Shown: positions 1 to 64,000, numbered from the stretch's first letter. The stretch is DNA of 64,000 nucleotides from an uncultured Ignavibacteriota bacterium (GCA_903900335.1 CAIUMP010000024.1:22774-86773), one strand, 5' to 3'. The notes: generated from the sequence alone by a model not told the origin. Numbers and translations are program-made.

Positions 1-107
1 TTGAGCGTATCATTAATGGGCTGCGCCACGGCGGAGGACACGGGAACGCCAAAGGCAACGACGAGGAGCATCGCGCAAAGCCGACGCTTCATTGCAGATC
101 TTTTCAT
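1..107 (-). CDS. 5' end of a secreted-protein gene that runs off the window (only the signal peptide is visible)
   Basis: Not in the ORF track because it is short and open to the window edge. The reverse-strand ATG at 107 reads MKRSAMKRRLCAMLLVVAFGVPVSSAVAQPINDTL, a typical signal peptide. It lies directly downstream of the 200..1855 gene on the same strand. Confidence 0.35.
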   Translation of the reverse strand, partial: MKRSAMKRRLCAMLLVVAFGVPVSSAVAQPINDTL

Positions 108-199
108 GTTTGAGAAAATCATCTTCTTGTGCACACGAACAAAAAATCGAGTAACACGCGAGCCCGGACGCATCTGCCAGAGCCCGCGTGATGAATGTT

Positions 200-1855
200 T
201 TAGCGAATCCTGCCACCGCCACCTGCGCCCGGTCCTCGCTTCGTTTGAACCTTCGGCGTAATGTGGACTGTAATCACTTGAGATTGATGGGTTAATGGAT
301 CAGTTACAGTAACGTCCTTGTCCTCGCCATCTTTCTTCTTGACGACCGAAGCAGCCTTGGCAGTGTTCATCTGAACATCAAAATCCAGGTGCGCTCCTGC
401 CTGTTTTTTGGCCGTTGTGCCAAATATTCCGCCAGATTCAACATCCAAGTGATCAGAACCGATTTCATTCATTGACCCAGGAATACCAAGGCCAGCTTTT
501 ATTGTAAGGACGTCTCCAATTTCCGGATCGTTCTCGGCTGCGACCTTGAAAGGCGGCGGAGCAATCTTGAAGTTTTCATCGTCGATCAGGATGTATTCCT
601 TCATGAAATTAGACTTGTAGTAAGTCTTTACTTCGAGTGGCTTGCCCTCATCTTTCAAGAATTCAGGAGTAAACTCGATTGTCGGTTCGCCGGACTCCTT
701 GACCTTGTTGCCTCCAATGTACATCTCGGTGCGGTAGGTGCCGTCGAGGTTTGCAAACTTCTGATTCGCCTTAAATGGAAGCAATGTGTAAGGGGTCGCG
801 TCATGCGACTTCTTATTTTCTGGGAAGTAATGGGAAACATTCGCAGGCTCCAACTTGTGCACGCTAACCGTGAACTGAGTGGAGGCCATATCCTTCGTTG
901 CACCGTTACGGTTGGCCTTACCGGCAAGCTTGACGGTGTAGGTCTGACCTACAGCTGCTGCATCCGGCTTCCAAACCCAGTAGAAGTTCGAGTCGATCTT
1001 CTTGATCTCACCCGGACCATCCACCTTCGTGATGTTCACACCCTGCGGTCCACCGATAGTGGCACCTTCGATCTTGACCGGATTCGGGAGCTCCATAGTA
1101 GGGAACGCCGCGAAGTCTGCTTCTTGCGGGAAGATCTTCAACTGATCGACCTCCGACGGTGGCTTGACGTTAACGGTGAACTCGTTGGAGCCACGGTTAA
1201 TATCGAAGTTCTCGTATTGGCCGCCGAGAAGCGAGTCAATGTAGCCACGCAGGGCGATGTTGCCCGTAATGCCCTCTTTGACTTCTTTCAGCTCGCGGAC
1301 GGTAAGATGCACCGCGCCGATCTTCACTGTGTCTTCCGGCGAAGCGGCAGGCGTCACACCGACGATCTGGTTCGTACGAGCGTCGAAGTGAAGCTTGTAT
1401 TCACCGGCCCCGAAGCTTGGCTTAAAATTATAGGTAAAAATGTAGTCATGCCCGTCAACGGTGCGGGGGTAGGTGACGGAATCAGTAGCGAGATTGATCA
1501 TCGCCATCTCGTTATTATTCCGCAGGATGTGGAGATCAAGCTCCTTGACCGTGTCGCGGGTCGGGTCGGCAACACGCACGCGGACATGGAATTCGCGGCC
1601 CTGTGCTTCGTTCTTGTCACCAAGAACCATGCTCTGGTCCGAAGTGGAGCTTACGCTAGCCACGGAGCCTCGGAGCGAATTCAGGATCGTCTCAGCGATG
1701 AGCTGAATTTCCTGTCGTTTGCGCAAGAGTGCTTCTTTTTCTTTTCTGAGGGCATCTTCGGCATCATCGCGCTCTACGATGATGATCAGTAACTCGAGAA
1801 GAACGGCTAGGTAAAGAATAAAATAGACTTTACCGGCTCCACCACCTTTAGACAT
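200..1855 (-). CDS. Membrane-anchored protein with an N-terminal TM helix, a coiled coil and beta-rich (Ig-like) domains; function unknown
   Basis: 551-aa ORF. The N-terminus VYFILYLAVLLELLIIIV is followed by a charged coiled coil (EDALRKEKEALLRKRQEIQ) and then a long beta-rich region. The topology resembles GldM/PorM, but I cannot confirm the family motifs. Confidence 0.6.
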   Translation of the reverse strand: MSKGGGAGKVYFILYLAVLLELLIIIVERDDAEDALRKEKEALLRKRQEIQLIAETILNSLRGSVASVSSTSDQSMVLGDKNEAQGREFHVRVRVADPTRDTVKELDLHILRNNNEMAMINLATDSVTYPRTVDGHDYIFTYNFKPSFGAGEYKLHFDARTNQIVGVTPAASPEDTVKIGAVHLTVRELKEVKEGITGNIALRGYIDSLLGGQYENFDINRGSNEFTVNVKPPSEVDQLKIFPQEADFAAFPTMELPNPVKIEGATIGGPQGVNITKVDGPGEIKKIDSNFYWVWKPDAAAVGQTYTVKLAGKANRNGATKDMASTQFTVSVHKLEPANVSHYFPENKKSHDATPYTLLPFKANQKFANLDGTYRTEMYIGGNKVKESGEPTIEFTPEFLKDEGKPLEVKTYYKSNFMKEYILIDDENFKIAPPPFKVAAENDPEIGDVLTIKAGLGIPGSMNEIGSDHLDVESGGIFGTTAKKQAGAHLDFDVQMNTAKAASVVKKKDGEDKDVTVTDPLTHQSQVITVHITPKVQTKRGPGAGGGGRIR

Positions 1856-1899
1856 TGCTTCGTCCCCTTACGGTACGCTTCGTACCCGTGAAATGACAG

Positions 1900-2571
1900 T
1901 TACGTTGATCGAACTGTGAGCCGCTCGACCATTTTCATGATCTGATCGAGCTCCACATTGATCTCATCTCCAACTTTCAAAAACTGAAAATTCGTGTGGA
2001 AGTAGGTGTGCGGGATGATGGCTGTTTTGATCGTCGTTGCAGAAGCACTATCCTCCAAACCAGCGATCGTCAGACTGACCCCATTGAGGGCTATGCTCCC
2101 CATCGGGATAACATAGCGAGCCATCTCGGGGGGAAGGTCTAAGTAGAATTCCCAGCTTCCGTTCAAATCTCGTATCTCACGAATTCTAGCCGTTCCATCG
2201 ACGTGGCCCTGGACAAGATGTCCCCCAAGCCGAGTCGATAAGGTAGCTGCCCGCTCGAGATTCACAGCGGATGACAAGGCATCCTGGCTTCCCCCATTTC
2301 CACCCACTTTCAATGAACCAAGGGTTGTCTTCTGGAGAGTCTCCCGGACAGCAATGACCTCAAAAAAGGGCGGATTCACAGACACCACTGTCTGACACAC
2401 ACCATTTATCGCGATAGAATCGTCGATTTTGAGCCCATTTTGGCTGATTTGGAGTCCGTTCGACCCCGTTTCCTGAAAGACACGCTGTGCCTCAATTTTG
2501 AGACACAATGACGTCCCTACGGCCTTTCGGTCAACGAGTGTGCCGAGTTCTTCGATGATGCCGGTAAACAT
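1900..2571 (-). CDS. ribE: Riboflavin synthase alpha chain
   Basis: MFTGIIEELGT N-terminus and a second lumazine-binding repeat, GHLVQGHVDGTARI. The two-repeat architecture is typical of RibE/RibC. Confidence 0.9.
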   Translation of the reverse strand: MFTGIIEELGTLVDRKAVGTSLCLKIEAQRVFQETGSNGLQISQNGLKIDDSIAINGVCQTVVSVNPPFFEVIAVRETLQKTTLGSLKVGGNGGSQDALSSAVNLERAATLSTRLGGHLVQGHVDGTARIREIRDLNGSWEFYLDLPPEMARYVIPMGSIALNGVSLTIAGLEDSASATTIKTAIIPHTYFHTNFQFLKVGDEINVELDQIMKMVERLTVRST

Positions 2572-2715
2572 CTTTTCTGGTGTGAAATAATAATTAAGAT
2601 TTTGGAGTTAGGGAGCCGCGAAGAGCTCCGGAACTGGGCGCGCGCATTCGCGGGACCCCAGCCCGCGTTGCGCACCCCCAACCCGTTATTCTCCATTCTT
2701 AATTCCTAACCTCCC

Positions 2716-3672
2716 ATGCGTGTTCTCCTTGCCGGTGCCTCTGGTTTTGTCGGCTCAAGGGTTTTGGATGATCTGCTCCGTGCAGGACACAATGTAACAG
2801 CATTGTCTCAGTCCGAGCGATCGCGAGCTACGATCCTTGCGAAGCACCCAGAGGTAGCGGTTGTCATTGGCGATGTTGGGAACGTCGCTGAAATGAAACG
2901 GGCCATGCCGGAAGGGATAGAGGCGATAATCTATCTCCCAGGGCTTCTCCGAGAATTTCCGAGAAAGGGGATCACCTTCCGATCAGCCCACGTCGAGGGC
3001 CCGAAAAATCTATTGAACGCGTGGCGTGGAGCGGCCCCGCGCGCGCTCGCCGTCAGCGATGAGCAACAACCCCGCCTCCGCTGGATCGAAATGTCCGCCC
3101 TCGGCACGCGGCCAAACGCCTCCACCGCCTACTTCAGCACCAAGTGGGAAGCGGAAGAACACATTCGCGCCTCAGACACAGGCTGGACGATCATCCGCCC
3201 ATCCGTCATATTCGATGACCGCCCATCCGACAGAATGAACTTCGTGGGTGAACTCGCGAAGGTGATTCGTCTCGCACCATTCATCCCTGTTTTTGGGGAT
3301 GGGAAGTATCGAATGCAGCCGGTCTCCGTTGATGACGTGTCGCAGACGATCGTGCAAGCGCTTGGAAAGAGCGAGACCATTGGTAAGACATTCGAGTTGG
3401 GTGGGCCAGAGAAATTGAGCTACAATGAGATCGTCAGCCAGATCGCAGTCGCGCTTGGCAAACGCAAGCCGATGCTTCACATACCATTCTCGCTCGCTAG
3501 AGTTGCCGCGAGTCTGATGGAAGGCTTCTCCTTCTTCCCTTTCACGGTGGATCAGTTGACGATGTTGCTGGAAGAGAATATTGTTCGCGACCCGGGCAAA
3601 GAGAAGGAGTGGCGGGAGATGTTTGAATTGCCGATGAAGCGGTTTGGGGAGAGTATCAAAACTGGCTTCTGA
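2716..3672 (+). CDS. NAD(P)-binding SDR/epimerase-family protein (complex I NDUFA9-like)
   Basis: N-terminal Rossmann motif LLAGASGFVGSRV; 318 aa; atypical-SDR layout. Confidence 0.8.
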   Translation: MRVLLAGASGFVGSRVLDDLLRAGHNVTALSQSERSRATILAKHPEVAVVIGDVGNVAEMKRAMPEGIEAIIYLPGLLREFPRKGITFRSAHVEGPKNLLNAWRGAAPRALAVSDEQQPRLRWIEMSALGTRPNASTAYFSTKWEAEEHIRASDTGWTIIRPSVIFDDRPSDRMNFVGELAKVIRLAPFIPVFGDGKYRMQPVSVDDVSQTIVQALGKSETIGKTFELGGPEKLSYNEIVSQIAVALGKRKPMLHIPFSLARVAASLMEGFSFFPFTVDQLTMLLEENIVRDPGKEKEWREMFELPMKRFGESIKTGF

Positions 3673-3767
3673 CCTGATCGGCAGCTAAAATTCACTAAGT
3701 CCAACTACCGGAGGACCTCACTCTCAGTTTTATTCTTCATATGGCCCTGAGATAGAATTGAGTTGGA

Positions 3768-5873
3768 TTGATTCAATTTCCCATCTCTGTTGTTGCGCTT
3801 GCCGTGCCTGATCTAAACGAACACGAATTTGCCTCTCCACTCCGCTCGACCATTTTGGCCGGGGCGGTTATTCTTGTCTTCGTCGGGTTTATCGCTCGCT
3901 TCGTCCAATTGCAGATAGTCGAAGGCCCGGCGCTCTCCGGTGCGGCTATCGAGCAGGGGTTGAAGCGCATTGACCGCGTGCCAGTACGTGGCACATTGTA
4001 TGATAGGCGTGGCCGTGTTGTAGCAGCAAGCGTTCCGGCCTATGGCGTCACAATCACTCGTCAGGATTTCGATCCATATCGGAAACAAGCACTTCCGGTC
4101 CTGGCCAAGATTCTTGGCGTTGATACGAATTTCATCCTTGACAGAATCAACCAGAGCGGATTCTACACGCGCTTCCAGCCCATCAAAGTGTGGCGCGATG
4201 CCGATGCACGGGTGATCGCACAGGTCGAGGAGAACCACGACAAACTGCCGGGGGTAGATATTATCTCGGAATCGAAACGCGAATATGTCGCTCCAGTGCG
4301 GGCTTCGCATTTGCTTGGATACACCAAGGAAATCTCCTCTGCGGCGCTGGAGAAATTGCAAGACTCCCCCGATAGCGATTACTACCATCCCGGCGATGTG
4401 GTCGGTACGACGGGGCTGGAGCAAGTTCACGAGCGCGAACTGCGCGGCACTCGCGGATACGAGTTTATTGCTGTCGATGCGAAGGGTCAGCGACAATCAC
4501 GGTTGAACGAGGGTGGCACGGACATCAACAGCATTGACGGCCAGTCCATGCAGCTTGGAATGGACATTGACTTGCAAGAGTACGCCGAGCAATTGCTCGA
4601 TCCCTACAGCGGCTCGATCGTGGCACTCGATCCGAACAACGGAGATATCCTGGCGCTTGTCTCAAAACCGGATTTCGATCTCGATCTCTTTAGTGGCAAG
4701 ACGACAAAACAAGAGTATCAGGAGGTCATGCTTGACCCGAAGCATCCCCTGTTCAACCGCGCATTGCAAACGCGCTACCCACCGGGATCCACGTGGAAGC
4801 TCATGATGGCAGCCGCATGTCTGGCATCGAACACAATTCCGTTCGATTTTCGCTTATCCTGCCCCGGCTCATTCACATTTGGTAACCACACCTACAACGA
4901 CGACGCCGTGCATGGGAACATTGGCATTCACGAGTCTATCGTTCGTTCATGCGATGTTTTTTACTACCGCATGGTGCTCAAGCTTGGCATTGACTCCATG
5001 TATAAGTATGCTCGTGAGTTCGGCTTCGATCAGCCGACGGGAGTTGATGTCGGGCACGAAGGTGGAGGGTTCATTCCGAACTCTAAGCGAATGACGAAAC
5101 TCTATCCACGTGGTTGGACGCTGGGGTATGTTGTGAGCCAGGGAATCGGTCAGGGCGAGATTGGCGTGACACCCATGCAGGAAGCAGCATACGTTGCAAC
5201 GTGGGCGAATCACGGCGTGTGGGTGCAGCCACATGCAGCACACCGCTTGTACAACATGCGGACTGGAAAGTGGGATACGGTTGCCTACAAATCGCGGCGA
5301 CTCGCGATTTCCGATTCGGTCGTGGAAACAGTACGCCGTGGAATGCTCGGCGTGACGACAGAGGCCGGAGGAACCGCGCATCAGGCCGCCATTCCCAATT
5401 CGAAGATTCAGATCGCCGGCAAAACGGGCACTGCACAAAATCCGCATGGAAAGGATCACGCGTGGTTCATCTGTTTCGCTCCGTACGATCATCCAAAGAT
5501 TGCAATCTGCGTGATGGTGGAGAACGCCGGATTCGGTGGTGTAGTATCGGCCCCGATTGCTCGAAAGCTGGTCAATCTCTACTTGACAGGCACCCGCGAG
5601 GATCCCCGCTCTTCCATCTTACCGAACACGCCGGAGTACGCGGCATTGAAGATGCAGAAATATAGCGGGACTGGTTCAGCACGTGGCAACATGCAGTCGG
5701 CAGCCAGAACGCAAAATGCGGAAGCTGCAAGGCCGGAGGTGAAGCCCGCACCTCCGGAAACGAAGCCTAACGGAGTAAAGCGGAAGGCCCCGCATCGCCG
5801 CGCTGATGCCGGGGACTTCGTCGTACCACAGTATGCGGAATTGATCGATCCCAGAGATCTCGTCAGCCCCTAA
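3768..5873 (+). CDS. mrdA: Penicillin-binding protein 2 (peptidoglycan D,D-transpeptidase) with a low-complexity C-terminal extension
   Basis: N-terminal TM helix, SxxK motif (GSTWK) and KTG motif (GKTGTAQ). TTG start. The last ~90 aa are Ala/Pro/Lys-rich. Confidence 0.85.
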   Translation: MIQFPISVVALAVPDLNEHEFASPLRSTILAGAVILVFVGFIARFVQLQIVEGPALSGAAIEQGLKRIDRVPVRGTLYDRRGRVVAASVPAYGVTITRQDFDPYRKQALPVLAKILGVDTNFILDRINQSGFYTRFQPIKVWRDADARVIAQVEENHDKLPGVDIISESKREYVAPVRASHLLGYTKEISSAALEKLQDSPDSDYYHPGDVVGTTGLEQVHERELRGTRGYEFIAVDAKGQRQSRLNEGGTDINSIDGQSMQLGMDIDLQEYAEQLLDPYSGSIVALDPNNGDILALVSKPDFDLDLFSGKTTKQEYQEVMLDPKHPLFNRALQTRYPPGSTWKLMMAAACLASNTIPFDFRLSCPGSFTFGNHTYNDDAVHGNIGIHESIVRSCDVFYYRMVLKLGIDSMYKYAREFGFDQPTGVDVGHEGGGFIPNSKRMTKLYPRGWTLGYVVSQGIGQGEIGVTPMQEAAYVATWANHGVWVQPHAAHRLYNMRTGKWDTVAYKSRRLAISDSVVETVRRGMLGVTTEAGGTAHQAAIPNSKIQIAGKTGTAQNPHGKDHAWFICFAPYDHPKIAICVMVENAGFGGVVSAPIARKLVNLYLTGTREDPRSSILPNTPEYAALKMQKYSGTGSARGNMQSAARTQNAEAARPEVKPAPPETKPNGVKRKAPHRRADAGDFVVPQYAELIDPRDLVSP

Positions 5874-5994
5874 GATCTGATTTCTCGGGACTTCCTAAGC
5901 CGCGTTGTATTTTGCAGCAAGCTATTGTGGGTCTCGGGTTACCTTAAGCCGAGATTGTGTTTTTATTTAATTGTTTTTCAGGAGGATACGACCG

Positions 5995-6693
5995 ATGGGC
6001 ATTCGCAAAATTGCAGCGCAGGCTGCGCTACTTCAATTCCTGTTCCTTGCCGTGATGATGGGTGCTTACTCGTATGTCATGAATGGCACGGGCATGACGA
6101 TGGATGACTGGTACAACCCCACAAAGACGGCTCAATTCACGCTCGACCACAAGAGCACGTTCACACTTTTGTGGGGATTAGATTGGTTCTTTGCGATCAC
6201 GGTATTTGTTCTCGCGGCGGCATTCACCCAAAAGTTTTCGCGCCAGCAGCCCTGGCTGGGCATTGTCATTGGCGGCTTTGGCGTCATTAGCTCTGGACTG
6301 TTCCTTACGGCAGGAACAATAGGAATTTATGGTGTCAAGCTGGCAGTCGCGGATTATGCATCGGGTGCAGGACTCGGGTTTATGAAGAGCATGACGCTCA
6401 TGCAATCGACCGTCGAGATGTCCGCAGTTGCCGCTATCGGGGTGGTGACCTTTGCAACAGCGCTCGCTTCAACTCGAACGAAAGGCTTCGCTGCTTGGGT
6501 GAACTGGCTTGGCTTTATCAGCGGCTTCTTCGCTGTTGCCAGCTTTGCACTCTCTGTTATATCACCCTCACTCCAATTCCTCGGAATGATCGGTATGACA
6601 ACTTCCATCCTGTTCAATCTCGGAGTTGCACTGGAGTTCATGAGGAAACCGCAACCTGAGCTGCATTTCCCTGCACAGATGCAAAAGCTTTAG
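5995..6693 (+). CDS. Polytopic membrane protein, function unknown
   Basis: Multiple hydrophobic helices. ATG at 5995 is preceded by aggagga (5980-5986). The ORF track extends upstream to 5971. Confidence 0.6.
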   Translation: MGIRKIAAQAALLQFLFLAVMMGAYSYVMNGTGMTMDDWYNPTKTAQFTLDHKSTFTLLWGLDWFFAITVFVLAAAFTQKFSRQQPWLGIVIGGFGVISSGLFLTAGTIGIYGVKLAVADYASGAGLGFMKSMTLMQSTVEMSAVAAIGVVTFATALASTRTKGFAAWVNWLGFISGFFAVASFALSVISPSLQFLGMIGMTTSILFNLGVALEFMRKPQPELHFPAQMQKL

Positions 6694-6707
6694 GCGATCT
6701 CGTCGAG

Positions 6708-6745
6708 AAGAACTCCTCCACTCTATACAAAAAGGAGGAGTTCTT
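6708..6745. terminator. Hairpin between convergent genes (possible bidirectional terminator)
   Basis: aagaactcctcc (6708-6719) pairs perfectly with ggaggagttctt (6734-6745) around a 14-nt loop. It sits between the stops of 5995..6693(+) and 6760..8370(-). Confidence 0.5.
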
Positions 6746-6759
6746 ACAATATAGTACGA

Positions 6760-8370
6760 CTATCGGCTGATCGTTATCATCCTCGAAATGCTCGCATTCG
6801 GATAAACAAGCCGCAGCAGGTAGGGCCCGGGAGTAATCCCAAGGACTGGAATCTCAAACTCGGTCGGCGGCGTCCTCGCGAGGGTCCACACAGCATTGCC
6901 AAGCATATCAAAAAGTCTCGCCTCCGATGGCTGAGTGTCGCCAGAAGACACGTGGAGTGTTGCTCCATGGACGGGGTTTGGATAGATTCTAATTGCAGGT
7001 AGCCGGTCCTTCTCTGAAACCGCAGCCTGTCCGGTGTACCCATTGAGGAATAAGCTATCGACCCGAAGGCCACCGCTTACAACGTAGACCGTCGCAGACC
7101 GGACCGCTGCCTGAGAGTGCAGATCGGGGCGAAATGCTATATCCACTTCGATCATCGATCCTGCGGTTTCAGATGTGTGCGTGGTGACTACGTTCGTGAT
7201 CGGGAAGTCACCAGGATCGGCACCGCCGAAGGCAAGGCTATCAAACTGCTTCGTATGCGAAGACGTATTTGCGATTTGGAATATTAGCGTATCTGCTCCA
7301 CCGTCGGCTGGAGTGTAGATTTCTTTAACCCGGTCCCAATGCAATCCACCCACAGCAGCGATGCCGATAATGTGAGAAACGTCTTTTTGACCGTGCAGAT
7401 AGGCTGCGGGCTCATTCGTTGACCAGACTATATCACGAGTGTAAATTCCGTAGGCTTGCTTTGGTGCGAAACAAACATTGTAGTCTAGATAGCCGCCGGG
7501 TGGGATGCTACTTGGAAAATTACCTTCTAGCAGGAAGTACCCGCCCGTCACAGCTTGAGCTATACGCAGGGGTGATGAACCGTGATTCCATACGCGTAAC
7601 GATTTGCATTCTGTTGTGTCGAGATCAACGCCATTGAATGCGACATCCTCCGCATCAATGATCGGCACAATTCCGTTACCAGAAAGTAGAACAGGGATTC
7701 GGTAACACCCCGTGAAGATATAAGCTGTGTCCGCAACAGTCGTTGTGTCCTGCGCTCCAAATCGTGCAGTGAACTTCACACTTGAGCCCGTTGGGAGCTG
7801 TATGGGAAATGTGCGCTTGGAGATCCGGAACTGTGGATGGATTGGGTTTTGGATGCTATCAATTATGACATCCGCGATTCCACTGTTTTGCAGAGAGATC
7901 ACACCGGAAGTGTCCACACTACCTGAACTGAGATCTAGCACAAAGGAATCAACTGCCAGACTCATTCGCACAGGATAAAAATGCCACTCTTTTACAGTTG
8001 TGATCCCGGCATGATTTACAGCATAAATCGCAGCGTATGCGGGCTTCAGTGGATCGAAGACTAGGACATGAAAGCTCATTGAAACGCTGCCTACATAGTC
8101 ACCCTGGTTCGGATCCTTCTCATAATAGACGTTATAGCTCTCAAGGGCGGGCCCATTGATGCCAAGCGAATCGAAGACCAGCTCGACGTCCGAGAGTCCT
8201 TCGTCATCGGGAGTGGAGTCGGTAACTGTAATAGCAAGTCCCTGACAGCCATATTGGGCGAAAGTGATGATAGGGACTCCCAGCTTTTTTGGCGTAGCGG
8301 CGCAGCGTCCTGCCACGACAAACGTGAGACAGAAAATCGAGCAGACTAAGACAGGCAATCGATAGGACAT
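6760..8370 (-). CDS. Secreted protein with a T9SS-type C-terminal sorting domain
   Basis: Signal peptide (LPVLVCSIFCLTFVVAG). The C-terminus (IRIYPNPVHGATLHV...LFDMLGNAVW...YLLRLVY) matches the Por/T9SS CTD pattern. Confidence 0.75.
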   Translation of the reverse strand: MSYRLPVLVCSIFCLTFVVAGRCAATPKKLGVPIITFAQYGCQGLAITVTDSTPDDEGLSDVELVFDSLGINGPALESYNVYYEKDPNQGDYVGSVSMSFHVLVFDPLKPAYAAIYAVNHAGITTVKEWHFYPVRMSLAVDSFVLDLSSGSVDTSGVISLQNSGIADVIIDSIQNPIHPQFRISKRTFPIQLPTGSSVKFTARFGAQDTTTVADTAYIFTGCYRIPVLLSGNGIVPIIDAEDVAFNGVDLDTTECKSLRVWNHGSSPLRIAQAVTGGYFLLEGNFPSSIPPGGYLDYNVCFAPKQAYGIYTRDIVWSTNEPAAYLHGQKDVSHIIGIAAVGGLHWDRVKEIYTPADGGADTLIFQIANTSSHTKQFDSLAFGGADPGDFPITNVVTTHTSETAGSMIEVDIAFRPDLHSQAAVRSATVYVVSGGLRVDSLFLNGYTGQAAVSEKDRLPAIRIYPNPVHGATLHVSSGDTQPSEARLFDMLGNAVWTLARTPPTEFEIPVLGITPGPYLLRLVYPNASISRMITISR

Positions 8371-8508
8371 ACTTGAGGATGGCGATTATCACCATAACAA
8401 TCTCCATTGGGGGGAAAAGTTACAGAGCTTGCCAGATTTTTTTTTACACTTCCATGACATTCTCACGCTTTATGCTGGCTATTTTTGTCTCAACAATTAG
8501 CAAGCAAA

Positions 8509-9225
8509 ATGAAAACACTGGCGATACTCATCATCCTCACACTCTCAACCTCGACTCGCGCACAAATCCCGGCGTTTTCGCCAACAAATAAGCTAATACC
8601 GACGGGCCGCCTCATGGGGGTCGGGGAGAATGCACACCCGCTGAAGAGCGATTCTCTACCAGCACCGAGCATACCGGCCCACGCGGACTGGTCACAAAAG
8701 AAGGCGTTTCACATGATACTCTCTGGTGGCGTTGGTACGGACTTCGTCGGGACACTGGGCACGGCCGCCATAACCACGATCCTTGGTCAGCATGTAGTGG
8801 AGATTGGCTATGTCTACACTTCCGACGGAAGCTTCGCCATTGGTACAAGTGGTACAATCATGAGTAGTGGACCGCCCACCCTTCCAGATCATAGCCGCTC
8901 GGTATATCTCGCAACCTACGGTCAACGAATCACTCCCCAGATCTCCGCAGGCGGAGGATTTGCATGGGTTGACCGAACGACAAACATAAAGGATGCCTAT
9001 ATTCATCAGGATCCAGGCTTTTTCAGCGATGGTGGCTCCTACTGGCAGCATCATTCTCAGATGGACTCGTACCCAGCGGCCGTAGTTTCCCTCGCAACAA
9101 ATGTCAGAGCTTACAATTGGTGGGGGTTTCAATTCCGCGCCGAGGTATTCGCCAGTACTCGTGAAGTTTGGGGGAATATGAGCGTCAGCATTGGATTGGG
9201 AAATTTTCCGACGGACGAAGATTGA
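8509..9225 (+). CDS. Secreted or outer-membrane protein, function unknown
   Basis: MKTLAILIILTLSTSTRAQ signal peptide. Gly/aromatic-rich and beta-strand-like. The ORF track starts at 8485. Confidence 0.55.
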   Translation: MKTLAILIILTLSTSTRAQIPAFSPTNKLIPTGRLMGVGENAHPLKSDSLPAPSIPAHADWSQKKAFHMILSGGVGTDFVGTLGTAAITTILGQHVVEIGYVYTSDGSFAIGTSGTIMSSGPPTLPDHSRSVYLATYGQRITPQISAGGGFAWVDRTTNIKDAYIHQDPGFFSDGGSYWQHHSQMDSYPAAVVSLATNVRAYNWWGFQFRAEVFASTREVWGNMSVSIGLGNFPTDED

Positions 9226-9303
9226 TATCTTCACCTTTGGCTCGAGAGCGCTCGGGCAACTTGGTGGATATCGGGTCAAGACTTTTATTAATCCTCGGTC
9301 GCG

Positions 9304-10404
9304 TCACGCATCAGCGAGTAATGGAAGATCGATAATAAAAACGCACCCCTGCCCTGGCAAATTACGGACATGCAGTTCGCCGGAATTTCTCTCGACCGCT
9401 TGCTTTGCGATGGTCAGGCCAAGGCCGAGACCTGATTTGTCACTGGCCTTTTGAACCCCAACATGGAATAGCTCATCCATTCTTCCATCTGGCAGCCCAC
9501 CACACGAATCTTCAACCTCAATGAGAACCCTTCCTTTTTCGGTTCGGGCTCGCACCTGAATGGTACCAGCAGGCCTGGAGAATTTGATCGCGTTTTGGAT
9601 CAAATTCGAGAGCGCCGAAATGAGCAGGTGCCGGTCAGCGAGAACCTCGATTCCGGAGCCAGATTGCATTCGGAGCGTCAGTTGTTTAGACCGAGCCTGA
9701 GCCCCGGCCGTAGCACCAACTTCACCCAAGAGATCGAAAACTCGCACCGGCCGAAGATGAGCGACCGGCTCAATACGCAAGCGTACCTCCGCAAGCGCAC
9801 GATCGATCAGCTCGGCCATCGTCGCAAGACTGCTATGCAGGAGGCTGCCCGTCTTGCTCTTGAGTTCGACGATCCCTTCCTCTATCATCTGCAGCGTGAC
9901 CGTCGCAGATTGCAGACTGTTGCGCAGCTCATGCGCAAGAAAGCCAAGACGTTCGGCCTCGGCCTGATCTTTCTCCTGCGTTACAAGCTGCTGTGCTTGG
10001 AATTGATTTTCACCGAATTCCCTGATCACCTCGGCGACGGCCGTGTCAAAGGAGGCATTCAGCCGTTCGAAATCGGGCTGAGTGATCTCGAACCCAAGCG
10101 CCGAAGCCGACTCGGTGATCGCCTGATAAATAACACTAAAGCTCTGCACCACCTCGGATATCGCGTACCCAAGGCGCAAATATTCCTTTCCTTTTTTCAC
10201 ACCGGAGGCTTGCTCCTGCTTATGATTTTCCGGGGAAATAGAGGTGACATCGCCCTGCAAGAGACCGGTCAGATCGTCGTAAAAAAGACTCCATCCTTCT
10301 TCGACAACATCAGAAGTTATTCGCGTCCAGTGGGCCTGCTGTGCCTTTTGCTTGGCAATGGAGAGGATGGTCTCACGTTCGCGGGTCAGAAATTCATATA
10401 GCAT
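9304..10404 (-). CDS. Cytoplasmic sensor histidine kinase (HisKA + HATPase_c)
   Basis: H-box FLAHELRNSLQ, N-box LIQNAIKFS, G-boxes EDSCGGLP and SGLGLGLTIAK. No TM segment and no adjacent response regulator. Confidence 0.85.
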   Translation of the reverse strand: MLYEFLTRERETILSIAKQKAQQAHWTRITSDVVEEGWSLFYDDLTGLLQGDVTSISPENHKQEQASGVKKGKEYLRLGYAISEVVQSFSVIYQAITESASALGFEITQPDFERLNASFDTAVAEVIREFGENQFQAQQLVTQEKDQAEAERLGFLAHELRNSLQSATVTLQMIEEGIVELKSKTGSLLHSSLATMAELIDRALAEVRLRIEPVAHLRPVRVFDLLGEVGATAGAQARSKQLTLRMQSGSGIEVLADRHLLISALSNLIQNAIKFSRPAGTIQVRARTEKGRVLIEVEDSCGGLPDGRMDELFHVGVQKASDKSGLGLGLTIAKQAVERNSGELHVRNLPGQGCVFIIDLPLLADA

Positions 10405-10694
10405 AAGCAGAATGGATTATTGGGGTCAACGAACGAGAGCAATAACGCGGAGCGAGGCACTGCGCTTAGCCAGACCAGCAGACACGGCAACGCGTTGAAG
10501 CGATCTGATGGGGGTGAGCCGGGCAAGTGCAACACGTGCTTTGTAACAGCGGAGTCTGGGCATTGGTCCCAATGGCCAAACACATAAGTTAGTTCGCGGT
10601 CGCCTGTCGTCCCCGGCTGACAATCCCCATTGTTCAGGAATTGAACCCCCTCCCCTTGTGGTTGCCCATGATTCCTTAATCCCTTCAATACCAC

Positions 10695-12275
10695 ATGTTC
10701 TCCCGCTGCTATACCGCAACCACTCAGGGCATCGAAGCATATACTGTTGAGATCGAGACGCACATCGAGGCCCATGTCCCCGGCTTCGCGATTGTTGGCT
10801 TGCCGGACTCCGCCGTCCGCGAAAGCAAAGAGCGCGTCATCTCCGCCATGAAGAACAGCGCACTGCCATTCGACATGAACCGCCGTATCACCATCAATCT
10901 CGCTCCGGCAGATATTCGCAAAGAAGGCAGCGCGTTCGATTTGCCTATTGCGATGGGTATGCTCGCCGCAGCAAATGTGGTCGATCCAGAGAAGCTCAAC
11001 GAATATATCCTGCTCGGCGAGTTGGCGCTCGATGGCACCCTCCGTCCCGTTCGTGGCGCACTAAACGTTGCGCTTCATGCGAAGAAGATGAAGGCGAAGA
11101 TGCCAAAACTCAAAGGCATGATACTCCCGCAAGAGAATGCTGGCGAAGCGGGACTCGTCAATGAGTTGGAAGTGTACGGACTTCACACCTTGCGCGACAC
11201 CGTCGATTTCCTCAACGGACTCTCCTTCCCCGAGGCCACACATGTGGACATCGAAGAGATCTTCCGTAAGGATCAAGGACATTCACTCTTCGATTTCGAA
11301 GAAGTGAAGGGACAGGAAGCTGTCAAACGCGCTCTCGAAGTAGCCGCCGCTGGGGGACACAACATCATCATGGTTGGCGCACCGGGTTCGGGCAAGAGTA
11401 TGCTCGCGAAACGATTCCCATCCATTCTTCCACCGCTCGGATTTGATGAAGCATTAGAAACGACGAAGATCCACTCTGTTGCAGGTACGCTTCCACCGAG
11501 CACGCCGCTGCTGACGACACGCCCGTTCCGCTCGCCGCATCATACCATATCGGACGCCGCGCTCGTAGGCGGTGGCATGGCGAATATTCGTCCCGGCGAG
11601 ATTTCGCTCGCGCATCATGGCGTGCTCTTCTTGGATGAGTTGCCTGAATTCCAGCGTAACGTGCTCGAAGTGTTACGACAGCCACTTGAAGACGGCGCAA
11701 TTACCATTTCGCGTACGCGGATGACCGTTGAGTACCCGGCGAACTTCATGCTCATCTGCGCGATGAACCCCTGCCCCTGCGGGAATTTTGGTTCCGCCAT
11801 TCACGCCTGCACATGCGGCGAAGGCGCGATACAACGCTACATGAGCAAAGTCTCTGGCCCGCTGCTTGACCGCATAGATATTCATGTCGAAGTGCCGAGT
11901 GTGAAGATTGAAGAACTGGGGAAGAAATCCTCCGGCGAGCCTTCGAATAAAATTCGCGACCGCGTCATCGTTGCTCGCGATAAGCAGCAGGCCCGCTACA
12001 AAGGACTCGCCGCGCCGGGATCACGACGAGGCATATTTAAGAACGCCGATCTGCCACCGAAGATGGTGCAGGAGTTCTGCGAGATCGGCGAAGAAGGCCG
12101 CAACCTGCTCAAGATGGCGATGTCCCGCATGGGCTACTCCGCCCGCGCCTACGACCGCATCCTGAAAGTCTCCCGCACGATTGCAGATCTCGCCGGCGCC
12201 GAGGACATCACCCCCGCACATCTCAGCGAAGCCATCCAATACCGCAGCCTAGACCGGCAGTTTTGGAATGCGTAG
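10695..12275 (+). CDS. comM: Mg-chelatase-like AAA+ protein ComM/YifB
   Basis: N-terminus YTATTQGIEAYTVEIETHI, Walker A GAPGSGKSMLAKR and Walker B VLFLDELPEF. Length is 526 aa. Confidence 0.9.
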   Translation: MFSRCYTATTQGIEAYTVEIETHIEAHVPGFAIVGLPDSAVRESKERVISAMKNSALPFDMNRRITINLAPADIRKEGSAFDLPIAMGMLAAANVVDPEKLNEYILLGELALDGTLRPVRGALNVALHAKKMKAKMPKLKGMILPQENAGEAGLVNELEVYGLHTLRDTVDFLNGLSFPEATHVDIEEIFRKDQGHSLFDFEEVKGQEAVKRALEVAAAGGHNIIMVGAPGSGKSMLAKRFPSILPPLGFDEALETTKIHSVAGTLPPSTPLLTTRPFRSPHHTISDAALVGGGMANIRPGEISLAHHGVLFLDELPEFQRNVLEVLRQPLEDGAITISRTRMTVEYPANFMLICAMNPCPCGNFGSAIHACTCGEGAIQRYMSKVSGPLLDRIDIHVEVPSVKIEELGKKSSGEPSNKIRDRVIVARDKQQARYKGLAAPGSRRGIFKNADLPPKMVQEFCEIGEEGRNLLKMAMSRMGYSARAYDRILKVSRTIADLAGAEDITPAHLSEAIQYRSLDRQFWNA

Positions 12276-12319
12276 TCAGGTTTCGTCTTTCATAATCGTT
12301 TGTATCAAAACTGGATCAA

Positions 12320-14119
12320 GTGCCAAAAGAAAAAGTCGCCGTGCGATACAAAAGTTGGTTAGCTCTTATCATCGTCGTTGTGTTTGTCTCGTGTAAGAGC
12401 GACACACCCACGCAGCCACCCGTGGGCGCAGGTTCGATCTCCGCGCCAAAGTATATCTCCGTACGCACGATCGACACAAATACCATCGGAGTTGCATGGT
12501 CAAGAGCGGCCGGTGACGCGAGTGCTGATACAGTAATCGTGACGACTCAGTCCGGCACACTCGCGGCTAAAGTGGCTGTGGCTTCGCCTGACTCATCATC
12601 GCACATCGGCGGGCTCCATCCCGGCGTTGCATACTGGATTCTGGTGCGGTCCGCAGATAGCGCCGCCACGCGAATTCCCTGGTCCATTCAGAGTTCACCA
12701 ACGAACATTCCTCCGCCGACGAATATTGTGGTGCGCACAATTGACACGAGCACAATTTTCGTCAGCTGGTCGCGCGGTCTGCGTGACAATCAGGCGGACA
12801 GCGTGATCGTAACGACGCAGGGTGGTGCCCTCGCCGGTGCTGTCCGAGTGCCTGCGCCGGATTCTGTTGCGGCCGTTCGTTGGCTTCATCCGGGCATCGT
12901 CTATTCGATTCTCGTGCGCTCAGCGGATGCCGCTGCGCCGCCGATCTCCTGGACGACGGGCCCTGCGCCCGCCGCAATCCTCCCGCCAACGGGTATCACA
13001 GTCGTATCACTTGACACGACCGCAATTGGACTGACATGGACAAGGGCAGTGGGCGACACCAAAAATGATCGCGTGTTTGTGACAAGCCCGGGTGGGATTG
13101 AAGCCGGTAACGCGTTCGTGCCCTGGCCGAGCACCTCCACACAGATTATTGGCCTACATCCGGGCATTGCGTATTCAATTGTTGTCAGTTCAGCCGATAG
13201 TGCTTCGGCGCCGATACCGTGGACGATCAAAATTCCTCAATCGAGCGACAAGGTCGCTACAAAGCTCATGGCAAATTCTTCGAGCGACGGAGGCATCAAT
13301 CTTCGATGGACAAGGGATCCAGGCGATAATGGGGTGGATACCGTTTTTGTATGGTACGGGGCCTACGAGATCGTCCAACAGATTGCCGTCCCCGCGCCGG
13401 GGTGTTCTGTGACCATTGGGAAGCTTGGCGGGCTGGTGTATGGCATGTCTATTCACAGCTCCAATGGCACTTCGAAGACGATGTTTTGGTCGCCCGCTCG
13501 TCGCATGGGTACAGAAGCGAATCCCATCCGTGTGTACGAAGTGACGGCGCAAATGAACAACGGCTCGCAAACGGGCCACAATGCCGGACTCTGCGTCAGT
13601 AGCGGCGGGACGGTTCTGCTCAATGGAGATAACTTGCTCAATCTCCACTTGATCTTGGATGACGTGGAGACAGACCCAATCGTCTCATCCTCATCCGGAC
13701 TTGCCCTCGTATCTCCCGATCGCGTCACAGCCAGTTCAAACCACACGTATCTCAGCTCGCCGATCTATTACTCAGTCGGTGGGCTGGATTCATTCTACAA
13801 TTCAACGGACCTCTCCTTCACGCGGAAGTGGGTCAGCGATCGTGATTTCGAAATTCCGGGAGATGCTTCCCCGAGCCGCGGCTCTGCCATCCTCGTGATG
13901 CAAGTCTTTGATGTGTTGCAAAGAGGGATATATTATTATGCGAAGGTCGAGGTTGTCCAGCAGCCCGATGGCAAACTCTATGGCGGCACAGCCCCGAACC
14001 GCTATGTTGACTTAGTTATCTCGTTTAATCCCACCGGGAGCACACCCTATGCCTCTGACACCCAGCCCCTTCCTGGTCCCTGCCGTGACTACGCAAGTGA
14101 AACGGGTGTCGGCGATTGA
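12320..14119 (+). CDS. Lipoprotein with four tandem fibronectin-III-like repeats
   Basis: Lipobox VVFVSC. Four ~85-aa repeats follow the pattern (I/V)xVRTIDT.TI.V.WSR...D..AD.VIVTTQ.G...HPG..Y.I.V.SAD. Confidence 0.7.
   Translation: MPKEKVAVRYKSWLALIIVVVFVSCKSDTPTQPPVGAGSISAPKYISVRTIDTNTIGVAWSRAAGDASADTVIVTTQSGTLAAKVAVASPDSSSHIGGLHPGVAYWILVRSADSAATRIPWSIQSSPTNIPPPTNIVVRTIDTSTIFVSWSRGLRDNQADSVIVTTQGGALAGAVRVPAPDSVAAVRWLHPGIVYSILVRSADAAAPPISWTTGPAPAAILPPTGITVVSLDTTAIGLTWTRAVGDTKNDRVFVTSPGGIEAGNAFVPWPSTSTQIIGLHPGIAYSIVVSSADSASAPIPWTIKIPQSSDKVATKLMANSSSDGGINLRWTRDPGDNGVDTVFVWYGAYEIVQQIAVPAPGCSVTIGKLGGLVYGMSIHSSNGTSKTMFWSPARRMGTEANPIRVYEVTAQMNNGSQTGHNAGLCVSSGGTVLLNGDNLLNLHLILDDVETDPIVSSSSGLALVSPDRVTASSNHTYLSSPIYYSVGGLDSFYNSTDLSFTRKWVSDRDFEIPGDASPSRGSAILVMQVFDVLQRGIYYYAKVEVVQQPDGKLYGGTAPNRYVDLVISFNPTGSTPYASDTQPLPGPCRDYASETGVGD
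12446..13505 (+). repeat. Four tandem ~255-nt coding repeats (FN3-like modules) inside 12320..14119
   Basis: The repeats are read from the translated protein. Copies 1-3 are closely related and copy 4 is divergent. Confidence 0.6.
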
Positions 14120-14206
14120 TCATGTTAATAAAGCCAGGCTAGTTTCGTGATCGACAGCCCGCTTTTTCATTAACGCAATCCCAATCTGCAGCGTTGGGAT
14201 GCTGAA

Positions 14207-15658
14207 GTGCTCGCCATCGCCGTACGCCTAGCTCAGGAAATTGCAGAGTCGCTGAAGCAGTCGCATGATTACGAAGCGACTGCAACGGAACTCGCGCACA
14301 TTCCAGTCTTGCTCAAGAACTGGCAGGAAAGCCAGACGGATATGCTCGCACTCTGGGAAGAACTGGTCCAGCACGGTCATTTACCAGAGCGGTACTATCG
14401 TGCATCTATCGCCGAACTGCGCGAGAGCAATCCTGAACTGTTACCAGAGGCGATTATTGCAATCTATCAATTGCTTCGCGCTCGAAGCGACTTCGACCTC
14501 CCCACGGAGCTTCTCTCAGAATTGCTCCCTGAATTGCTCGTCTGGGCAGAGAAGCATGCCGACACAAAACGCTCAATGCAAGCTCAGGAAGGCTTGAGCT
14601 ATTTGAGCTACGTGGGTAGACGATACGATGATTCCCAGCGCCATGCCGAAGAGAGCCTCCGGCTTGCCGAAGCGATTGGTGATAAGCCCGCTCAGGAGCA
14701 AGCGCATCGCGCACTGGGCTACGCTTTTCTACGGCTCCGCCGATTCGAAGCAGCGAAGCACAGCTTTGAGCAGCAGTACCAACTTGCTGAGACTATTGGG
14801 GATCGCTCGGCGATGGCTAATGCACTTGGCAACTCCGCTTCTGTGCTCATTGACGAGGAAAAGCATCGGGAAGCGGAGGTCGTGTGCCATAAGCAGATTT
14901 CATTGGCGGAATCTATCGGCGACACGATGGGAATTGTCTATGCGCGTATGAATCTTGGTATCATCTTCGCTGAATACCGGCGCTATGACGATTCTATCGA
15001 GACATTAGAGATCGCATTGGAGCTGGCAAAGTCCGTTGGCAACCGCAAACAAGCAGGGATCATCTTAGGAAATCTCGGCAATTACATGGTGAAGCTCCGG
15101 AGACCCGAAGAAGGGTACCCCATGTTACTAACGGCGCTTGAAACACATCGGGAGATGGGCTTCCCGCAAGGGATGACCTACTGGCTCAATTCGCTCGCAG
15201 AAATGTATTGCGAAGCTGCATTTGGTGCTGGCTATCCCCCGGGCTTCCTTATCGACTTCGTGGACATGGCCCCCGGTGAAGACTGGCGCAAAGCTGTTCG
15301 CCGGATGGCCTGGAATTACGCCGAAGAAGGGCATCGCCTAAGCCGGGAGTTGAACAAATATGACACAAGCTATGCCAGCGTGGTCGTTCTCGCCCGCGTA
15401 GAAGCCGCCGAAGGCAAAAAGACATCCGCGAGAGATCGGCTGAAGGAGGCACTTACTACGCTTACGGATACACTTAGGATCTCCGATTGCTATGTCTGGC
15501 TATGGAGACTCAATCTTGGTTCGGAAGAAGAAATCGAAGGATACCGCAGAAGCGCACTCGCACTTGAAGAAGAGATCTACAAAAACTCACCAAGACCCGA
15601 CCTTCTCGCTGAGATCGAGGAGTTGCGGCGCGGGGAGATAGCTAGCGATGCACGGTAA
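14207..15658 (+). CDS. TPR-repeat protein
   Basis: Repeated ...LAE.IGD...A.AL.NLG... TPR-like units; 483 aa; GTG start. Confidence 0.75.
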   Translation: MLAIAVRLAQEIAESLKQSHDYEATATELAHIPVLLKNWQESQTDMLALWEELVQHGHLPERYYRASIAELRESNPELLPEAIIAIYQLLRARSDFDLPTELLSELLPELLVWAEKHADTKRSMQAQEGLSYLSYVGRRYDDSQRHAEESLRLAEAIGDKPAQEQAHRALGYAFLRLRRFEAAKHSFEQQYQLAETIGDRSAMANALGNSASVLIDEEKHREAEVVCHKQISLAESIGDTMGIVYARMNLGIIFAEYRRYDDSIETLEIALELAKSVGNRKQAGIILGNLGNYMVKLRRPEEGYPMLLTALETHREMGFPQGMTYWLNSLAEMYCEAAFGAGYPPGFLIDFVDMAPGEDWRKAVRRMAWNYAEEGHRLSRELNKYDTSYASVVVLARVEAAEGKKTSARDRLKEALTTLTDTLRISDCYVWLWRLNLGSEEEIEGYRRSALALEEEIYKNSPRPDLLAEIEELRRGEIASDAR

Positions 15659-15751
15659 CTCTTTCTCCCGTAGATGCTCAGTATGTGACATATTTGGAAC
15701 GGTAGGTTTTGGTGTGATTCAGGCCGGGAGCCTACTCCCCTCGCCGCACGT

Positions 15752-16471
15752 TTGCTCTTCCGAATGCCAGAAACCCTCGAAATACAAACCCAGAAGGCCT
15801 TAACCCAAGCTGAAAAGCAGCGCCTGGGGGTGTTGCGCGTTAACGAAATCTTCCATTCCATTCAGGGGGAGTCTTCTCGCGCGGGTGAACCATGTGTATT
15901 TGTTCGCATGACCGGTTGCGGATTGCGTTGCACCTATTGCGATACGGAGTACGCTTTTTACGAAGGCGAGGATTTTGAAATCGCGGCAATTGTCTACCGA
16001 GTAGCAGGTTACGGTTGTAACCTTGTCGAGCTGACGGGCGGTGAGCCGCTGGAACAAGAGGGTGTTTACACCTTAATAGCGGAACTGCTCGGAATCGGAT
16101 ATGATCTGATGATCGAGACAGGTGGGCATGTTGATATTTCGCGTGTCGATCCTCGCGTCAAGCGCATTGTCGATCTCAAGACGCCGACATCCGGGATGGT
16201 GAAGCGGAATCTCTATTCGAACATGGAGCACCTGACCCGCCACGACGAAGTGAAATTCGTGATCGGTTCGCGCGAGGATTATGACTGGGCGAAGCAGCAG
16301 ATCGTGCAGCATGAATTGGCAACTAGAGCCGGTACGATTCTCTTCTCGCCGGTGCATGGAGAGTTCTCCGACGCCGACCTTGCCGGGTGGATATTGGAAG
16401 ATCGACTACCCGTTCGATTTCAAAAGCAATTGCACAAACTTATTTGGCCAGAGATCTTAAGAGGAGTTTAA
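15752..16471 (+). CDS. queE: 7-carboxy-7-deazaguanine synthase (radical SAM)
   Basis: EIFHSIQGESSRAGEPCVFVRMTGCGLRCTYCDT contains the CxxxCxxC radical-SAM cluster motif in a QueE context. The stop overlaps the queF start (TAATG). Confidence 0.9.
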   Translation: MLFRMPETLEIQTQKALTQAEKQRLGVLRVNEIFHSIQGESSRAGEPCVFVRMTGCGLRCTYCDTEYAFYEGEDFEIAAIVYRVAGYGCNLVELTGGEPLEQEGVYTLIAELLGIGYDLMIETGGHVDISRVDPRVKRIVDLKTPTSGMVKRNLYSNMEHLTRHDEVKFVIGSREDYDWAKQQIVQHELATRAGTILFSPVHGEFSDADLAGWILEDRLPVRFQKQLHKLIWPEILRGV

Positions 16472-16875
16472 TGACCGATACAAAACCAGAGCTGATCGTT
16501 TTTCCGAATCCCTATCCGAAACGGGATTATGTCATTACGCATACCAATCCGGAATTCACCTCTGTCTGCCCGGTAACGGGTCTGCCAGATTTCGGTGAGA
16601 TCGAAGTCGCGTTCGTGCCCAATGAATTGTGCGTGGAGCTGAAATCGCTCAAGTACTACTATGTGAGTTTTCGGCAAAAGGGTATCTTTTATGAAGCGGT
16701 AACGAATGAGATCCTCGAAGATCTCGTCTCAGCTATTCGTCCGCGATGGATGGAAGTGACGGGCGAGTTCTCGACACGCGGCGGCTTGCATTCGACCGTT
16801 GTGGCAAAGTACACCATGGGGGAGAACGAGTTGCCACACTCAGATCGCGTAACCGTGAAGACATTCGAGAAGTAA
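16471..16875 (+). CDS. queF: NADPH-dependent 7-cyano-7-deazaguanine reductase (type I)
   Basis: FTSVCPVTGLPDFGEIEVAFVP catalytic-Cys motif; 134 aa counted from the internal ATG at 16471. Confidence 0.9.
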   Translation: MTDTKPELIVFPNPYPKRDYVITHTNPEFTSVCPVTGLPDFGEIEVAFVPNELCVELKSLKYYYVSFRQKGIFYEAVTNEILEDLVSAIRPRWMEVTGEFSTRGGLHSTVVAKYTMGENELPHSDRVTVKTFEK

Positions 16876-16880
16876 CTAAT

Positions 16881-17303
16881 ATGCTAACTCGGATCTCGAA
16901 AGACTTTCGCTGGGAGATGGCCCATCGCCTGCCATTCCATGATGGTGGATGCCGCAATGTGCATGGGCATTCCTACCAAATGTGGGTAGAGCTCACTGGC
17001 GAACCCGACGCGCAGGGGATGGTTCTGGACTATTTCATTATGAAGAAACTCGTCGATCCGCTTGTTGCCGAGATCGACCACGCCTTCTTGTGTGACAGGA
17101 CGGATACGTTGATCGTAGAGTTTCTGCAGGCCTCTGGCCTCAAAGCGGTTTTCGTGGATTTTCCAAGCACAGCGGAGAACATCGCCCGTTGGTTCTTCGA
17201 GCGTCTATCCGTTCTATTCTCCGACATGAAACATTTGTCCGAACTCCGCGTGCGTATTCAAGAAACGGAACGCACCTCGGCGGAAGTGTGGGGCAAGCTT
17301 TAG
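16881..17303 (+). CDS. queD: 6-carboxy-5,6,7,8-tetrahydropterin synthase
   Basis: FRWEMAHRLP...CRNVHGHSYQMWVEL (PTPS/QueD His motif). ATG at 16881, 5 nt after the queF stop. Confidence 0.9.
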   Translation: MLTRISKDFRWEMAHRLPFHDGGCRNVHGHSYQMWVELTGEPDAQGMVLDYFIMKKLVDPLVAEIDHAFLCDRTDTLIVEFLQASGLKAVFVDFPSTAENIARWFFERLSVLFSDMKHLSELRVRIQETERTSAEVWGKL

Positions 17304-17333
17304 CTTTCCCCATCCTCTGACGCAAGCTAAAGC

Positions 17334-18026
17334 ATGCGCCACATCATGAAATCTATTGTTCTTCTCTCTGGTGGAATGGATTCGACGCTCACCGCGGCAA
17401 TCGCTCGTGCAGGGTCGAAGGACGTCGCTGCGCTCCATCTGAATTATCGCCATAGAACCGAGAAACGCGAACTGCAGGCGTTCAATCATGTGGCAGACTT
17501 CTACGGTATTTCTCAGCGCCTCGTAGTGGACATCGAATTCCTTCGTGCTATCGGTGGATCAAGTTTGACAGATGCCTCCGTTCGCGTTACCGAAGCAGAC
17601 TTGACATCCACGGAGATCCCGAGCTCATACGTCCCATTCCGGAATGGAAATTTCCTTGCCATTGCGGCAAGCTGGGCGGAGGTGATCGGCGCGGAAGCGA
17701 TCTATATCGGAGCTGTGGAGGAAGACTCGTCAGGTTATCCCGATTGTCGACGTTCTTTCTTCGACGCCTTTGAGCATGCCATTGACATTGGCACCAAACC
17801 CAATACACATATTCGCATTGTGACGCCGATCATCCACCTTCGGAAAAGCGAGATCGTTCAAGAGTCGATCCGGCTCGGTGCGCCAATGGAGCGGACGTGG
17901 TCGTGCTATCAATCGGAGGATGAGGCATGCGGTGTTTGCGATAGCTGCGCACTGCGGCTGAGAGGCTTTCGCGAAGCAGGCATGGAAGATCCGATCGCAT
18001 ACAAAGTGCGCCCGCTGTACACATGA
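17334..18026 (+). CDS. queC: 7-cyano-7-deazaguanine synthase
   Basis: VLLSGGMDSTL PP-loop and C-terminal zinc motif CGVCDSCALR. An alternative start at 17346 is possible. Confidence 0.9.
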   Translation: MRHIMKSIVLLSGGMDSTLTAAIARAGSKDVAALHLNYRHRTEKRELQAFNHVADFYGISQRLVVDIEFLRAIGGSSLTDASVRVTEADLTSTEIPSSYVPFRNGNFLAIAASWAEVIGAEAIYIGAVEEDSSGYPDCRRSFFDAFEHAIDIGTKPNTHIRIVTPIIHLRKSEIVQESIRLGAPMERTWSCYQSEDEACGVCDSCALRLRGFREAGMEDPIAYKVRPLYT

Positions 18027-20761
18027 TCTTCCACAGAAGTCGGGGCAGTATGTTCTTGGCAAGGATCGTGATCCTCGCAATGACGCTGTGCCTTACTACT
18101 GCGGTTTCGCGTGCGCAGACCGGCTCCGCTCAAAACAAGGTGGACACGTCGAAAAAAGCAGCCAAGCTTAAAGAGCTTCGCCCAGGCATTGCACTTGCCG
18201 ATTCTCTCTATATCCCACTGGACTCAACGCACGCGGATGTGGATACCATCGTACGATATTCCGCGAAGGACTCCACCGTCTTCGATGTGCCGAATAAACG
18301 GATGATCCTAACAAACGATGCTGTGGTGCAGTATCAGAATCGCGAGATGAGTGCTCACACCATTGTGATGGACTTCCAGCAAAACACGATGACCGCGTAT
18401 AGCCAAAATGTGGATTCTGTGCTCGCGGCAACACTTGGACTTAGACGAAAGATCATTCGCGACACCAGCCGCACGAAAGTGCGCGGAGCGCCAAAGCTTA
18501 CCGATGACGGCACGGTATATGAGGGCGAAGTGATCGTCTATAACTTCAAGACAAAGCATGGCACCGTCCAAATGGGGACGACGCAGTTGGAAGGCGGCTT
18601 TTACTATGGGGAGAAGATCAAGCAGGTTGCGCCTTCTACACTCTTTGTGCAGAACGGCCGCTACACAACCTGCGATGCCCCGGTACCCCACTACTACTTT
18701 GAGTCCCCGCGCATGAAGGTCATCATGCAAGACCAGATCTTTGCCGAACCGGTGTATTTGTATGTGGCAGATGTTCCTATTTTCGCGCTTCCATTCGGTG
18801 TCTTTCCGAATCATGGTGGTGGGCGGCATTCCGGCATCATCGCGCCCGGATATCAGACGACGGGAGAGCGCGGGTACGGCCTTACACATCTCGGATACTA
18901 CGAAGTGTTCAGCGATTATTTCGATGGTCGCATCCAAACCGATATGTTCACGAAGGGCGGCTGGAACATCGATGCTATGGCGGAATGGAATAAGCGGTAT
19001 CTCTTGAACGGCGCGGCATCTGTGGAGGTCAATTACGGAAAGACGCGCCAGAACAGTGTCGATCCCTACTCGCAGACATGGAAGCTCGACGGAAACCTTC
19101 CAAATTTAGTGCTCGGCTATGAGACGAGCCTCACCGCGAATTTGCATTTTGAAAGTAACGACTTTTACCAGAACAATGCCCATAGCACGCAAGACGCCCT
19201 TACGCAAAACGTAACATCCGGTGCGAGTTTCAACACGAGTTGGGAAGATCTTGGCATCAACTTAGGCATTGGCTATAGCCGTAGTCAGGATTTGCGACAG
19301 AAGACGTACGACGAGGAAAGTCCTTCGCTCAATCTATCGAAATCTACGATGTTCCCATTCGCCATCTCCGAAGGGAATTTGAATCCCTCGTGGCTGGAAA
19401 CCTCAGCGGCATCTACCGCGATTGGCTACAGCCTCAACGCCAACCGGCACCTGACACACCAGCGTAATGCACCCTCGACCGATCTTCCGGTTGATACCTC
19501 CACGTATTACTCCACCGAGCAATACAGCGTTATGCACAACCCCTCGATCAGCATCTCCCCGAAGTTTGGACACTTTACTGTTTCGCCGAGTTTCAGTTAT
19601 CAGGAGGCATGGCTCTTTCATCAGCATCTTCGAAGCAAGTTCGACACAGCGATTGTCTATCAACGCGCCTCGAACACATTCGACACGATCAGCACCTACG
19701 CGACTTCCAAAGAGAATGGGTTTTACCGGCTGAACACCTACAGCGCCGCGCTGAATGTGGGTACAACGCTGTACGGTATTGCGAACATCGGAGCATTCGG
19801 GCTTCAGGCGATTCGCCACACGGTGATCCCGAACGTCAGCTTTTCGTATCATCCCGATCTCTCGAACCAGAACTACCGGTGGTACATCGATCCCCACACA
19901 CACGACACAGTCTATTACAATGTCTTTGATGGCGAGCCGAACGGCGGACTCGTTGGTCGAGGCAAATCCGAATCGATGGGATTGAGCCTCGGTAACGACT
20001 TCGAGGCCAAGATCGAACATGTTGTTACGAAGGATTCGAGTACAGTAGATCATGTGAAGCTTTTTCATCTCGATGCTTCTTCCGGGTATGATCTTAATAC
20101 GAAGATTTTCAGTAACCTGGGCCTATCCGCGTACACCACGATTGGCACACTCTTCAGCCTGAGCGGGAATGCGCAGTTTTCGTTCTACCCGATTGACAGT
20201 GTCGGCAACACGCTGACCAACCACACGCTCCTCATTCTCCATCAGGGCATTCTTCGCCCGCTCTATGTCTCGGGTGGCGTGAGCGGCAGTTTTGCCAGCG
20301 CGACGACCACCGAAGGTGATAACTATGATTCCCTCCGGCGTCAGTTCAAAATTCAGACACCAGATGACGAACGCGCGTTTATGCTCAACGGGTCATTCCC
20401 CGGTCCATTTGTGACGATGCCGTTTCGCCCCAATTGGAATGTCGGATATAATTTCAACTACAACCAATCGTACTCCGCGCAGGGCATTCAGCACAACATC
20501 ACGGCGAATGCGACCCTTTCGCTCTCGCTTACAAAGAACTGGTCATTTACTACCGCGGCCGGATATGACCTGACGAATAAGCAAATCACCGTCCCGGAAA
20601 TCCATGTTCACCGCGATCTGCATTGTTGGGAGATGGACTTCTCTTACTATCCGCCTGGTTCGCTGTTGTCGGGATTTAACTTCGTCATTCGCGTCAAAGC
20701 GCCGCAGTTGCAGGATGTGAAGTTGACACGCCAGGAGTCATCGAGCGTGACGTTTCAGTAG
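18023..20761 (+). CDS. Large outer-membrane beta-barrel protein, LptD/OstA-like
   Basis: Signal peptide. An OstA-N-like segment (ILTNDAVVQYQNREMSAHTIVMDFQQNTMTAY) is followed by an ~800-aa beta-rich region ending in an aromatic residue. The ATGA overlaps the queC stop. Confidence 0.65.
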   Translation: MIFHRSRGSMFLARIVILAMTLCLTTAVSRAQTGSAQNKVDTSKKAAKLKELRPGIALADSLYIPLDSTHADVDTIVRYSAKDSTVFDVPNKRMILTNDAVVQYQNREMSAHTIVMDFQQNTMTAYSQNVDSVLAATLGLRRKIIRDTSRTKVRGAPKLTDDGTVYEGEVIVYNFKTKHGTVQMGTTQLEGGFYYGEKIKQVAPSTLFVQNGRYTTCDAPVPHYYFESPRMKVIMQDQIFAEPVYLYVADVPIFALPFGVFPNHGGGRHSGIIAPGYQTTGERGYGLTHLGYYEVFSDYFDGRIQTDMFTKGGWNIDAMAEWNKRYLLNGAASVEVNYGKTRQNSVDPYSQTWKLDGNLPNLVLGYETSLTANLHFESNDFYQNNAHSTQDALTQNVTSGASFNTSWEDLGINLGIGYSRSQDLRQKTYDEESPSLNLSKSTMFPFAISEGNLNPSWLETSAASTAIGYSLNANRHLTHQRNAPSTDLPVDTSTYYSTEQYSVMHNPSISISPKFGHFTVSPSFSYQEAWLFHQHLRSKFDTAIVYQRASNTFDTISTYATSKENGFYRLNTYSAALNVGTTLYGIANIGAFGLQAIRHTVIPNVSFSYHPDLSNQNYRWYIDPHTHDTVYYNVFDGEPNGGLVGRGKSESMGLSLGNDFEAKIEHVVTKDSSTVDHVKLFHLDASSGYDLNTKIFSNLGLSAYTTIGTLFSLSGNAQFSFYPIDSVGNTLTNHTLLILHQGILRPLYVSGGVSGSFASATTTEGDNYDSLRRQFKIQTPDDERAFMLNGSFPGPFVTMPFRPNWNVGYNFNYNQSYSAQGIQHNITANATLSLSLTKNWSFTTAAGYDLTNKQITVPEIHVHRDLHCWEMDFSYYPPGSLLSGFNFVIRVKAPQLQDVKLTRQESSSVTFQ

Positions 20762-20780
20762 CGTTTAGGGCCACCGGGAG

Positions 20781-21824
20781 TTGCGTAAGACCATTTCAAG
20801 ACCATTGCACGATCACCCATTTATCGAGAAGACACGCGCCGCGCTCGCGAAGCTCGGTGTTCGCAATGACGCCTCACTTCTTGTCGCCGTGAGTGGCGGA
20901 CCAGACTCGCTCGCGCTGCTGCACACTCTCGTTCAATTGAGGGACTCGGCGGCTATCCGTAGAGTGGTGGTCGCGCATGTGAACCACACGCTGCGTACTT
21001 CTTCCAATGACGATCAACGCATCGTAGAGGAGTATGGCTCGCAGTGGAATGTCCCGATAGAGGTCAAGCACGCGGAGACGGCACGTATTGCGGAAGAGAC
21101 CAGGAAGGGCATCGAAGAGACCGCGCGGAATATTCGCTATGAGTTTTTCGCGGAAGTTGCGGCGAAGCATGGATGTCACTTCGTTGTTACCGCACACACA
21201 GCCAACGACCAGGCCGAGACGGTTATCATGAATATGATTCGCGGGGCAGGCGTGCGCGGACTTGCTGGGATCCCCACAAAGCGGCCGCTTGGCAATGTGC
21301 AGGTGATTCGCCCGTGGCTCGGTGTGACACGAAAGGAAATTGACGAATACATCACGCTTCACCAACTCTCCCCGATACAGGACGAATCAAACCAAACCCT
21401 TACCTATCAACGCAATCGCGTTCGACATGCAGTCCTACCCGCGTTGGAAGCAGCTTACCCGGATCGCTCACCAGTTACTGCGATCGCTGGCCTTGCTTCC
21501 CGGATGCGAGAGCTTTCCACATTCCTCGATCATGTGACGGAAGAGAAGCTCGAAATGCTGCGGGATCATGGCGGCCTTTCACTCGCGGGTCTAGCAAATC
21601 TCACAGGCTTTCCTCTTCATGCCGTCATGGAAGGTTGGATCAATGCGAGTTTGACGATGCTCTTCAAAACTGAACCGACGCCGAGCTACCGACTTTCGGC
21701 CGATGAAGCACGGCGCATCGAGGACTTTCTGACGACGAATGACATGGCACTCGAACTGCGTCGCGGACTTCGACTCCGCAAGTCGGGGAAGGTGCTGCGC
21801 ATCAGCAAAGCGGTTCGTCCTTGA
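20781..21824 (+). CDS. tilS: tRNA(Ile)-lysidine synthetase
   Basis: PP-loop VAVSGGPDSLALL, HVNHTLR and TAHTANDQAETV motifs. TTG start. Confidence 0.9.
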   Translation: MRKTISRPLHDHPFIEKTRAALAKLGVRNDASLLVAVSGGPDSLALLHTLVQLRDSAAIRRVVVAHVNHTLRTSSNDDQRIVEEYGSQWNVPIEVKHAETARIAEETRKGIEETARNIRYEFFAEVAAKHGCHFVVTAHTANDQAETVIMNMIRGAGVRGLAGIPTKRPLGNVQVIRPWLGVTRKEIDEYITLHQLSPIQDESNQTLTYQRNRVRHAVLPALEAAYPDRSPVTAIAGLASRMRELSTFLDHVTEEKLEMLRDHGGLSLAGLANLTGFPLHAVMEGWINASLTMLFKTEPTPSYRLSADEARRIEDFLTTNDMALELRRGLRLRKSGKVLRISKAVRP

Positions 21825-21871
21825 TTGGTAGCGCACGGGGAGCATTTCGTAATCATCGGAGTTCTCCAACA

Positions 21872-23962
21872 ATGCGTCTTTTCAAACACCTTCTCATTAC
21901 CGCATTTCTCCTCCTCGCCACGCGACTTCCTGCGCAGTGGCATCAGCTTCCGGGGCCTCCCGGAGGTTGGTCGACAGACATCACGCAAAGCACGTACACG
22001 GGCTTCGTCTATGCCGCAACACAACACGGAGTATATGTATCTAAGGATCACCAGAAGTCGTGGGGGAAAGTTGGCACACAGAGTCCATCCTTTAGCCGCA
22101 TTCAATCATGCCCGGTACCGCAGACGGAGGTTCTCTTCGCCGCGACCGACACGGAGCTCTACCGTTCGATGGATAGCGGGGCGTCTTGGCTGAAAGTTTA
22201 TCAAAGCACCGAGTATATCTCCGACATTATTTGTGATTCCGTCAACGTCTGGGTTGCATTGTACGATAGCGGAGTGGTGCACTCGCAGACGCTCGGCAAG
22301 AACTGGTCAATGCTTCCAGAAACCAAGTATCCCGGCGGCGTGGAGACGATGGTGCGAAGTGGAAATTACTTCATCGCCATCGGCGAGGGGATAGGTCTGT
22401 GGCGTGTGCCGATCGCGGGAGGAGCCTGGGATACTCCCTCGAACAGCTTCCTTTGGGTCGATGCTTTGGCCACAGATGGTGAAGAAGTATTTGTCGGAGG
22501 CACGAACGGCGTATTTGTTTCCACCGACCACGGCGCATCTTGGATTCATCCCTCGAACAGCGGTATCAGCGGGATCGTACACATGGGAAAGTTCGCCGTC
22601 AATGGCCTGAAGATGGTCGCGAATGTTGCGAGTTCGCGAAGCATGTTTGCATCCTCTGACGGGGCGCGCACATGGACGCGCATCGATTCCGCCGGAAGAT
22701 TTCCGATGTACAACGATCCCAACACTCTCGTCTTTCTCGATCACAAATTCATCGCCGCTACTCCATCAGGCATCCTCATTTCACCTGATGGCGTAACATG
22801 GAATTATGCTGATAGCGGATTCATCTCCGCCCCGATCCTCGATCTCGCATCGCTTGGTGATACCCTCTTTGCCGAGACATGGAGGGGCATCTTCACTTCG
22901 GCAGATTCTGGTATGACGTGGCTCGCGCCGCCATTCGCGGAGAGTTTCGGGTATCCGCTATCGGCCCGGTTACAAAACGTGAATGGCAGACTCTACCAAT
23001 CTACAAGTTCTGCTCTCTTGCGACACAATGGACTGACTTGGGACTCTCTCGTCTATGGTCCTGCAAGAGTAGCATTTCAAAATTCAATGTTGTACACTGC
23101 TGCCGGGACACGCGGTGTCTTTCGTAGCGCCGATGATGGCGCGTCATGGCTTCCCGGCTCGAACGGGCTGCCGCTTGGTATCAACGTTATCGAAGACATC
23201 ATCGCGCATAACGGGAAGCTCTATGCGCTGTCGGTTGACTCGGTAAAGGATCTCGAAATCTTTCAATCGGATGATGGAGCGCAGACGTGGAATTCCGTTC
23301 ACAAGTTTCCCTTGTCAGGTGGCATCGTCTCCTCGGCCAGTTCGACATCCAATATTTTCATCGCTGATAGCGGCCTCGTCGCAAGCACGGACAACGGCTT
23401 AAATTGGACATACTCCGGTCCGTCCGCGGATTTACCGATTCGATTCTTAAAAGAGAGTGGTGGTGATGTTCTTGCAAGTTATGTCTCAAGGAATGGATCG
23501 ACTCCAGCGTCCGGTTTGTGGAAGTTATCAGATCATGGCCCAGTGACACAGCTTCTGTGGGATGACAGCACCTCCGCCATCACCGGCTTTGCAACGGACG
23601 CGCACAATGCTTACGTCGGCACGGCGTCCAAAGGCATCTGGCGGGCAGCCCGAACCACCCTGCCTCTCGATGTTCTGCGCACAGCACTTGGAGCTGAAAT
23701 AGGCGCGCTCTCCATCTTCCCCAACCCCCTCACCACCAAAACCACCGTCACCGTCACCTTCTCCCTCCCCGAGCGCGAGCGCGTTTCGCTTAAACTCTAT
23801 GACGAACTTGGCATCCTGCGCAGCATCATCTTCGATGGTGAGCGCGAGGCCGGGGCAGTGGAGATTCCGTTTGAGGATAGGACGCTGTCGAATGGCGTCT
23901 ATTCCGCCGTGCTCTCGGCGGGTATGACCCGGGCTGTGGGGCGCGTGGTGGTTGAGCGATAA
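21872..23962 (+). CDS. Secreted BNR/Asp-box repeat (Ycf48/sialidase-like propeller) protein with a T9SS C-terminal domain
   Basis: Signal peptide MRLFKHLLITAFLLLA. Multiple SxDxGxxW boxes (SMDSGASW, STDHGASW, SSDGARTW, SADDGASW, SDDGAQTW, STDNGLNW). The CTD reads LSIFPNPLTTKTTVTV...LKLYDELG. Confidence 0.75.
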   Translation: MRLFKHLLITAFLLLATRLPAQWHQLPGPPGGWSTDITQSTYTGFVYAATQHGVYVSKDHQKSWGKVGTQSPSFSRIQSCPVPQTEVLFAATDTELYRSMDSGASWLKVYQSTEYISDIICDSVNVWVALYDSGVVHSQTLGKNWSMLPETKYPGGVETMVRSGNYFIAIGEGIGLWRVPIAGGAWDTPSNSFLWVDALATDGEEVFVGGTNGVFVSTDHGASWIHPSNSGISGIVHMGKFAVNGLKMVANVASSRSMFASSDGARTWTRIDSAGRFPMYNDPNTLVFLDHKFIAATPSGILISPDGVTWNYADSGFISAPILDLASLGDTLFAETWRGIFTSADSGMTWLAPPFAESFGYPLSARLQNVNGRLYQSTSSALLRHNGLTWDSLVYGPARVAFQNSMLYTAAGTRGVFRSADDGASWLPGSNGLPLGINVIEDIIAHNGKLYALSVDSVKDLEIFQSDDGAQTWNSVHKFPLSGGIVSSASSTSNIFIADSGLVASTDNGLNWTYSGPSADLPIRFLKESGGDVLASYVSRNGSTPASGLWKLSDHGPVTQLLWDDSTSAITGFATDAHNAYVGTASKGIWRAARTTLPLDVLRTALGAEIGALSIFPNPLTTKTTVTVTFSLPERERVSLKLYDELGILRSIIFDGEREAGAVEIPFEDRTLSNGVYSAVLSAGMTRAVGRVVVER

Positions 23963-24040
23963 AACTATCCTGCGAAGAGGCACGTTCGTGATTTGAAGGG
24001 TCATGCGTGTTGGTGATCCTTTGCATCGCCGCTACTACTT

Positions 24041-24628
24041 ATGATGATCCTCGATAATTACTTTCCGTCCCCCATTGGCCGCGAAGAGCACCCGGAGTGG
24101 CTTGAGAAAATGCTGCCCATCCTCGATGAGATCTTCCGTGGACCGAAGGAAAATCTGCGCAGTGATTTCTACCACAACGGCGAGACCACTTATGGCAAGC
24201 GCTCCATCCATACGGAGCCACAGTTCGCGGAGTTCGTGAAGTTCATTCAGGAGCGCGCCTGTAATTTTCTGGAGTTGCAGGGATACGATTCCAGCAGGGT
24301 GCACTGGAATCCCTCCTTTTTCGCGAACTCCTTCCGCAAGGGCACCACGCATCCGAAGCATGTGCACTCGCAATGTACCGTCTCTGGGATATTCTATCTC
24401 CAGACACCACCCGGCTCGGCAAACATCATCTTTCACCCGAACCAGCCCTTCCGCGATTTCTTCGACTACATGTTCTACGTCAAGGATCCGAACAACTGGT
24501 GGGCAAAGCAGAACGCCGTCTATACCCCCTATCCCGGCCTTCTTATGATGTGGCCATCATGGCTGTACCACGAGGTGCCTGCCAATAACTCGGAGCAGCC
24601 AAGGACTTCGATCGTCTTTAATCTGTAG
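24041..24628 (+). CDS. Putative 2OG-Fe(II) oxygenase-fold protein (TIGR02466-like)
   Basis: 195 aa; HVHSQCTVSGIFYLQTP and SWLYHEVPAN resemble the His/Asp...His facial triad of this family. The assignment comes from motif memory only. Confidence 0.55.
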   Translation: MMILDNYFPSPIGREEHPEWLEKMLPILDEIFRGPKENLRSDFYHNGETTYGKRSIHTEPQFAEFVKFIQERACNFLELQGYDSSRVHWNPSFFANSFRKGTTHPKHVHSQCTVSGIFYLQTPPGSANIIFHPNQPFRDFFDYMFYVKDPNNWWAKQNAVYTPYPGLLMMWPSWLYHEVPANNSEQPRTSIVFNL

Positions 24629-24956
24629 CGCCGAGTAGGTTTATCCTGCGCCTTCATTTCGACCCCAATAAATTCGGCGGTTGCGCGTCTTCTACTGGCG
24701 CGGTAATTGTCGGAACCATGATTTTAAGCGATTTCGTAGATGGGGAAGATGGGGAGGGGAAGCCACTCTCACAAATCTCCCTGATCTCCTAAAATCAAGT
24801 GCCTGCCCTGAGCCTGTCGAAGGGCTCCGACGTTCCCGAACTCTCGTTATGGGGTGGACGTTGAGCATTTCGGAGGGTTTCGGCTCTCTGCTGCCGTAAC
24901 GGTCAGAACCCGTGCGCGTATAGGATGGGCTCACGGTGGCCCACAAGTAACACAGA

Positions 24957-27221
24957 ATGTCAGAAACAACGAATCCATCCGGCCCCCTCTTCATGGGGAC
25001 CGAACCAGAAACCATCGAATCCAAAGCTCCGACAGAGACGCAGACGAAAGCGCCTGGGCCGCAGGGTGCTCCGCCTTCTACCAACGGCAAGCGTCGCCCG
25101 GTTTCTACCGGCACGCCCGGCCCGCAGCAGCCTCGTCCACAAACTCCACGCAAACCTGCCAGCTCTGGCGGCGGTCCGAAAGACGAAATGGATTTCGGCC
25201 ACATCATGCGCACTGTGCTGCTTTGGGCTGCCATGCTTTTGGGAGTGGTATTCCTCGTGGTCATCTTCAATCGGAATAATAATCCGGGTGAGATTGAGGT
25301 CTCGACGACAGAATATCAGAGGTTGCTCGATCAGGGGTTGATCGCTGCCGGCAAGGTAGAGCAATACGGTCTAAACCAAAATCGCTTTCATGGGACTCTG
25401 AAGGGAGTCTCGCGGGTGCAGAGCATCGAGAACGGACCGAAGGACACGAAGAGCATCATTACGAACCTCATCCCGGAGACGCTCAACGATCAATACAAAG
25501 AGTGGCGAGATAAGGGAGTGAACGTCACAAAGACGGACAACTCCGGCGGTTTGACGGAGAGTCTGCTGCAATTTTTGCCCTGGATCATCTTGATGGCCGC
25601 GTTCTTCTTCATCACCCGCCGGATGCAGAATCAGGGCGGCATGGGCGGCGGCGGACCGAAGGGCATCTTCAGTTTTGGACGGTCACGTGCAAAGCTTCAG
25701 ACAGAGGGCGCACCCAAGGTAACGTTCGGAGATGTTGCTGGTGCGGATGAAGCGAAAGTAGAGCTTGCCGAGATCATCGAGTTTCTAAAAGAGCCATCGA
25801 AATTCCAGAAGCTGGGTGGCAAGATTCCGCGCGGCGTGTTGCTCCTCGGGCCTCCTGGCACAGGCAAGACGCTTCTGGCACGCGCCGTCGCTGGTGAAGC
25901 AGGTGTACCATTCCTTTCTATCTCAGGTGCAGACTTTGTCGAGATGTTCGTCGGCGTTGGCGCATCGCGTGTACGCGATCTGTTTGATCAGGCGAAGAAG
26001 CATGCTCCGTGTATCGTCTTCATCGATGAGATCGACGCAGTCGGTCGTCATCGTGGCGCCGGACTTGGCGGCGGTCACGACGAGCGCGAACAGACGCTCA
26101 ACCAGTTGCTTGTCGAGATGGACGGCTTCGATCAGAATAATGGTGTCATCATCATGGCCGCAACGAACAGGCCGGATGTGCTCGACCCCGCGCTGCTTCG
26201 CCCCGGCCGCTTTGACAGACAAGTGGTAGTTGATCGCCCCGATGTTCGAGGCCGCGAGGGTATCTTCAAAGTTCACACGCGCAACACACCGCTTGGCAGC
26301 GATGTCGATCTCGATGCACTCGCTCGTGGAACTCCTGGGCTTTCCGGCGCGGACATTGCGAACCTCGTAAACGAAGCCGCACTCCTTGCTGCACGTCGCG
26401 GCGGTGACCGTCTCACGATGTACGACTTCGAGAATGCGAAGGACAAAGTGATGATGGGCATCGAGCGGAAGTCTGCCATCATCAGCGATGAAGAGAAGAA
26501 GACTACTGCGTACCACGAGTGTGGGCACGTCATCGTGGCGCGCTCGATACCTGAGGCAGATCCCGTGCATAAGGTGACGATCATTCCACGCGGACGAGCA
26601 CTTGGCGTAACACACTATTTACCGGTGGATGAGAAGCACACGTACTCGCGCAATTACCTCGAGGCGGTGATCTCCTACGCACTCGGTGGTCGCGCAGCGG
26701 AGAAGCTGGTGTTCAACCAGATCACAACCGGTGCCGGCAACGACATCGAACGGGCGACAGACATCGCTCGTAAGATGGTCTGCGACTGGGGAATGTCTGA
26801 TAAGCTTGGTCCACTGAAATATGGACAAGCAGAGCAGGAGGTCTTCCTCGGACGCGACATGGGGCATCAGAAGACCTTCTCTGACACGACAGCGCGTATC
26901 ATTGACGAGGAGATTCGCCATCTGGTCGAAAGCGGTGCTGCACGAGCAGAGTCGATTCTCGCGGAGAAGGTGGACATTCTACACAAGATGTCCATCGCCC
27001 TCTTAGAACATGAGACACTCGACGCTGGTGAGATCGACATACTGATGAGCGGTGGCGAGTTGCCACCGTTCGACAAAGAGAATCGGACCTTCAACATCTC
27101 GAAGGCGGTCGAGGCTCTTCGGAAAGCATCGGAAAGCAAACAGACTTCGAATGGGCAGTCGGACGGCGCCGGTGCCCCGGAGACCACGATTGGCCCAGGA
27201 GAAAACGGGGATTCGCTCTAA
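24957..27221 (+). CDS. ftsH: ATP-dependent zinc metalloprotease FtsH with an ~80-aa Pro/Thr-rich N-terminal extension
   Basis: Walker [19 protein letters not shown], Walker [34 protein letters not shown] and zinc site HECGH. Confidence 0.95.
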
Positions 27222-27255
27222 GAAATGGCCCTCAGTGGCCGAGAATTCACCTTTT

Positions 27256-27292
27256 GGCGGGTATGCTGTTCTCAGAGCATACCCGCCTTTTT
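27256..27292 (+). terminator. Rho-independent terminator of ftsH
   Basis: ggcgggtatgct (27256-27267) pairs with agcatacccgcc (27276-27287) and is followed by tttttg. Confidence 0.7.
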
Positions 27293-27364
27293 GTATCTCT
27301 TGCTTCGTCGCCTGGAATTGGTTATATTTGAATTCCTGCGTCGCAGGAAATTGAGCCTTTTTTC

Positions 27365-27691
27365 ATGCCAAAGATGTCGGGCATCCTCCTGATGTCCGCC
27401 CCCAAAACAGCCTTTGTTATGATGAGATTACTTCTTCAACAGCGGATCGCCTCCATGTGGGAGGCCGAACAGCACGTCTATAGCATCCCGGAATCCGGGA
27501 TGATGGCTTCGCCGCACTGGACCCGGTTGACGAGCGAGCACCGCGTGGGGCTTCGCAGCCGCGCGATCCAGATCTGGAAGAATTACCTGGACAATGACGA
27601 AGCCCTCGTCCCTCATCCGCCCATTCTGATTCCAGAGTATCGCCACATGCTCACTCAACCAGACGGCGAGTTGATTGTTGAGGAGAATTAG
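27365..27691 (+). CDS. Hypothetical small protein
   Basis: 108-aa ORF with no recognisable motif. Coding status is uncertain. Confidence 0.3.
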   Translation: MPKMSGILLMSAPKTAFVMMRLLLQQRIASMWEAEQHVYSIPESGMMASPHWTRLTSEHRVGLRSRAIQIWKNYLDNDEALVPHPPILIPEYRHMLTQPDGELIVEEN

Positions 27692-27740
27692 CTCGGCCAC
27701 GCCCTGAACGATTAGTTGTCCAAAGTTGCTTTTGAAAACC

Positions 27741-28694
27741 ATGAAGCAACTACTCCTTTTTCTACTCCTTTTGCTCCAGACTCAGTACACTCTGGCGCAG
27801 TCCGTAGATTCAACTCTCTTCACGGAGAGCCCAATTGTGTTAAGCACTGCCACTGGAAATCTCTATGGAACACTGTGCATGCCCACGAAGTCAGAGCATC
27901 CTCCTGTTGCTCTCTTCCTTGCTGGTTCTGGTGCGACAAGTAGGGATGGCAACAGTGGTACGGCCGTAACTAATGACGCGTACAAGATACTGGCGCACCG
28001 GCTGACGCTCTCAGGTATCGCGAGTGTTCGATTCGATAAGCGCGGTGTGGGTGAAAGTATCTGGGCCGCCAAGAGTGAGCTGTCGCTTCGCTTCGATGAT
28101 TATATTGATGACGCGAAAGCTTGGGTGGATACCCTTCGTGCGAGCCATCGTTTTAGCAGGATCATTGTGATCGGTCATAGTGAGGGATCTCTCGTCGGGT
28201 TGGCGGCGTGCGGCGCTGCGGACAAGTGCGTTTCAATTGCTGGTGCAGGCCGCACGATCGATCAGGTGTTAAAGGAGCAACTGAAAGACTTTCCAAACCC
28301 TCTGCGGGACTCCGCCTATGCCGTACTTGATTCCCTAGCGGTCGGCCGGCGCGTACCCAAGCCCCCAAAGAGATTCCTGAATCTCTTGCGACCGAGCGTC
28401 CAACCATACATGATCTCCTGGATAAAACACAGTCCTCAATCGGAGATCAAGGCGCTGAAGATTCCAGTTCTCATCCTCCAAGGTACCAAGGACATTCAAA
28501 TATCGGTCGAAGATGCAAAGCTGCTAGCGGCGGCAAATCCGAAAGCAAGACTGGTTTTGATCGAGGGAATGAACCATGTCTTTCGCCTGATTGCAGGAGA
28601 CATCGCGGAAAACCGGAAGAGCTACTTTGATGCAGCGTTGCCGATCTCCGATCAATTGGTGCATGAGATCGCTGCATTCATCAACGCACGATAG
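27741..28694 (+). CDS. Secreted alpha/beta hydrolase
   Basis: Signal peptide MKQLLLFLLLLLQTQYTLAQ and nucleophile elbow GHSEGS. The stop codon directly abuts the stop of the convergent gene. Confidence 0.8.
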   Translation: MKQLLLFLLLLLQTQYTLAQSVDSTLFTESPIVLSTATGNLYGTLCMPTKSEHPPVALFLAGSGATSRDGNSGTAVTNDAYKILAHRLTLSGIASVRFDKRGVGESIWAAKSELSLRFDDYIDDAKAWVDTLRASHRFSRIIVIGHSEGSLVGLAACGAADKCVSIAGAGRTIDQVLKEQLKDFPNPLRDSAYAVLDSLAVGRRVPKPPKRFLNLLRPSVQPYMISWIKHSPQSEIKALKIPVLILQGTKDIQISVEDAKLLAAANPKARLVLIEGMNHVFRLIAGDIAENRKSYFDAALPISDQLVHEIAAFINAR

Positions 28695-31600
28695 CTACTC
28701 CTTTACAAATTGCTTCGACCACACGAATCCTCCGGATTCCACCCGGATCCGGTAGACACCACCAGGGAGTCCCGCAAGTGGAAACGTGATCTCTCCGGGT
28801 GAACCAAGGGTTAATTGAAGCGTGCGGGAGGACGTCACTCTGCCGAGAACATCTTCCATCGTAACGATCGCGCTTGCTTGCCCCGACCCATTCGACAAGT
28901 AAGGAAGTCGCACCTCTTCATGCGCTGGATTCGGTTGCGCGGCATCGAAATTGATCGGTTGATCCTTTAGCGTTGTCAGTAGCGTACCTCCACCGCAAAT
29001 GGAGTATGTTGTGTAGCTCTTTGGATTACTCGAATCAGAAATCACAGAAGTGATACAATCGAGGGGACCCGACTTCGCGGAGGTGAAGGATACACTATCA
29101 ATTCTGACCTGCGTGCTGGGATAGATAGAAAGAAACGTGCTGAAGTGCAGCGTCGCAAGAGTAGTGTCAGCAATGACGAACGAAAGATGATACATCTGAT
29201 GAGCGAATCCATTCGCGTCGCGATACTTCGCAGCTGCAGAAACAAACGGGTTATCGGAGCCGATATACCGAAGCACGTCATCGTTGTAGCTCAGTCGAAA
29301 ATCTAGCGACGTCACGTCCGGTGGCAGCAGCGTGTGCTGAACGATCTTGTAGGTGATTCCACTGCCAGGCAGGCTTCCATCCGCGCCACTCACCAACAAA
29401 CCCCAGGTCACCGGATATGTAATACCCCGCGAGAGGGTAACCGGCAGGAATGGCTGAGACGCGTCTGAAGTAAGGGTCATCGTGGCAAAATTCGTCGTCA
29501 CGCCACCGGAAGTGTCAATCCTGGAGCTGAGCCGCACTGTATCGGACTGCCCCCCCTCAATACAAAATGCACTCACCTGCCCAGCGGCAAGCACAAACGC
29601 GGGAGGAGCAAGTTGCACCGAACTGACGCAGACTCGCTCGCAACTGGGATTGTGGATCACCACAAAGGTATCTCGTTCCTCGCATACATACGTTTTGCCT
29701 ACATCAATCGCAGCAGAAAGTGATTGCAGTTGGGTCGGAAGTTTGAGAACAGTACAAGCAAGCACCACGGATGTATCAGCACCAACGCTGCCGTCCACGC
29801 GGCTATAATGTTGGATGAGATGATCCGTCTGAAGGCCGGAAGTCGTAGAGTGAAATTGGATTCGCCGAGTTAGCACTTCTCCAACCGCTAAAATAGTATC
29901 TTCAATATTCAGTAGCGTAAAGGGATTGCTTCCTCCAATATGAGCACTCGAGATGCGGAGGCTGTCGCAGCCGGTATTGCGGAGCGTTATCTCGATGATC
30001 GTGTCCGCACATCCGACGCGTGAACCAAGATCGAAACTGGTCGTGGACAAATGAAAACGATTCGGGTCATCGACAACCGTACAAGCAACAGCGACGGCCG
30101 TGTCGGCACCAAGCGCGCCATCCGAGCGGCTTATGTGCTGCGAAAGCAGATCGCTGTGCAGTCCGAGGATGCTTCCATGATAAGTGATCCTTCGTGTAAC
30201 CACTTCCCCGGGCGCAAGGATGGTGTCTTTTGAATTCAAGAGCGTGAATGGGTCCCCTTGCCCGAGATGCGTGTTGGTAACGCGCAAACTGTCGCAGCCA
30301 GTATTGCGAATACTCACCGACACGGTCGTATCAGCACAGAAGACTCGCGAACCAAGAGCAATGCTTTGCGATGAAAGTGTGACGCTTGGTGCGCCGACAG
30401 GTACAGTCGATGTAAGATCGACGTTCGTGATACCACCGCCTATACCGCTGGAAGGAATGAACGTATAGCTCAGTCTTTGTGAATACGTGCCGGGAGTACC
30501 AGGCGCGTAATGCACGTGGATCGTATCAAAGCCACCGGGAGGAACCCTGGCAGTGTCGGATGAGGGCGTGACACTCCATCCTGTAAGCAGTCCCAATTGC
30601 TGATGCGGAACACGGAGTGTATCGCAACCGATGTTGCGAAGAATCAGAATGGTGTCCGTTGCGGTACAAGGATTCGGAGAGACCATGTCCACCTTTGGCA
30701 CGGTAGCAACAAGTATAGACGAATTCGACGAATACTTGATGCTCACATAAATGATCGTATCGAACGGTGACTGCGGTGTGCCGTAGTAACCACGCACTCG
30801 AACCGCAACGGTAATGGCAGTATCCTTTGGAAGTGGATCCGCGACAAATTGAATGGTGTCGGTGACTGCGAAGAGAGAGTCGAACGGACGGATGGTTAAC
30901 ACGGGCGGAGTAGTCACGTCTGTTATCCGAACTTGCTGACAATTCGAATTGACAAGCGTTATCATCGCGGATTCTGCAGAACAGCCAACAGATAAAAGCG
31001 GCGGAGTCTGTAGCTTCAAAGCGGAAGAGGTAGTTGCATTTGCCATCCAAATGCCACCCGAGTCATCAAAGCAGACGATCGACTGTCCCTTGCAACCGAA
31101 GAGAATGAAACGTTGATCGTCATTGGCAGAGAGCTGCGCAACGCTTCCCGGCCCACCAATATTGCTCCACGTATTGCCACCATCCAAACTGATATTCATG
31201 CCTTTGACACCGTGGTAATACATTCGATTATCGGCACCATCCAGAAAATCGATGCCGAGCGTCAATGTTGGGTTCGGAAGGAAACCCCATGTTTGGCCTA
31301 AGTCGGTGGACTTCATGATCCATAGTGTGCCCACCTCGCTGATAGCATAATAGATTCTGTTGATCGTATCAGCATAGGCAGCAATGCCACCGGAGGCGTA
31401 GTTCGCTGGCAACGCGGAAATGAAGGTCCCCTGCTTCCATGTCTTGCCGCCGTCGGTCGAGTACATGGGTGCCGCGAGCTTCTTTTCGTCCACAGGCGAG
31501 GCCATCATATAGTTTACATCCATCCGGCCCACACTCGTACCAACCGTGGAAGGCAGGATAACGGCAGTACTCGTTGCATAATCCCAGTACATATCTGTGC

Positions 31601-32003
31601 CTTTTCCGCTGGCGGCAACAGACCAGTTTGCCCCGCGGTCCGTGGACTTCCACAACTCATCGAAATTCCAGCTCTGGGCATAGAGGGTTTTTCCGCCATC
31701 GAACGAGCGGATGTTGGAAACATATTGCGGAGTCTGCGGACACTGCGCCGGAAGCCATGTCATCCCATCCGTGGTGTAATAGATCACATCACCACCGACA
31801 ACGCCTTGCTGTGCATCCCAGAAATACCCGCACGAGAGCAATGCGCCTGCACCACCGGGATTAATAAAGCCGACTTGTTGCCACACAAGCGGCTGGCCAT
31901 TCGACGGAGCAGCCTGCCCACAGAGGATGAGGAAAGCCGCGATCAGTAACCCAACCAGATGTCTCATAGGATTCAGTTGAAGAGAAGTCACTATGGAAAA
32001 CAC
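28695..32003 (-). CDS. Large secreted BNR/Asp-box protein with tandem Ig-like (ASH/choice-of-anchor-like) domains and a T9SS C-terminal domain
   Basis: Asp-boxes STDRGANW, STDGGKTW, STDLGQTW and SLDGGNTW. Two near-duplicate ~105-aa modules (..GSRV.CADT...RNTGCDSLR..). The CTD reads AQPNPAHEEVRL...GVYRIRV. The true start is probably MRHLVG at 31967. Confidence 0.8.
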   Translation of the reverse strand: MFSIVTSLQLNPMRHLVGLLIAAFLILCGQAAPSNGQPLVWQQVGFINPGGAGALLSCGYFWDAQQGVVGGDVIYYTTDGMTWLPAQCPQTPQYVSNIRSFDGGKTLYAQSWNFDELWKSTDRGANWSVAASGKGTDMYWDYATSTAVILPSTVGTSVGRMDVNYMMASPVDEKKLAAPMYSTDGGKTWKQGTFISALPANYASGGIAAYADTINRIYYAISEVGTLWIMKSTDLGQTWGFLPNPTLTLGIDFLDGADNRMYYHGVKGMNISLDGGNTWSNIGGPGSVAQLSANDDQRFILFGCKGQSIVCFDDSGGIWMANATTSSALKLQTPPLLSVGCSAESAMITLVNSNCQQVRITDVTTPPVLTIRPFDSLFAVTDTIQFVADPLPKDTAITVAVRVRGYYGTPQSPFDTIIYVSIKYSSNSSILVATVPKVDMVSPNPCTATDTILILRNIGCDTLRVPHQQLGLLTGWSVTPSSDTARVPPGGFDTIHVHYAPGTPGTYSQRLSYTFIPSSGIGGGITNVDLTSTVPVGAPSVTLSSQSIALGSRVFCADTTVSVSIRNTGCDSLRVTNTHLGQGDPFTLLNSKDTILAPGEVVTRRITYHGSILGLHSDLLSQHISRSDGALGADTAVAVACTVVDDPNRFHLSTTSFDLGSRVGCADTIIEITLRNTGCDSLRISSAHIGGSNPFTLLNIEDTILAVGEVLTRRIQFHSTTSGLQTDHLIQHYSRVDGSVGADTSVVLACTVLKLPTQLQSLSAAIDVGKTYVCEERDTFVVIHNPSCERVCVSSVQLAPPAFVLAAGQVSAFCIEGGQSDTVRLSSRIDTSGGVTTNFATMTLTSDASQPFLPVTLSRGITYPVTWGLLVSGADGSLPGSGITYKIVQHTLLPPDVTSLDFRLSYNDDVLRYIGSDNPFVSAAAKYRDANGFAHQMYHLSFVIADTTLATLHFSTFLSIYPSTQVRIDSVSFTSAKSGPLDCITSVISDSSNPKSYTTYSICGGGTLLTTLKDQPINFDAAQPNPAHEEVRLPYLSNGSGQASAIVTMEDVLGRVTSSRTLQLTLGSPGEITFPLAGLPGGVYRIRVESGGFVWSKQFVKE

Positions 32004-33209
32004 TTGGGAGAGAAAAAGTTACACCTGATTTGGGCTTCCCCGCTGTACCTGTTTCGACCTCAGACTTGGAGCATTTTCTCAATTCCGGCGCCGCTCTTCT
32101 ACGACCTATTTCACTATTCGAAACGCCAGCATCCGTTTCCAGAACAGCCAGTGCCACAGAGAAATACCCCCTAATTCATTCTCTGGACCTTGAGCATTGC
32201 ATTAACGTATTCATCCTCGAAGCGCCGGTCGCGAGGTGCGTTATGCTCTCATTCGTTCAGAGTATTTGATGATGTTCGGTTTACCCCTGCCTTGAATTAG
32301 TTCATCCGTCGTCGACATTCCACTCGAAACTTTCTGTCGTCGGAATCATTCGGCGGCACGGAAGCAATATTTTGCGAGCTTACGGATTTTCTACGCAATG
32401 TGTCTGTCCTATGGTACCAATTCTCCGCCCTAATTCCCCTTTCCACCCTTCGTTCAACAACTTACAAACAACTTCTGAAAATCGGTGGATAACCCTTTGG
32501 AGGGTATGGGAAGAATGTGGGAAGATTTGGGGTGTTTGGGTGAACAATCCGAGAGGAAAAACTGTAATTTTGCATCGCGGAATTCGAGCGGGATTCTTCG
32601 CGCTCGACTGTGTGACAGGCTTCGATTTGCCGCCCAATTCGACACACCAAGGCCCATCACACAAAGGATGTTTCTCATCCCTAGCCCCCGCCGCAATTGA
32701 CCTGCGTACCGTGTTGTGATACAAGCCCACGCACGCAAGCCAGGAATCGCTCGTATAAGGATTCCACCTGGACCCGAGATGGCCGGATCATTCGCATCCC
32801 ATTGATCGCGAATGAGAGCGCAGCACTCCTGCGCTTCATAGCCGATAACAGCCACCACCTTTCCAGACCCATGGAAGATCGCTCATCGTTACCGATGGTC
32901 GGTCATTCACAGCCCCCTGTTATTGACATCGGGTATTTCGTCAGTTAAAGCGGAAACGCACTGTCGCCGCTGCGTTTCTGCGAGAGGAGGTTAATAAAAC
33001 CTTCCGGGGAGTCGTCCGCCTTTTTTGACAAAAGGGCGCTTTGGCCCAGTTTAGCCAAAGGCGGGCTATGTCCGAACATGTATGGTCGGGCCAATACTAA
33101 AATTCATAGAGAATCATACGTGGCAACACGAACAATTCTTCAACTCTTTCTTCGCCAGACAGGCGTGGAAAGCAAGCAAAAACAGAGATAATAGCGTTAG
33201 AATCAAGCT

Positions 33210-36200
33210 ATGCAGATCACACGTCGTTTCACCAAGGCCGGAACCAGCCCAGCAGATCAATTTCAATACACGAAGCGCGCCAGCGTGCTCCGCAATCCCG
33301 ATGGCAAGCCCATCTTCGACATGCAGGACATCGAAGTCCCGAAGCATTGGTCGCAAGTCGCCACCGATATTCTTGCGCAGAAGTATTTCCGCCGGGCGGG
33401 AGTGCCGCAGATGGATACGTTCGGCACGCCACTTCGCGATAAGGACGGCAATGTGATCGTCGGACCAGAGCGCTCGATCAAGCAGGTCGCGCATCGCCTC
33501 GCAGGTTGCTGGCGCGCATGGGGTGAAGACCACGGCTATTTCGAAACGAAGGAAGACGCGCAGGCTTTCTATGACGAGATCAGCTACATGATCCTTCGCC
33601 AAATGGCCGCACCGAACTCGCCGCAGTGGTTCAACACCGGCATCGCGTGGGCGTACGGTATCACGGGCACCGCGCAGGGACATTGGTATGTCGATCCGAA
33701 GACGGGCGAGATGACACGCTCGACGGATGCATACACCCATCCGCAGCCACACGCTTGCTTCATTCAGTCCATCAAGGACGACATGCTGAACGAAGGCGGC
33801 ATCTTCGATCTCGTCACACGCGAGGCGCGTATCTTCAAGTATGGTAGCGGTACAGGCACGAACTTCAGCTCGCTGCGTGCTGAAGGCGAGCGTGTTTCCG
33901 GTGGTGGAGCAGCATCCGGCGTGATGAGCTTCCTCAAGATCAACGACCGCGCGGCTGGTGCTGTGAAGTCGGGCGGGACGACGCGCCGCGCCGCGAAGAT
34001 GGTTATCCTCGACATCGACCATCCGGATATCGAGACGTTCATCGAGTGGAAGGCCCTCGAAGAGCAGAAGGTCGCCGCGCTCGTCGCCGGTTCGAAGATC
34101 TGCGACATCTTCCTGAACACGATCATGAAGATCGCGGCAGAAGGCGGCACAGACCGCAAGGAGAATCACGATCTCGACATCGCGATCAAGAAGGCGCTCG
34201 CTCGCGGCGTGCCGATGAACTACATCCTCCGCTGTTTGCAGATGGTCACGATGGGTTATGACCACATCGACTTCAAGACATTCGACACACACTACGAAGG
34301 CGAAGCGTATCAAACCGTTTCGGGACAGAACTCGAACAACTCCGTCCGTGTCACGAATGACTTCATGCACGCCATGATAACCGATGGCGATTGGGAATTG
34401 AAATTCCGCACGAGTGGCAAGACTGCAAAGAAGATCAAGGCGAAGAAGCTCTGGGAGAAGATCACGATGAGCGCGTGGGCCTCAGCCGATCCCGGTCTGC
34501 AATACGACACGACGATCAACGAGTGGCACACCTGCCCGGCCGACGGACGGATCAACGCGAGCAACCCATGCTCGGAGTACATGTTCTTGGACGACACGGC
34601 CTGCAATCTTGCATCGCTCAATCTCGCATACTTCTACGATGACGAGACGGGCGCGTTCAAGCTTGATGATTACAAGCACGCTGTCCGCCTCTGGACTATC
34701 GTGCTCGAAATTTCCGTGCTCATGGCGCAATTCCCATCGCGCGCGATTGCACAGGGTTCGTATGATTACCGCACGCTTGGTTTAGGTTATGCGAATCTCG
34801 GTACGATCCTCATGACGGCCGGTATCGCATACGACTCTCCCGAAGCACTCGCAATCGCGGGAGCACTCACGGCAATTCTTACTGGCGAGTCCTACGCAGC
34901 ATCCGCAGAGATGGCGAAGGACTTGGGTGCATTCCCGCGCTACGATGCGAACCGCGATGCGATGCTTCGCGTCATGCGCAACCACAAGCTTGCGGCGTAC
35001 AACGCTTCGCCGGATCGCTACGAAGGCCTCACCATCAAGCCGATGGGGATCAATCCAGAGCATTGCCCGACGGACTTGCTCGAAGCTGCGCGAGATGCGT
35101 GGGATCGCGCCAATGCGCTCGGAGAGAAGCACGGATACCGCAACGCGCAGGTAACGGTCATCGCGCCGACGGGCACGATTGGTCTCGTCATGGACTGCGA
35201 CACGACGGGCATCGAGCCGGACTTCGCCATCGTGAAGTTCAAGAAGCTCGCGGGTGGCGGATATTTCAAGATTGTTAATCAGTCCGTACACAAGGCGCTG
35301 ACGAAGCTCGGATATTCCGAAAAGGTTATCGAGGACATCGAGAAATACTCGAAGGGACACGGCACGCTCGTCGGATGTCCGGCGATCAATCGCCAGTCAC
35401 TCAAGCTCAAAGGATTCACCGACGAGAAGATCGACGACATCGAAAAGCAGTGCGATAACGTCTTCGATCTCAAGTTTGCATTCAACAAGTGGTCGCTCGG
35501 CGAGGAGTTCTGTGCGAAGCTCGGATTCACTCCGGCGCAGCTCGTCGATCCGAATTTCAACATGCTCTCCGCGCTTGGCTTCACCCGCGAGGAGATCACC
35601 AAGGCCAACGATTACATCTGCGGCACGATGACGCTCGAAGGCGCGCCAGGACTGCACGAAGAGCATCTCCCGATCTTCGACTGCGCCAACAAGTGCGGAC
35701 GCTACGGCACGCGCTACATCCCCTACGAGGCGCACATCCGCATGATGGCCGCCGCGCAGCCGTTCATCTCCGGCGCGATCTCGAAGACGATCAACATGCC
35801 GAACGAGGCCAACATCACGGACGTATCGAAAGCGTACATTGACTCCTGGAAGCTGATGCTCAAGGCCAACGCGCTCTATCGCGATGGCTCGAAGCTCTCG
35901 CAGCCGCTGAACTCCTCGAACGAAGACGCCGATCTCGCAGAGGAAGTGCTCTTCAATGATGTGGAAGACCCGGCAAACGAGACGATCGACGCGGCGATGC
36001 TGCATCAGATCGTCGAAGCGCAGAGTGGCATGACGCTCGCGCCGGAACTACGCCGTCACCGCTTGCCGCAGAAGCGCCACGGATGGCTCCGCGAGGCCGT
36101 CGTCGGCGGACACAAAGTCTATCTCCGCACCGGCGAATACGAGGACGGCCAACTCGGCGAGATCTTCATCGACATGTACAAAGAAGGCGCGTCGTTCAAG

Positions 36201-36761
36201 GGACTGATGAACTGCTTCGCTGTGCTCGCATCGAAGGCGCTGCAATACGGTGTGCCGCTCGAAGAGCTGGTCGATACGTTCACCTTCACCCGCTTCGAAC
36301 CCGCCGGAAGCGTACAGGGCCACGAAGCGATCAAGAACGCGACGAGCATTCTCGACTACGTCTTCCGCGCGCTTGGCTATGAGTATCTCGGCCGCCAGGA
36401 TTTCGTCCACGTCAAAGCCATCGACGAACCGAAGACGAACGGCCACAACGTCTCCAGCGATCATGTGCCGAGCATCGAAGTCGCGCCTGTGGCTGATGCG
36501 GTTGCGTCACAAGTCATCAGCGAGGACGACAACATTGCAAAGCTCCGTGAAGAACTCGAAGCAGAGCCGGTGATGTCCGCCGCCATTGCTGCCCCGATAG
36601 CACAGACAAACGGACATGCCACGCTCGCCACCAAGCGCGGCGAAGCCCGCGCCAAAGGCTACACCGGCGAACAATGCTCCGCCTGCGGCTCCATGCGCGT
36701 CAAGCGCAACGGCGCGTGTACGCTCTGCGATGATTGCGGGACGACGAGTGGGTGCTCGTAA
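33210..36761 (+). CDS. nrdJ: Adenosylcobalamin-dependent (class II) ribonucleoside-diphosphate/triphosphate reductase
   Basis: N-terminus [11 protein letters not shown]...[18 protein letters not shown], active-site region [28 protein letters not shown], and the C-terminal zinc-ribbon/redox tail [28 protein letters not shown]. Confidence 0.95.
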
Positions 36762-36762
36762 G
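36702..36762 (+). repeat. nrdJ-tail repeat, copy 1 (the functional 3' end of nrdJ)
   Basis: aagcgcaacggcgcgtgtacgctctgcgatgattgcgggacgacgagtgggtgctcgtaag encodes [19 protein letters not shown]. Confidence 0.95.
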
Positions 36763-37097
36763 TGATGCTGGGTTTTGACATACTGAAACTTCGTACTTGT
36801 TTCGACCGAGGGCGTGTTCGATATAGCGACCACGCTCTCGATGAAATGAAGGCGGATGAGTATGGACGAATCTGGGATGACGATGTTTTCGAGGCACTCA
36901 TGAACGGCGAGATAATCGAAGAATATGCCAGTTCCTATCCGCTACCGAGTTGCCTGGTCTTTGGCAGGACTTCGGCGGGGAGAGCAATTCACGCTCTCTT
37001 CGGTTACAATAGTGAACTCGACAGAATCGTCGTCGGGACTGTGTATCAGCCAAACCCAAGATTATGGATAGCGTACAAGAAGAGGCGAGCCAAATGA
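36762..37097 (+). CDS. DUF4258-family protein (putative toxin), cassette 1
   Basis: YSDHALDEMKADEYGRIWDDDVFEALMNGEIIEEY...CLVFGRTSAGRAIHALFGY...VGTVYQP matches the DUF4258 pattern. GTG/ATG starts at 36762/36765, immediately after the nrdJ TAA. Confidence 0.8.
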   Translation: MMLGFDILKLRTCFDRGRVRYSDHALDEMKADEYGRIWDDDVFEALMNGEIIEEYASSYPLPSCLVFGRTSAGRAIHALFGYNSELDRIVVGTVYQPNPRLWIAYKKRRAK

Positions 37098-37324
37098 AAT
37101 GCGTGATCTGCCGCGGCGATGAGATCGTGCCGCGCAGTGTCCGTGAAGAAATCCACGTCGGCGACGACATCGTCTATGTCACGGTGGATGCACTTGTCTG
37201 CACACAATGTGGTGAACGCTACTTCGACCGCTCGACCGTCCGCAAACTCGAAGGCATCGAGCGCGAATTGGAGGGCAGCCGCGAGAAGCTGCCATCCATC
37301 GGGAAGGTGTTGGTGTATGGGTAA
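37094..37324 (+). CDS. MqsA/YgiT-type zinc-ribbon antitoxin-like protein, cassette 1
   Basis: MKCVICRGDEIV...ALVCTQCGERYF carries two CxxC pairs. The ATGA overlaps the DUF4258 stop. Its stop TAA (37322-37324) is formed with the first bases of repeat copy 2. Confidence 0.8.
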   Translation: MKCVICRGDEIVPRSVREEIHVGDDIVYVTVDALVCTQCGERYFDRSTVRKLEGIERELEGSREKLPSIGKVLVYG

Positions 37325-37383
37325 GCACAACGGCGCCTGCACGCTGTGCGATGATTGCGGGACGACGAGTGGGTGCTCGTAAG
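37323..37383 (+). repeat. nrdJ-tail repeat, copy 2
   Basis: aagcacaacggcgcctgcacgctgtgcgatgattgcgggacgacgagtgggtgctcgtaag has 4 mismatches to copy 1 (3 synonymous, 1 R>H) and retains the stop codon. Confidence 0.95.
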
Positions 37384-37394
37384 GAAGATAGAGG

Positions 37395-37760
37395 ATGTTG
37401 CTGCCCTCACGCCAATTCATTCTTCGGTCGTACGTAGCTCGGAATGGAAAGAGCTACTACGACGAATGGCTGAGCACGCTTGGCGGCAACATCCGACTTA
37501 ACGTGTTAAAGAACGTTAAGAAATTGACCGTCGGGCTTGGCGATCAGAAGAACTTAGAGAACAAGCTGTGGGAATTGCGCGTCGATTTTGCTCAGGGTTA
37601 TCGCATTTATTTTTATCGCGACGGCCTCGAAATCATTTTGCTGCTGGCAGGGTCAGACAAACGCGATCAGGAAAGAACTATTAAGCTAGCTCGCAACTTT
37701 ATTAAGGAGATCGAAGAAGACAAGAAGCAAGGAACTCACTATGCCGAGCGTACCCCATGA
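37395..37760 (+). CDS. RelE/ParE-superfamily addiction-module killer protein (HigB-like), cassette 2
   Basis: YDEWLSTL...GDQKNLENKLWELRVDFAQGYRIYFYRDGLEIILLLAGSDKRDQERTIKLA matches the TIGR02683-type killer pattern. Confidence 0.8.
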   Translation: MLLPSRQFILRSYVARNGKSYYDEWLSTLGGNIRLNVLKNVKKLTVGLGDQKNLENKLWELRVDFAQGYRIYFYRDGLEIILLLAGSDKRDQERTIKLARNFIKEIEEDKKQGTHYAERTP

Positions 37761-37989
37761 CGATATTATGCGAAAGTATCTCGCCGAACCCTCCGAGGCC
37801 GAGGCGTATCTAAATATCTGCCTTGAGGACGGTAATCCCTGGCTCATTGCAGACGCTTTTCGATTAGTCGAGCAAATTCACGGTAAGAAATTGCATTTCC
37901 GAGTACGAACGGAAGCGGTTAAGCGTAGTGTACCTCTTGCGACCTTGCCAAAGGCACGACCGACGCGGACTAAGAGAGCAGTGGCATAA
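37741..37989 (+). CDS. Addiction-module antidote-like protein with no recognisable HTH region, cassette 2
   Basis: The N-terminal LAEPSEAEAYLNICLEDGNPWLIADAFRLV resembles the HigA/TIGR02684 antidote N-terminus. The C-terminal half does not look like the expected HTH. The stop TAA (37987-37989) overlaps the start of repeat copy 3. Confidence 0.5.
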   Translation: MPSVPHDDIMRKYLAEPSEAEAYLNICLEDGNPWLIADAFRLVEQIHGKKLHFRVRTEAVKRSVPLATLPKARPTRTKRAVA

Positions 37990-38040
37990 GCGCAACGGCG
38001 AGTGTACGCTGTGCGATGATTGCGGGACGACGAGTGGGTG
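37988..38040 (+). repeat. nrdJ-tail repeat, copy 3 (3'-truncated, no stop codon)
   Basis: aagcgcaacggcgagtgtacgctgtgcgatgattgcgggacgacgagtgggtg has 2 mismatches to copy 1 over 53 nt and then diverges (tagctttg instead of ctcgtaag). Confidence 0.9.
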
Positions 38041-38052
38041 TAGCTTTGAACT

Positions 38053-38316
38053 ATGGCAGAGATTAGCCGGTTTTTTGGAATTGTCATCGCGATGTATTAT
38101 CGCGAGCATGTACCGCCGCACTTTCACGCTGCGTATGGCGAGTTCACGGCACAGATTTCCATTCAAGACCTCCGGGTCATCGAAGGATACCTGCCGAAGC
38201 GGACGAAGTCATACGTGCTGGAATGGGCTGATGAGCATCGAGACGAATTGATGCAAAACTGGGTGGATATGCAAGCGAAGAAGCCGTTTACGAAAATTGA
38301 ACCGTTAGCGCCATGA
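38053..38316 (+). CDS. DUF4160-family protein, cassette 3
   Basis: MAEISRFFGIVIAMYYREHVPPHFHAAYGEF is the hallmark DUF4160 N-terminus. Confidence 0.8.
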   Translation: MAEISRFFGIVIAMYYREHVPPHFHAAYGEFTAQISIQDLRVIEGYLPKRTKSYVLEWADEHRDELMQNWVDMQAKKPFTKIEPLAP

Positions 38317-38576
38317 ACTTTGTAACCGCCGTTCGCTATGTTTCGGGCTACAAGCTCGAACTGAAGTTTAAGGATGGCCTTGAGGGCATTATCGACCTCG
38401 AAGCCGAACTGTGGGGAGAGATGTTCGAGCCGCTAAAGGACGTGGACTTCTTCAAAAAGGTGCGCGTAGATGCCGAACTCGACACCATCGTCTGGCCCAA
38501 CGGTGCCGATTTAGCGCCGGAGTTCTTGCACGAGACCGTGCTCCAATCAAACGAGCAACTGGCTGCTGCACACTAA
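38313..38576 (+). CDS. DUF2442-family protein, cassette 3
   Basis: V.YVSGYKLELKFKDG...VDAELDTIVWPNGADLAPEFL matches the DUF2442 pattern. The ATGA overlaps the DUF4160 gene. Confidence 0.8.
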   Translation: MNFVTAVRYVSGYKLELKFKDGLEGIIDLEAELWGEMFEPLKDVDFFKKVRVDAELDTIVWPNGADLAPEFLHETVLQSNEQLAAAH

Positions 38577-38580
38577 CACC

Positions 38581-38641
38581 AAGCGCAACGGCGCGTGTAC
38601 GCTGTGCGATGATTGCGGGACGACGAGCGGGTGCTCGTAAG
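38581..38641 (+). repeat. nrdJ-tail repeat, copy 4 (followed by the terminator)
   Basis: aagcgcaacggcgcgtgtacgctgtgcgatgattgcgggacgacgagcgggtgctcgtaag has 2 mismatches to copy 1, both synonymous, and retains the stop codon. Confidence 0.95.
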
Positions 38642-38665
38642 TAGCGACCTCATTAGGATAAGCAG

Positions 38666-38695
38666 AAGGCCGCCGAGAGGCGGCCTTTGATTTTT
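38666..38695 (+). terminator. Rho-independent terminator (presumed original nrdJ terminator)
   Basis: aaggccgcc (38666-38674), loop gaga, ggcggcctt (38679-38687), then tgattttt. It is the first strong terminator after the nrdJ stop. Confidence 0.8.
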
Positions 38696-38716
38696 CCAGT
38701 AGATACAAGAACAGAT

Positions 38717-40396
38717 ATGATCGACGCAGGAATAACCAACATCACACCGGAGCCAATCGAGGCGATTCTTGAGGACAAGCGAACGTATTACGTCCCATAT
38801 TTTCAACGAGAGTACTCGTGGAAGCTCGATGACTGGAGAGCATTGTTAGAAGATGTGGAGCAAATCCGCACAACCGGCGAGCCGCACTTCTTCGGCTTTA
38901 TGACTTTTCGACCAGACGGGGAAAGCAAAGTCCAGATTATCGAGGGGCAGCAACGACTCTCGACCATCACGATTCTACTTGCAGTAATTCGTGACATATT
39001 GAATAGCATTGGTGATCCAGATTGGGGAGAGTTGGACCGGTACATTAACAAACGACCTGGATTCAAAACGGGAGAGCCCGCTCAACCCAAGTTGAGATTA
39101 TCCGCACTAAACACCGACTTTTTCGCACGTTTCGTGCAAACGGTCGCCGCCCCAGAAGAAAAGATCAAGGCAAATCGAAAGCAGAAGTTAAGCCTTTCGG
39201 ATCAGCTTCTTCTAGGAGCCTATAAATACTACTATGAAACACTTAAGGCACAGCTGGACACTTTAACAGGCCATGTTAGAAATGAGTATCTCTCGTCCCT
39301 GATTAAGAGCTGTACCGAGAAGCTGATAGTTATCACGATGAATGTCACCGATGAACTAGCGGCCTACAATGTGTTTCAAACAATCAATGGTCGCGGGCTC
39401 GATCTGACCCTTACGGACTTATTAAAAATTCACCTCTTTGAAAAGTCTGGTAAATCCAACACCGAGCGGGCCGTCGAGCTTTGGGAGGATATGAGAGAGA
39501 CTCTCAGTGGAATCAATACAAACTCTTTCCTGCGGCATCTTTGGCTCTCAACCCGCGGACTGATTCAGGAACAGAAGCTCTTGGGAGAGGTGAAAGGCTC
39601 GATCAAGACTAGCGCCCAAGCTTTAACCTTCCTTGAGGAGCTCAAAGTTGAAGCGGAAGTTTACGAGGCGTTACTCAATCCGACTTCGGAATACTGGGCT
39701 GACGACCAAATACCAGTTCTCCTTGGCGAATTGCAAATACTGTCGACGCAACAACCTCTGCCGCTGCTCCTTGCTGGTGCGCGCAAGTTTCAGTCCTCTG
39801 AATTTAAGAAGCTTCTTAGGATTTGCATTGCATTTGTTTTTAGGTATCAGACAATCGGCGAACTAGAAAACAAGGAGATGGAAAGAGCCTTTAGTAATAT
39901 CGCACTTGAGATTAGGAAGGGCTCACTTGAAAATACTAAAGGGATTGCACAGAGGCTAGCGCCTCTTTATCCCGCCGACAGTGTATTCCTCGCAAATCTG
40001 AAGGAGAAAACGGTTAAGTCGCGGCAGGTGGCAAAGTACATCCTGCGGTCCATCGAGAACAGCTTGAGCGGTGAACAGGAAAAGACTGCTACCACAATGA
40101 CGCTCGAACACATTCTCCCAATAAGCCCCGATGAAGAGTGGAAGAAGTACCTTGCGCAAAACAAGCTTCAGAGGGATGAGCTTGTCTATCGGCTCGGCAA
40201 TTATACCTTGCTGACGCGAAAAGTAAATAAATCGGCACAAAATCGTTTCTTTGAACACAAGCGCGATGAATGGTACAAACAGTCGGATTTAGCTATTAAC
40301 AGTGACCTTAAGAAGATGAAGTCTTGGACCGACAGCGATATTTCAAATCGCCAGAATTGGCTTGCGGAGAAAGCCATTAAGCTGTGGAAGATTTGA
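38717..40396 (+). CDS. DUF262/DUF1524 nuclease (GmrSD-type type IV restriction enzyme / SspE-like)
   Basis: DUF262 motifs YFQREYSWK and IIEGQQRLSTI. C-terminal DUF1524/His-Me-like motifs TLEHILP and LGNYTLLTRKVNKSAQN. ATG at 38717; the ORF track begins at 38687, inside the terminator. Confidence 0.85.
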   Translation: MIDAGITNITPEPIEAILEDKRTYYVPYFQREYSWKLDDWRALLEDVEQIRTTGEPHFFGFMTFRPDGESKVQIIEGQQRLSTITILLAVIRDILNSIGDPDWGELDRYINKRPGFKTGEPAQPKLRLSALNTDFFARFVQTVAAPEEKIKANRKQKLSLSDQLLLGAYKYYYETLKAQLDTLTGHVRNEYLSSLIKSCTEKLIVITMNVTDELAAYNVFQTINGRGLDLTLTDLLKIHLFEKSGKSNTERAVELWEDMRETLSGINTNSFLRHLWLSTRGLIQEQKLLGEVKGSIKTSAQALTFLEELKVEAEVYEALLNPTSEYWADDQIPVLLGELQILSTQQPLPLLLAGARKFQSSEFKKLLRICIAFVFRYQTIGELENKEMERAFSNIALEIRKGSLENTKGIAQRLAPLYPADSVFLANLKEKTVKSRQVAKYILRSIENSLSGEQEKTATTMTLEHILPISPDEEWKKYLAQNKLQRDELVYRLGNYTLLTRKVNKSAQNRFFEHKRDEWYKQSDLAINSDLKKMKSWTDSDISNRQNWLAEKAIKLWKI

Positions 40397-40445
40397 GCAG
40401 CACGGCTCGCGTCGTCGCGCCAATGTATATTCTGTCGTGACCAAA

Positions 40446-40590
40446 GACCGCCACTTTTGTTTCCCCAGACTCCCTGCTTCAGCGTACATTCCCGCCGCGC
40501 GGCAGTCTCTCTCACTCTCTCTCCAGCGGCGGCGGAGAGAGCGTGTGTGGGGGTGCGACCGCCGTGCGTCATGCCGTAGGGTTCTCGGGT
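40446..40590 (+). repeat. ~145-nt dispersed repeat, copy A1
   Basis: Alignable along its length with 41711-41858. The shared core is gcgtacattcccgccgcgcggcagtctctctc...gagagcgtgtgtg.gggtgcgaccgccgtgcgtcatgccgta.ggttct.gggt. It contains an internal hairpin: ctctctcc/ggagagag (40517-40541). Confidence 0.85.
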
Positions 40591-40640
40591 CGGCGTACAT
40601 TCCCCGCCGCGCGGCACGACGGAACGGTGCAGCTAATCTG

Positions 40641-41261
40641 TTAGGGCTGTAGCTTCCATCCCTCTTTCTTGTAAATTTTTTGCAGTTGGCGATCTACCCG
40701 TTTGTCATGGATGTGGTCATCATAGACGGTATAACCACAGTCAACGGCGGTGAAATTGGGTTTGATCTTGTAGAACTTCATATAGTCTGTACCAGACATG
40801 ACATAGGAACCAATGATGTTATTCACCGAGTCGTATGACGGTGCCCCGCTGGCGCTTTTGATCTCCTCGAAGCCGCGGACTCGGTGTACCGAATGCGATG
40901 CTGTATCGACAATGTATAGATAAAATTGATGGTTGCTCCGCACATCTGACAGATGGAAGAGCACGAGATCCCGAATGCCGTCGCCGCTATAATCAATGCT
41001 CTGGACAAGATCGCCGCCATCGGGCCCAGTTACCGAAAGAGAGTCGTGATACATCAATCGCTTGCCTTTGAAGAGCATGAACGCAGCATTCTTGCGGTCG
41101 TCATCGTCATATTGACCGTCCTCGTTATCGATGACGAAGCGTGCAACGTAGTTCGTATCCGTGAAGAGATGAATGGTTGTATCGAAGTAGGGTCGCTTCT
41201 GAGCGTGGGAAGATGTAACATAGAAGACACACATGAATATCGCGAAAAGAAATCGGCACAT
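40641..41261 (-). CDS. Secreted hypothetical protein
   Basis: Signal peptide MCRFLFAIFMCVFYVTSSHAQ; 206 aa; DYSGDGIRDLV resembles an FG-GAP/VCBS-type Ca-binding loop. Confidence 0.55.
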   Translation of the reverse strand: MCRFLFAIFMCVFYVTSSHAQKRPYFDTTIHLFTDTNYVARFVIDNEDGQYDDDDRKNAAFMLFKGKRLMYHDSLSVTGPDGGDLVQSIDYSGDGIRDLVLFHLSDVRSNHQFYLYIVDTASHSVHRVRGFEEIKSASGAPSYDSVNNIIGSYVMSGTDYMKFYKIKPNFTAVDCGYTVYDDHIHDKRVDRQLQKIYKKEGWKLQP

Positions 41262-41330
41262 AAATCGGCTCCTGACTTTTTTGTGGATTAGAAAGGAAAC
41301 ATTTTCATCTCTTTATGAATCCCTCTGAAT

Positions 41331-41420
41331 GTCCGCCGTGCGTCATGCCGTAGGGTTCTTGGGTTGGCGGACATGTCGGGCGGGGACGCCCGACCCATTC
41401 GGCAAGCTCAGGGCAGGCTC
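41331..41420 (+). repeat. Composite small repeats: a short A-family copy (41331-41372) plus a 'ggcaagctcagggcaggctc' element (41375-41420)
   Basis: gtccgccgtgcgtcatgccgtagggttcttgggttggcggac shares its core with A1/A2. The following gtcgggcggggacgcccgacccattcggcaagctcagggcaggctc is nearly identical to 51973-52017. Confidence 0.8.
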
Positions 41421-41432
41421 TACGCGAACGCC

Positions 41433-41681
41433 TTACTTCCTCAACATCTTCTCGGTCGCATCGTCATGGTACGTCTTCGGTCCATCCGAGCTAAACTGCC
41501 ATTCACTTCGCACCTCATCGAATCGGAGTGGCAGCACCTCGAACTCGTGCTTTGCGAGCAGCGTATTTGCGCGGTGCCGGAAGAGCTTGTGCGTCATCCG
41601 CTTGTCCCACTTGTCGGAATCTCTCCTGCGCTTAGCTACCGCGAAGTATGGCCTTCTCTTTATCGATCTGCTCATGCACAA
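41433..41681 (-). CDS. Hypothetical basic small protein (coding status doubtful)
   Basis: 82-aa Arg/Lys-rich ORF between repeat elements, with no motif I recognise. Confidence 0.25.
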   Translation of the reverse strand: MCMSRSIKRRPYFAVAKRRRDSDKWDKRMTHKLFRHRANTLLAKHEFEVLPLRFDEVRSEWQFSSDGPKTYHDDATEKMLRK

Positions 41682-41710
41682 TTAACAGAGCGACATTGTG
41701 CGTGGTTCTT

Positions 41711-41858
41711 GTCCGCCACTCCTGTTTCCCCGCCACCATGCTCCAGCGTACATTCCCGCCGCGCGGCAGTCTCTCTCTCACTCTCTCGCCAGCGGTGGTG
41801 GATAGAGAGCGTGTGTGTGGGTGCGACCGCCGTGCGTCATGCCGTAAGGTTCTAGGGT
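41711..41858 (+). repeat. ~145-nt dispersed repeat, copy A2
   Basis: Direct-orientation homolog of 40446-40590, with scattered mismatches and small indels. Confidence 0.85.
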
Positions 41859-41874
41859 GAGCGGACAATGTGTT

Positions 41875-41973
41875 GAACGCGTAGGTCGGTGCCTCCGGCC
41901 CGACTTCCCCGGGATTGCAACACGATTGTGGTTGCCCCACCAAGTCGGGCCGGAGGCACCGACCTACGCGTTC
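41875..41973. repeat. Perfect 32-bp inverted repeat with a 35-nt loop (99-nt hairpin element)
   Basis: gaacgcgtaggtcggtgcctccggcccgactt (41875-41906) is the exact reverse complement of aagtcgggccggaggcaccgacctacgcgttc (41942-41973). The loop contains a smaller gcaac/gttgc hairpin. Confidence 0.9.
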
Positions 41974-42009
41974 AGGGAATCGCTTTAATCCGCCGTTGTT
42001 TCCATTTGC

Positions 42010-42762
42010 ATGACACACCCTGAAACACTCCTACTCAAAAAAGGCGGCGTACTACAGACCAAACGCTACAGCCGCGGTGCGTGGCGCACAAAGGACCTTA
42101 CCAAGGTTGCATTTCGCTGTCTTTATGAGGAGTGCTCACTCGCCGAGGACGTAACGTTGCGCGATGTCTTCCTCTTGCTCAACAAGAACCTGAAGATGTT
42201 CGACCTGATCCTCGGATGTTGGTGCAAGGAGGTCGTGACCGCAGGTCTGAGCAAGCGACATAAACGAAACCTCAAAACGGACGACATTGATTATCTCGAA
42301 CTCTACTACCACATCGTTCGCGATGAGTATCCTAAGGATGACAAGCGGACGTATGGTCTTCGCTTCCCGGAATTTCATGGAGTTGGCAAGTTGAAGAAGG
42401 ATAGCGAGGACGGCCACGGCAAGAAGGGCGAGACTATCCAGTGGGGCGTGTCTCTTTCCGAGCCATGGAAGCTTGCACCGCTTCCGCTCAAGCTGAATAA
42501 CGAAGGAAAGGTCTTTCTCGAAAAGCGAAAGTCATCGGAGGTTATTACCACGCTCCCGAATCCTGTCTATACGCTCGGCAATATCCTTCAAGGGATTATG
42601 TGGGAGTTATCCTGGCATGGCTCGCCAGAGCAGGTGCAGAAGTTCGCGGCTGAACTCCATCGCAGGGTTGAAGAAGTAGAGAGCGGCAAAGCAAAGCTCG
42701 TACAGTTCGATCCGAAGAAGTTGTTGAAGGAGGTTAAAGCCAGCAAGGGAAAGAAGAAATAG
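42010..42762 (+). CDS. Hypothetical protein, Lys-rich C-terminus
   Basis: 250-aa ORF beginning 37 nt after the hairpin element. No recognisable domain. Confidence 0.55.
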   Translation: MTHPETLLLKKGGVLQTKRYSRGAWRTKDLTKVAFRCLYEECSLAEDVTLRDVFLLLNKNLKMFDLILGCWCKEVVTAGLSKRHKRNLKTDDIDYLELYYHIVRDEYPKDDKRTYGLRFPEFHGVGKLKKDSEDGHGKKGETIQWGVSLSEPWKLAPLPLKLNNEGKVFLEKRKSSEVITTLPNPVYTLGNILQGIMWELSWHGSPEQVQKFAAELHRRVEEVESGKAKLVQFDPKKLLKEVKASKGKKK

Positions 42763-42790
42763 ATACCGGCCCGCAGGGTGTCCTGCGTGT

Positions 42791-43000
42791 TCACTCCAGA
42801 TTATTCAAGTCTGCCCTCAGCTCCTGCATCGTCTTCAGGCCAAAGTATTTTCGTGGATTGCCGCACATCCAGCAGGAGCAGGACGCAAGGTGATCGGCGT
42901 ACTTCTCCGGGTTCTCGCACCACGGAAAAAACCTACGAGCGCGCTCCTTTTGCCTGCGCAAATCTGCCCGCCGTTTCGCTCTGATCGTGGACTTCAGCAT
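42791..43000 (-). CDS. Small basic Cys-motif protein (phage-like), function unknown
   Basis: 69 aa; the SCSCWMCGNPRKYFG motif resembles small phage/prophage proteins I have seen, but I cannot name a family. Confidence 0.45.
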   Translation of the reverse strand: MLKSTIRAKRRADLRRQKERARRFFPWCENPEKYADHLASCSCWMCGNPRKYFGLKTMQELRADLNNLE

Positions 43001-43109
43001 ACGATAACAACTCGCACTGGTACGTTTTGTTACACCAATTCATTGCGGCAATGGATTACATAAGATTCCTGGACTTCGCCGCTCTCGTTCTGTGTTTACA
43101 ATAACAGCT

Positions 43110-43595
43110 ATGAACCTCTTCCTCCCGTACCCCACCGATCTCTCCGCCACTGCCCGCTTCTTAGATGATGGACGGCTGAATAAGCAGGTCGTCGAGGCGT
43201 ATCAGGTTGGGCGTGTCGTGCTCCGACGGATGCTGGAGCCGGATGCGAAGATCGGGTGGAAGAATCATCCGTCTTCGCTGCTCATCTATAATGAGGGGCG
43301 TCCAAAGTTTCCGTGGCTGCAAACGTATATCGAGACGCTGGATGAGGAGTGGCGGTTTCGGGGTTTCAATCGGTCGGCGGACTTCACGTCGAAGATAGAA
43401 GCCCTGTTTGTGGAGGCGGACGGACTGCGAGAGTTGCATTCAGATGAGCCGGTCTGCGCGTTTCTTGGCAATGGCGAGCTTGTTCAAGGAGATTCTGCAC
43501 TGATTGGGAAGCTATACCGTGAATATTTGAACAATAAGTTTGAGTCCCAAGTGAGGCCACCTCGATGGACGGGCCGGGATCGTCCGGTTGTGTGA
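43110..43595 (+). CDS. Hypothetical protein; weak resemblance to pyrimidine-dimer DNA glycosylase-like family N-termini
   Basis: MNLFLPYPTDLSATARFLDDGRLNKQVVEAYQV. The resemblance is weak and motif-level only. The ORF track begins at 43092 (GTG). Confidence 0.5.
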   Translation: MNLFLPYPTDLSATARFLDDGRLNKQVVEAYQVGRVVLRRMLEPDAKIGWKNHPSSLLIYNEGRPKFPWLQTYIETLDEEWRFRGFNRSADFTSKIEALFVEADGLRELHSDEPVCAFLGNGELVQGDSALIGKLYREYLNNKFESQVRPPRWTGRDRPVV

Positions 43596-43680
43596 TCGCA
43601 GTAGCTTTCTCTTGCGATGTGAGTTGGCATGATAAAGGAAGCAACTCGTCGGCATAGGATCACACTAATCATTTAACACT

Positions 43681-43833
43681 ATGCCGACCGAGAAGACCAT
43701 TACGAGAGAAGTCACGACCGAAACGCAGGCACCCGTCAGCGAGACGAAGACGACAACGGTGACCCGCACGGAGACCAAGCCAGAGCCAAAGCCCCGCATT
43801 ATCGAAGAAACGATCGTAGTAGAAGAAGGCTGA
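43681..43833 (+). CDS. Possible 50-aa Thr/Glu/Lys-rich micro-protein
   Basis: Not in the ORF track (<60 aa). Reads MPTEKTITREVTTETQAPVSETKTTTVTRTETKPEPKPRIIEETIVVEEG. Its TGA directly abuts the GTG start of the next gene. Confidence 0.25.
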   Translation: MPTEKTITREVTTETQAPVSETKTTTVTRTETKPEPKPRIIEETIVVEEG

Positions 43834-46461
43834 GTGCATATTTCGACTCGCCGGAAGTTTCTTGTTGGCTTTACCACGCTTTTCCTCATACTCGCACTCG
43901 CGGTGTGGGGTTTCTTTGTATTCTATTTCGATAGCGTATTTAGTACTGTTGCCAGCGAGAAGCTAAGCTCCGCCGTAAACATTGCCACTTCCGGCAGGTA
44001 TCAACTTGCACTCCGTCGGATTTCGTATTCGCACGGGGTGGTCGTCGCACGGGGAGTTGAGCTGACCCGCATTGGTTACCATGTGGATGAGCGCGGAGTC
44101 GCTGTGCGCAACGTTTCGATAGACTCGGTACGGCTGGAAGGTGTGGACTTGTGGGATGTTGCGCTAGGTCACCCGCTTAGCTTTTCTAAATTGCTCGTCA
44201 ACGATCCGAAGGTCTATTCCTTTCGGATCGAAGAGGAGCGTTCGCACTTGACACTCTTGCCCAACGGCACGACGCCCGCACACGCCTCAAGCACACCCAG
44301 CATCTCGATCGAGAGCGCTATCGTTTCTAATGCTCAACTGTTTCGCACTTCAGTACACGGAGACATGCTTTCAGGCGTGGCCTCTGCGTCATCTCGACAC
44401 GTTTGCCTTGATGGGAAAGCGCCATCTCCTTTTACATTCAAACAACTCACACTTGCGATACCGCAGCTCGATTTGCCAGACTCGGGCGAATTGACTGCGC
44501 TGCATGTTAGAAACCTGGTAGCCAATTCCGAAGACTCCATTCTTACGATTGATACTATTAGCTACGCACCAACCATGAGGGAGGGCGCATACACCAATGC
44601 GCGCGCTGTGGGCTTGCGGAGCGAAGGCATTGATTTCGCGCTGCTGATGCGTGGCAAGGGAATAGCGGTTCGGACGCTTGCGGCTCGTTCTTGGAACTTG
44701 GAGCAGCAGTCGGGCAAGACATCATCGAAGGATACGAGCACAAAGCATACCTTCACCCAGGATGATCTTGCTAAGCTCATTCCGATCTCAATATCGGTTG
44801 GTAGGCTCGATTTGCCAAATGGTGATCTGTCTCTAATAGCAGAGAAGGGCTCTCCGGTGCTCGTAAGGGACATCGGGTTGCATATTGAAGATATTCATAT
44901 TGCTCCCAATCTCCCGTCGAGCGACCCGCTATTCTCTAAACAGATTACCATTGCCATTCCGCAACTCCGTTATCCAACGGATGGAGCGACTGCTGATGTC
45001 ACCGGTTTTCATATCAACGTGCGCGATAGTCTTGTCACCGTCCGCACGATACGCTACCCGAAGGATGGTACGACGTACGGTATCAAGGCTCTACGCGCCG
45101 AAGGAATTGATTTTAACAGGCTGCTCAACGGCAAGGGCATTGCTCTTGCGGTATTGAAATCAGGATCATGGTCGATCGAGAAGCGGACGGATGAGGGCCA
45201 CGCGAAGCGCGTTGCTGCGAAAAAGACCTTGACCCACAGTTCAAGCACCCAAGCTGTTTCGATACCAATTCAGGTCGGGCGAATCGAATTGCCGCACGGG
45301 ACCATTAAGCTAGAAACAATTGCGGCGGATAGCGCCCGTACCGCATCCGTACTTTCGATCAAGGGAGTGAGTGTGGGTGCTTGGCAATTCAATCTTGATC
45401 CCACGTCGCTCAAACATCAACCCCCACTCTTTTCGCAGCAGGTGAAGTTGAAGGTGCCGAGCGTGAGCATAGTTGATAGCGATGGCTTTTACGCTGTGCA
45501 GATGCGTAACATGCAAGTGAATCTTCGCGATTCGCTCGTGACGATCGACAGCGTGGGATATCTTCCGCAATTCTCTGACAGTGAGTACACTGCTCGTCAC
45601 CCACATCCCTTGGGGAGCACGGCGGTGCAAAGTATTGGGCTACGAGCGGAGGGGATAGACTTCGCCGGGATATTCGCTGGTCACGGCATCAAGGTTCGGC
45701 GCGTGTCGTCACCAGATTGGTGGGTAAGCTATTTCATGGATTGGCGCAGACCAGCGGACAACAACCTGCTGGATGTTCCCTTGCCGCACGATATGGTGCG
45801 CACGATACGATACCCGATCACCATCAACCAGTTCGCTTTGGAGAACGGCCATGTTCTCTTCCGTGAACGCGCAGTAAATAGTGTGAAACCGGGAGTTCTC
45901 ACCTTCTCGAATGTGAAGATTATATCCACTCCGTTCACTACGGATACAACGAACGGACTGTACCATGCGCCCATGCGCTTTAATCTCCACGCCCTGTCTA
46001 TCGACGAAGCAACTCTTGCCGCGACCGCAAGCTATGCGCTCACGGATACCGGCTTTGATCTTTCGCTCGACGGTGCGGTGGGTCCCTTCTCGGCAAAGCG
46101 ACTGAATACGTGGCTCATCTCCAACGAGCGTCTAGAAGCGTTAGACGGCGCACTCGATACGGGGATCATTAAGATAAGAATTCAGTCCAGCGTTGCAACG
46201 ACCACGGTTACTCCCTTCTATCACGATCTTTCTCTGGAAGTGCTTGCCCCGCTATACACGGATTCCACCGGAATTGTGCAGGATGTTCAAACACTGTTTG
46301 CGAAGTCTTTTGTAATTCGGAGCAACAATCGTGAGACGAATGGCGAAGCGGTGAAATCAGCAACCACCACACTCACTCGGAGCAAGGATGAGTACCTGTT
46401 CCAATTTATCTGGCTTAGTCTGAGAAAATCTATTGGTGGCGTGATCGGTGGATTTGAATAG
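43834..46461 (+). CDS. Membrane-anchored large protein with three internal repeats (AsmA/DUF748-like architecture)
   Basis: N-terminal TM helix FLVGFTTLFLILALAVWGFFVF. Three repeats of ..(I/V)AIPQL..P..G......N.RDSLVT(I/V)..I.Y.P.....G(L/I)RAEGIDF..L..GKGIA... Confidence 0.7.
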   Translation: MHISTRRKFLVGFTTLFLILALAVWGFFVFYFDSVFSTVASEKLSSAVNIATSGRYQLALRRISYSHGVVVARGVELTRIGYHVDERGVAVRNVSIDSVRLEGVDLWDVALGHPLSFSKLLVNDPKVYSFRIEEERSHLTLLPNGTTPAHASSTPSISIESAIVSNAQLFRTSVHGDMLSGVASASSRHVCLDGKAPSPFTFKQLTLAIPQLDLPDSGELTALHVRNLVANSEDSILTIDTISYAPTMREGAYTNARAVGLRSEGIDFALLMRGKGIAVRTLAARSWNLEQQSGKTSSKDTSTKHTFTQDDLAKLIPISISVGRLDLPNGDLSLIAEKGSPVLVRDIGLHIEDIHIAPNLPSSDPLFSKQITIAIPQLRYPTDGATADVTGFHINVRDSLVTVRTIRYPKDGTTYGIKALRAEGIDFNRLLNGKGIALAVLKSGSWSIEKRTDEGHAKRVAAKKTLTHSSSTQAVSIPIQVGRIELPHGTIKLETIAADSARTASVLSIKGVSVGAWQFNLDPTSLKHQPPLFSQQVKLKVPSVSIVDSDGFYAVQMRNMQVNLRDSLVTIDSVGYLPQFSDSEYTARHPHPLGSTAVQSIGLRAEGIDFAGIFAGHGIKVRRVSSPDWWVSYFMDWRRPADNNLLDVPLPHDMVRTIRYPITINQFALENGHVLFRERAVNSVKPGVLTFSNVKIISTPFTTDTTNGLYHAPMRFNLHALSIDEATLAATASYALTDTGFDLSLDGAVGPFSAKRLNTWLISNERLEALDGALDTGIIKIRIQSSVATTTVTPFYHDLSLEVLAPLYTDSTGIVQDVQTLFAKSFVIRSNNRETNGEAVKSATTTLTRSKDEYLFQFIWLSLRKSIGGVIGGFE

Positions 46462-46697
46462 GTGCCACGTCTCAGCGACCGTGCTCTCGCTTCCTCCTCT
46501 TTCTTTGGCTCTCCGACTGTGTGCACTTTCGCACGGTTATTACGTTCTGTTCCGATGGGAACAAGACGAAGCTCGCAATGCGTAGTAGTTTCCCAAGCTC
46601 AGCGGAACTGGATCATGTCGTTTAGGACTCTCACGCGACCGCAGGCGAAAATCGGACGCCAACAAGTCTTGACGATCAGTTAACAAATAGATAACAA

Positions 46698-47498
46698 GTG
46701 GCACTCATTGTAAAGGATCAGGGACACCTATCGGTTCGAAAGGTCGCAGAGGTAACGGTCGCCTTTTGGGTGATGAAGATCTGCGCGACAACACTGGGCG
46801 AAACCGCCGGCGATCTGCTCTCAATGACGATGAACGTCGGATACGGAACAAGCTCGCTCATTTTGATCGGGCTGTTTTTCGTTACGGTTATCTGGCAGGT
46901 GCTGTCGAAGCGGTATCATCCGGTGCTCTACTGGCTGGTCATCTTATCGACGAGCACTGCGGGGACGACGATGTCCGATTACATGGACAGAACGCTTGGA
47001 TTGGGATATACAACTGGGTCAGTCCTACTCGTCACGTTGCTCATGGTGATTCTCGCATTGTGGCGTTGGAGTGTTGGCTCACTCTCCGTGGAGAACATCT
47101 CGAAGCCACGAACGGAAATATTCTACTGGACGGCGATCCTCTTCTCGAACACATTAGGCACTGCACTCGGCGATTTCCTTGCAGATAGCTCCGGACTTGG
47201 ATTCTTTGGCGGTGCAATCCTTATTGGCTCCGTCCTCGCGCTTGTAGTAGCAGCGCACTACTGGACGAAGATCTCATCTATTCTCTTATTCTGGATCGCG
47301 TTCATTCTCACCCGTCCCTTCGGGGCAACGTTTGGTGATCTATTGACGAAATCCACGGCGAAGGGCGGATTGGATTTTGGGACGATCGGTTCGTCGGCGA
47401 TCCTCGCGGGGATTCTTGCCATACTCATTACGGTTGCACTCGTCAAGGAGCGACGCGAGTGGAAGGCATTATCCGATGCTACCGTTGCCAAACTTTAG
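46698..47498 (+). CDS. Polytopic membrane protein (COG4705-like)
   Basis: Eight or so hydrophobic segments and a repeated GET.GD / LGTALGD motif. Confidence 0.7.
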   Translation: MALIVKDQGHLSVRKVAEVTVAFWVMKICATTLGETAGDLLSMTMNVGYGTSSLILIGLFFVTVIWQVLSKRYHPVLYWLVILSTSTAGTTMSDYMDRTLGLGYTTGSVLLVTLLMVILALWRWSVGSLSVENISKPRTEIFYWTAILFSNTLGTALGDFLADSSGLGFFGGAILIGSVLALVVAAHYWTKISSILLFWIAFILTRPFGATFGDLLTKSTAKGGLDFGTIGSSAILAGILAILITVALVKERREWKALSDATVAKL

Positions 47499-47540
47499 TA
47501 ATCTCACTCAGACCGGATTACATCGATTCACAGATCATTT

Positions 47541-48203
47541 ATGAAGCTCAACGTCATCGTTACAGGTGTGACCGGAATGGTTGGTGAAGGTGTGTTACAC
47601 GAATGCTTACAGCACCCGGATGTGGAGAGCGCCCTTGTCCTAACGCGCAGACCGAGCGGTGTGACTCATCCAAAGTTGAAAGAGATCATCGTTAAGGACT
47701 TCTACGATCTCTCGGCGCTGGAAGCGCGGGTTAGCGGATACAATGCCTGCTTCTTCTGCCTTGGTGTTTCCTCTGTCGGGAAGAAGGAAGAGGAGTATCG
47801 TCGCCTGACGTATGACCTGACCATGAGCGTTGCCAGAACGCTATCGAAGGTGAACACAGACATGACCTTCTGCTACATCTCCGGTGCCGGAACAGACAGC
47901 TCCGAGAAGGGCCGCATCATGTGGGCGCGGGTGAAGGGGAAGACGGAAAATGATCTGATGAAGCTGCCGTTCAAGCAAGTCTTCGCGTTTCGTCCGGGGA
48001 TCATCGAGCCGACGAAGGGAATGAAGAACACCATCAAGTACTACAAGTATGTGATGTGGCTGCTTCCGATCCTTCGAGTCGTGACACCTAACATGATCTC
48101 ATCTCTGCGAGAGATCGGGCTGGCGATGATCCACGTCAGCACTCGAGGGTTTGCAAAACAGCATTTGGAGGTGAAGGATATTATTGCGGCGGCGAAGGAA
48201 TAA
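47541..48203 (+). CDS. NAD(P)H-binding atypical SDR/epimerase-family protein
   Basis: VIVTGVTGMVGEGV Rossmann motif; 220 aa. Confidence 0.8.
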   Translation: MKLNVIVTGVTGMVGEGVLHECLQHPDVESALVLTRRPSGVTHPKLKEIIVKDFYDLSALEARVSGYNACFFCLGVSSVGKKEEEYRRLTYDLTMSVARTLSKVNTDMTFCYISGAGTDSSEKGRIMWARVKGKTENDLMKLPFKQVFAFRPGIIEPTKGMKNTIKYYKYVMWLLPILRVVTPNMISSLREIGLAMIHVSTRGFAKQHLEVKDIIAAAKE

Positions 48204-48354
48204 CACCATGAAACGTGCGTGTCTCTTCTTACTACTGCTCGTCTGTGCAGGTGCTTCCAGCCCGGCGGCCCGCGCTGGTGGCAACCGATACCAATTGCCG
48301 GCCATCACAAATGTGCGTATATTGCAGCTTATGTGATAGGCACCAATCCTCCTC

Positions 48355-48652
48355 ATGAACAAACTCTACTTCGGGGACAACCTTTACATCCTCCGAGACC
48401 ACATCCCCTCGGAGAGCGTCGATCTCATCTATCTCGATCCGCCGTTTAATTCGAAGCGGGATTACTCCGTGCTCTTCAAGACGCCCAAGGGGCATGAGAG
48501 CGACGCGCAGATCACCGCATTCGAGGACTCCTGGCATTGGGGTCCACAAGCCGAGCGGGAGTTCGACGAGTTGCAGCATCAGCCGAATACCGATGTGGCC
48601 GAGATGATCATCGCGCTACACGGGTTCCTCGGAAAGAACGTCATGATGGCCA
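48355..48652 (+). pseudogene. N-terminal fragment of a site-specific DNA methyltransferase (N6A/N4C type)
   Basis: MNKLYFGDNLYILRDH..SVDLIYLDPPFNS (DPPF motif) ...FEDSWHWG...ALHGFLGKNVMMA. The family sequence then breaks off and is replaced by REP/RAYT sequence. The catalytic-domain remainder is missing. Confidence 0.7.
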
Positions 48653-48686
48653 GTGCGAATAGTCGCGGAGCGACGAACTACCCGCA

Positions 48687-48736
48687 GCCCAGGGTGGAGC
48701 AAGCATCGCCCACGATGCGCAGCGGAACCCTGGGTT
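48687..48736 (-). repeat. REP-like hairpin, left flank of the RAYT gene (inverted relative to 49288-49320)
   Basis: gcccagggtg...gcgcagcggaaccctgggtt. The ends are the reverse complement of aacccagggttccgctgcgc...caccctgggc. Confidence 0.8.
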
Positions 48737-48786
48737 AGGGTAACCGTTTACGATAGGAAGTCCTGAAAGGACGGAGTACCCCACAC

Positions 48787-49248
48787 ATGCCACAATCCTA
48801 CGGCCCTGTTTATCTCCACATCGTCTTCAGCACAAAGCATCGTGAGGCGTTGCTCACTCCAGAGTTGCACACCGAATTCGCACGTTACATCACGCCGATT
48901 CTAAAAGATTACAAAGCTCGATTGATCACCGAAGGTGGAATGCCGGATCATGTTCATCTTTTGATTGATCTCGGACGCGAATCATCTGTGTCAACGCTGC
49001 TTCGGGAGATAAAATCAAAATCATCATCATGGATTCGGAAGAAGACCGCAAGGGATTTTAGTTGGCAAGGCGGGTACGGGGTTTTTAGCGTGAGTCCGAG
49101 TCAACTTCAAACGGCGTTCAATTACATTCAGAATCAAGAAGAACATCATCGTCATAAAACATTTCAGGAGGAGTTCGAGGAGATGTTGAAGATCGCAGGG
49201 GTTGAATACGATCCGAAATGGTTATGGAAGGAGGATGACGGTGACTAA
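48787..49248 (+). mobile_element. IS200/IS605-type Y1 HUH transposase, REP-associated (RAYT-like)
   Basis: YLHIVFSTKHRE, HUH motif PDHVHLLI, WQGGYGVFSVS (Tyr region) and NQEEHHR. It is flanked by inverted REP hairpins. Confidence 0.85.
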
Positions 49249-49287
49249 CTTCGCCCTTTCAGGGCTTATTGCTTTCTACTACCATTC

Positions 49288-49320
49288 AACCCAGGGTTCC
49301 GCTGCGCTACACCCTGGGCT
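49288..49320 (+). repeat. REP-like hairpin, right flank of the RAYT gene
   Basis: aacccagggttccgctgcgctacaccctgggct is self-complementary (cccaggg/ccctggg). It is followed by tacatcgtccctttggga. Confidence 0.8.
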
Positions 49321-49351
49321 GCGAGTACATCGTCCCTTTGGGACTAAGGTT

Positions 49352-49693
49352 CGCGGCGCGAAGAAGATCGTCGTATCGGTCAAGGGCGGCGAGAACGTGA
49401 GCGTCCCGATGATCCGCGACTTAGCGCATGTCATCGACCGCGAAAAAGCCTCGTTCGGATTCTTCGTCACGCTCGCACAGCCGACGAGCAAGATGAAAGA
49501 GGAGGCCATCGGACTCGGCTACTACAAGTCGGATGTCTATGGCCCCGAATACCCGAAGCTCCAAATCCTGACGATCGAAGGGCTGATGTCGGGCGTCGAG
49601 CGGCCGCGCTTCCCGGATTTAACGCTGGGGCGGAGTACGTTTAAGCGGGCGGCTGTGGAGGATGGGGGCGGGGAGCAGGGGAGGTTGTTGTAG
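49352..49693 (+). pseudogene. C-terminal fragment of the same methyltransferase (restriction-endonuclease-like Mrr-type domain)
   Basis: KIVVSVKGGENVSVPMIRDLAHVIDREKASFGFFVTLAQPTSKMKEEAIGLGYYKS...PKLQILTIEGL matches the C-terminal domain usually fused to this methyltransferase family. Confidence 0.65.
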
Positions 49694-49723
49694 CCTTACA
49701 TAAAATTTAACCAAATTAAGCGT

Positions 49724-51577
49724 ATGTATCTGAAATCAGTTATTCTCCAAAACTTCCGTTCTTACCGTGAACGGACGACCGTTCCTGTTGGGAATTTGAC
49801 AACATTCGTAGGAAAGAACGAGGCTGGCAAGTCAACTATATTAGCCGCGTTAGAAATTTTTTTCAATTCAGCACTCATTAAGCCAGAGAAGGACGACTTA
49901 AGTGCGGGAAGTGAGAGTGAATCCTTTTCCATCGGCTGTGTCTTTGGATACGAAAATGAGGAGCTAGTGTTAGACGCTAGTGCCACTACGAATTTGCGTG
50001 ATGAACATCTTCTCAACGCTGACGGAGATTTAGAAATCCTCAAAAGGTACAATTGTAGCGGAAAGCTAAAAATGGAGACGTTCGCGAACGCCCTCCATCC
50101 GACGGAGTTTGAAAAGAGCCTTCTTTTATTCAAGAACACAGAACTCAAAAGTGAAATTACGAATAGAGGGATTGAGGGCCTCGCGAAAAAAAGCTCGAAT
50201 GTCTCGATGAGACAAGCTTTATGGGCTGCCGCACCGAAGGAGGGTTCTATGCAGGAAATACCGCTTGACAAAGATGGAGCAAAGGAGGTTTACGAGCAGC
50301 TAGTCAAATTTTTGCCGATCTATGCTCTTTTCGAAGCAGATAGAACTTCACGAGACGATGATGACGAGGCACAGGACCCGATGAAGCTTGCGACATTGGA
50401 AGCTATCCGAGAACTTCAACCTGAACTGGAGTCAATTAAGAACACTATTCAAAAACGAGTTTTGGATGTGGCTAATCGAACGCTTGATAAGTTGCGGGAA
50501 ATAAACCCTAAAATCGCGGCCCAGCTAACACCCGACTTCAAGGAAGAACCTAAGTGGTCAAGCATCTTCAAATTCATTCTGCGCGGCGATCAGGATATTC
50601 CTTTGAATAAGCGAGGTAGTGGAGTAAGAAGGTTGATTCTAATCAGCTTTTTCCGGGCAGAAGCAGAGCGGAGGCAAAGTTTAGAGAATAGTCCCGGAAT
50701 CATATATGCGATTGAGGAGCCTGAAACATCCCAGCACCCAACAAATCAGCGAATGCTCGCCGAGGCTTTCATTGCGTTGGCGGAAAGTCCGGGATGTCAG
50801 GTATTACTAACTACACATGTCCCTGCCTTCGCTGGTTTGTTGCCGGTCGAATCCCTACGCTTGGTAGAAGCGGAAGAGGCAGGAACCAAGACGGTTACCT
50901 ACCGCGATGATGCAATTCTAGCAAAGATTGCGAAATCGTTAGGGGTGTTACCTGATCCCGATAAGCCTAAACTAATTGTTTGTGTCGAGGGTCCAAATGA
51001 CATAGAATGCCTTACCAGGATTAGTCGTAGGCTCCATACTGAGGATCCCTCCATCCCTGATATTTCGGCATTGCGGGACTCGCGAGAAGTGGCGATAATT
51101 CCATTAGGTGGAGGAACATTGAGCCAGTGGGTTCAACAGCACTATCTCAAAATGTTTGACGTCCCTGAACTCCATATCCATGACGGCGGACTAACCACCC
51201 CTCGGAAATATGCAACAGAGTGTGCTGCCGTCAACGCGCGATCCGATGGTTCGTGGGCGACTCTAACGTCTAAGAATGAACTTGAAAACTATCTTCATCA
51301 TGATCCGATAAACCAAGTGTTTGGCACAAGCCTTAGCCTTATAGGGGATAACGATGATGTACCTATGCTGACCGCCAGTGAGATACATAATAGCACCGGT
51401 GGCACACCATGGGCCAACCTTGATGATATTACCAAGAAAGACAAGGAGTCACGTGCCAAGCGACGCCTTAATAAGGACGTTGCCGACAGAATGAATCTGG
51501 CATATCTAAAGGAGGTGGACCCATCTGGAGAACTCATTGGCTGGCTACGTAAGATTGCCTCTTACCCTCGTCCGTAG
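49724..51577 (+). CDS. OLD-family ATP-dependent nuclease: ABC/AAA_15 ATPase fused to a TOPRIM/DUF4435-like domain (PARIS AriA-AriB-fusion-like)
   Basis: LQNFRSYRE..., Walker A GKNEAGKST, signature-like KRGSGVRRL, Walker B IYAIEEPETSQHP, LLTTH, and a C-terminal LIVCVEGPNDIECL TOPRIM-type acidic motif. Confidence 0.85.
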   Translation: MYLKSVILQNFRSYRERTTVPVGNLTTFVGKNEAGKSTILAALEIFFNSALIKPEKDDLSAGSESESFSIGCVFGYENEELVLDASATTNLRDEHLLNADGDLEILKRYNCSGKLKMETFANALHPTEFEKSLLLFKNTELKSEITNRGIEGLAKKSSNVSMRQALWAAAPKEGSMQEIPLDKDGAKEVYEQLVKFLPIYALFEADRTSRDDDDEAQDPMKLATLEAIRELQPELESIKNTIQKRVLDVANRTLDKLREINPKIAAQLTPDFKEEPKWSSIFKFILRGDQDIPLNKRGSGVRRLILISFFRAEAERRQSLENSPGIIYAIEEPETSQHPTNQRMLAEAFIALAESPGCQVLLTTHVPAFAGLLPVESLRLVEAEEAGTKTVTYRDDAILAKIAKSLGVLPDPDKPKLIVCVEGPNDIECLTRISRRLHTEDPSIPDISALRDSREVAIIPLGGGTLSQWVQQHYLKMFDVPELHIHDGGLTTPRKYATECAAVNARSDGSWATLTSKNELENYLHHDPINQVFGTSLSLIGDNDDVPMLTASEIHNSTGGTPWANLDDITKKDKESRAKRRLNKDVADRMNLAYLKEVDPSGELIGWLRKIASYPRP

Positions 51578-51709
51578 TCTGCTTCAAAGCCAAGAAGCCC
51601 ATTCCCTCCTTGCCTCCTTTCTCTAACCACCTGCGCCAATCCGGGGGCTGGGGGCCGCGCGTTTTACATCGCCCCATTCGGGGCTAATGTTGTTTTTGGG
51701 GTAATCCGA

Positions 51710-51742
51710 AACCCAGGGTTGCGCTGCGCTTCACCCTGGGCT
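51710..51742 (+). repeat. REP-like hairpin, third copy
   Basis: aacccagggttgcgctgcgcttcaccctgggct has the same orientation as 49288-49320 and nearly the same sequence. Confidence 0.8.
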
Positions 51743-51900
51743 GCGGGTACTTCGTGGCTCCGCCACTGGGGAATGTCGGGGCTACACGCATCGAACGTGC
51801 GACCTCCTGCTCCCAAAGCAGGTGCGGTACTGCCCCGGTTCGCTGCGGCGAAAGCGAACGGTAGTCTGCAACCTTGCCAAGGTTGATGTCGCGGTTTCAA

Positions 51901-51952
51901 TGCCCTCTGACTGTTAATCAGAGGGTCCACGGTTCAAGTCCGTGCTCAGGAG
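51901..51952 (+). pseudogene. tRNA-Asn(GTT) 3'-half remnant (anticodon arm, variable loop, T-arm, 3' acceptor strand)
   Basis: tctga-ctgttaa-tcaga forms an anticodon arm (anticodon GTT, 51913-51915). It is followed by gggtc, then cacgg-ttcaagt-ccgtg (canonical T-arm), then ctcagga-g. No matching 5' acceptor strand (tcctgag) or D-arm lies upstream. Confidence 0.55.
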
Positions 51953-51972
51953 TTCGTCCCATCAACCACGGT

Positions 51973-52017
51973 GTCGGGCAGGGATGCCCGGCCCTTCGGC
52001 AAGCTCAGGGCAGGCTC
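51973..52017 (+). repeat. 'ggcaagctcagggcaggctc' dispersed element
   Basis: gtcgggcagggatgcccggcccttcggcaagctcagggcaggctc is nearly identical to 41375-41420. Weaker copies lie at 52257-52287 and, inverted, at 24801-24825. Confidence 0.8.
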
Positions 52018-52745
52018 TCCTCTTAGAATTTTTCTCAAAAATATTCGGGCAGCTCTTGACTTTGGGTTTTGGATGTGTTATGTTGTAGGTAATGATATGG
52101 GCACCTTTTCAATTCGGCACTCATCCTCCTGTGATCTGGATTCCCGTCCCCGATCTGGTCGAGGGCAGGCTATCCGCAGGAATGACAGGAAGGAGAGGGC
52201 GTTCATTAAATGAACACTCAATTGAGAGAATAGGGGCACCCATTTTCAAGAAAACGGTGCCCATTCGACAAGCTAAGGGCAGGCTCTATGCATGGGAAGA
52301 TCTTCACGTTGCTACCGATTTCCAGCGCGTTTGGGAACCGCAAAATATTTATGGAAAGCGTTTTCTGTCCTATAGACAAAACGCTGTAAGTTGTTGATTT
52401 ATATGAGAAGTTCATGAATTACGAATTGACACACACTATATAATTCTGCGATAGTATTCTGAAAGGCATTTGAGTTTGAGTGATTTTGCAGATAGAAAGG
52501 CCCGGCAATAGCTTTCTACCAGCTTCAAATTGTGATTCCGCTTCTTGATATTTTTGCGCGCAGTCTGGTGAGAATTGTCAATGAGAATGTCTCTTGGCCG
52601 CGTTGCCTATGTCCTCCGCCTTCACTGCCTGAAAGAAATATGAAGAAAAGTGGTGGTTTGGCTGTAACCTTTGGCCTGTTCGTTGGTCTTTATAGTATAG
52701 GATTTGATTATCAATTGGAATCAGATGAGACAGGGGACATCGGAA

Positions 52746-53552
52746 ATGGCGACGAGTTTGGCTTCTGAGCAGATCACTGCTCGGCTCGGCCACGCCGCGC
52801 AAGAACCGAGCGTCGTCTTGACCGAGCTGTTTCCAGTTGCTACGTCATTAGCGGAAGTTTCGGCAGAACTCGACGAAGCCCTCGAAGCGCCCCTCTCGGA
52901 ACTTGATGAATTGGAGGAGTTGGGAGAATCCGGTACCGCAGACTCAAGCCAGGTCCTTGCAAAGGCGGAGCGCACATGGGATGATAGTGATCAGGTCCTG
53001 AAGGAAGCTTTCCTTGCCGGCAGCGAGGAAGCATTCATCAAGCTTTATGCGAAGTATGAAGTAGCTCTGCTCTTCTATTGCAAGCGCATGTTGAAGAATG
53101 ACTGGATGGCCGAGGATGCCTTCCAGGAGATCTGGACGCATGTGTTCGAGCTCAGGAAAAGGCCTGGCGTGGTGATCCTGCATTTCCGTGGGTTACTCTT
53201 CCGGAGTGCCCGGAATATGTGCATGAACATCATCCGCGTGCAAAAGCCGCAGGTGAGTGCAAGTGAGGATCGCGATGATCTGACGATCGCTGAACCGATG
53301 AGCGGCGAGGCATCCTCCCGCGAAATGCAGGACTTGATGCTGAAGGCACTGGCAAAGCTGCCCTTCGACCAGCGGGAGACCTTTGTGCTCCATGAGTATT
53401 CGGGATTTACCTATGCGGAGATCGCCGAAATGAAGGACACGACGGAGCAGAATGTGAAGGTCCGCGCGTGTCGAGCGCGGTTGCGATTGCGAAAGTTTAT
53501 TCAGGGTTGGCTCGGATTAGGGGAGACCGACGATCCTGTGAGTTACATTTGA
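52746..53552 (+). CDS. ECF-type RNA polymerase sigma-70 factor with an acidic N-terminal extension
   Basis: Region 2 (AEDAFQEIWTHVF) and region 4 HTH (YAEIAEMKDTTEQNVKVRACRARLRLRK). The start is uncertain: TTG 52704, ATG 52725 or ATG 52746. Confidence 0.8.
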   Translation: MATSLASEQITARLGHAAQEPSVVLTELFPVATSLAEVSAELDEALEAPLSELDELEELGESGTADSSQVLAKAERTWDDSDQVLKEAFLAGSEEAFIKLYAKYEVALLFYCKRMLKNDWMAEDAFQEIWTHVFELRKRPGVVILHFRGLLFRSARNMCMNIIRVQKPQVSASEDRDDLTIAEPMSGEASSREMQDLMLKALAKLPFDQRETFVLHEYSGFTYAEIAEMKDTTEQNVKVRACRARLRLRKFIQGWLGLGETDDPVSYI

Positions 53553-53587
53553 TAGAATTTTACTAATTAGGAGTATTAGCTACGGTC

Positions 53588-54373
53588 ATGGCTATGAAAC
53601 AGGAATTGCAAATTAATCGGTACTTCGATCACGCGATGTCGTCGGGTGAGGAGCAGAATTTCCTCATTTCGCTGGCGGCTTCCGACGAGATGCGGATCGC
53701 GTTTCGATCCCATTTGGAGCTGATGAAGGCAGTTCGGGATGATAAAGATGGCTTGCGTTCGGTCGCGCAGGTTCGGACCCGGACACTCACTGCGTTGGGA
53801 CTCTCGGCCACCGCCGTGATGCCCTTCATCGAGCAAGAATTGGTTCGAAACGCGAGGCCGCTGGAGTCCCCAGCGGGCAAAGCCGATCATTTGGAGACGG
53901 CCTCGATTGGTGGCTCGTCGAACGGTGGTTTCCTTTCCGGCCTACTTCGCAAGCCGAAGTATGTTCTCGGAACGGGCGTCATGCTCGGGTTCCTCGGCGC
54001 GGTCACGCTGATGAACCTGATGCCTTCTGGGCCTTCGCCAAGCCTCAGAGTTGTAACGGGTCCGACGCCCGCCACCCAGACGGTTGCTGCTCCTTCCGTG
54101 CAGCAGCCATTAAATTCCGCTAAGAGTGAAACAATACCGGCTGGAAATAGCTTAAATAGTGAGCAGGAAAGTCGGGCATCAGAAACAGCTGTCCATTCTT
54201 CTGCGGCTCGCACGGCAGCGTCGCCAGGCAAGCCGGACAACTCTCGCGTGATTGCAGCTACTCCTAGCGTCACCGGTCGTTTACCGGAGGTCAATATCGC
54301 TGGGCAGTCACGAATGAGGGTGAAGAAAACCATCATTCAAACTCCAACAAAAGATTCGGTAGAGGCACATTAG
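53588..54373 (+). CDS. Putative anti-sigma factor (single-pass membrane protein)
   Basis: Located immediately downstream of the ECF sigma gene. It has an N-terminal helical domain, one TM segment (VLGTGVMLGFLGAVTLMNL) and a Ser/Pro/Ala-rich tail. Confidence 0.55.
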   Translation: MAMKQELQINRYFDHAMSSGEEQNFLISLAASDEMRIAFRSHLELMKAVRDDKDGLRSVAQVRTRTLTALGLSATAVMPFIEQELVRNARPLESPAGKADHLETASIGGSSNGGFLSGLLRKPKYVLGTGVMLGFLGAVTLMNLMPSGPSPSLRVVTGPTPATQTVAAPSVQQPLNSAKSETIPAGNSLNSEQESRASETAVHSSAARTAASPGKPDNSRVIAATPSVTGRLPEVNIAGQSRMRVKKTIIQTPTKDSVEAH

Positions 54374-54478
54374 GCATCCGTTGACCACAGCGCGGATGTT
54401 CTTGGAGGGACGTGAAGCGCACTACGTCAGATCAGCTAATTCGTTAAGAGTTGATTCCTACGACCGGGCACCTAAGAC

Positions 54479-56692
54479 GTGCCCGGTTTAGTCGCAGTCC
54501 CCCAGCGGTTACGCGACTGCCCTGAGTTGCCTTGTCCGAAGCCCATCACCGTGAGGCCTCAGACGGACAGGAGAGTTGAGCGTGTACGTGCCGCCGGATT
54601 TTTGGCGGCGGGAAGGTTATTGTCGGTTATGGCGATACTGCTAGTCTCAGCAGTACCAGGGTATTCTCAGTTAATTTCGGCCAGCCACTCTCCCTCTTAC
54701 TATCTTGGTGGCATCGTTTCGCAAAATTACAGCAAAGCGAGCATTGATGCTCGTGATGGGAGCATCCTGTGTGGCGTCTTTACGCAAGGTTATCACTACG
54801 GCCTTAGCCCGCAGGCGGGGGCGATCTTTCCATTGAGCTCGAAGTGGTCATTTGAAAGTAAGCTTTGGTTGAGCAATCTCTCGACAAATTTTCATGTCAC
54901 GGCGCATGAAACGGTTTCGACACCGCGGGCCTACGATCCTAAGACCGGCCAACTCGTAGCGATCCAACGAGACAGGTTCTTCGATGCCTCGCTGAGTCTG
55001 CTGAGTATATCGGCATTGATGTCCAATTCCCCCCTGCCACATCTCACTCTTTCTGCTGGGCCTTCCGCTGGATTCTTTGTGCGACATTCGTTCAGCGAAA
55101 CTGAGCAGATCACCTCGCCATCCAATGCTGTTTATGTAGAGAATAACCGCACGGTGCGCACGATCTCAGATGGCCCACTTCCGATCAACGCGCTGCAGGC
55201 TGGGATCGAGCTTGGAGTAAGTTATGAACTGCCATTCCAACCGTCACTCTGGTTACGTCCCGCATTGAGCAGCGTCATTCCAATAACAAGCATATCACCG
55301 AGAAGCACCGAGGCGTGGCACGTCTATCCCGTTTCGGCCTCCCTCTCTCTCCTCTACCGCGCTCCTGAGCCAATTCAGGTTGCACCGAGCGAGCCGCTAT
55401 TCGCGATGGACTCTCTGCTCGTGGTTCCACACCCACGCGTGCCATCTGAGCCTGTCAAGAAGAAGTCCGTTCTGCAAGTATCCATCAAAGCGTTTGGCGT
55501 GCTGGACGACGGCACGGAGACCCCGGAGCCTGTCCTTTCTATCGAACGAATGCACGTCACGGAAGTTTATCCGATGCTGCATTATGTCTTCTTTGATGAT
55601 GGCTCTGCAGAGATTCCGACGCGATACCAGAGGGAATCCGTGTTAACGAAAGCAAGCTTTAACGAAAAGAGTCTCTTCACTTCGAACGCGCTGGAGATCC
55701 ATCATCATGTGCTTGACATCCTCGGGCATCGTCTTGCGGACAATCCGAAGTCGTCAGTAACATTGCTTGGAACAAGGAGCGAGCACTCTCCTCTGGATTC
55801 TGCAAAAGGGATTTCTGTGGCGCGAGGTCGTGCGGAGTCCGTTGCAGATTACCTTCGAGATGTGTGGGGCATCTCGCCCGAGCGCCTTCACATCCGCGCT
55901 CGCAGCCTTCCAGACGCACCCTCGGACGATCATAACCCATCTGGCGAAGCGGAGAACAGGAGAGTGGAAATCGTCCCATCGAGCCCAGACATCGTTGCTC
56001 CGCTGTGGACTGAACGGATCGAACGCGTTGCCACACCGCCACGCATTGATTTTACTCCAGAGATCATAACAGAAGGAGGCGTCAGGAGCGCCACGATCAT
56101 TGTTCGACAAGGCGACAGGATATTGCAGACGTTCGACGCGCTGACAGGAAGCTCGACGGGAGAGTACATGTGGACGCTTAGCGGACCAAGCATGCCGGAG
56201 CGCGGGGACTCACTGAATTATACCTTCGAGGTGGTTGATAGCCTCGGAAACACCGCCACGTCAAAGGGGATAATTCTGCTCCGTCAGGAAACGCACGACG
56301 TTACGCAGCACGCCAGAGATACGGCATTTGACAAGGACCTCGAACGCTTCAGTTTGATCTTGTTCGACTACAGCTCGTCGCAACTCGACAAACGGCAGTC
56401 CGATCGCATCCTTCGAGAAATGGCAGCGTCCATACACGATGCGAGCGCCATAACGCTCACAGGACACACGGATCGAACCGGCGATGATCTCTTCAATTCG
56501 CGCTTAGCATTGCAACGCGTTTCACATGCTGCCGACATGCTCGGCGAGGAGCTGAAGAAGTTGGGAAAAGAAAGGCCAGCTATGCTTGTCGAGTCACATG
56601 GCTCGCGCGATCAACTCTTTGACAATTCCATTCCGGAGGGGCGTGTCCTTTCGAGAACAGTGCGAGCGCTTATCGAAAACGAGGCAAAATAG
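54479..56692 (+). CDS. OmpA-family protein with an N-terminal beta-barrel-like region and two OmpA-like domains
   Basis: NRRVEIVP after the first OmpA-like domain. The second domain reads LTGHTDRTGDDLFNSRLALQRV...RTVRALIE. The start codon is uncertain (GTG). Confidence 0.75.
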   Translation: MPGLVAVPQRLRDCPELPCPKPITVRPQTDRRVERVRAAGFLAAGRLLSVMAILLVSAVPGYSQLISASHSPSYYLGGIVSQNYSKASIDARDGSILCGVFTQGYHYGLSPQAGAIFPLSSKWSFESKLWLSNLSTNFHVTAHETVSTPRAYDPKTGQLVAIQRDRFFDASLSLLSISALMSNSPLPHLTLSAGPSAGFFVRHSFSETEQITSPSNAVYVENNRTVRTISDGPLPINALQAGIELGVSYELPFQPSLWLRPALSSVIPITSISPRSTEAWHVYPVSASLSLLYRAPEPIQVAPSEPLFAMDSLLVVPHPRVPSEPVKKKSVLQVSIKAFGVLDDGTETPEPVLSIERMHVTEVYPMLHYVFFDDGSAEIPTRYQRESVLTKASFNEKSLFTSNALEIHHHVLDILGHRLADNPKSSVTLLGTRSEHSPLDSAKGISVARGRAESVADYLRDVWGISPERLHIRARSLPDAPSDDHNPSGEAENRRVEIVPSSPDIVAPLWTERIERVATPPRIDFTPEIITEGGVRSATIIVRQGDRILQTFDALTGSSTGEYMWTLSGPSMPERGDSLNYTFEVVDSLGNTATSKGIILLRQETHDVTQHARDTAFDKDLERFSLILFDYSSSQLDKRQSDRILREMAASIHDASAITLTGHTDRTGDDLFNSRLALQRVSHAADMLGEELKKLGKERPAMLVESHGSRDQLFDNSIPEGRVLSRTVRALIENEAK

Positions 56693-56701
56693 AAATTACG
56701 G

Positions 56702-59700
56702 ATGAAGTTACGGGAATCGGGGAAAGCGATATTCATCTGCGCGCGTAGCGTGCTGGTGGTGATCTCGCTTTCGATCATCGTTCCTATAATTTCCTCAGCG
56801 CAGGACTGCGCTCGGAATATGCTTTCGATCAACGGGGCAGGCTCCTACGTGCAGACACCGGACGTGCAGGCGCTGCATCTCGCACACGGCTTTACGATCG
56901 AGTGCTGGGCGAAGCAAAGTAGCATTTCCAGCTTTCCAGCGCTGATCGATAAGGGCAACGGAGCGACGTCATTCTGGGGGATCTACTTTGATACGTCTTC
57001 GGCCGTCTTCGGTGCGCTGCGTCATTCCGCCGCGCCGATCCACCTCTATTCACAGCCGCTGGACTCTCCGAACGTCTGGCACCACTACGCCTTCGTTTTT
57101 CGTCCGAATGACAGTCTGTATCTCTACATCGATACTCTTGAAGCAGCAAGTGCAAGCGCCAAGGGAATGGCTGATATCGACACCAGTAAGGACAACATTC
57201 GAGTCGGTGCCAGTGGCGCTGGCTCGAGCCTCCTCGGAGCGATCGACGAAGTAAGGATCTGGAATGTCCCTCAAACGCTATCGCAGATCAAGAGCAACCT
57301 CTTTCGAACGCTGGGCACAGGCGATTCTACGCTGGTTCTCTATTACTCATTCGACGACGAGGCCGGAGCCACGCACATTCATGATTTTTCAGGCCACGGT
57401 CGTGATGGCTACTTGCGGGGTTCGTATTCCGGTATCGTCCCATCCTCGTCACCGATGCAAGGATCCTCGCACGGCTTTAGCTTAGGTGCAAAAGAACTGA
57501 AAGTCGAGATCCCAAGCAAGAGATGCAATCCATCATTCGACACGATCATTCATATTCGCAATGTCGGGACTCAGCCTCTCGTGGTGAATTCGTACGGTTT
57601 CTATCTAGGCAAGTCTTTCTCGATCATCGCCAACTTTCCGATCACCCTGCCCGCCGACAGTACTTATTCTTATCCGTTGCAGCTTCATTTTTCTCCTTCG
57701 GGCGGCGGCTCTTACGATGACTCTATCTACATTTCCAGCGGAGATGAATGTGCTGGGACGCTGCGCATCGGAATACACGCCACGTATGATAGCGTAGGAC
57801 TGAGCTGCAATCCCGCTGTACTGAATTTCGGTCCTCGTACCCAGTGCCAGCTCCCCGAGCGGCAATCGATGACCGTCTATAATACAAGCTCGACCGACTC
57901 CGTCACGATCTTGTCGCAGTCGATTCCTGCTGGCTCGGGCCTGAGCATAGTTACTCCGCTTCCACTTGTCGTGCAACGTAACGACTCAGCACAGCTCGTG
58001 GTACAACTTGTGCGAGGCAATCGGGGTCCGGTAAGCGCGAAGCTATCGGTGTCGTTGGATAAGTGTTCACGGCTGGCCTCGGTGACTGTTCTAGGCATTC
58101 GAGAGCTGGCAGAGATCAGCGTTCCACCGACGATCAGCTTCGGGACGTTTCAGAGCAGCCTCGCAGGCGTAAGCCGAGATACCATCGTAACGGTGACCAA
58201 CACCGGAGATGTTCAGGAGAACATTCTCAATGTCTCGGCTCTTCCAACCGGGTTACTTAGCCTTTTAGACGGAAGAAAAGGCATCAGCCTTTCGCCAGGA
58301 GATACTGCACAGATCAGAGTGCGGATGTTCGCTACGTCCTGCGGCCACTTTTCAGCTACACTCCACGTGCAAGGCGGACTTAGTTGCGTTATGGATACGG
58401 CATGCATACTAAACATGGATGTCACGCCACCCCAGGCTCTGTTTGCACCAGCGATGAATGCTGGACGTGTGTGTACGTATCATGATGATACGCTGCTGGT
58501 TACGAACCCGAATAACTATGCAGTTCAGTTTGACACAGTCACGTTCGCAGACAAGGTCGTCTTCTATGCCGACCCGGTGCAGCTCTTTTGGCATTCCCAG
58601 TTGGCACCTCATCAAGTGCTACGAATACCGATCCGCTTCTTTCCCCCTCCACAGCCTGGAGATTATGTTGACACCGCTTATCTGCACATGTCGCCATGTG
58701 GAACAGGAATAGTGATCCTTACCGGGACTTTGGGATTTAAGGATCTTACCACGACGCCCAATTCGCTCAACTTTGGTCGAGGGTGTGACACTGCCACCAC
58801 TTCTCGGACGGTGACCATTTTCAATGGTTCGCAACAGCCGATTTCGCTGGTTGATAGCATCCATACAGGATCGCAACGGTTTGTCATCGCACCTACTCCT
58901 TTGCCTCTGACATTGCAGCCCGGGCAGGTTCGGACGATCTCGGTCACCTATACACCAAGGCTTGGTACCAAGGACACTGGCTCCTTCAATCTCCTTTCTT
59001 CAGACGGATGTCCTATTGTTGTAATACCGCTGCGCGGCTCTCGGGAGAAAGCATCGGTTCAATGGCCTTTGGCCTCGGGTGAATTCGACACCGTTTGCCC
59101 TGGCGAGACAAAGGTGATTTCAATTCCCTTGATCAACGCCGGTGTTGACACGATTAATATTGTCAAAGCCTCGGTCAGCGGTGTTGGCTTTTCGCTTGAT
59201 AGTGTGCCCACGGCGCTTGGTCCCAGTGGGACGATTCGCGTGCGATTTGCACCGCTTGTCCGTTCAGACTACACTGGGGGCCTTCAGCTGACGGGAGATA
59301 AGTGCGGGACAGCGTTCTCCCTTCCGCTGCATGGATCAGCCGGTCCAGCCCCATCCATCACGCCGATCGAAAGCCAACACGATTTCCGTTCGGTCCTCGC
59401 TGGAGATTCGGTCGAGTATTGTCTGCCCATCACGAATCCGAGTTGCACTGCAATCCCACTCACGGTGAGTGGTCTTGCTTCCACTCCATTTACCATCGTT
59501 GGAAGCTCGGGCCTCAGCGGACTCTCGCGAGGTGACACCGCTCACATTTGTGTCCGGTATCGGCCAACCGGACATGACACTTCCGTCGCGATTCTTTTTG
59601 TTCGATCCGACAGTGCACCAACACAATCGCTCTCCCTCCACGGCGTCGGGCTTGCGGCCGACGTGCGACTTGATAAGCACCTACTGGATTTCGGATACGT

Positions 59701-61273
59701 GTTGCGCAACACCTCAAAGCAGGACACGATCGTAATTTCAAATGTTGGCAACTATCCTGCAACCATCACAGCGTCCAAAGGAAGGCCCCAGTTTGTCTCA
59801 ACACTTCGTTCGACGATAGGAACACTGATGCGGGATAGTTTGCTCATTTCATTCACCCCGTCATCCATAGGATTACTGGTTGATACAATACCAATCAATT
59901 GGAATGGACACCTGGACACGGTCATCGTTCGGGGATACGGGACGGATGCTGGTTTGCAACTGAGCTCCGTTGGTGTTGACTTCGGCGACGTGCACGTTGG
60001 TCATGACTCGACACGAACGCTCGTTCTTACTGCGACGAATGTTTTCCCACGCGTTGATAGTTTTAGCGTCGCATTTGAAGCGGTGGATTCATTTACTGTG
60101 AGGTGCGATAGTGGCCTGCCATTCCGGATCGGAACCTCGCAAGATACGCTTGCGATCGGAGTTACTTACCATGCGCATTTGGAGCAGAGAGACACTGGTA
60201 TACTGTCCATTTACACAGATGCAGGTGTCGTGGCTGTACCGCTAACCGGCCGTGGAGTGGAGGCCCATCCTCGAGTGAATATTTTGAGGATTGACTTCAC
60301 ACCCGCAACGATTGGCGACCCCAGCCCGCCAAACCAGCCGATCAGCATAACGATGCACGACTCGGGTGGATATGAGGTATTCGTTCACGCAATTGCACAG
60401 GACGCGAACTTCTCCATTGGGCCGGACCTCCCGTCGATTCCTATTCTGGCAGACTCTTCGCGGGTTTTCGCAATCACATTTCACCCAACGCGAGCGCGGA
60501 AACTGACACACGTTCTTCAATTCACAACTTCTTCGCCGGATGCCATACCGCCAATCTTGCTGACCGGCACAGGACTTTATCCTGCTGGACAGGGTCCAAG
60601 CTTCGGATTCAGTGTTGCATCCGAGACTGTGAATGCCGGTGACCGTTTTTCGATTCCGATCATGCTGAATGGCATTCGGCTGGATAAGATCGACGCAGAC
60701 AGCCTCCTATTCCGCCTGCACTATGACCCGGCGATGCTTGCGCTACATGGCGTCACACCTAACATTCCTGGCCAGACTGCGCGACTGGACCGTATCGATG
60801 ACAGCACTGTTGAGTGTGTACTTGTTGCCTCCTCTTTTGCTACTGGAGAAATTGTGTCGTTGCAGGCCGAGGCCCTGCTCGGACCGCATCCCGTCAGCTA
60901 TATTCGGGTGGATAGTGCTGATCCTTCACCAGACATTCAGCAGCCCGCGACGGACGGCATGATAACCGAACTGGATTGCTTTGGCCCAGTTCAAGGGGTC
61001 ATATTCACTGGCAACTACACCGTCTCGGCGATCAAGCCTAATCCATCCAAAGAGAATGCGGTGTTAGATTTCGAGTTAGGATTGACCGGTTCAGTAACAA
61101 TCAATCTTTACAACACGGTCGGACAGATCGTACGTCGACTTAACTTTGTTGAGTTGAAACAAGGACCTCACTCCGCGAATGTTGATGTCTCGGGACTCCC
61201 GGAGGGCAAGTATGTCTATCAACTAAAGAGCCTTGATTATCACACGGAAGGTTCTCTCATCATTCAGCATTGA
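56702..61273 (+). CDS. Giant secreted LamG-domain adhesin-like protein with many Ig-like repeats and a T9SS C-terminal domain
   Basis: Signal peptide, LamG/Laminin_G_3 signature (LGAIDEVRIWNVPQTLSQIKSN) and more than 10 beta-sandwich repeats. The CTD reads IKPNPSKENAVLDFEL...INLYNTVGQIV...GKYVYQL. Confidence 0.8.
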   Translation: MKLRESGKAIFICARSVLVVISLSIIVPIISSAQDCARNMLSINGAGSYVQTPDVQALHLAHGFTIECWAKQSSISSFPALIDKGNGATSFWGIYFDTSSAVFGALRHSAAPIHLYSQPLDSPNVWHHYAFVFRPNDSLYLYIDTLEAASASAKGMADIDTSKDNIRVGASGAGSSLLGAIDEVRIWNVPQTLSQIKSNLFRTLGTGDSTLVLYYSFDDEAGATHIHDFSGHGRDGYLRGSYSGIVPSSSPMQGSSHGFSLGAKELKVEIPSKRCNPSFDTIIHIRNVGTQPLVVNSYGFYLGKSFSIIANFPITLPADSTYSYPLQLHFSPSGGGSYDDSIYISSGDECAGTLRIGIHATYDSVGLSCNPAVLNFGPRTQCQLPERQSMTVYNTSSTDSVTILSQSIPAGSGLSIVTPLPLVVQRNDSAQLVVQLVRGNRGPVSAKLSVSLDKCSRLASVTVLGIRELAEISVPPTISFGTFQSSLAGVSRDTIVTVTNTGDVQENILNVSALPTGLLSLLDGRKGISLSPGDTAQIRVRMFATSCGHFSATLHVQGGLSCVMDTACILNMDVTPPQALFAPAMNAGRVCTYHDDTLLVTNPNNYAVQFDTVTFADKVVFYADPVQLFWHSQLAPHQVLRIPIRFFPPPQPGDYVDTAYLHMSPCGTGIVILTGTLGFKDLTTTPNSLNFGRGCDTATTSRTVTIFNGSQQPISLVDSIHTGSQRFVIAPTPLPLTLQPGQVRTISVTYTPRLGTKDTGSFNLLSSDGCPIVVIPLRGSREKASVQWPLASGEFDTVCPGETKVISIPLINAGVDTINIVKASVSGVGFSLDSVPTALGPSGTIRVRFAPLVRSDYTGGLQLTGDKCGTAFSLPLHGSAGPAPSITPIESQHDFRSVLAGDSVEYCLPITNPSCTAIPLTVSGLASTPFTIVGSSGLSGLSRGDTAHICVRYRPTGHDTSVAILFVRSDSAPTQSLSLHGVGLAADVRLDKHLLDFGYVLRNTSKQDTIVISNVGNYPATITASKGRPQFVSTLRSTIGTLMRDSLLISFTPSSIGLLVDTIPINWNGHLDTVIVRGYGTDAGLQLSSVGVDFGDVHVGHDSTRTLVLTATNVFPRVDSFSVAFEAVDSFTVRCDSGLPFRIGTSQDTLAIGVTYHAHLEQRDTGILSIYTDAGVVAVPLTGRGVEAHPRVNILRIDFTPATIGDPSPPNQPISITMHDSGGYEVFVHAIAQDANFSIGPDLPSIPILADSSRVFAITFHPTRARKLTHVLQFTTSSPDAIPPILLTGTGLYPAGQGPSFGFSVASETVNAGDRFSIPIMLNGIRLDKIDADSLLFRLHYDPAMLALHGVTPNIPGQTARLDRIDDSTVECVLVASSFATGEIVSLQAEALLGPHPVSYIRVDSADPSPDIQQPATDGMITELDCFGPVQGVIFTGNYTVSAIKPNPSKENAVLDFELGLTGSVTINLYNTVGQIVRRLNFVELKQGPHSANVDVSGLPEGKYVYQLKSLDYHTEGSLIIQH

Positions 61274-62399
61274 CGGCATGCGGCAGCGCAATATCCAATG
61301 GCCTTGAACTCTTCTTTAGTTCTGAGAGTGCCAGTTGTCCGCACGCTGCTTCAATGTCCTTCCCAGAGCTCGATCGGACCATCACTTGAGCACCCTCGTG
61401 TTTGAGAGTGGCAAGGAAGAGATTGAACTCTTCATTTGTGGCTGGCTTAAGAGTCGCGCTAAATCCTGTTGGGTCTGTGAAGTCGATGGGATGAAATGGT
61501 ATGACGTTGATCTTACTAGGCACGCGACGCGCTATCTTTGCCAGGCGCTTGGCATCCAACTCCGTATCATTTAGACCTTGGAAGAGGATGTACTCATAGG
61601 TTATCGGAACTCGAGTAATCTGGTAGTACTCCTCGACGGCAGCAAGCACCTCCTCCAGTGGATAGCGCTTATTGATAGGCATTAGACGAGTCCGAAGACC
61701 ATTCGTAGTTGCGTGAAGACTGAGTGCAAGCTTTACGTCCAACCCTTCCCGGGCAAGCGCACGGATCTCATCCGGAATCCCACTAGTGGAGACAGTTATG
61801 CGCCGTTTCCCGAGCAGGTGCAAGGTCGGATCGGTAAGAATTCTGAGCGCGCGCACGACATTGTCATAGTTCAGCATCGGCTCACCCATTCCCATGAAGA
61901 CGAGATTTGTCACCGGCTCGCCCGCGGCTCGCTCGACCTCGAACAACTGGAGTAATATCTCGCCAGTTGTCAGATTACGTTTAACCTTCAGTGAAGCGGT
62001 CGCGCAGAATTTGCAATCCAGTGGACAGCCCACCTGGGTAGAGACGCACAAGGTCTTCCGTCGGTGATTGCCTGTGTCGTCACGCATCTCGCTTGGTATC
62101 AGTACCGTTTCTATTTGGCGCCCATCTGGAAGGCGAAATAGAAATTTCTTCGTGCCGTCCGACGCGGAGGAGCAATGCTCCGTCACAAGAGAGGGAATAG
62201 TGTAGCGCCCTTCAAGAGCAACGGTGAGTGCGCGAGGCAGCTCCTTGATCTCCTCAAAAGAGCGGGCACGCCGAGCATAGAATCCGAGATAGATCTGTTC
62301 CGCACGATACTTCTCACGAACTCCGAACTCACCCGAAAGCAGTTCACCGAGTTCTTCCCTCGTTCTTCCAAAACAGTCCGGCGTGCTAGTCTGTGTCAT
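61260..62399 (-). CDS. rlmN: 23S rRNA/tRNA (adenine-C2)-methyltransferase, radical SAM
   Basis: CPLDCKFCAT cluster motif, FMGMGEPMLNYDNV and C-terminal GKDIEAACGQL. Its 3' end overlaps the convergent giant gene by 14 nt. Confidence 0.9.
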   Translation of the reverse strand: MTQTSTPDCFGRTREELGELLSGEFGVREKYRAEQIYLGFYARRARSFEEIKELPRALTVALEGRYTIPSLVTEHCSSASDGTKKFLFRLPDGRQIETVLIPSEMRDDTGNHRRKTLCVSTQVGCPLDCKFCATASLKVKRNLTTGEILLQLFEVERAAGEPVTNLVFMGMGEPMLNYDNVVRALRILTDPTLHLLGKRRITVSTSGIPDEIRALAREGLDVKLALSLHATTNGLRTRLMPINKRYPLEEVLAAVEEYYQITRVPITYEYILFQGLNDTELDAKRLAKIARRVPSKINVIPFHPIDFTDPTGFSATLKPATNEEFNLFLATLKHEGAQVMVRSSSGKDIEAACGQLALSELKKSSRPLDIALPHAVNAE

Positions 62400-62635
62400 A
62401 GTCGGTCATCACAACATCCGATTCACAATGCAATTCCCGACAACGGTGCTTCGCGGTGCCGTTTAACAAGGGCTTCGTAAAACGGCGAATTCTGCGAATA
62501 TTGGCCACTTTGGGAAAGCCTCGAATATTTATTCGCAAGAATGGAATTTGGCGTGTAAATCCGTGGATATAATAGTAGATTAAGACCTAACGGTTTTCAA
62601 AACTCATTGTGTTTGGGGTCACAGAGATTGTGTGA

Positions 62636-63607
62636 TTGTCGGTTGTTACTGAGGAGAAGCGCGAAATGGTAATAGCTCGAACGGAATTAGAGGCGGGAAG
62701 CTCGCTCATCGGTTCATCATCTAACGGGATCGCTGCTGGGGCGTCAGCGGCAATGATTTCTCCTGAACGGCCAAAGCGCGTGATCACCACACGTCCTCAA
62801 TTACCGATCAGCGACCAGGAGTTGCGTGCGCGGATCGTGTGGGCGACAATGACAAGCCCTCATTTTCAGCTTGCATATGATCAGTCGGCCTTTGCGGTGC
62901 CCCGAGCAAAACTGATATTAGAAACTCTTGAGTCGGCATACAGCCTCATATTCCATTTCACGCATGAATCTTTTGCGGATCGATTCCAAGTGCATGCGGT
63001 GGATCAGCGTTCGTCAGAATTGCTGGGCCGCGCGGTGCGACCTCATTTCAATTTTGCGGAGCGCGCAATCTACCTCGTCGAGACATCTTCGCAAAACATC
63101 TATGCTGAGCTAATTGAACAGCTAACGCACGCTATGAGGATCGTGCGCTATGCGAAGCACTACGACCATACTCCAGGCTGGGCAACCATGGAAGAGGGCT
63201 TCAGTGTCTTCCTGAATGAACGCTTATCTATTTCTCCCGCAGTGTATCCCTTCTATGGGGCGGACGCCGATGTGATCGCGTACCATATTTACAAGGACCA
63301 CCCGTCGAAGATCGTCGATCTGTGGGCAATACCATCCATTCCCCTGACCGTAACGCAACGGGTGCTAGCGGGAGCGTTCTTCCTTCATCTTGGAAATATT
63401 TATAGCGATGACCAAATCGCCACGTTCTCCAAGAGTGACTACCCGATCACGAGCGAAACCTTCCAGGCGTTCTTTGGAGCGAGGCTCGAGGAATTAGAGG
63501 ATGCTTGGGTCACTCATCTACCTTCGGCACTCATTGCCCTGACGCACGAGGAGATGGATGTTATGCTGCAGAAATGGGAAAGAACGATCGAAGGAAGGTA
63601 CCACTGA
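62636..63607 (+). CDS. Hypothetical protein
   Basis: 323-aa ORF with no confident motif. The start codon is uncertain. Confidence 0.5.
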   Translation: MSVVTEEKREMVIARTELEAGSSLIGSSSNGIAAGASAAMISPERPKRVITTRPQLPISDQELRARIVWATMTSPHFQLAYDQSAFAVPRAKLILETLESAYSLIFHFTHESFADRFQVHAVDQRSSELLGRAVRPHFNFAERAIYLVETSSQNIYAELIEQLTHAMRIVRYAKHYDHTPGWATMEEGFSVFLNERLSISPAVYPFYGADADVIAYHIYKDHPSKIVDLWAIPSIPLTVTQRVLAGAFFLHLGNIYSDDQIATFSKSDYPITSETFQAFFGARLEELEDAWVTHLPSALIALTHEEMDVMLQKWERTIEGRYH

Positions 63608-63613
63608 GGTTAC

Positions 63614-63967
63614 TCAGAGAAGCTCCTCCTCTTCGTCTCCAACGATTTCTTGCTCCACATAGGATTTCACTTCCTGCGCGAGTACCTTTGGAACGAGAAA
63701 GTACTGGTCCGCAGATTTGGGAGCATTCCTAAGAGCATCTTCAACGGTGAGCGAAGGCCATGCTACATCTGCGCGTAGAGCCGATTCCGTTGTAGTGGCT
63801 TCATTCAGATTTTCCAGCGGCTCGACATTCGACACATCGAGCTCACTGAGCTGGTCGATGTAGCCAATGACAGCGTTCAGTTCAGATGTGAGCGCGTCAA
63901 GTTCATGGCTTGCGAATTCCAGTTTTGCGAGTGTTGCGACTTTCTGTACTTCTTCTTTGGTAACCAT
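63614..63967 (-). CDS. gatC: Asp/Glu-tRNA amidotransferase subunit C
   Basis: EEVQKVATLAKLEFASHELDALTSELNAVIGYIDQLSELDVSNVEP is the typical GatC pattern, with a short acidic C-terminal extension. Confidence 0.9.
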   Translation of the reverse strand: MVTKEEVQKVATLAKLEFASHELDALTSELNAVIGYIDQLSELDVSNVEPLENLNEATTTESALRADVAWPSLTVEDALRNAPKSADQYFLVPKVLAQEVKSYVEQEIVGDEEEELL

Positions 63968-64000
63968 GGTAGTGTCTTAGTCGAGAAACGGGCCCTGCGA

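Follow-up and report, generated by a model that had tools for sequence, protein, structure and literature searches.

Why should the last codons of one essential gene stand four times in a row, with a different small operon in each gap between them? The question is raised by nrdJ, a gene of DNA-precursor synthesis, in a 64,000-nt stretch of DNA (hereafter the window) from an uncultured soil bacterium of the Ignavibacteriota, a member of a Candidatus Kapaibacterium-like clade. A first-pass annotation had proposed serial, site-specific insertion into the end of nrdJ. Comparison with relatives bears out the serial insertion and the displacement of older tails; the variable length of the repeats, and tails that were replaced without any cargo, fit homology-driven recombination at least as well as site specificity or a dedicated capture system. 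The features of the locus, with toxin and antitoxin activities predicted from their families, are as follows.

33210 to 36761, plus strand: nrdJ, class II (B12-dependent) ribonucleotide reductase, 1183 aa (ORF; Pfam Ribonuc_red_2_N, Ribonuc_red_lgC with E=5e-131, TSCPD)
36702 to 36762, plus strand: tail copy 1, functional; the last 19 nrdJ codons, the stop and one base, taken as the 61-nt reference string
36762 to 37097, plus strand: cassette 1 toxin candidate, DUF4258, 111 aa (Pfam PF14076, E=1e-16)
37094 to 37324, plus strand: cassette 1 antitoxin candidate, YgiT/MqsA-type zinc ribbon, 76 aa (NCBIfam TIGR03831, 38.7 bits, cut-off 20.2)
37323 to 37383, plus strand: tail copy 2, displaced; 4 mismatches, including a single non-synonymous change (R to H)
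37395 to 37760, plus strand: cassette 2 toxin, RelE/ParE family (HigB/Gp49-like), 121 aa (NCBIfam TIGR02683, 71.6 bits, cut-off 62.85; Pfam Gp49 weak)
37741 to 37989, plus strand: cassette 2 antitoxin candidate, 82 aa (position after the toxin; homologs)
37988 to 38048, plus strand: tail copy 3, displaced; 2 mismatches in the first 53 nt (to 38040), divergent beyond
38053 to 38316, plus strand: cassette 3 toxin candidate, DUF4160 (DhiT-like), 87 aa (Pfam PF13711, E=7.5e-22; NCBIfam DhiT, 89 bits, under the equivalog cut-off)
38313 to 38576, plus strand: cassette 3 antitoxin candidate, DUF2442 (DhiA-like), 87 aa (Pfam PF10387, E=8.8e-14; NCBIfam DhiA weak, under the equivalog cut-off)
38581 to 38641, plus strand: tail copy 4, displaced; 2 mismatches, both synonymous
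38665 to 38698, plus strand: intrinsic-terminator-like hairpin of 10 pairs (7 G-C), then a T run (terminator scan, site called at 38665-38688)
38687 to 40396, plus strand: GmrSD-type restriction endonuclease (Pfam GmrSD_N, GmrSD_C)

The nrdJ gene itself is full length, as judged from the ORF and from comparison with relatives; it has the Pfam domains of a class II ribonucleotide reductase and a CxxC...CxxC zinc-ribbon-like tail with a terminal cysteine pair. This CSAC... tail is conserved in 79 of the 79 relatives in which the nrdJ end is present, and presumably has the redox role ascribed to it in the ribonucleotide reductase family. All four tail copies are direct repeats on the plus strand, and our re-count reproduced, to the base, the coordinates and mismatches (4, 2, and 2) of the first-pass annotation. 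In the 64 kb the 23-nt core TGCGATGATTGCGGGACGACGAG is present four times and no more, against an expectation of 0 from 100 shuffles. The final 8 nt of copy 3, TGTAGCTTTG, are a decayed AGC-serine tail end whose stop codon is gone.

Pfam and NCBIfam matches, together with the ORFs, likewise uphold the claim that every interval between tail copies holds one toxin-antitoxin-type pair on the same strand: in all three, two small overlapping genes of the plus strand match known families in the manner of type II systems. The exception is the 82-aa partner in cassette 2, which has no family match in Pfam or NCBIfam; its homologs stand behind the toxin in L022 (84%), L011, and L091. Cassette 1 has a counterpart in L176, where an ortholog of the DUF4258 protein lies in the same place (61% aa identity) and the YgiT-type protein is 87% identical. 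Homologs of the cassette 2 toxin lie directly behind an nrdJ tail in L022, L091, L011, L210, and L211; the family is not restricted to the nrdJ site, as a homolog in ordinary context away from nrdJ (L212) illustrates. A DhiT/DhiA system is reported in Dickeya (PMC8198452). Tail copies 2 and 3 each begin within the TAA stop of the gene before them, the cassette 1 antitoxin candidate and the 82-aa partner respectively. The cassettes are compact and co-oriented with nrdJ, and their G+C content of 49-53%, compared with 58.5% for nrdJ, gives them a foreign composition. No terminator precedes copy 4, and the hairpin at about 38665 is the sole plus-strand terminator-like site between 36.7 and 38.7 kb, in agreement with the single strong terminator described earlier; the cassettes, which lack a terminator of their own, are probably transcribed by read-through from nrdJ.

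The simplest account of such an array would dispense with horizontal input altogether: the end of nrdJ was duplicated locally in tandem and the copies diverged, or the repeats arose in assembly. The window's four copies are indeed mutually closer than any of them is to another genome's tail, and each of the three displaced copies is nearest to the window's own tail when compared with 42 other clade tails. The three cassettes, however, represent unrelated gene families, copy 3 has a different serine-codon tail end, and relatives have other cargo at the same site, one of them being empty. Assembly error, for its part, is countered by two contigs from other samples, L086 (colinear with window positions 36962-40150) and L088 (36962-38687), which contain copies 2-4 and are 99.9% identical to the window; at 61 nt, moreover, the repeats fall below the length of the assembler's last k-mer (k141, implied by contig names). 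Since three assemblies from different samples agree, the array is not an artefact of one assembly, and we regard local duplication or artefact as highly improbable.

The wider record of nrdJ loci points instead to repeated arrivals. At least one displaced tail copy (22-129 nt) with small co-oriented cargo is present in about 35-45% of clade nrdJ loci. A second copy, full or partial, occurs in 6 of the 17 clade loci of GTDB genomes (L006, L007, L009, L011, L013, and L014) and in several metagenome contigs (L091, L092, L096, L146, L156/L182, L176, L199, and L205), where the first-pass annotation had proposed that tandem tails be sought. A second clade has such copies as well (L119 and L134); about 150 loci from other nrdJ clades gave none, save one 22-nt remnant. 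The cargo in clade arrays comprises PIN, RelE/ParE, HigB-like, DhiT/DhiA, and DUF4258/YgiT pairs, and also genes outside the toxin-antitoxin families (glyoxalase, membrane protein, and dnaN). As had been predicted for other strains, cassette number and content vary among relatives, and the same families recur in differing orders: one HigB-like unit, 97-98% identical between L210 and L211, precedes the glyoxalase gene in the former and follows it in the latter. All of the units seen (>25) are 0.5-1.4 kb long and gene-dense from tail to tail, with 7-30 nt between tail stop and toxin start; the last 30-35 nt of the tail are kept in nearly all displaced copies, and two arrays (L210 and L022) have no remaining tail copy. 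On the evidence of these sequences, the nrdJ end is a recurrent landing site in this lineage. The glyoxalase gene of the L211 type has >2000 close homologs in unrelated contexts, with homology confined to the ORF, and is uninformative on the strain's full layout.

Among the relatives there is also a site without cargo. The empty site anticipated by the first-pass annotation exists in L008, where the nrdJ stop is followed by 28 nt and then by a terminator homologous to that of the window; the same terminator is present in L009. Copy 4 and the sequence downstream of it are homologous to the tail and terminator of L008 and to the second tail and terminator of L009, and copy 4 is probably the oldest tail, its original terminator still attached. 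Copy 3 has the same AGC type and the same spacer as the functional tail preceding the DhiT cassette of L096; to judge from this match, it is the fossil of an AGC-type tail end tied to its DhiT cassette. PIN cassettes are preceded by TGTAGCTAACAT.TAAATG in both L009 and L156. In L007 the functional tail is fully recoded: it shares only 66% identity with the displaced native copy, whose sequence is 100% identical to a functional tail from another genome. The two copies in L013 are nearly the same over their left 50 nt, with 1 difference, but show 9 differences in the right 34 nt. Copy 3 and L007 show, in keeping with what was first proposed, that incoming units bring their own replacement tail end. 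Comparison of the copies further indicates that those inside one genome evolve in concert. Target-site duplication was considered and rejected, since copies within one array differ in serine-codon type and at up to 26% of positions (L013 and L007). We conclude that insertion has been serial and tail-anchored.

For the joining itself, we favor ordinary homologous recombination over an unlinked site-specific recombinase. The whole scenario, in which segments are captured serially at the nrdJ tail by homologous recombination, the repeats recombine, and addiction modules survive, seems to us evenly poised between right and wrong. Foreign DNA segments, in which a small operon oriented like nrdJ accompanies a short nrdJ-tail homolog, would recombine with the resident tail, such that after each event the last codons of nrdJ are the newcomer's, and the previous tail and all behind it are shifted downstream as a non-coding direct repeat. 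The window array would be the product of three such events, with the DhiT/DhiA-type cassette the oldest, beside the original tail and terminator. The joint could be a RecA-type crossover within the conserved tail; alternatively, one side would be anchored by homology and the far end joined illegitimately. The homology would come from the invariant tail peptide, on account of which even distant nrdJ genes retain tens of identical bases. The repeats would then recombine among themselves, leading to gene conversion, deletion, and reshuffling. Cargo between direct repeats of 60-130 nt should be easily deleted, and the survivors would therefore be mostly addiction modules, whose loss is presumably penalized. 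The variable repeat length, the cargo-less tail replacements (L007 and L181), the concerted evolution, and the lack of a linked recombinase in about 2 Mb fit homology-driven recombination at least as well as the alternative.

That alternative is a cassette system in which a site-specific recombinase, its gene lying at another place in the genome or on a visiting element, uses the nrdJ tail or a core within it as att site, and tail-bearing toxin-antitoxin mini-circles are excised and integrated like integron cassettes, ICE-mobilised CIMEs, or Xer-dependent modules. We think it possible but somewhat unlikely. It would account for repeats that are direct only, for compact single operons co-oriented with nrdJ, for a cassette order that differs between near-identical strains, and for the retention of the last 30-35 nt, which contain a small inverted repeat (ACGAG-N6-CTCGT; a second, GCGC-AACG-GCGC, lies at the left end of the tail). 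Many unrelated cassettes moreover share a near-identical left repeat boundary, in which the upstream gene's TAA stop is built on the junction of a T with AAGCGCAACGG (window copies 2 and 3, L096, L151, L156, and L091); a shared boundary is to be expected of a fixed crossover site and argues against random illegitimate joints. A conserved GC-rich module of 45 nt, which folds, recurs at the 3' ends of cassettes that have no cargo in common and is missing from the window's own; it may be the remodelled left part of an old displaced tail. This module and the integron-like compactness of the units count against homologous recombination, as does the inefficiency in model bacteria of recombination over about 25-60 nt of imperfect identity.

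No enzyme, however, could be attached to such a system. In line with the earlier report of no visible integrase, we found no recombinase in the window (Pfam on 20 ORFs of suitable size; six-frame motif scan of the whole 64 kb), nor any downstream of nrdJ in clade loci among the families listed (25 of 63; Pfam, 65 ORFs). A regular-expression scan for tyrosine or serine recombinases in the 2.07 Mb around relatives' nrdJ gave a single match, in an unrelated locus. These searches covered flanks of up to 10 kb by Pfam summaries and regular expression. Within the same flanks, none of about 190 loci holds an intact or larger integrase-bearing element at the nrdJ tail, and the gap between successive tail copies never exceeds about 1.4 kb. 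The wide variation in the length and extent of identity of the repeats, and the cargo-less replacements, also speak against a fixed site.

Nor did candidates for the site itself hold up. When viral contigs were searched with two degenerate tail patterns for a phage-borne attP, one phage nrdJ and two chance matches were returned, and no isolated tail fragment. Single-stranded folds of the four copies on both strands were no better than those of shuffles (z +0.5 to -2.2) and showed just two local stems of 4-6 bp; the GCGCAAC on the tail's left is unmatched by any GTTGCGC on its right, whereas the R'' (RYYYAAC) and R' (GTTRRRY) boxes of an attC site would be complementary, and an attC-like repeat was rejected. 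The 45-nt hairpin was dismissed as a structured site, there being no compensatory changes or covariation in 7 sequences. Inspection of the repeat, a weak test, revealed no AT-rich 11-6-11 palindrome of the dif type. An RNA family or a tRNA or tmRNA gene as the true target was rejected with 0 Rfam matches and 0 ARAGORN genes in 64 kb.

A related, tentative proposal, which we hold doubtful, is that of a true cassette pool in which the invariant nrdJ tail is a portable attachment site, with or without an unlinked recombinase, and the palindromes are part of the mechanism. The working replacement tail of each cassette would then allow harmless entry into any nrdJ of the clade, expression from the nrdJ promoter, and reshuffling or exchange between cells, while palindromes over cysteine codons might be, for example, processing scars or a means of silencing old sites. 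GC-rich palindromes do overwrite cysteine codons in displaced tails.

Several known systems come close to the locus. In CIMEs (cis-mobilizable elements), recombinase-less units accrete in tandem where a target gene ends, their att repeats being retained there, as in the ICESt1/ICESt3-related elements at fda in Streptococcus thermophilus and in tRNA-gene islands (PMC5704250). The likeness is close: direct repeats holding the nrdJ 3' end flank the units in the window while nrdJ stays intact, the newcomer's sequence restores the gene, the units have no recombinase of their own, and older units are shifted downstream into arrays. The accretion logic having been described for CIMEs, the nrdJ array is not unprecedented in its logic. 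In line with the earlier remark that no described cassette system was known to use this site, we found no paper describing the nrdJ tail as an accretion or insertion site. CIMEs, in contrast, have decayed from ICEs or IMEs, measure several kb, and share their site with an integrase-bearing relative; the nrdJ units are single operons of 0.5-0.7 kb with repeats of 22-129 nt. Could the units nevertheless be the last remnants of integrase-bearing islands, prophages, or IMEs that decayed at the nrdJ 3' end? Decay is a documented route to tandem att-flanked units (PMC5704250), toxin-antitoxin modules are typical survivors, and the downstream region is a variable defence island. Against this, more than 25 units, all small and gene-dense, contain no integrase fragment or other island remnant, about 190 loci contain no intact element at this site, and island remnants cannot account for the two near-empty tail replacements; we judge decay quite improbable.

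The nrdJ arrays resemble integron arrays in being composed of compact, co-oriented, toxin-antitoxin-rich units, each bounded by a repeated site. Chromosomal integrons and CALINs carry compact, mostly single-operon, apparently promoterless cassettes, co-oriented behind one promoter and rich in toxin-antitoxin modules that stabilize the array. Here, however, there is no intI, and the repeated site is protein-coding and nearly identical between copies rather than a structured attC with paired R boxes. Small size, the lack of a recombinase of their own, and a frequent toxin-antitoxin content also mark IMEX and the pdif modules of Acinetobacter plasmids, which are bounded by a short repeated site that a housekeeping enzyme uses; these are 28-bp XerC/XerD sites, with pdif in alternating orientation, whereas the nrdJ repeats are all direct and lack, on inspection, a dif-like 11-6-11 organization. 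Orphan toxin-immunity modules of rhs and cdiA, thought to enter by homologous recombination that displaces the old 3' end, share with nrdJ the repetition of a short conserved piece of the main gene before each displaced module. What varies in those systems, however, is the C-terminal toxin domain of the main gene itself, whereas at nrdJ the C-terminus is invariant and supplies the repeats, and separate toxin-antitoxin operons make up the variable part. Homology-facilitated illegitimate recombination and transformation merodiploids, finally, require one homologous anchor and no enzyme of the element, and leave a partial duplication at the joint (PMC3240628, PMC3784515). Those were laboratory events at arbitrary loci, whereas the nrdJ arrays are natural, recurrent, multi-cassette, and built on one gene tail. 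To our knowledge, no natural recurrent multi-cassette array at a gene tail has been attributed to homology-facilitated illegitimate recombination.

If the scenario we favor is true, selfish toxin-antitoxin operons, and now and then other genes, can build up integron-like arrays where no integron exists, and their cassettes ride on an unchangeable stretch of an essential gene; distant hosts would thus have the site in common, and it would be expressed at all times. Such a mechanism bears on the origin and spread of gene-sized cassettes outside integrons, on why toxin-antitoxin modules cluster at particular chromosomal spots, and on how far plain homologous recombination mimics site-specific capture, and it offers a testable locus in a widespread uncultured lineage of soil and freshwater. 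For annotators, short ORFs behind nrdJ that end in the tail peptide would be the displaced ends of a gene rather than genes in their own right.

When direct repeats spaced 150-2500 nt apart were sought by self-BLAST in the window and in all loci, nrdJ-tail repeats, intergenic repeat elements, and paralogous gene starts came up, and no second gene-tail array. Downstream of the array, the GmrSD gene opens a variable, defence-rich region, and at its position relatives have AIPR, SLFN/AlbA_2, TIR, EcoRI methylase, or RmuC genes.

Four direct copies of the 3' end of nrdJ delimit a compact array of three cassettes of toxin-antitoxin (TA) families directly behind the gene. The 23-nt core of this tail occurs exactly four times in the window, where shuffled sequences lead us to expect none, and each of the three intervals between copies holds one overlapping gene pair.

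nrdJ and the array behind it (window coordinates)
33210-36761: nrdJ, class II ribonucleotide reductase, 1183 aa (Pfam: Ribonuc_red_2_N; RNR barrel, E=5e-131; TSCPD)
36702-36762: tail copy 1, the end of nrdJ
copies 1 to 2, + strand: cassette 1, DUF4258 and a YgiT-type zinc-finger protein
37323-37383, same strand as copy 1: tail copy 2, 4 mismatches
copies 2 to 3, + strand: cassette 2, RelE/ParE-family (HigB/Gp49-like) toxin and an 82-aa partner
37988-38040, same strand as copy 1: tail copy 3, 2 mismatches over 53 nt, divergent beyond
copies 3 to 4, + strand: cassette 3, DUF4160 and DUF2442
38581-38641, same strand as copy 1: tail copy 4, 2 mismatches
38665-38688, + strand: the array's sole terminator-like site, behind copy 4

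DUF4160 and DUF2442 are described as the families of the DhiT/DhiA system (PMC8198452), and family membership suggests that the cassettes have TA activity. The antitoxin stop codons of cassettes 1 and 2 are each formed by a T and the first two A's of the following repeat. The cassettes have a G+C content of 49-53% versus 58.5% for nrdJ, consistent with an accessory origin. The first-pass annotation had described four tail copies, three TA pairs and one terminator, and that description proved accurate in every checkable detail.

The array is not an artefact of assembly. The window comes from an ENA contig of 122 kb, and separate contigs assembled independently from two other samples (L086 and L088) match the array colinearly with 99.9% identity, copies 2-4 included. 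Local duplication or artefact is a very improbable explanation of the repeats. Each of these two samples has its nrdJ contig stop at 36978 and its array contig begin at 36962, a break that falls inside the DUF4258 gene of cassette 1, away from any repeat, and that may stem from a heterogeneous population or from poor coverage.

The closest relatives of this nrdJ lie in metagenome-assembled genomes named Candidatus Kapaibacterium, Ignavibacteriota or Bacteroidota. We compared 80 genome loci and at least 120 metagenome loci, the latter found with a degenerate tail pattern, and sought second tail copies by scanning for a peptide motif and by short-word BLAST in which each locus was compared with the tail of its own nrdJ. 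Flanks reached up to 10 kb around nrdJ and many contigs were short. The metagenome loci are those among the matches listed, so array frequencies are rough. A second copy was present in 6 of the 17 genome loci whose tail reads ...RNGACT[VL]C[DE]DCGTTSGCS (L006, L007, L009, L011, L013 and L014), in same-clade metagenome contigs among the matches listed (L091, L092, L096, L146, L156, which equals L182, L176, L199 and L205), and in two loci of a second, AT-richer clade (L119 and L134). These copies, full or partial, lie behind nrdJ at distances of 0.1-1.4 kb. Among those listed, roughly 150 loci from other nrdJ clades had no second copy except a 22-nt tail-end remnant, 57 nt behind the nrdJ stop, in an unrelated GC-rich lineage (L181, equal to L124; 6895-7010). 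This remnant may mean that tail replacement also occurs outside Kapaibacteria.

As in the window, the cargo between the tail copies of relatives is small and co-oriented.

Cargo between tail copies of relatives
PIN_3 and partner: L009, L146, L156
HigB-like and partner: L011, L022, L091, L210, L211
ParE/RelE and Phd-like partner: L092, L205, L091, L109
DhiT/DhiA-like pairs: L096, L103, L156, L176, L006, L210
DUF4258/YgiT: L176
pair without family assignment: L013, L014, L092
non-TA cargo: two glyoxalases, one membrane protein, dnaN (L199)

In contig L199, two 129-nt tail copies bracket a full-length dnaN (390-1502) with three beta-clamp Pfam domains, so the process is not confined to TA cargo. 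Direct repeats of 60-130 nt would make the sequence they enclose prone to deletion, and modules that penalize their own loss would be expected to remain between them. The same loss-penalty argument has been made for the TA cassettes that chromosomal integrons carry. In the L210 array, the 125-aa glyoxalase/VOC gene (1327-1704; also in L215 and L216) is matched at 79-96% identity by >2000 homologs from widely differing surroundings, one in a record named Thermoplasmata archaeon, and DNA homology ends exactly at the limits of the open reading frame, as if the gene were a widely traveling gene-sized unit.

Relatives had been predicted to differ in cassette number and content and to include an empty site in which the terminator follows the nrdJ stop. 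Cargo and order do vary at nrdJ tails, and the empty site exists: in L008 (PLYO01000041.1), 28 nt separate the stop from a terminator homologous to that behind window copy 4. The second tail and terminator of L009 (CAWBEI010000002.1) are likewise homologous to window copy 4 and its terminator, with a PIN cassette in front. A DhiT/DhiA-type cassette stands last in the window, L176, L096, L006, L210 and L156, and L176 has counterparts of window cassettes 1 and 3, ordered as in the window and 67-73% identical in DNA, without cassette 2. This distribution fits a scenario in which an old DhiTA cassette lies beside the original tail, newer cassettes were added in front of it and some were occasionally lost.

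Several loci bear on where the tail copies came from. Window copy 3 ends in ...GGGTGTAGCTTTGAACTATGG, and the working tail that precedes the DhiT cassette of L096 ends in ...GGGTGCAGCTAAACGATTATGCC; the two share the AGC-serine version and the spacer, and the window's own working tail has TCG. We infer from this match that copy 3 is a fossil: it was once the closing end of nrdJ, and its stop codon has disappeared since. In L009 and L156, TGTAGCTAACAT.TAAATG precedes the PIN cassettes. The working tail of L007 is recoded at nearly every synonymous site and is 66% identical to the displaced copy 11 nt away, which is itself 100% identical to the working tail of another genome. Between the two copies of L013 there is a single mismatch across the left-hand 50 positions and there are 9 across the right-hand 34, the pattern that would be expected of a crossover inside the tail. 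Judged from these sequences, incoming units (copy 3, L009/L156, L007 and L013) bring their own tail end.

A crossover within the conserved tail would join such a newcomer to the resident nrdJ, and we favor tail-anchored homologous recombination of this kind, at roughly even confidence, over an unlinked site-specific recombinase, which we regard as possible but doubtful. Repeat length ranges from 22 to 129 nt across loci, tails have been replaced without cargo (L007 and L181), some arrays have lost tail copies (L210 and L022, OY969726.1), and all three displaced window copies resemble the window's working tail more than any of the other 42 tails compared from the clade, sharing, for example, its GAT-GAT codons. 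This last likeness indicates that the copies have undergone gene conversion or arose locally, and together these features point to homology-driven events. The same HigB-like unit lies before a glyoxalase gene in L210 and after the same gene in L211, a 1-kb contig; opposite placement at 97-98% identity argues for a recent rearrangement. Against a purely random process, and in favor of the unlinked recombinase, stand the left boundary T|AAGCGCAACGG, which recurs behind unrelated genes, the very compact cassettes, and a GC-rich 45-nt module at several cassette 3' ends. The first-pass annotation saw no integrase in 64 kb, and Pfam likewise found no recombinase among 20 window ORFs, nor among the 25 families listed for 65 ORFs that follow nrdJ in loci of the clade; six-frame motif scanning across 2.07 Mb turned up a single match, in an unrelated locus. 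The first-pass proposal of serial site-specific insertion by recombinase-less units holds for the serial order, the units' own tail ends and the lack of a linked recombinase; the features listed above fit homology-driven joining at least as well as site specificity. Decayed islands are an unlikely source: no locus examined has an insert above ~1.4 kb per unit at the nrdJ tail. Viral contigs held no isolated nrdJ-tail fragment, and the tail repeat has no attC-like fold.

The organization of the array resembles that of integron arrays, pdif modules and rhs/cdi orphan arrays, and shares the logic of cis-mobilizable elements (CIMEs), in which att-flanked recombinase-less units accrete in tandem at the 3' end of a conserved gene (PMC5704250). 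The window array does not classify as an integron and probably not as a Xer module, and flanks of up to 10 kb show no sign of CIME descent; full-text literature searches found no description of nrdJ-tail TA arrays.

Displaced tails have a further peculiarity. GC-rich perfect or near-perfect palindromes with the core CCGCCGCGGCGG overwrite short stretches with cysteine codons there and are almost confined to displaced tails.

Palindromes in displaced tails
L007 9365-9378: CAATGC to TCCGCCGCGGCGGAC, frame kept, QC to SAAAD
L199 1613-1628: GCCTGC to TCCGCCCGTGGCGGGC, frame kept, AC to PPVAG
L091 ~4309-4322, reverse strand: GATT to CCGCCGCGGCGG
L096 second tail, reverse strand: GATT to CCGCCGCGGCGG
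L151 51-62: GATT to CCGCCGCGGCGG

The GATT replacement falls at the same tail position in all three contexts (L091, L096 and L151), and 4 of the 5 occurrences of the 12-mer palindrome in 2.06 Mb of loci are in displaced tails. The conserved 45-nt module, CCCGCGAAACGAACGCGGAGGGCGGCG, occurs only at cassette 3' ends, directly before a displaced tail (L009 10060; L091 4255 and 4837, oriented coordinates; L156 1886; L210 1285; L211 941). In unrelated antitoxins it is translated as an added basic C-terminus, RRAPAKRTRRAAA; behind a Phd-like gene it is non-coding. It folds as a hairpin with no covariation. Its start resembles nrdJ GGTTACACCGGCG, and the module may thus be a remodeled older nrdJ tail.

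Downstream of the array, window 38687-51577 resembles a defense island, with GmrSD, an AAA_15 ATPase and several large genes without assignment; the region also includes a Pyr_excise-domain gene (listed for locus L001), and relatives carry AIPR, SLFN/AlbA_2, TIR, EcoRI methylase or RmuC genes at the position behind the array. A 206-aa gene without assignment, on the - strand, lies between two ~87% identical copies (40448-40633 and 41713-41974) of a structured repeat, 150-250 nt long, whose inverted segments are CT-rich and GA-rich and which has no Rfam match. Part of a third copy is present at 41310-41373, and a perfect inverted repeat of 33 nt (41874-41906/41942-41974) comes after the second copy. 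A 46-nt hairpin repeat, AACCCAGGGTT...ACCCTGGG, brackets the AAA_15 ATPase gene (49724-51577) at 49288-49333 and 51710-51755. Members of this hairpin family lie in opposite orientation inside or beside the nrdJ cassettes of L011 (~9430-9470) and L022 (~10000-10040), and the repeat may be a small mobile palindromic element.
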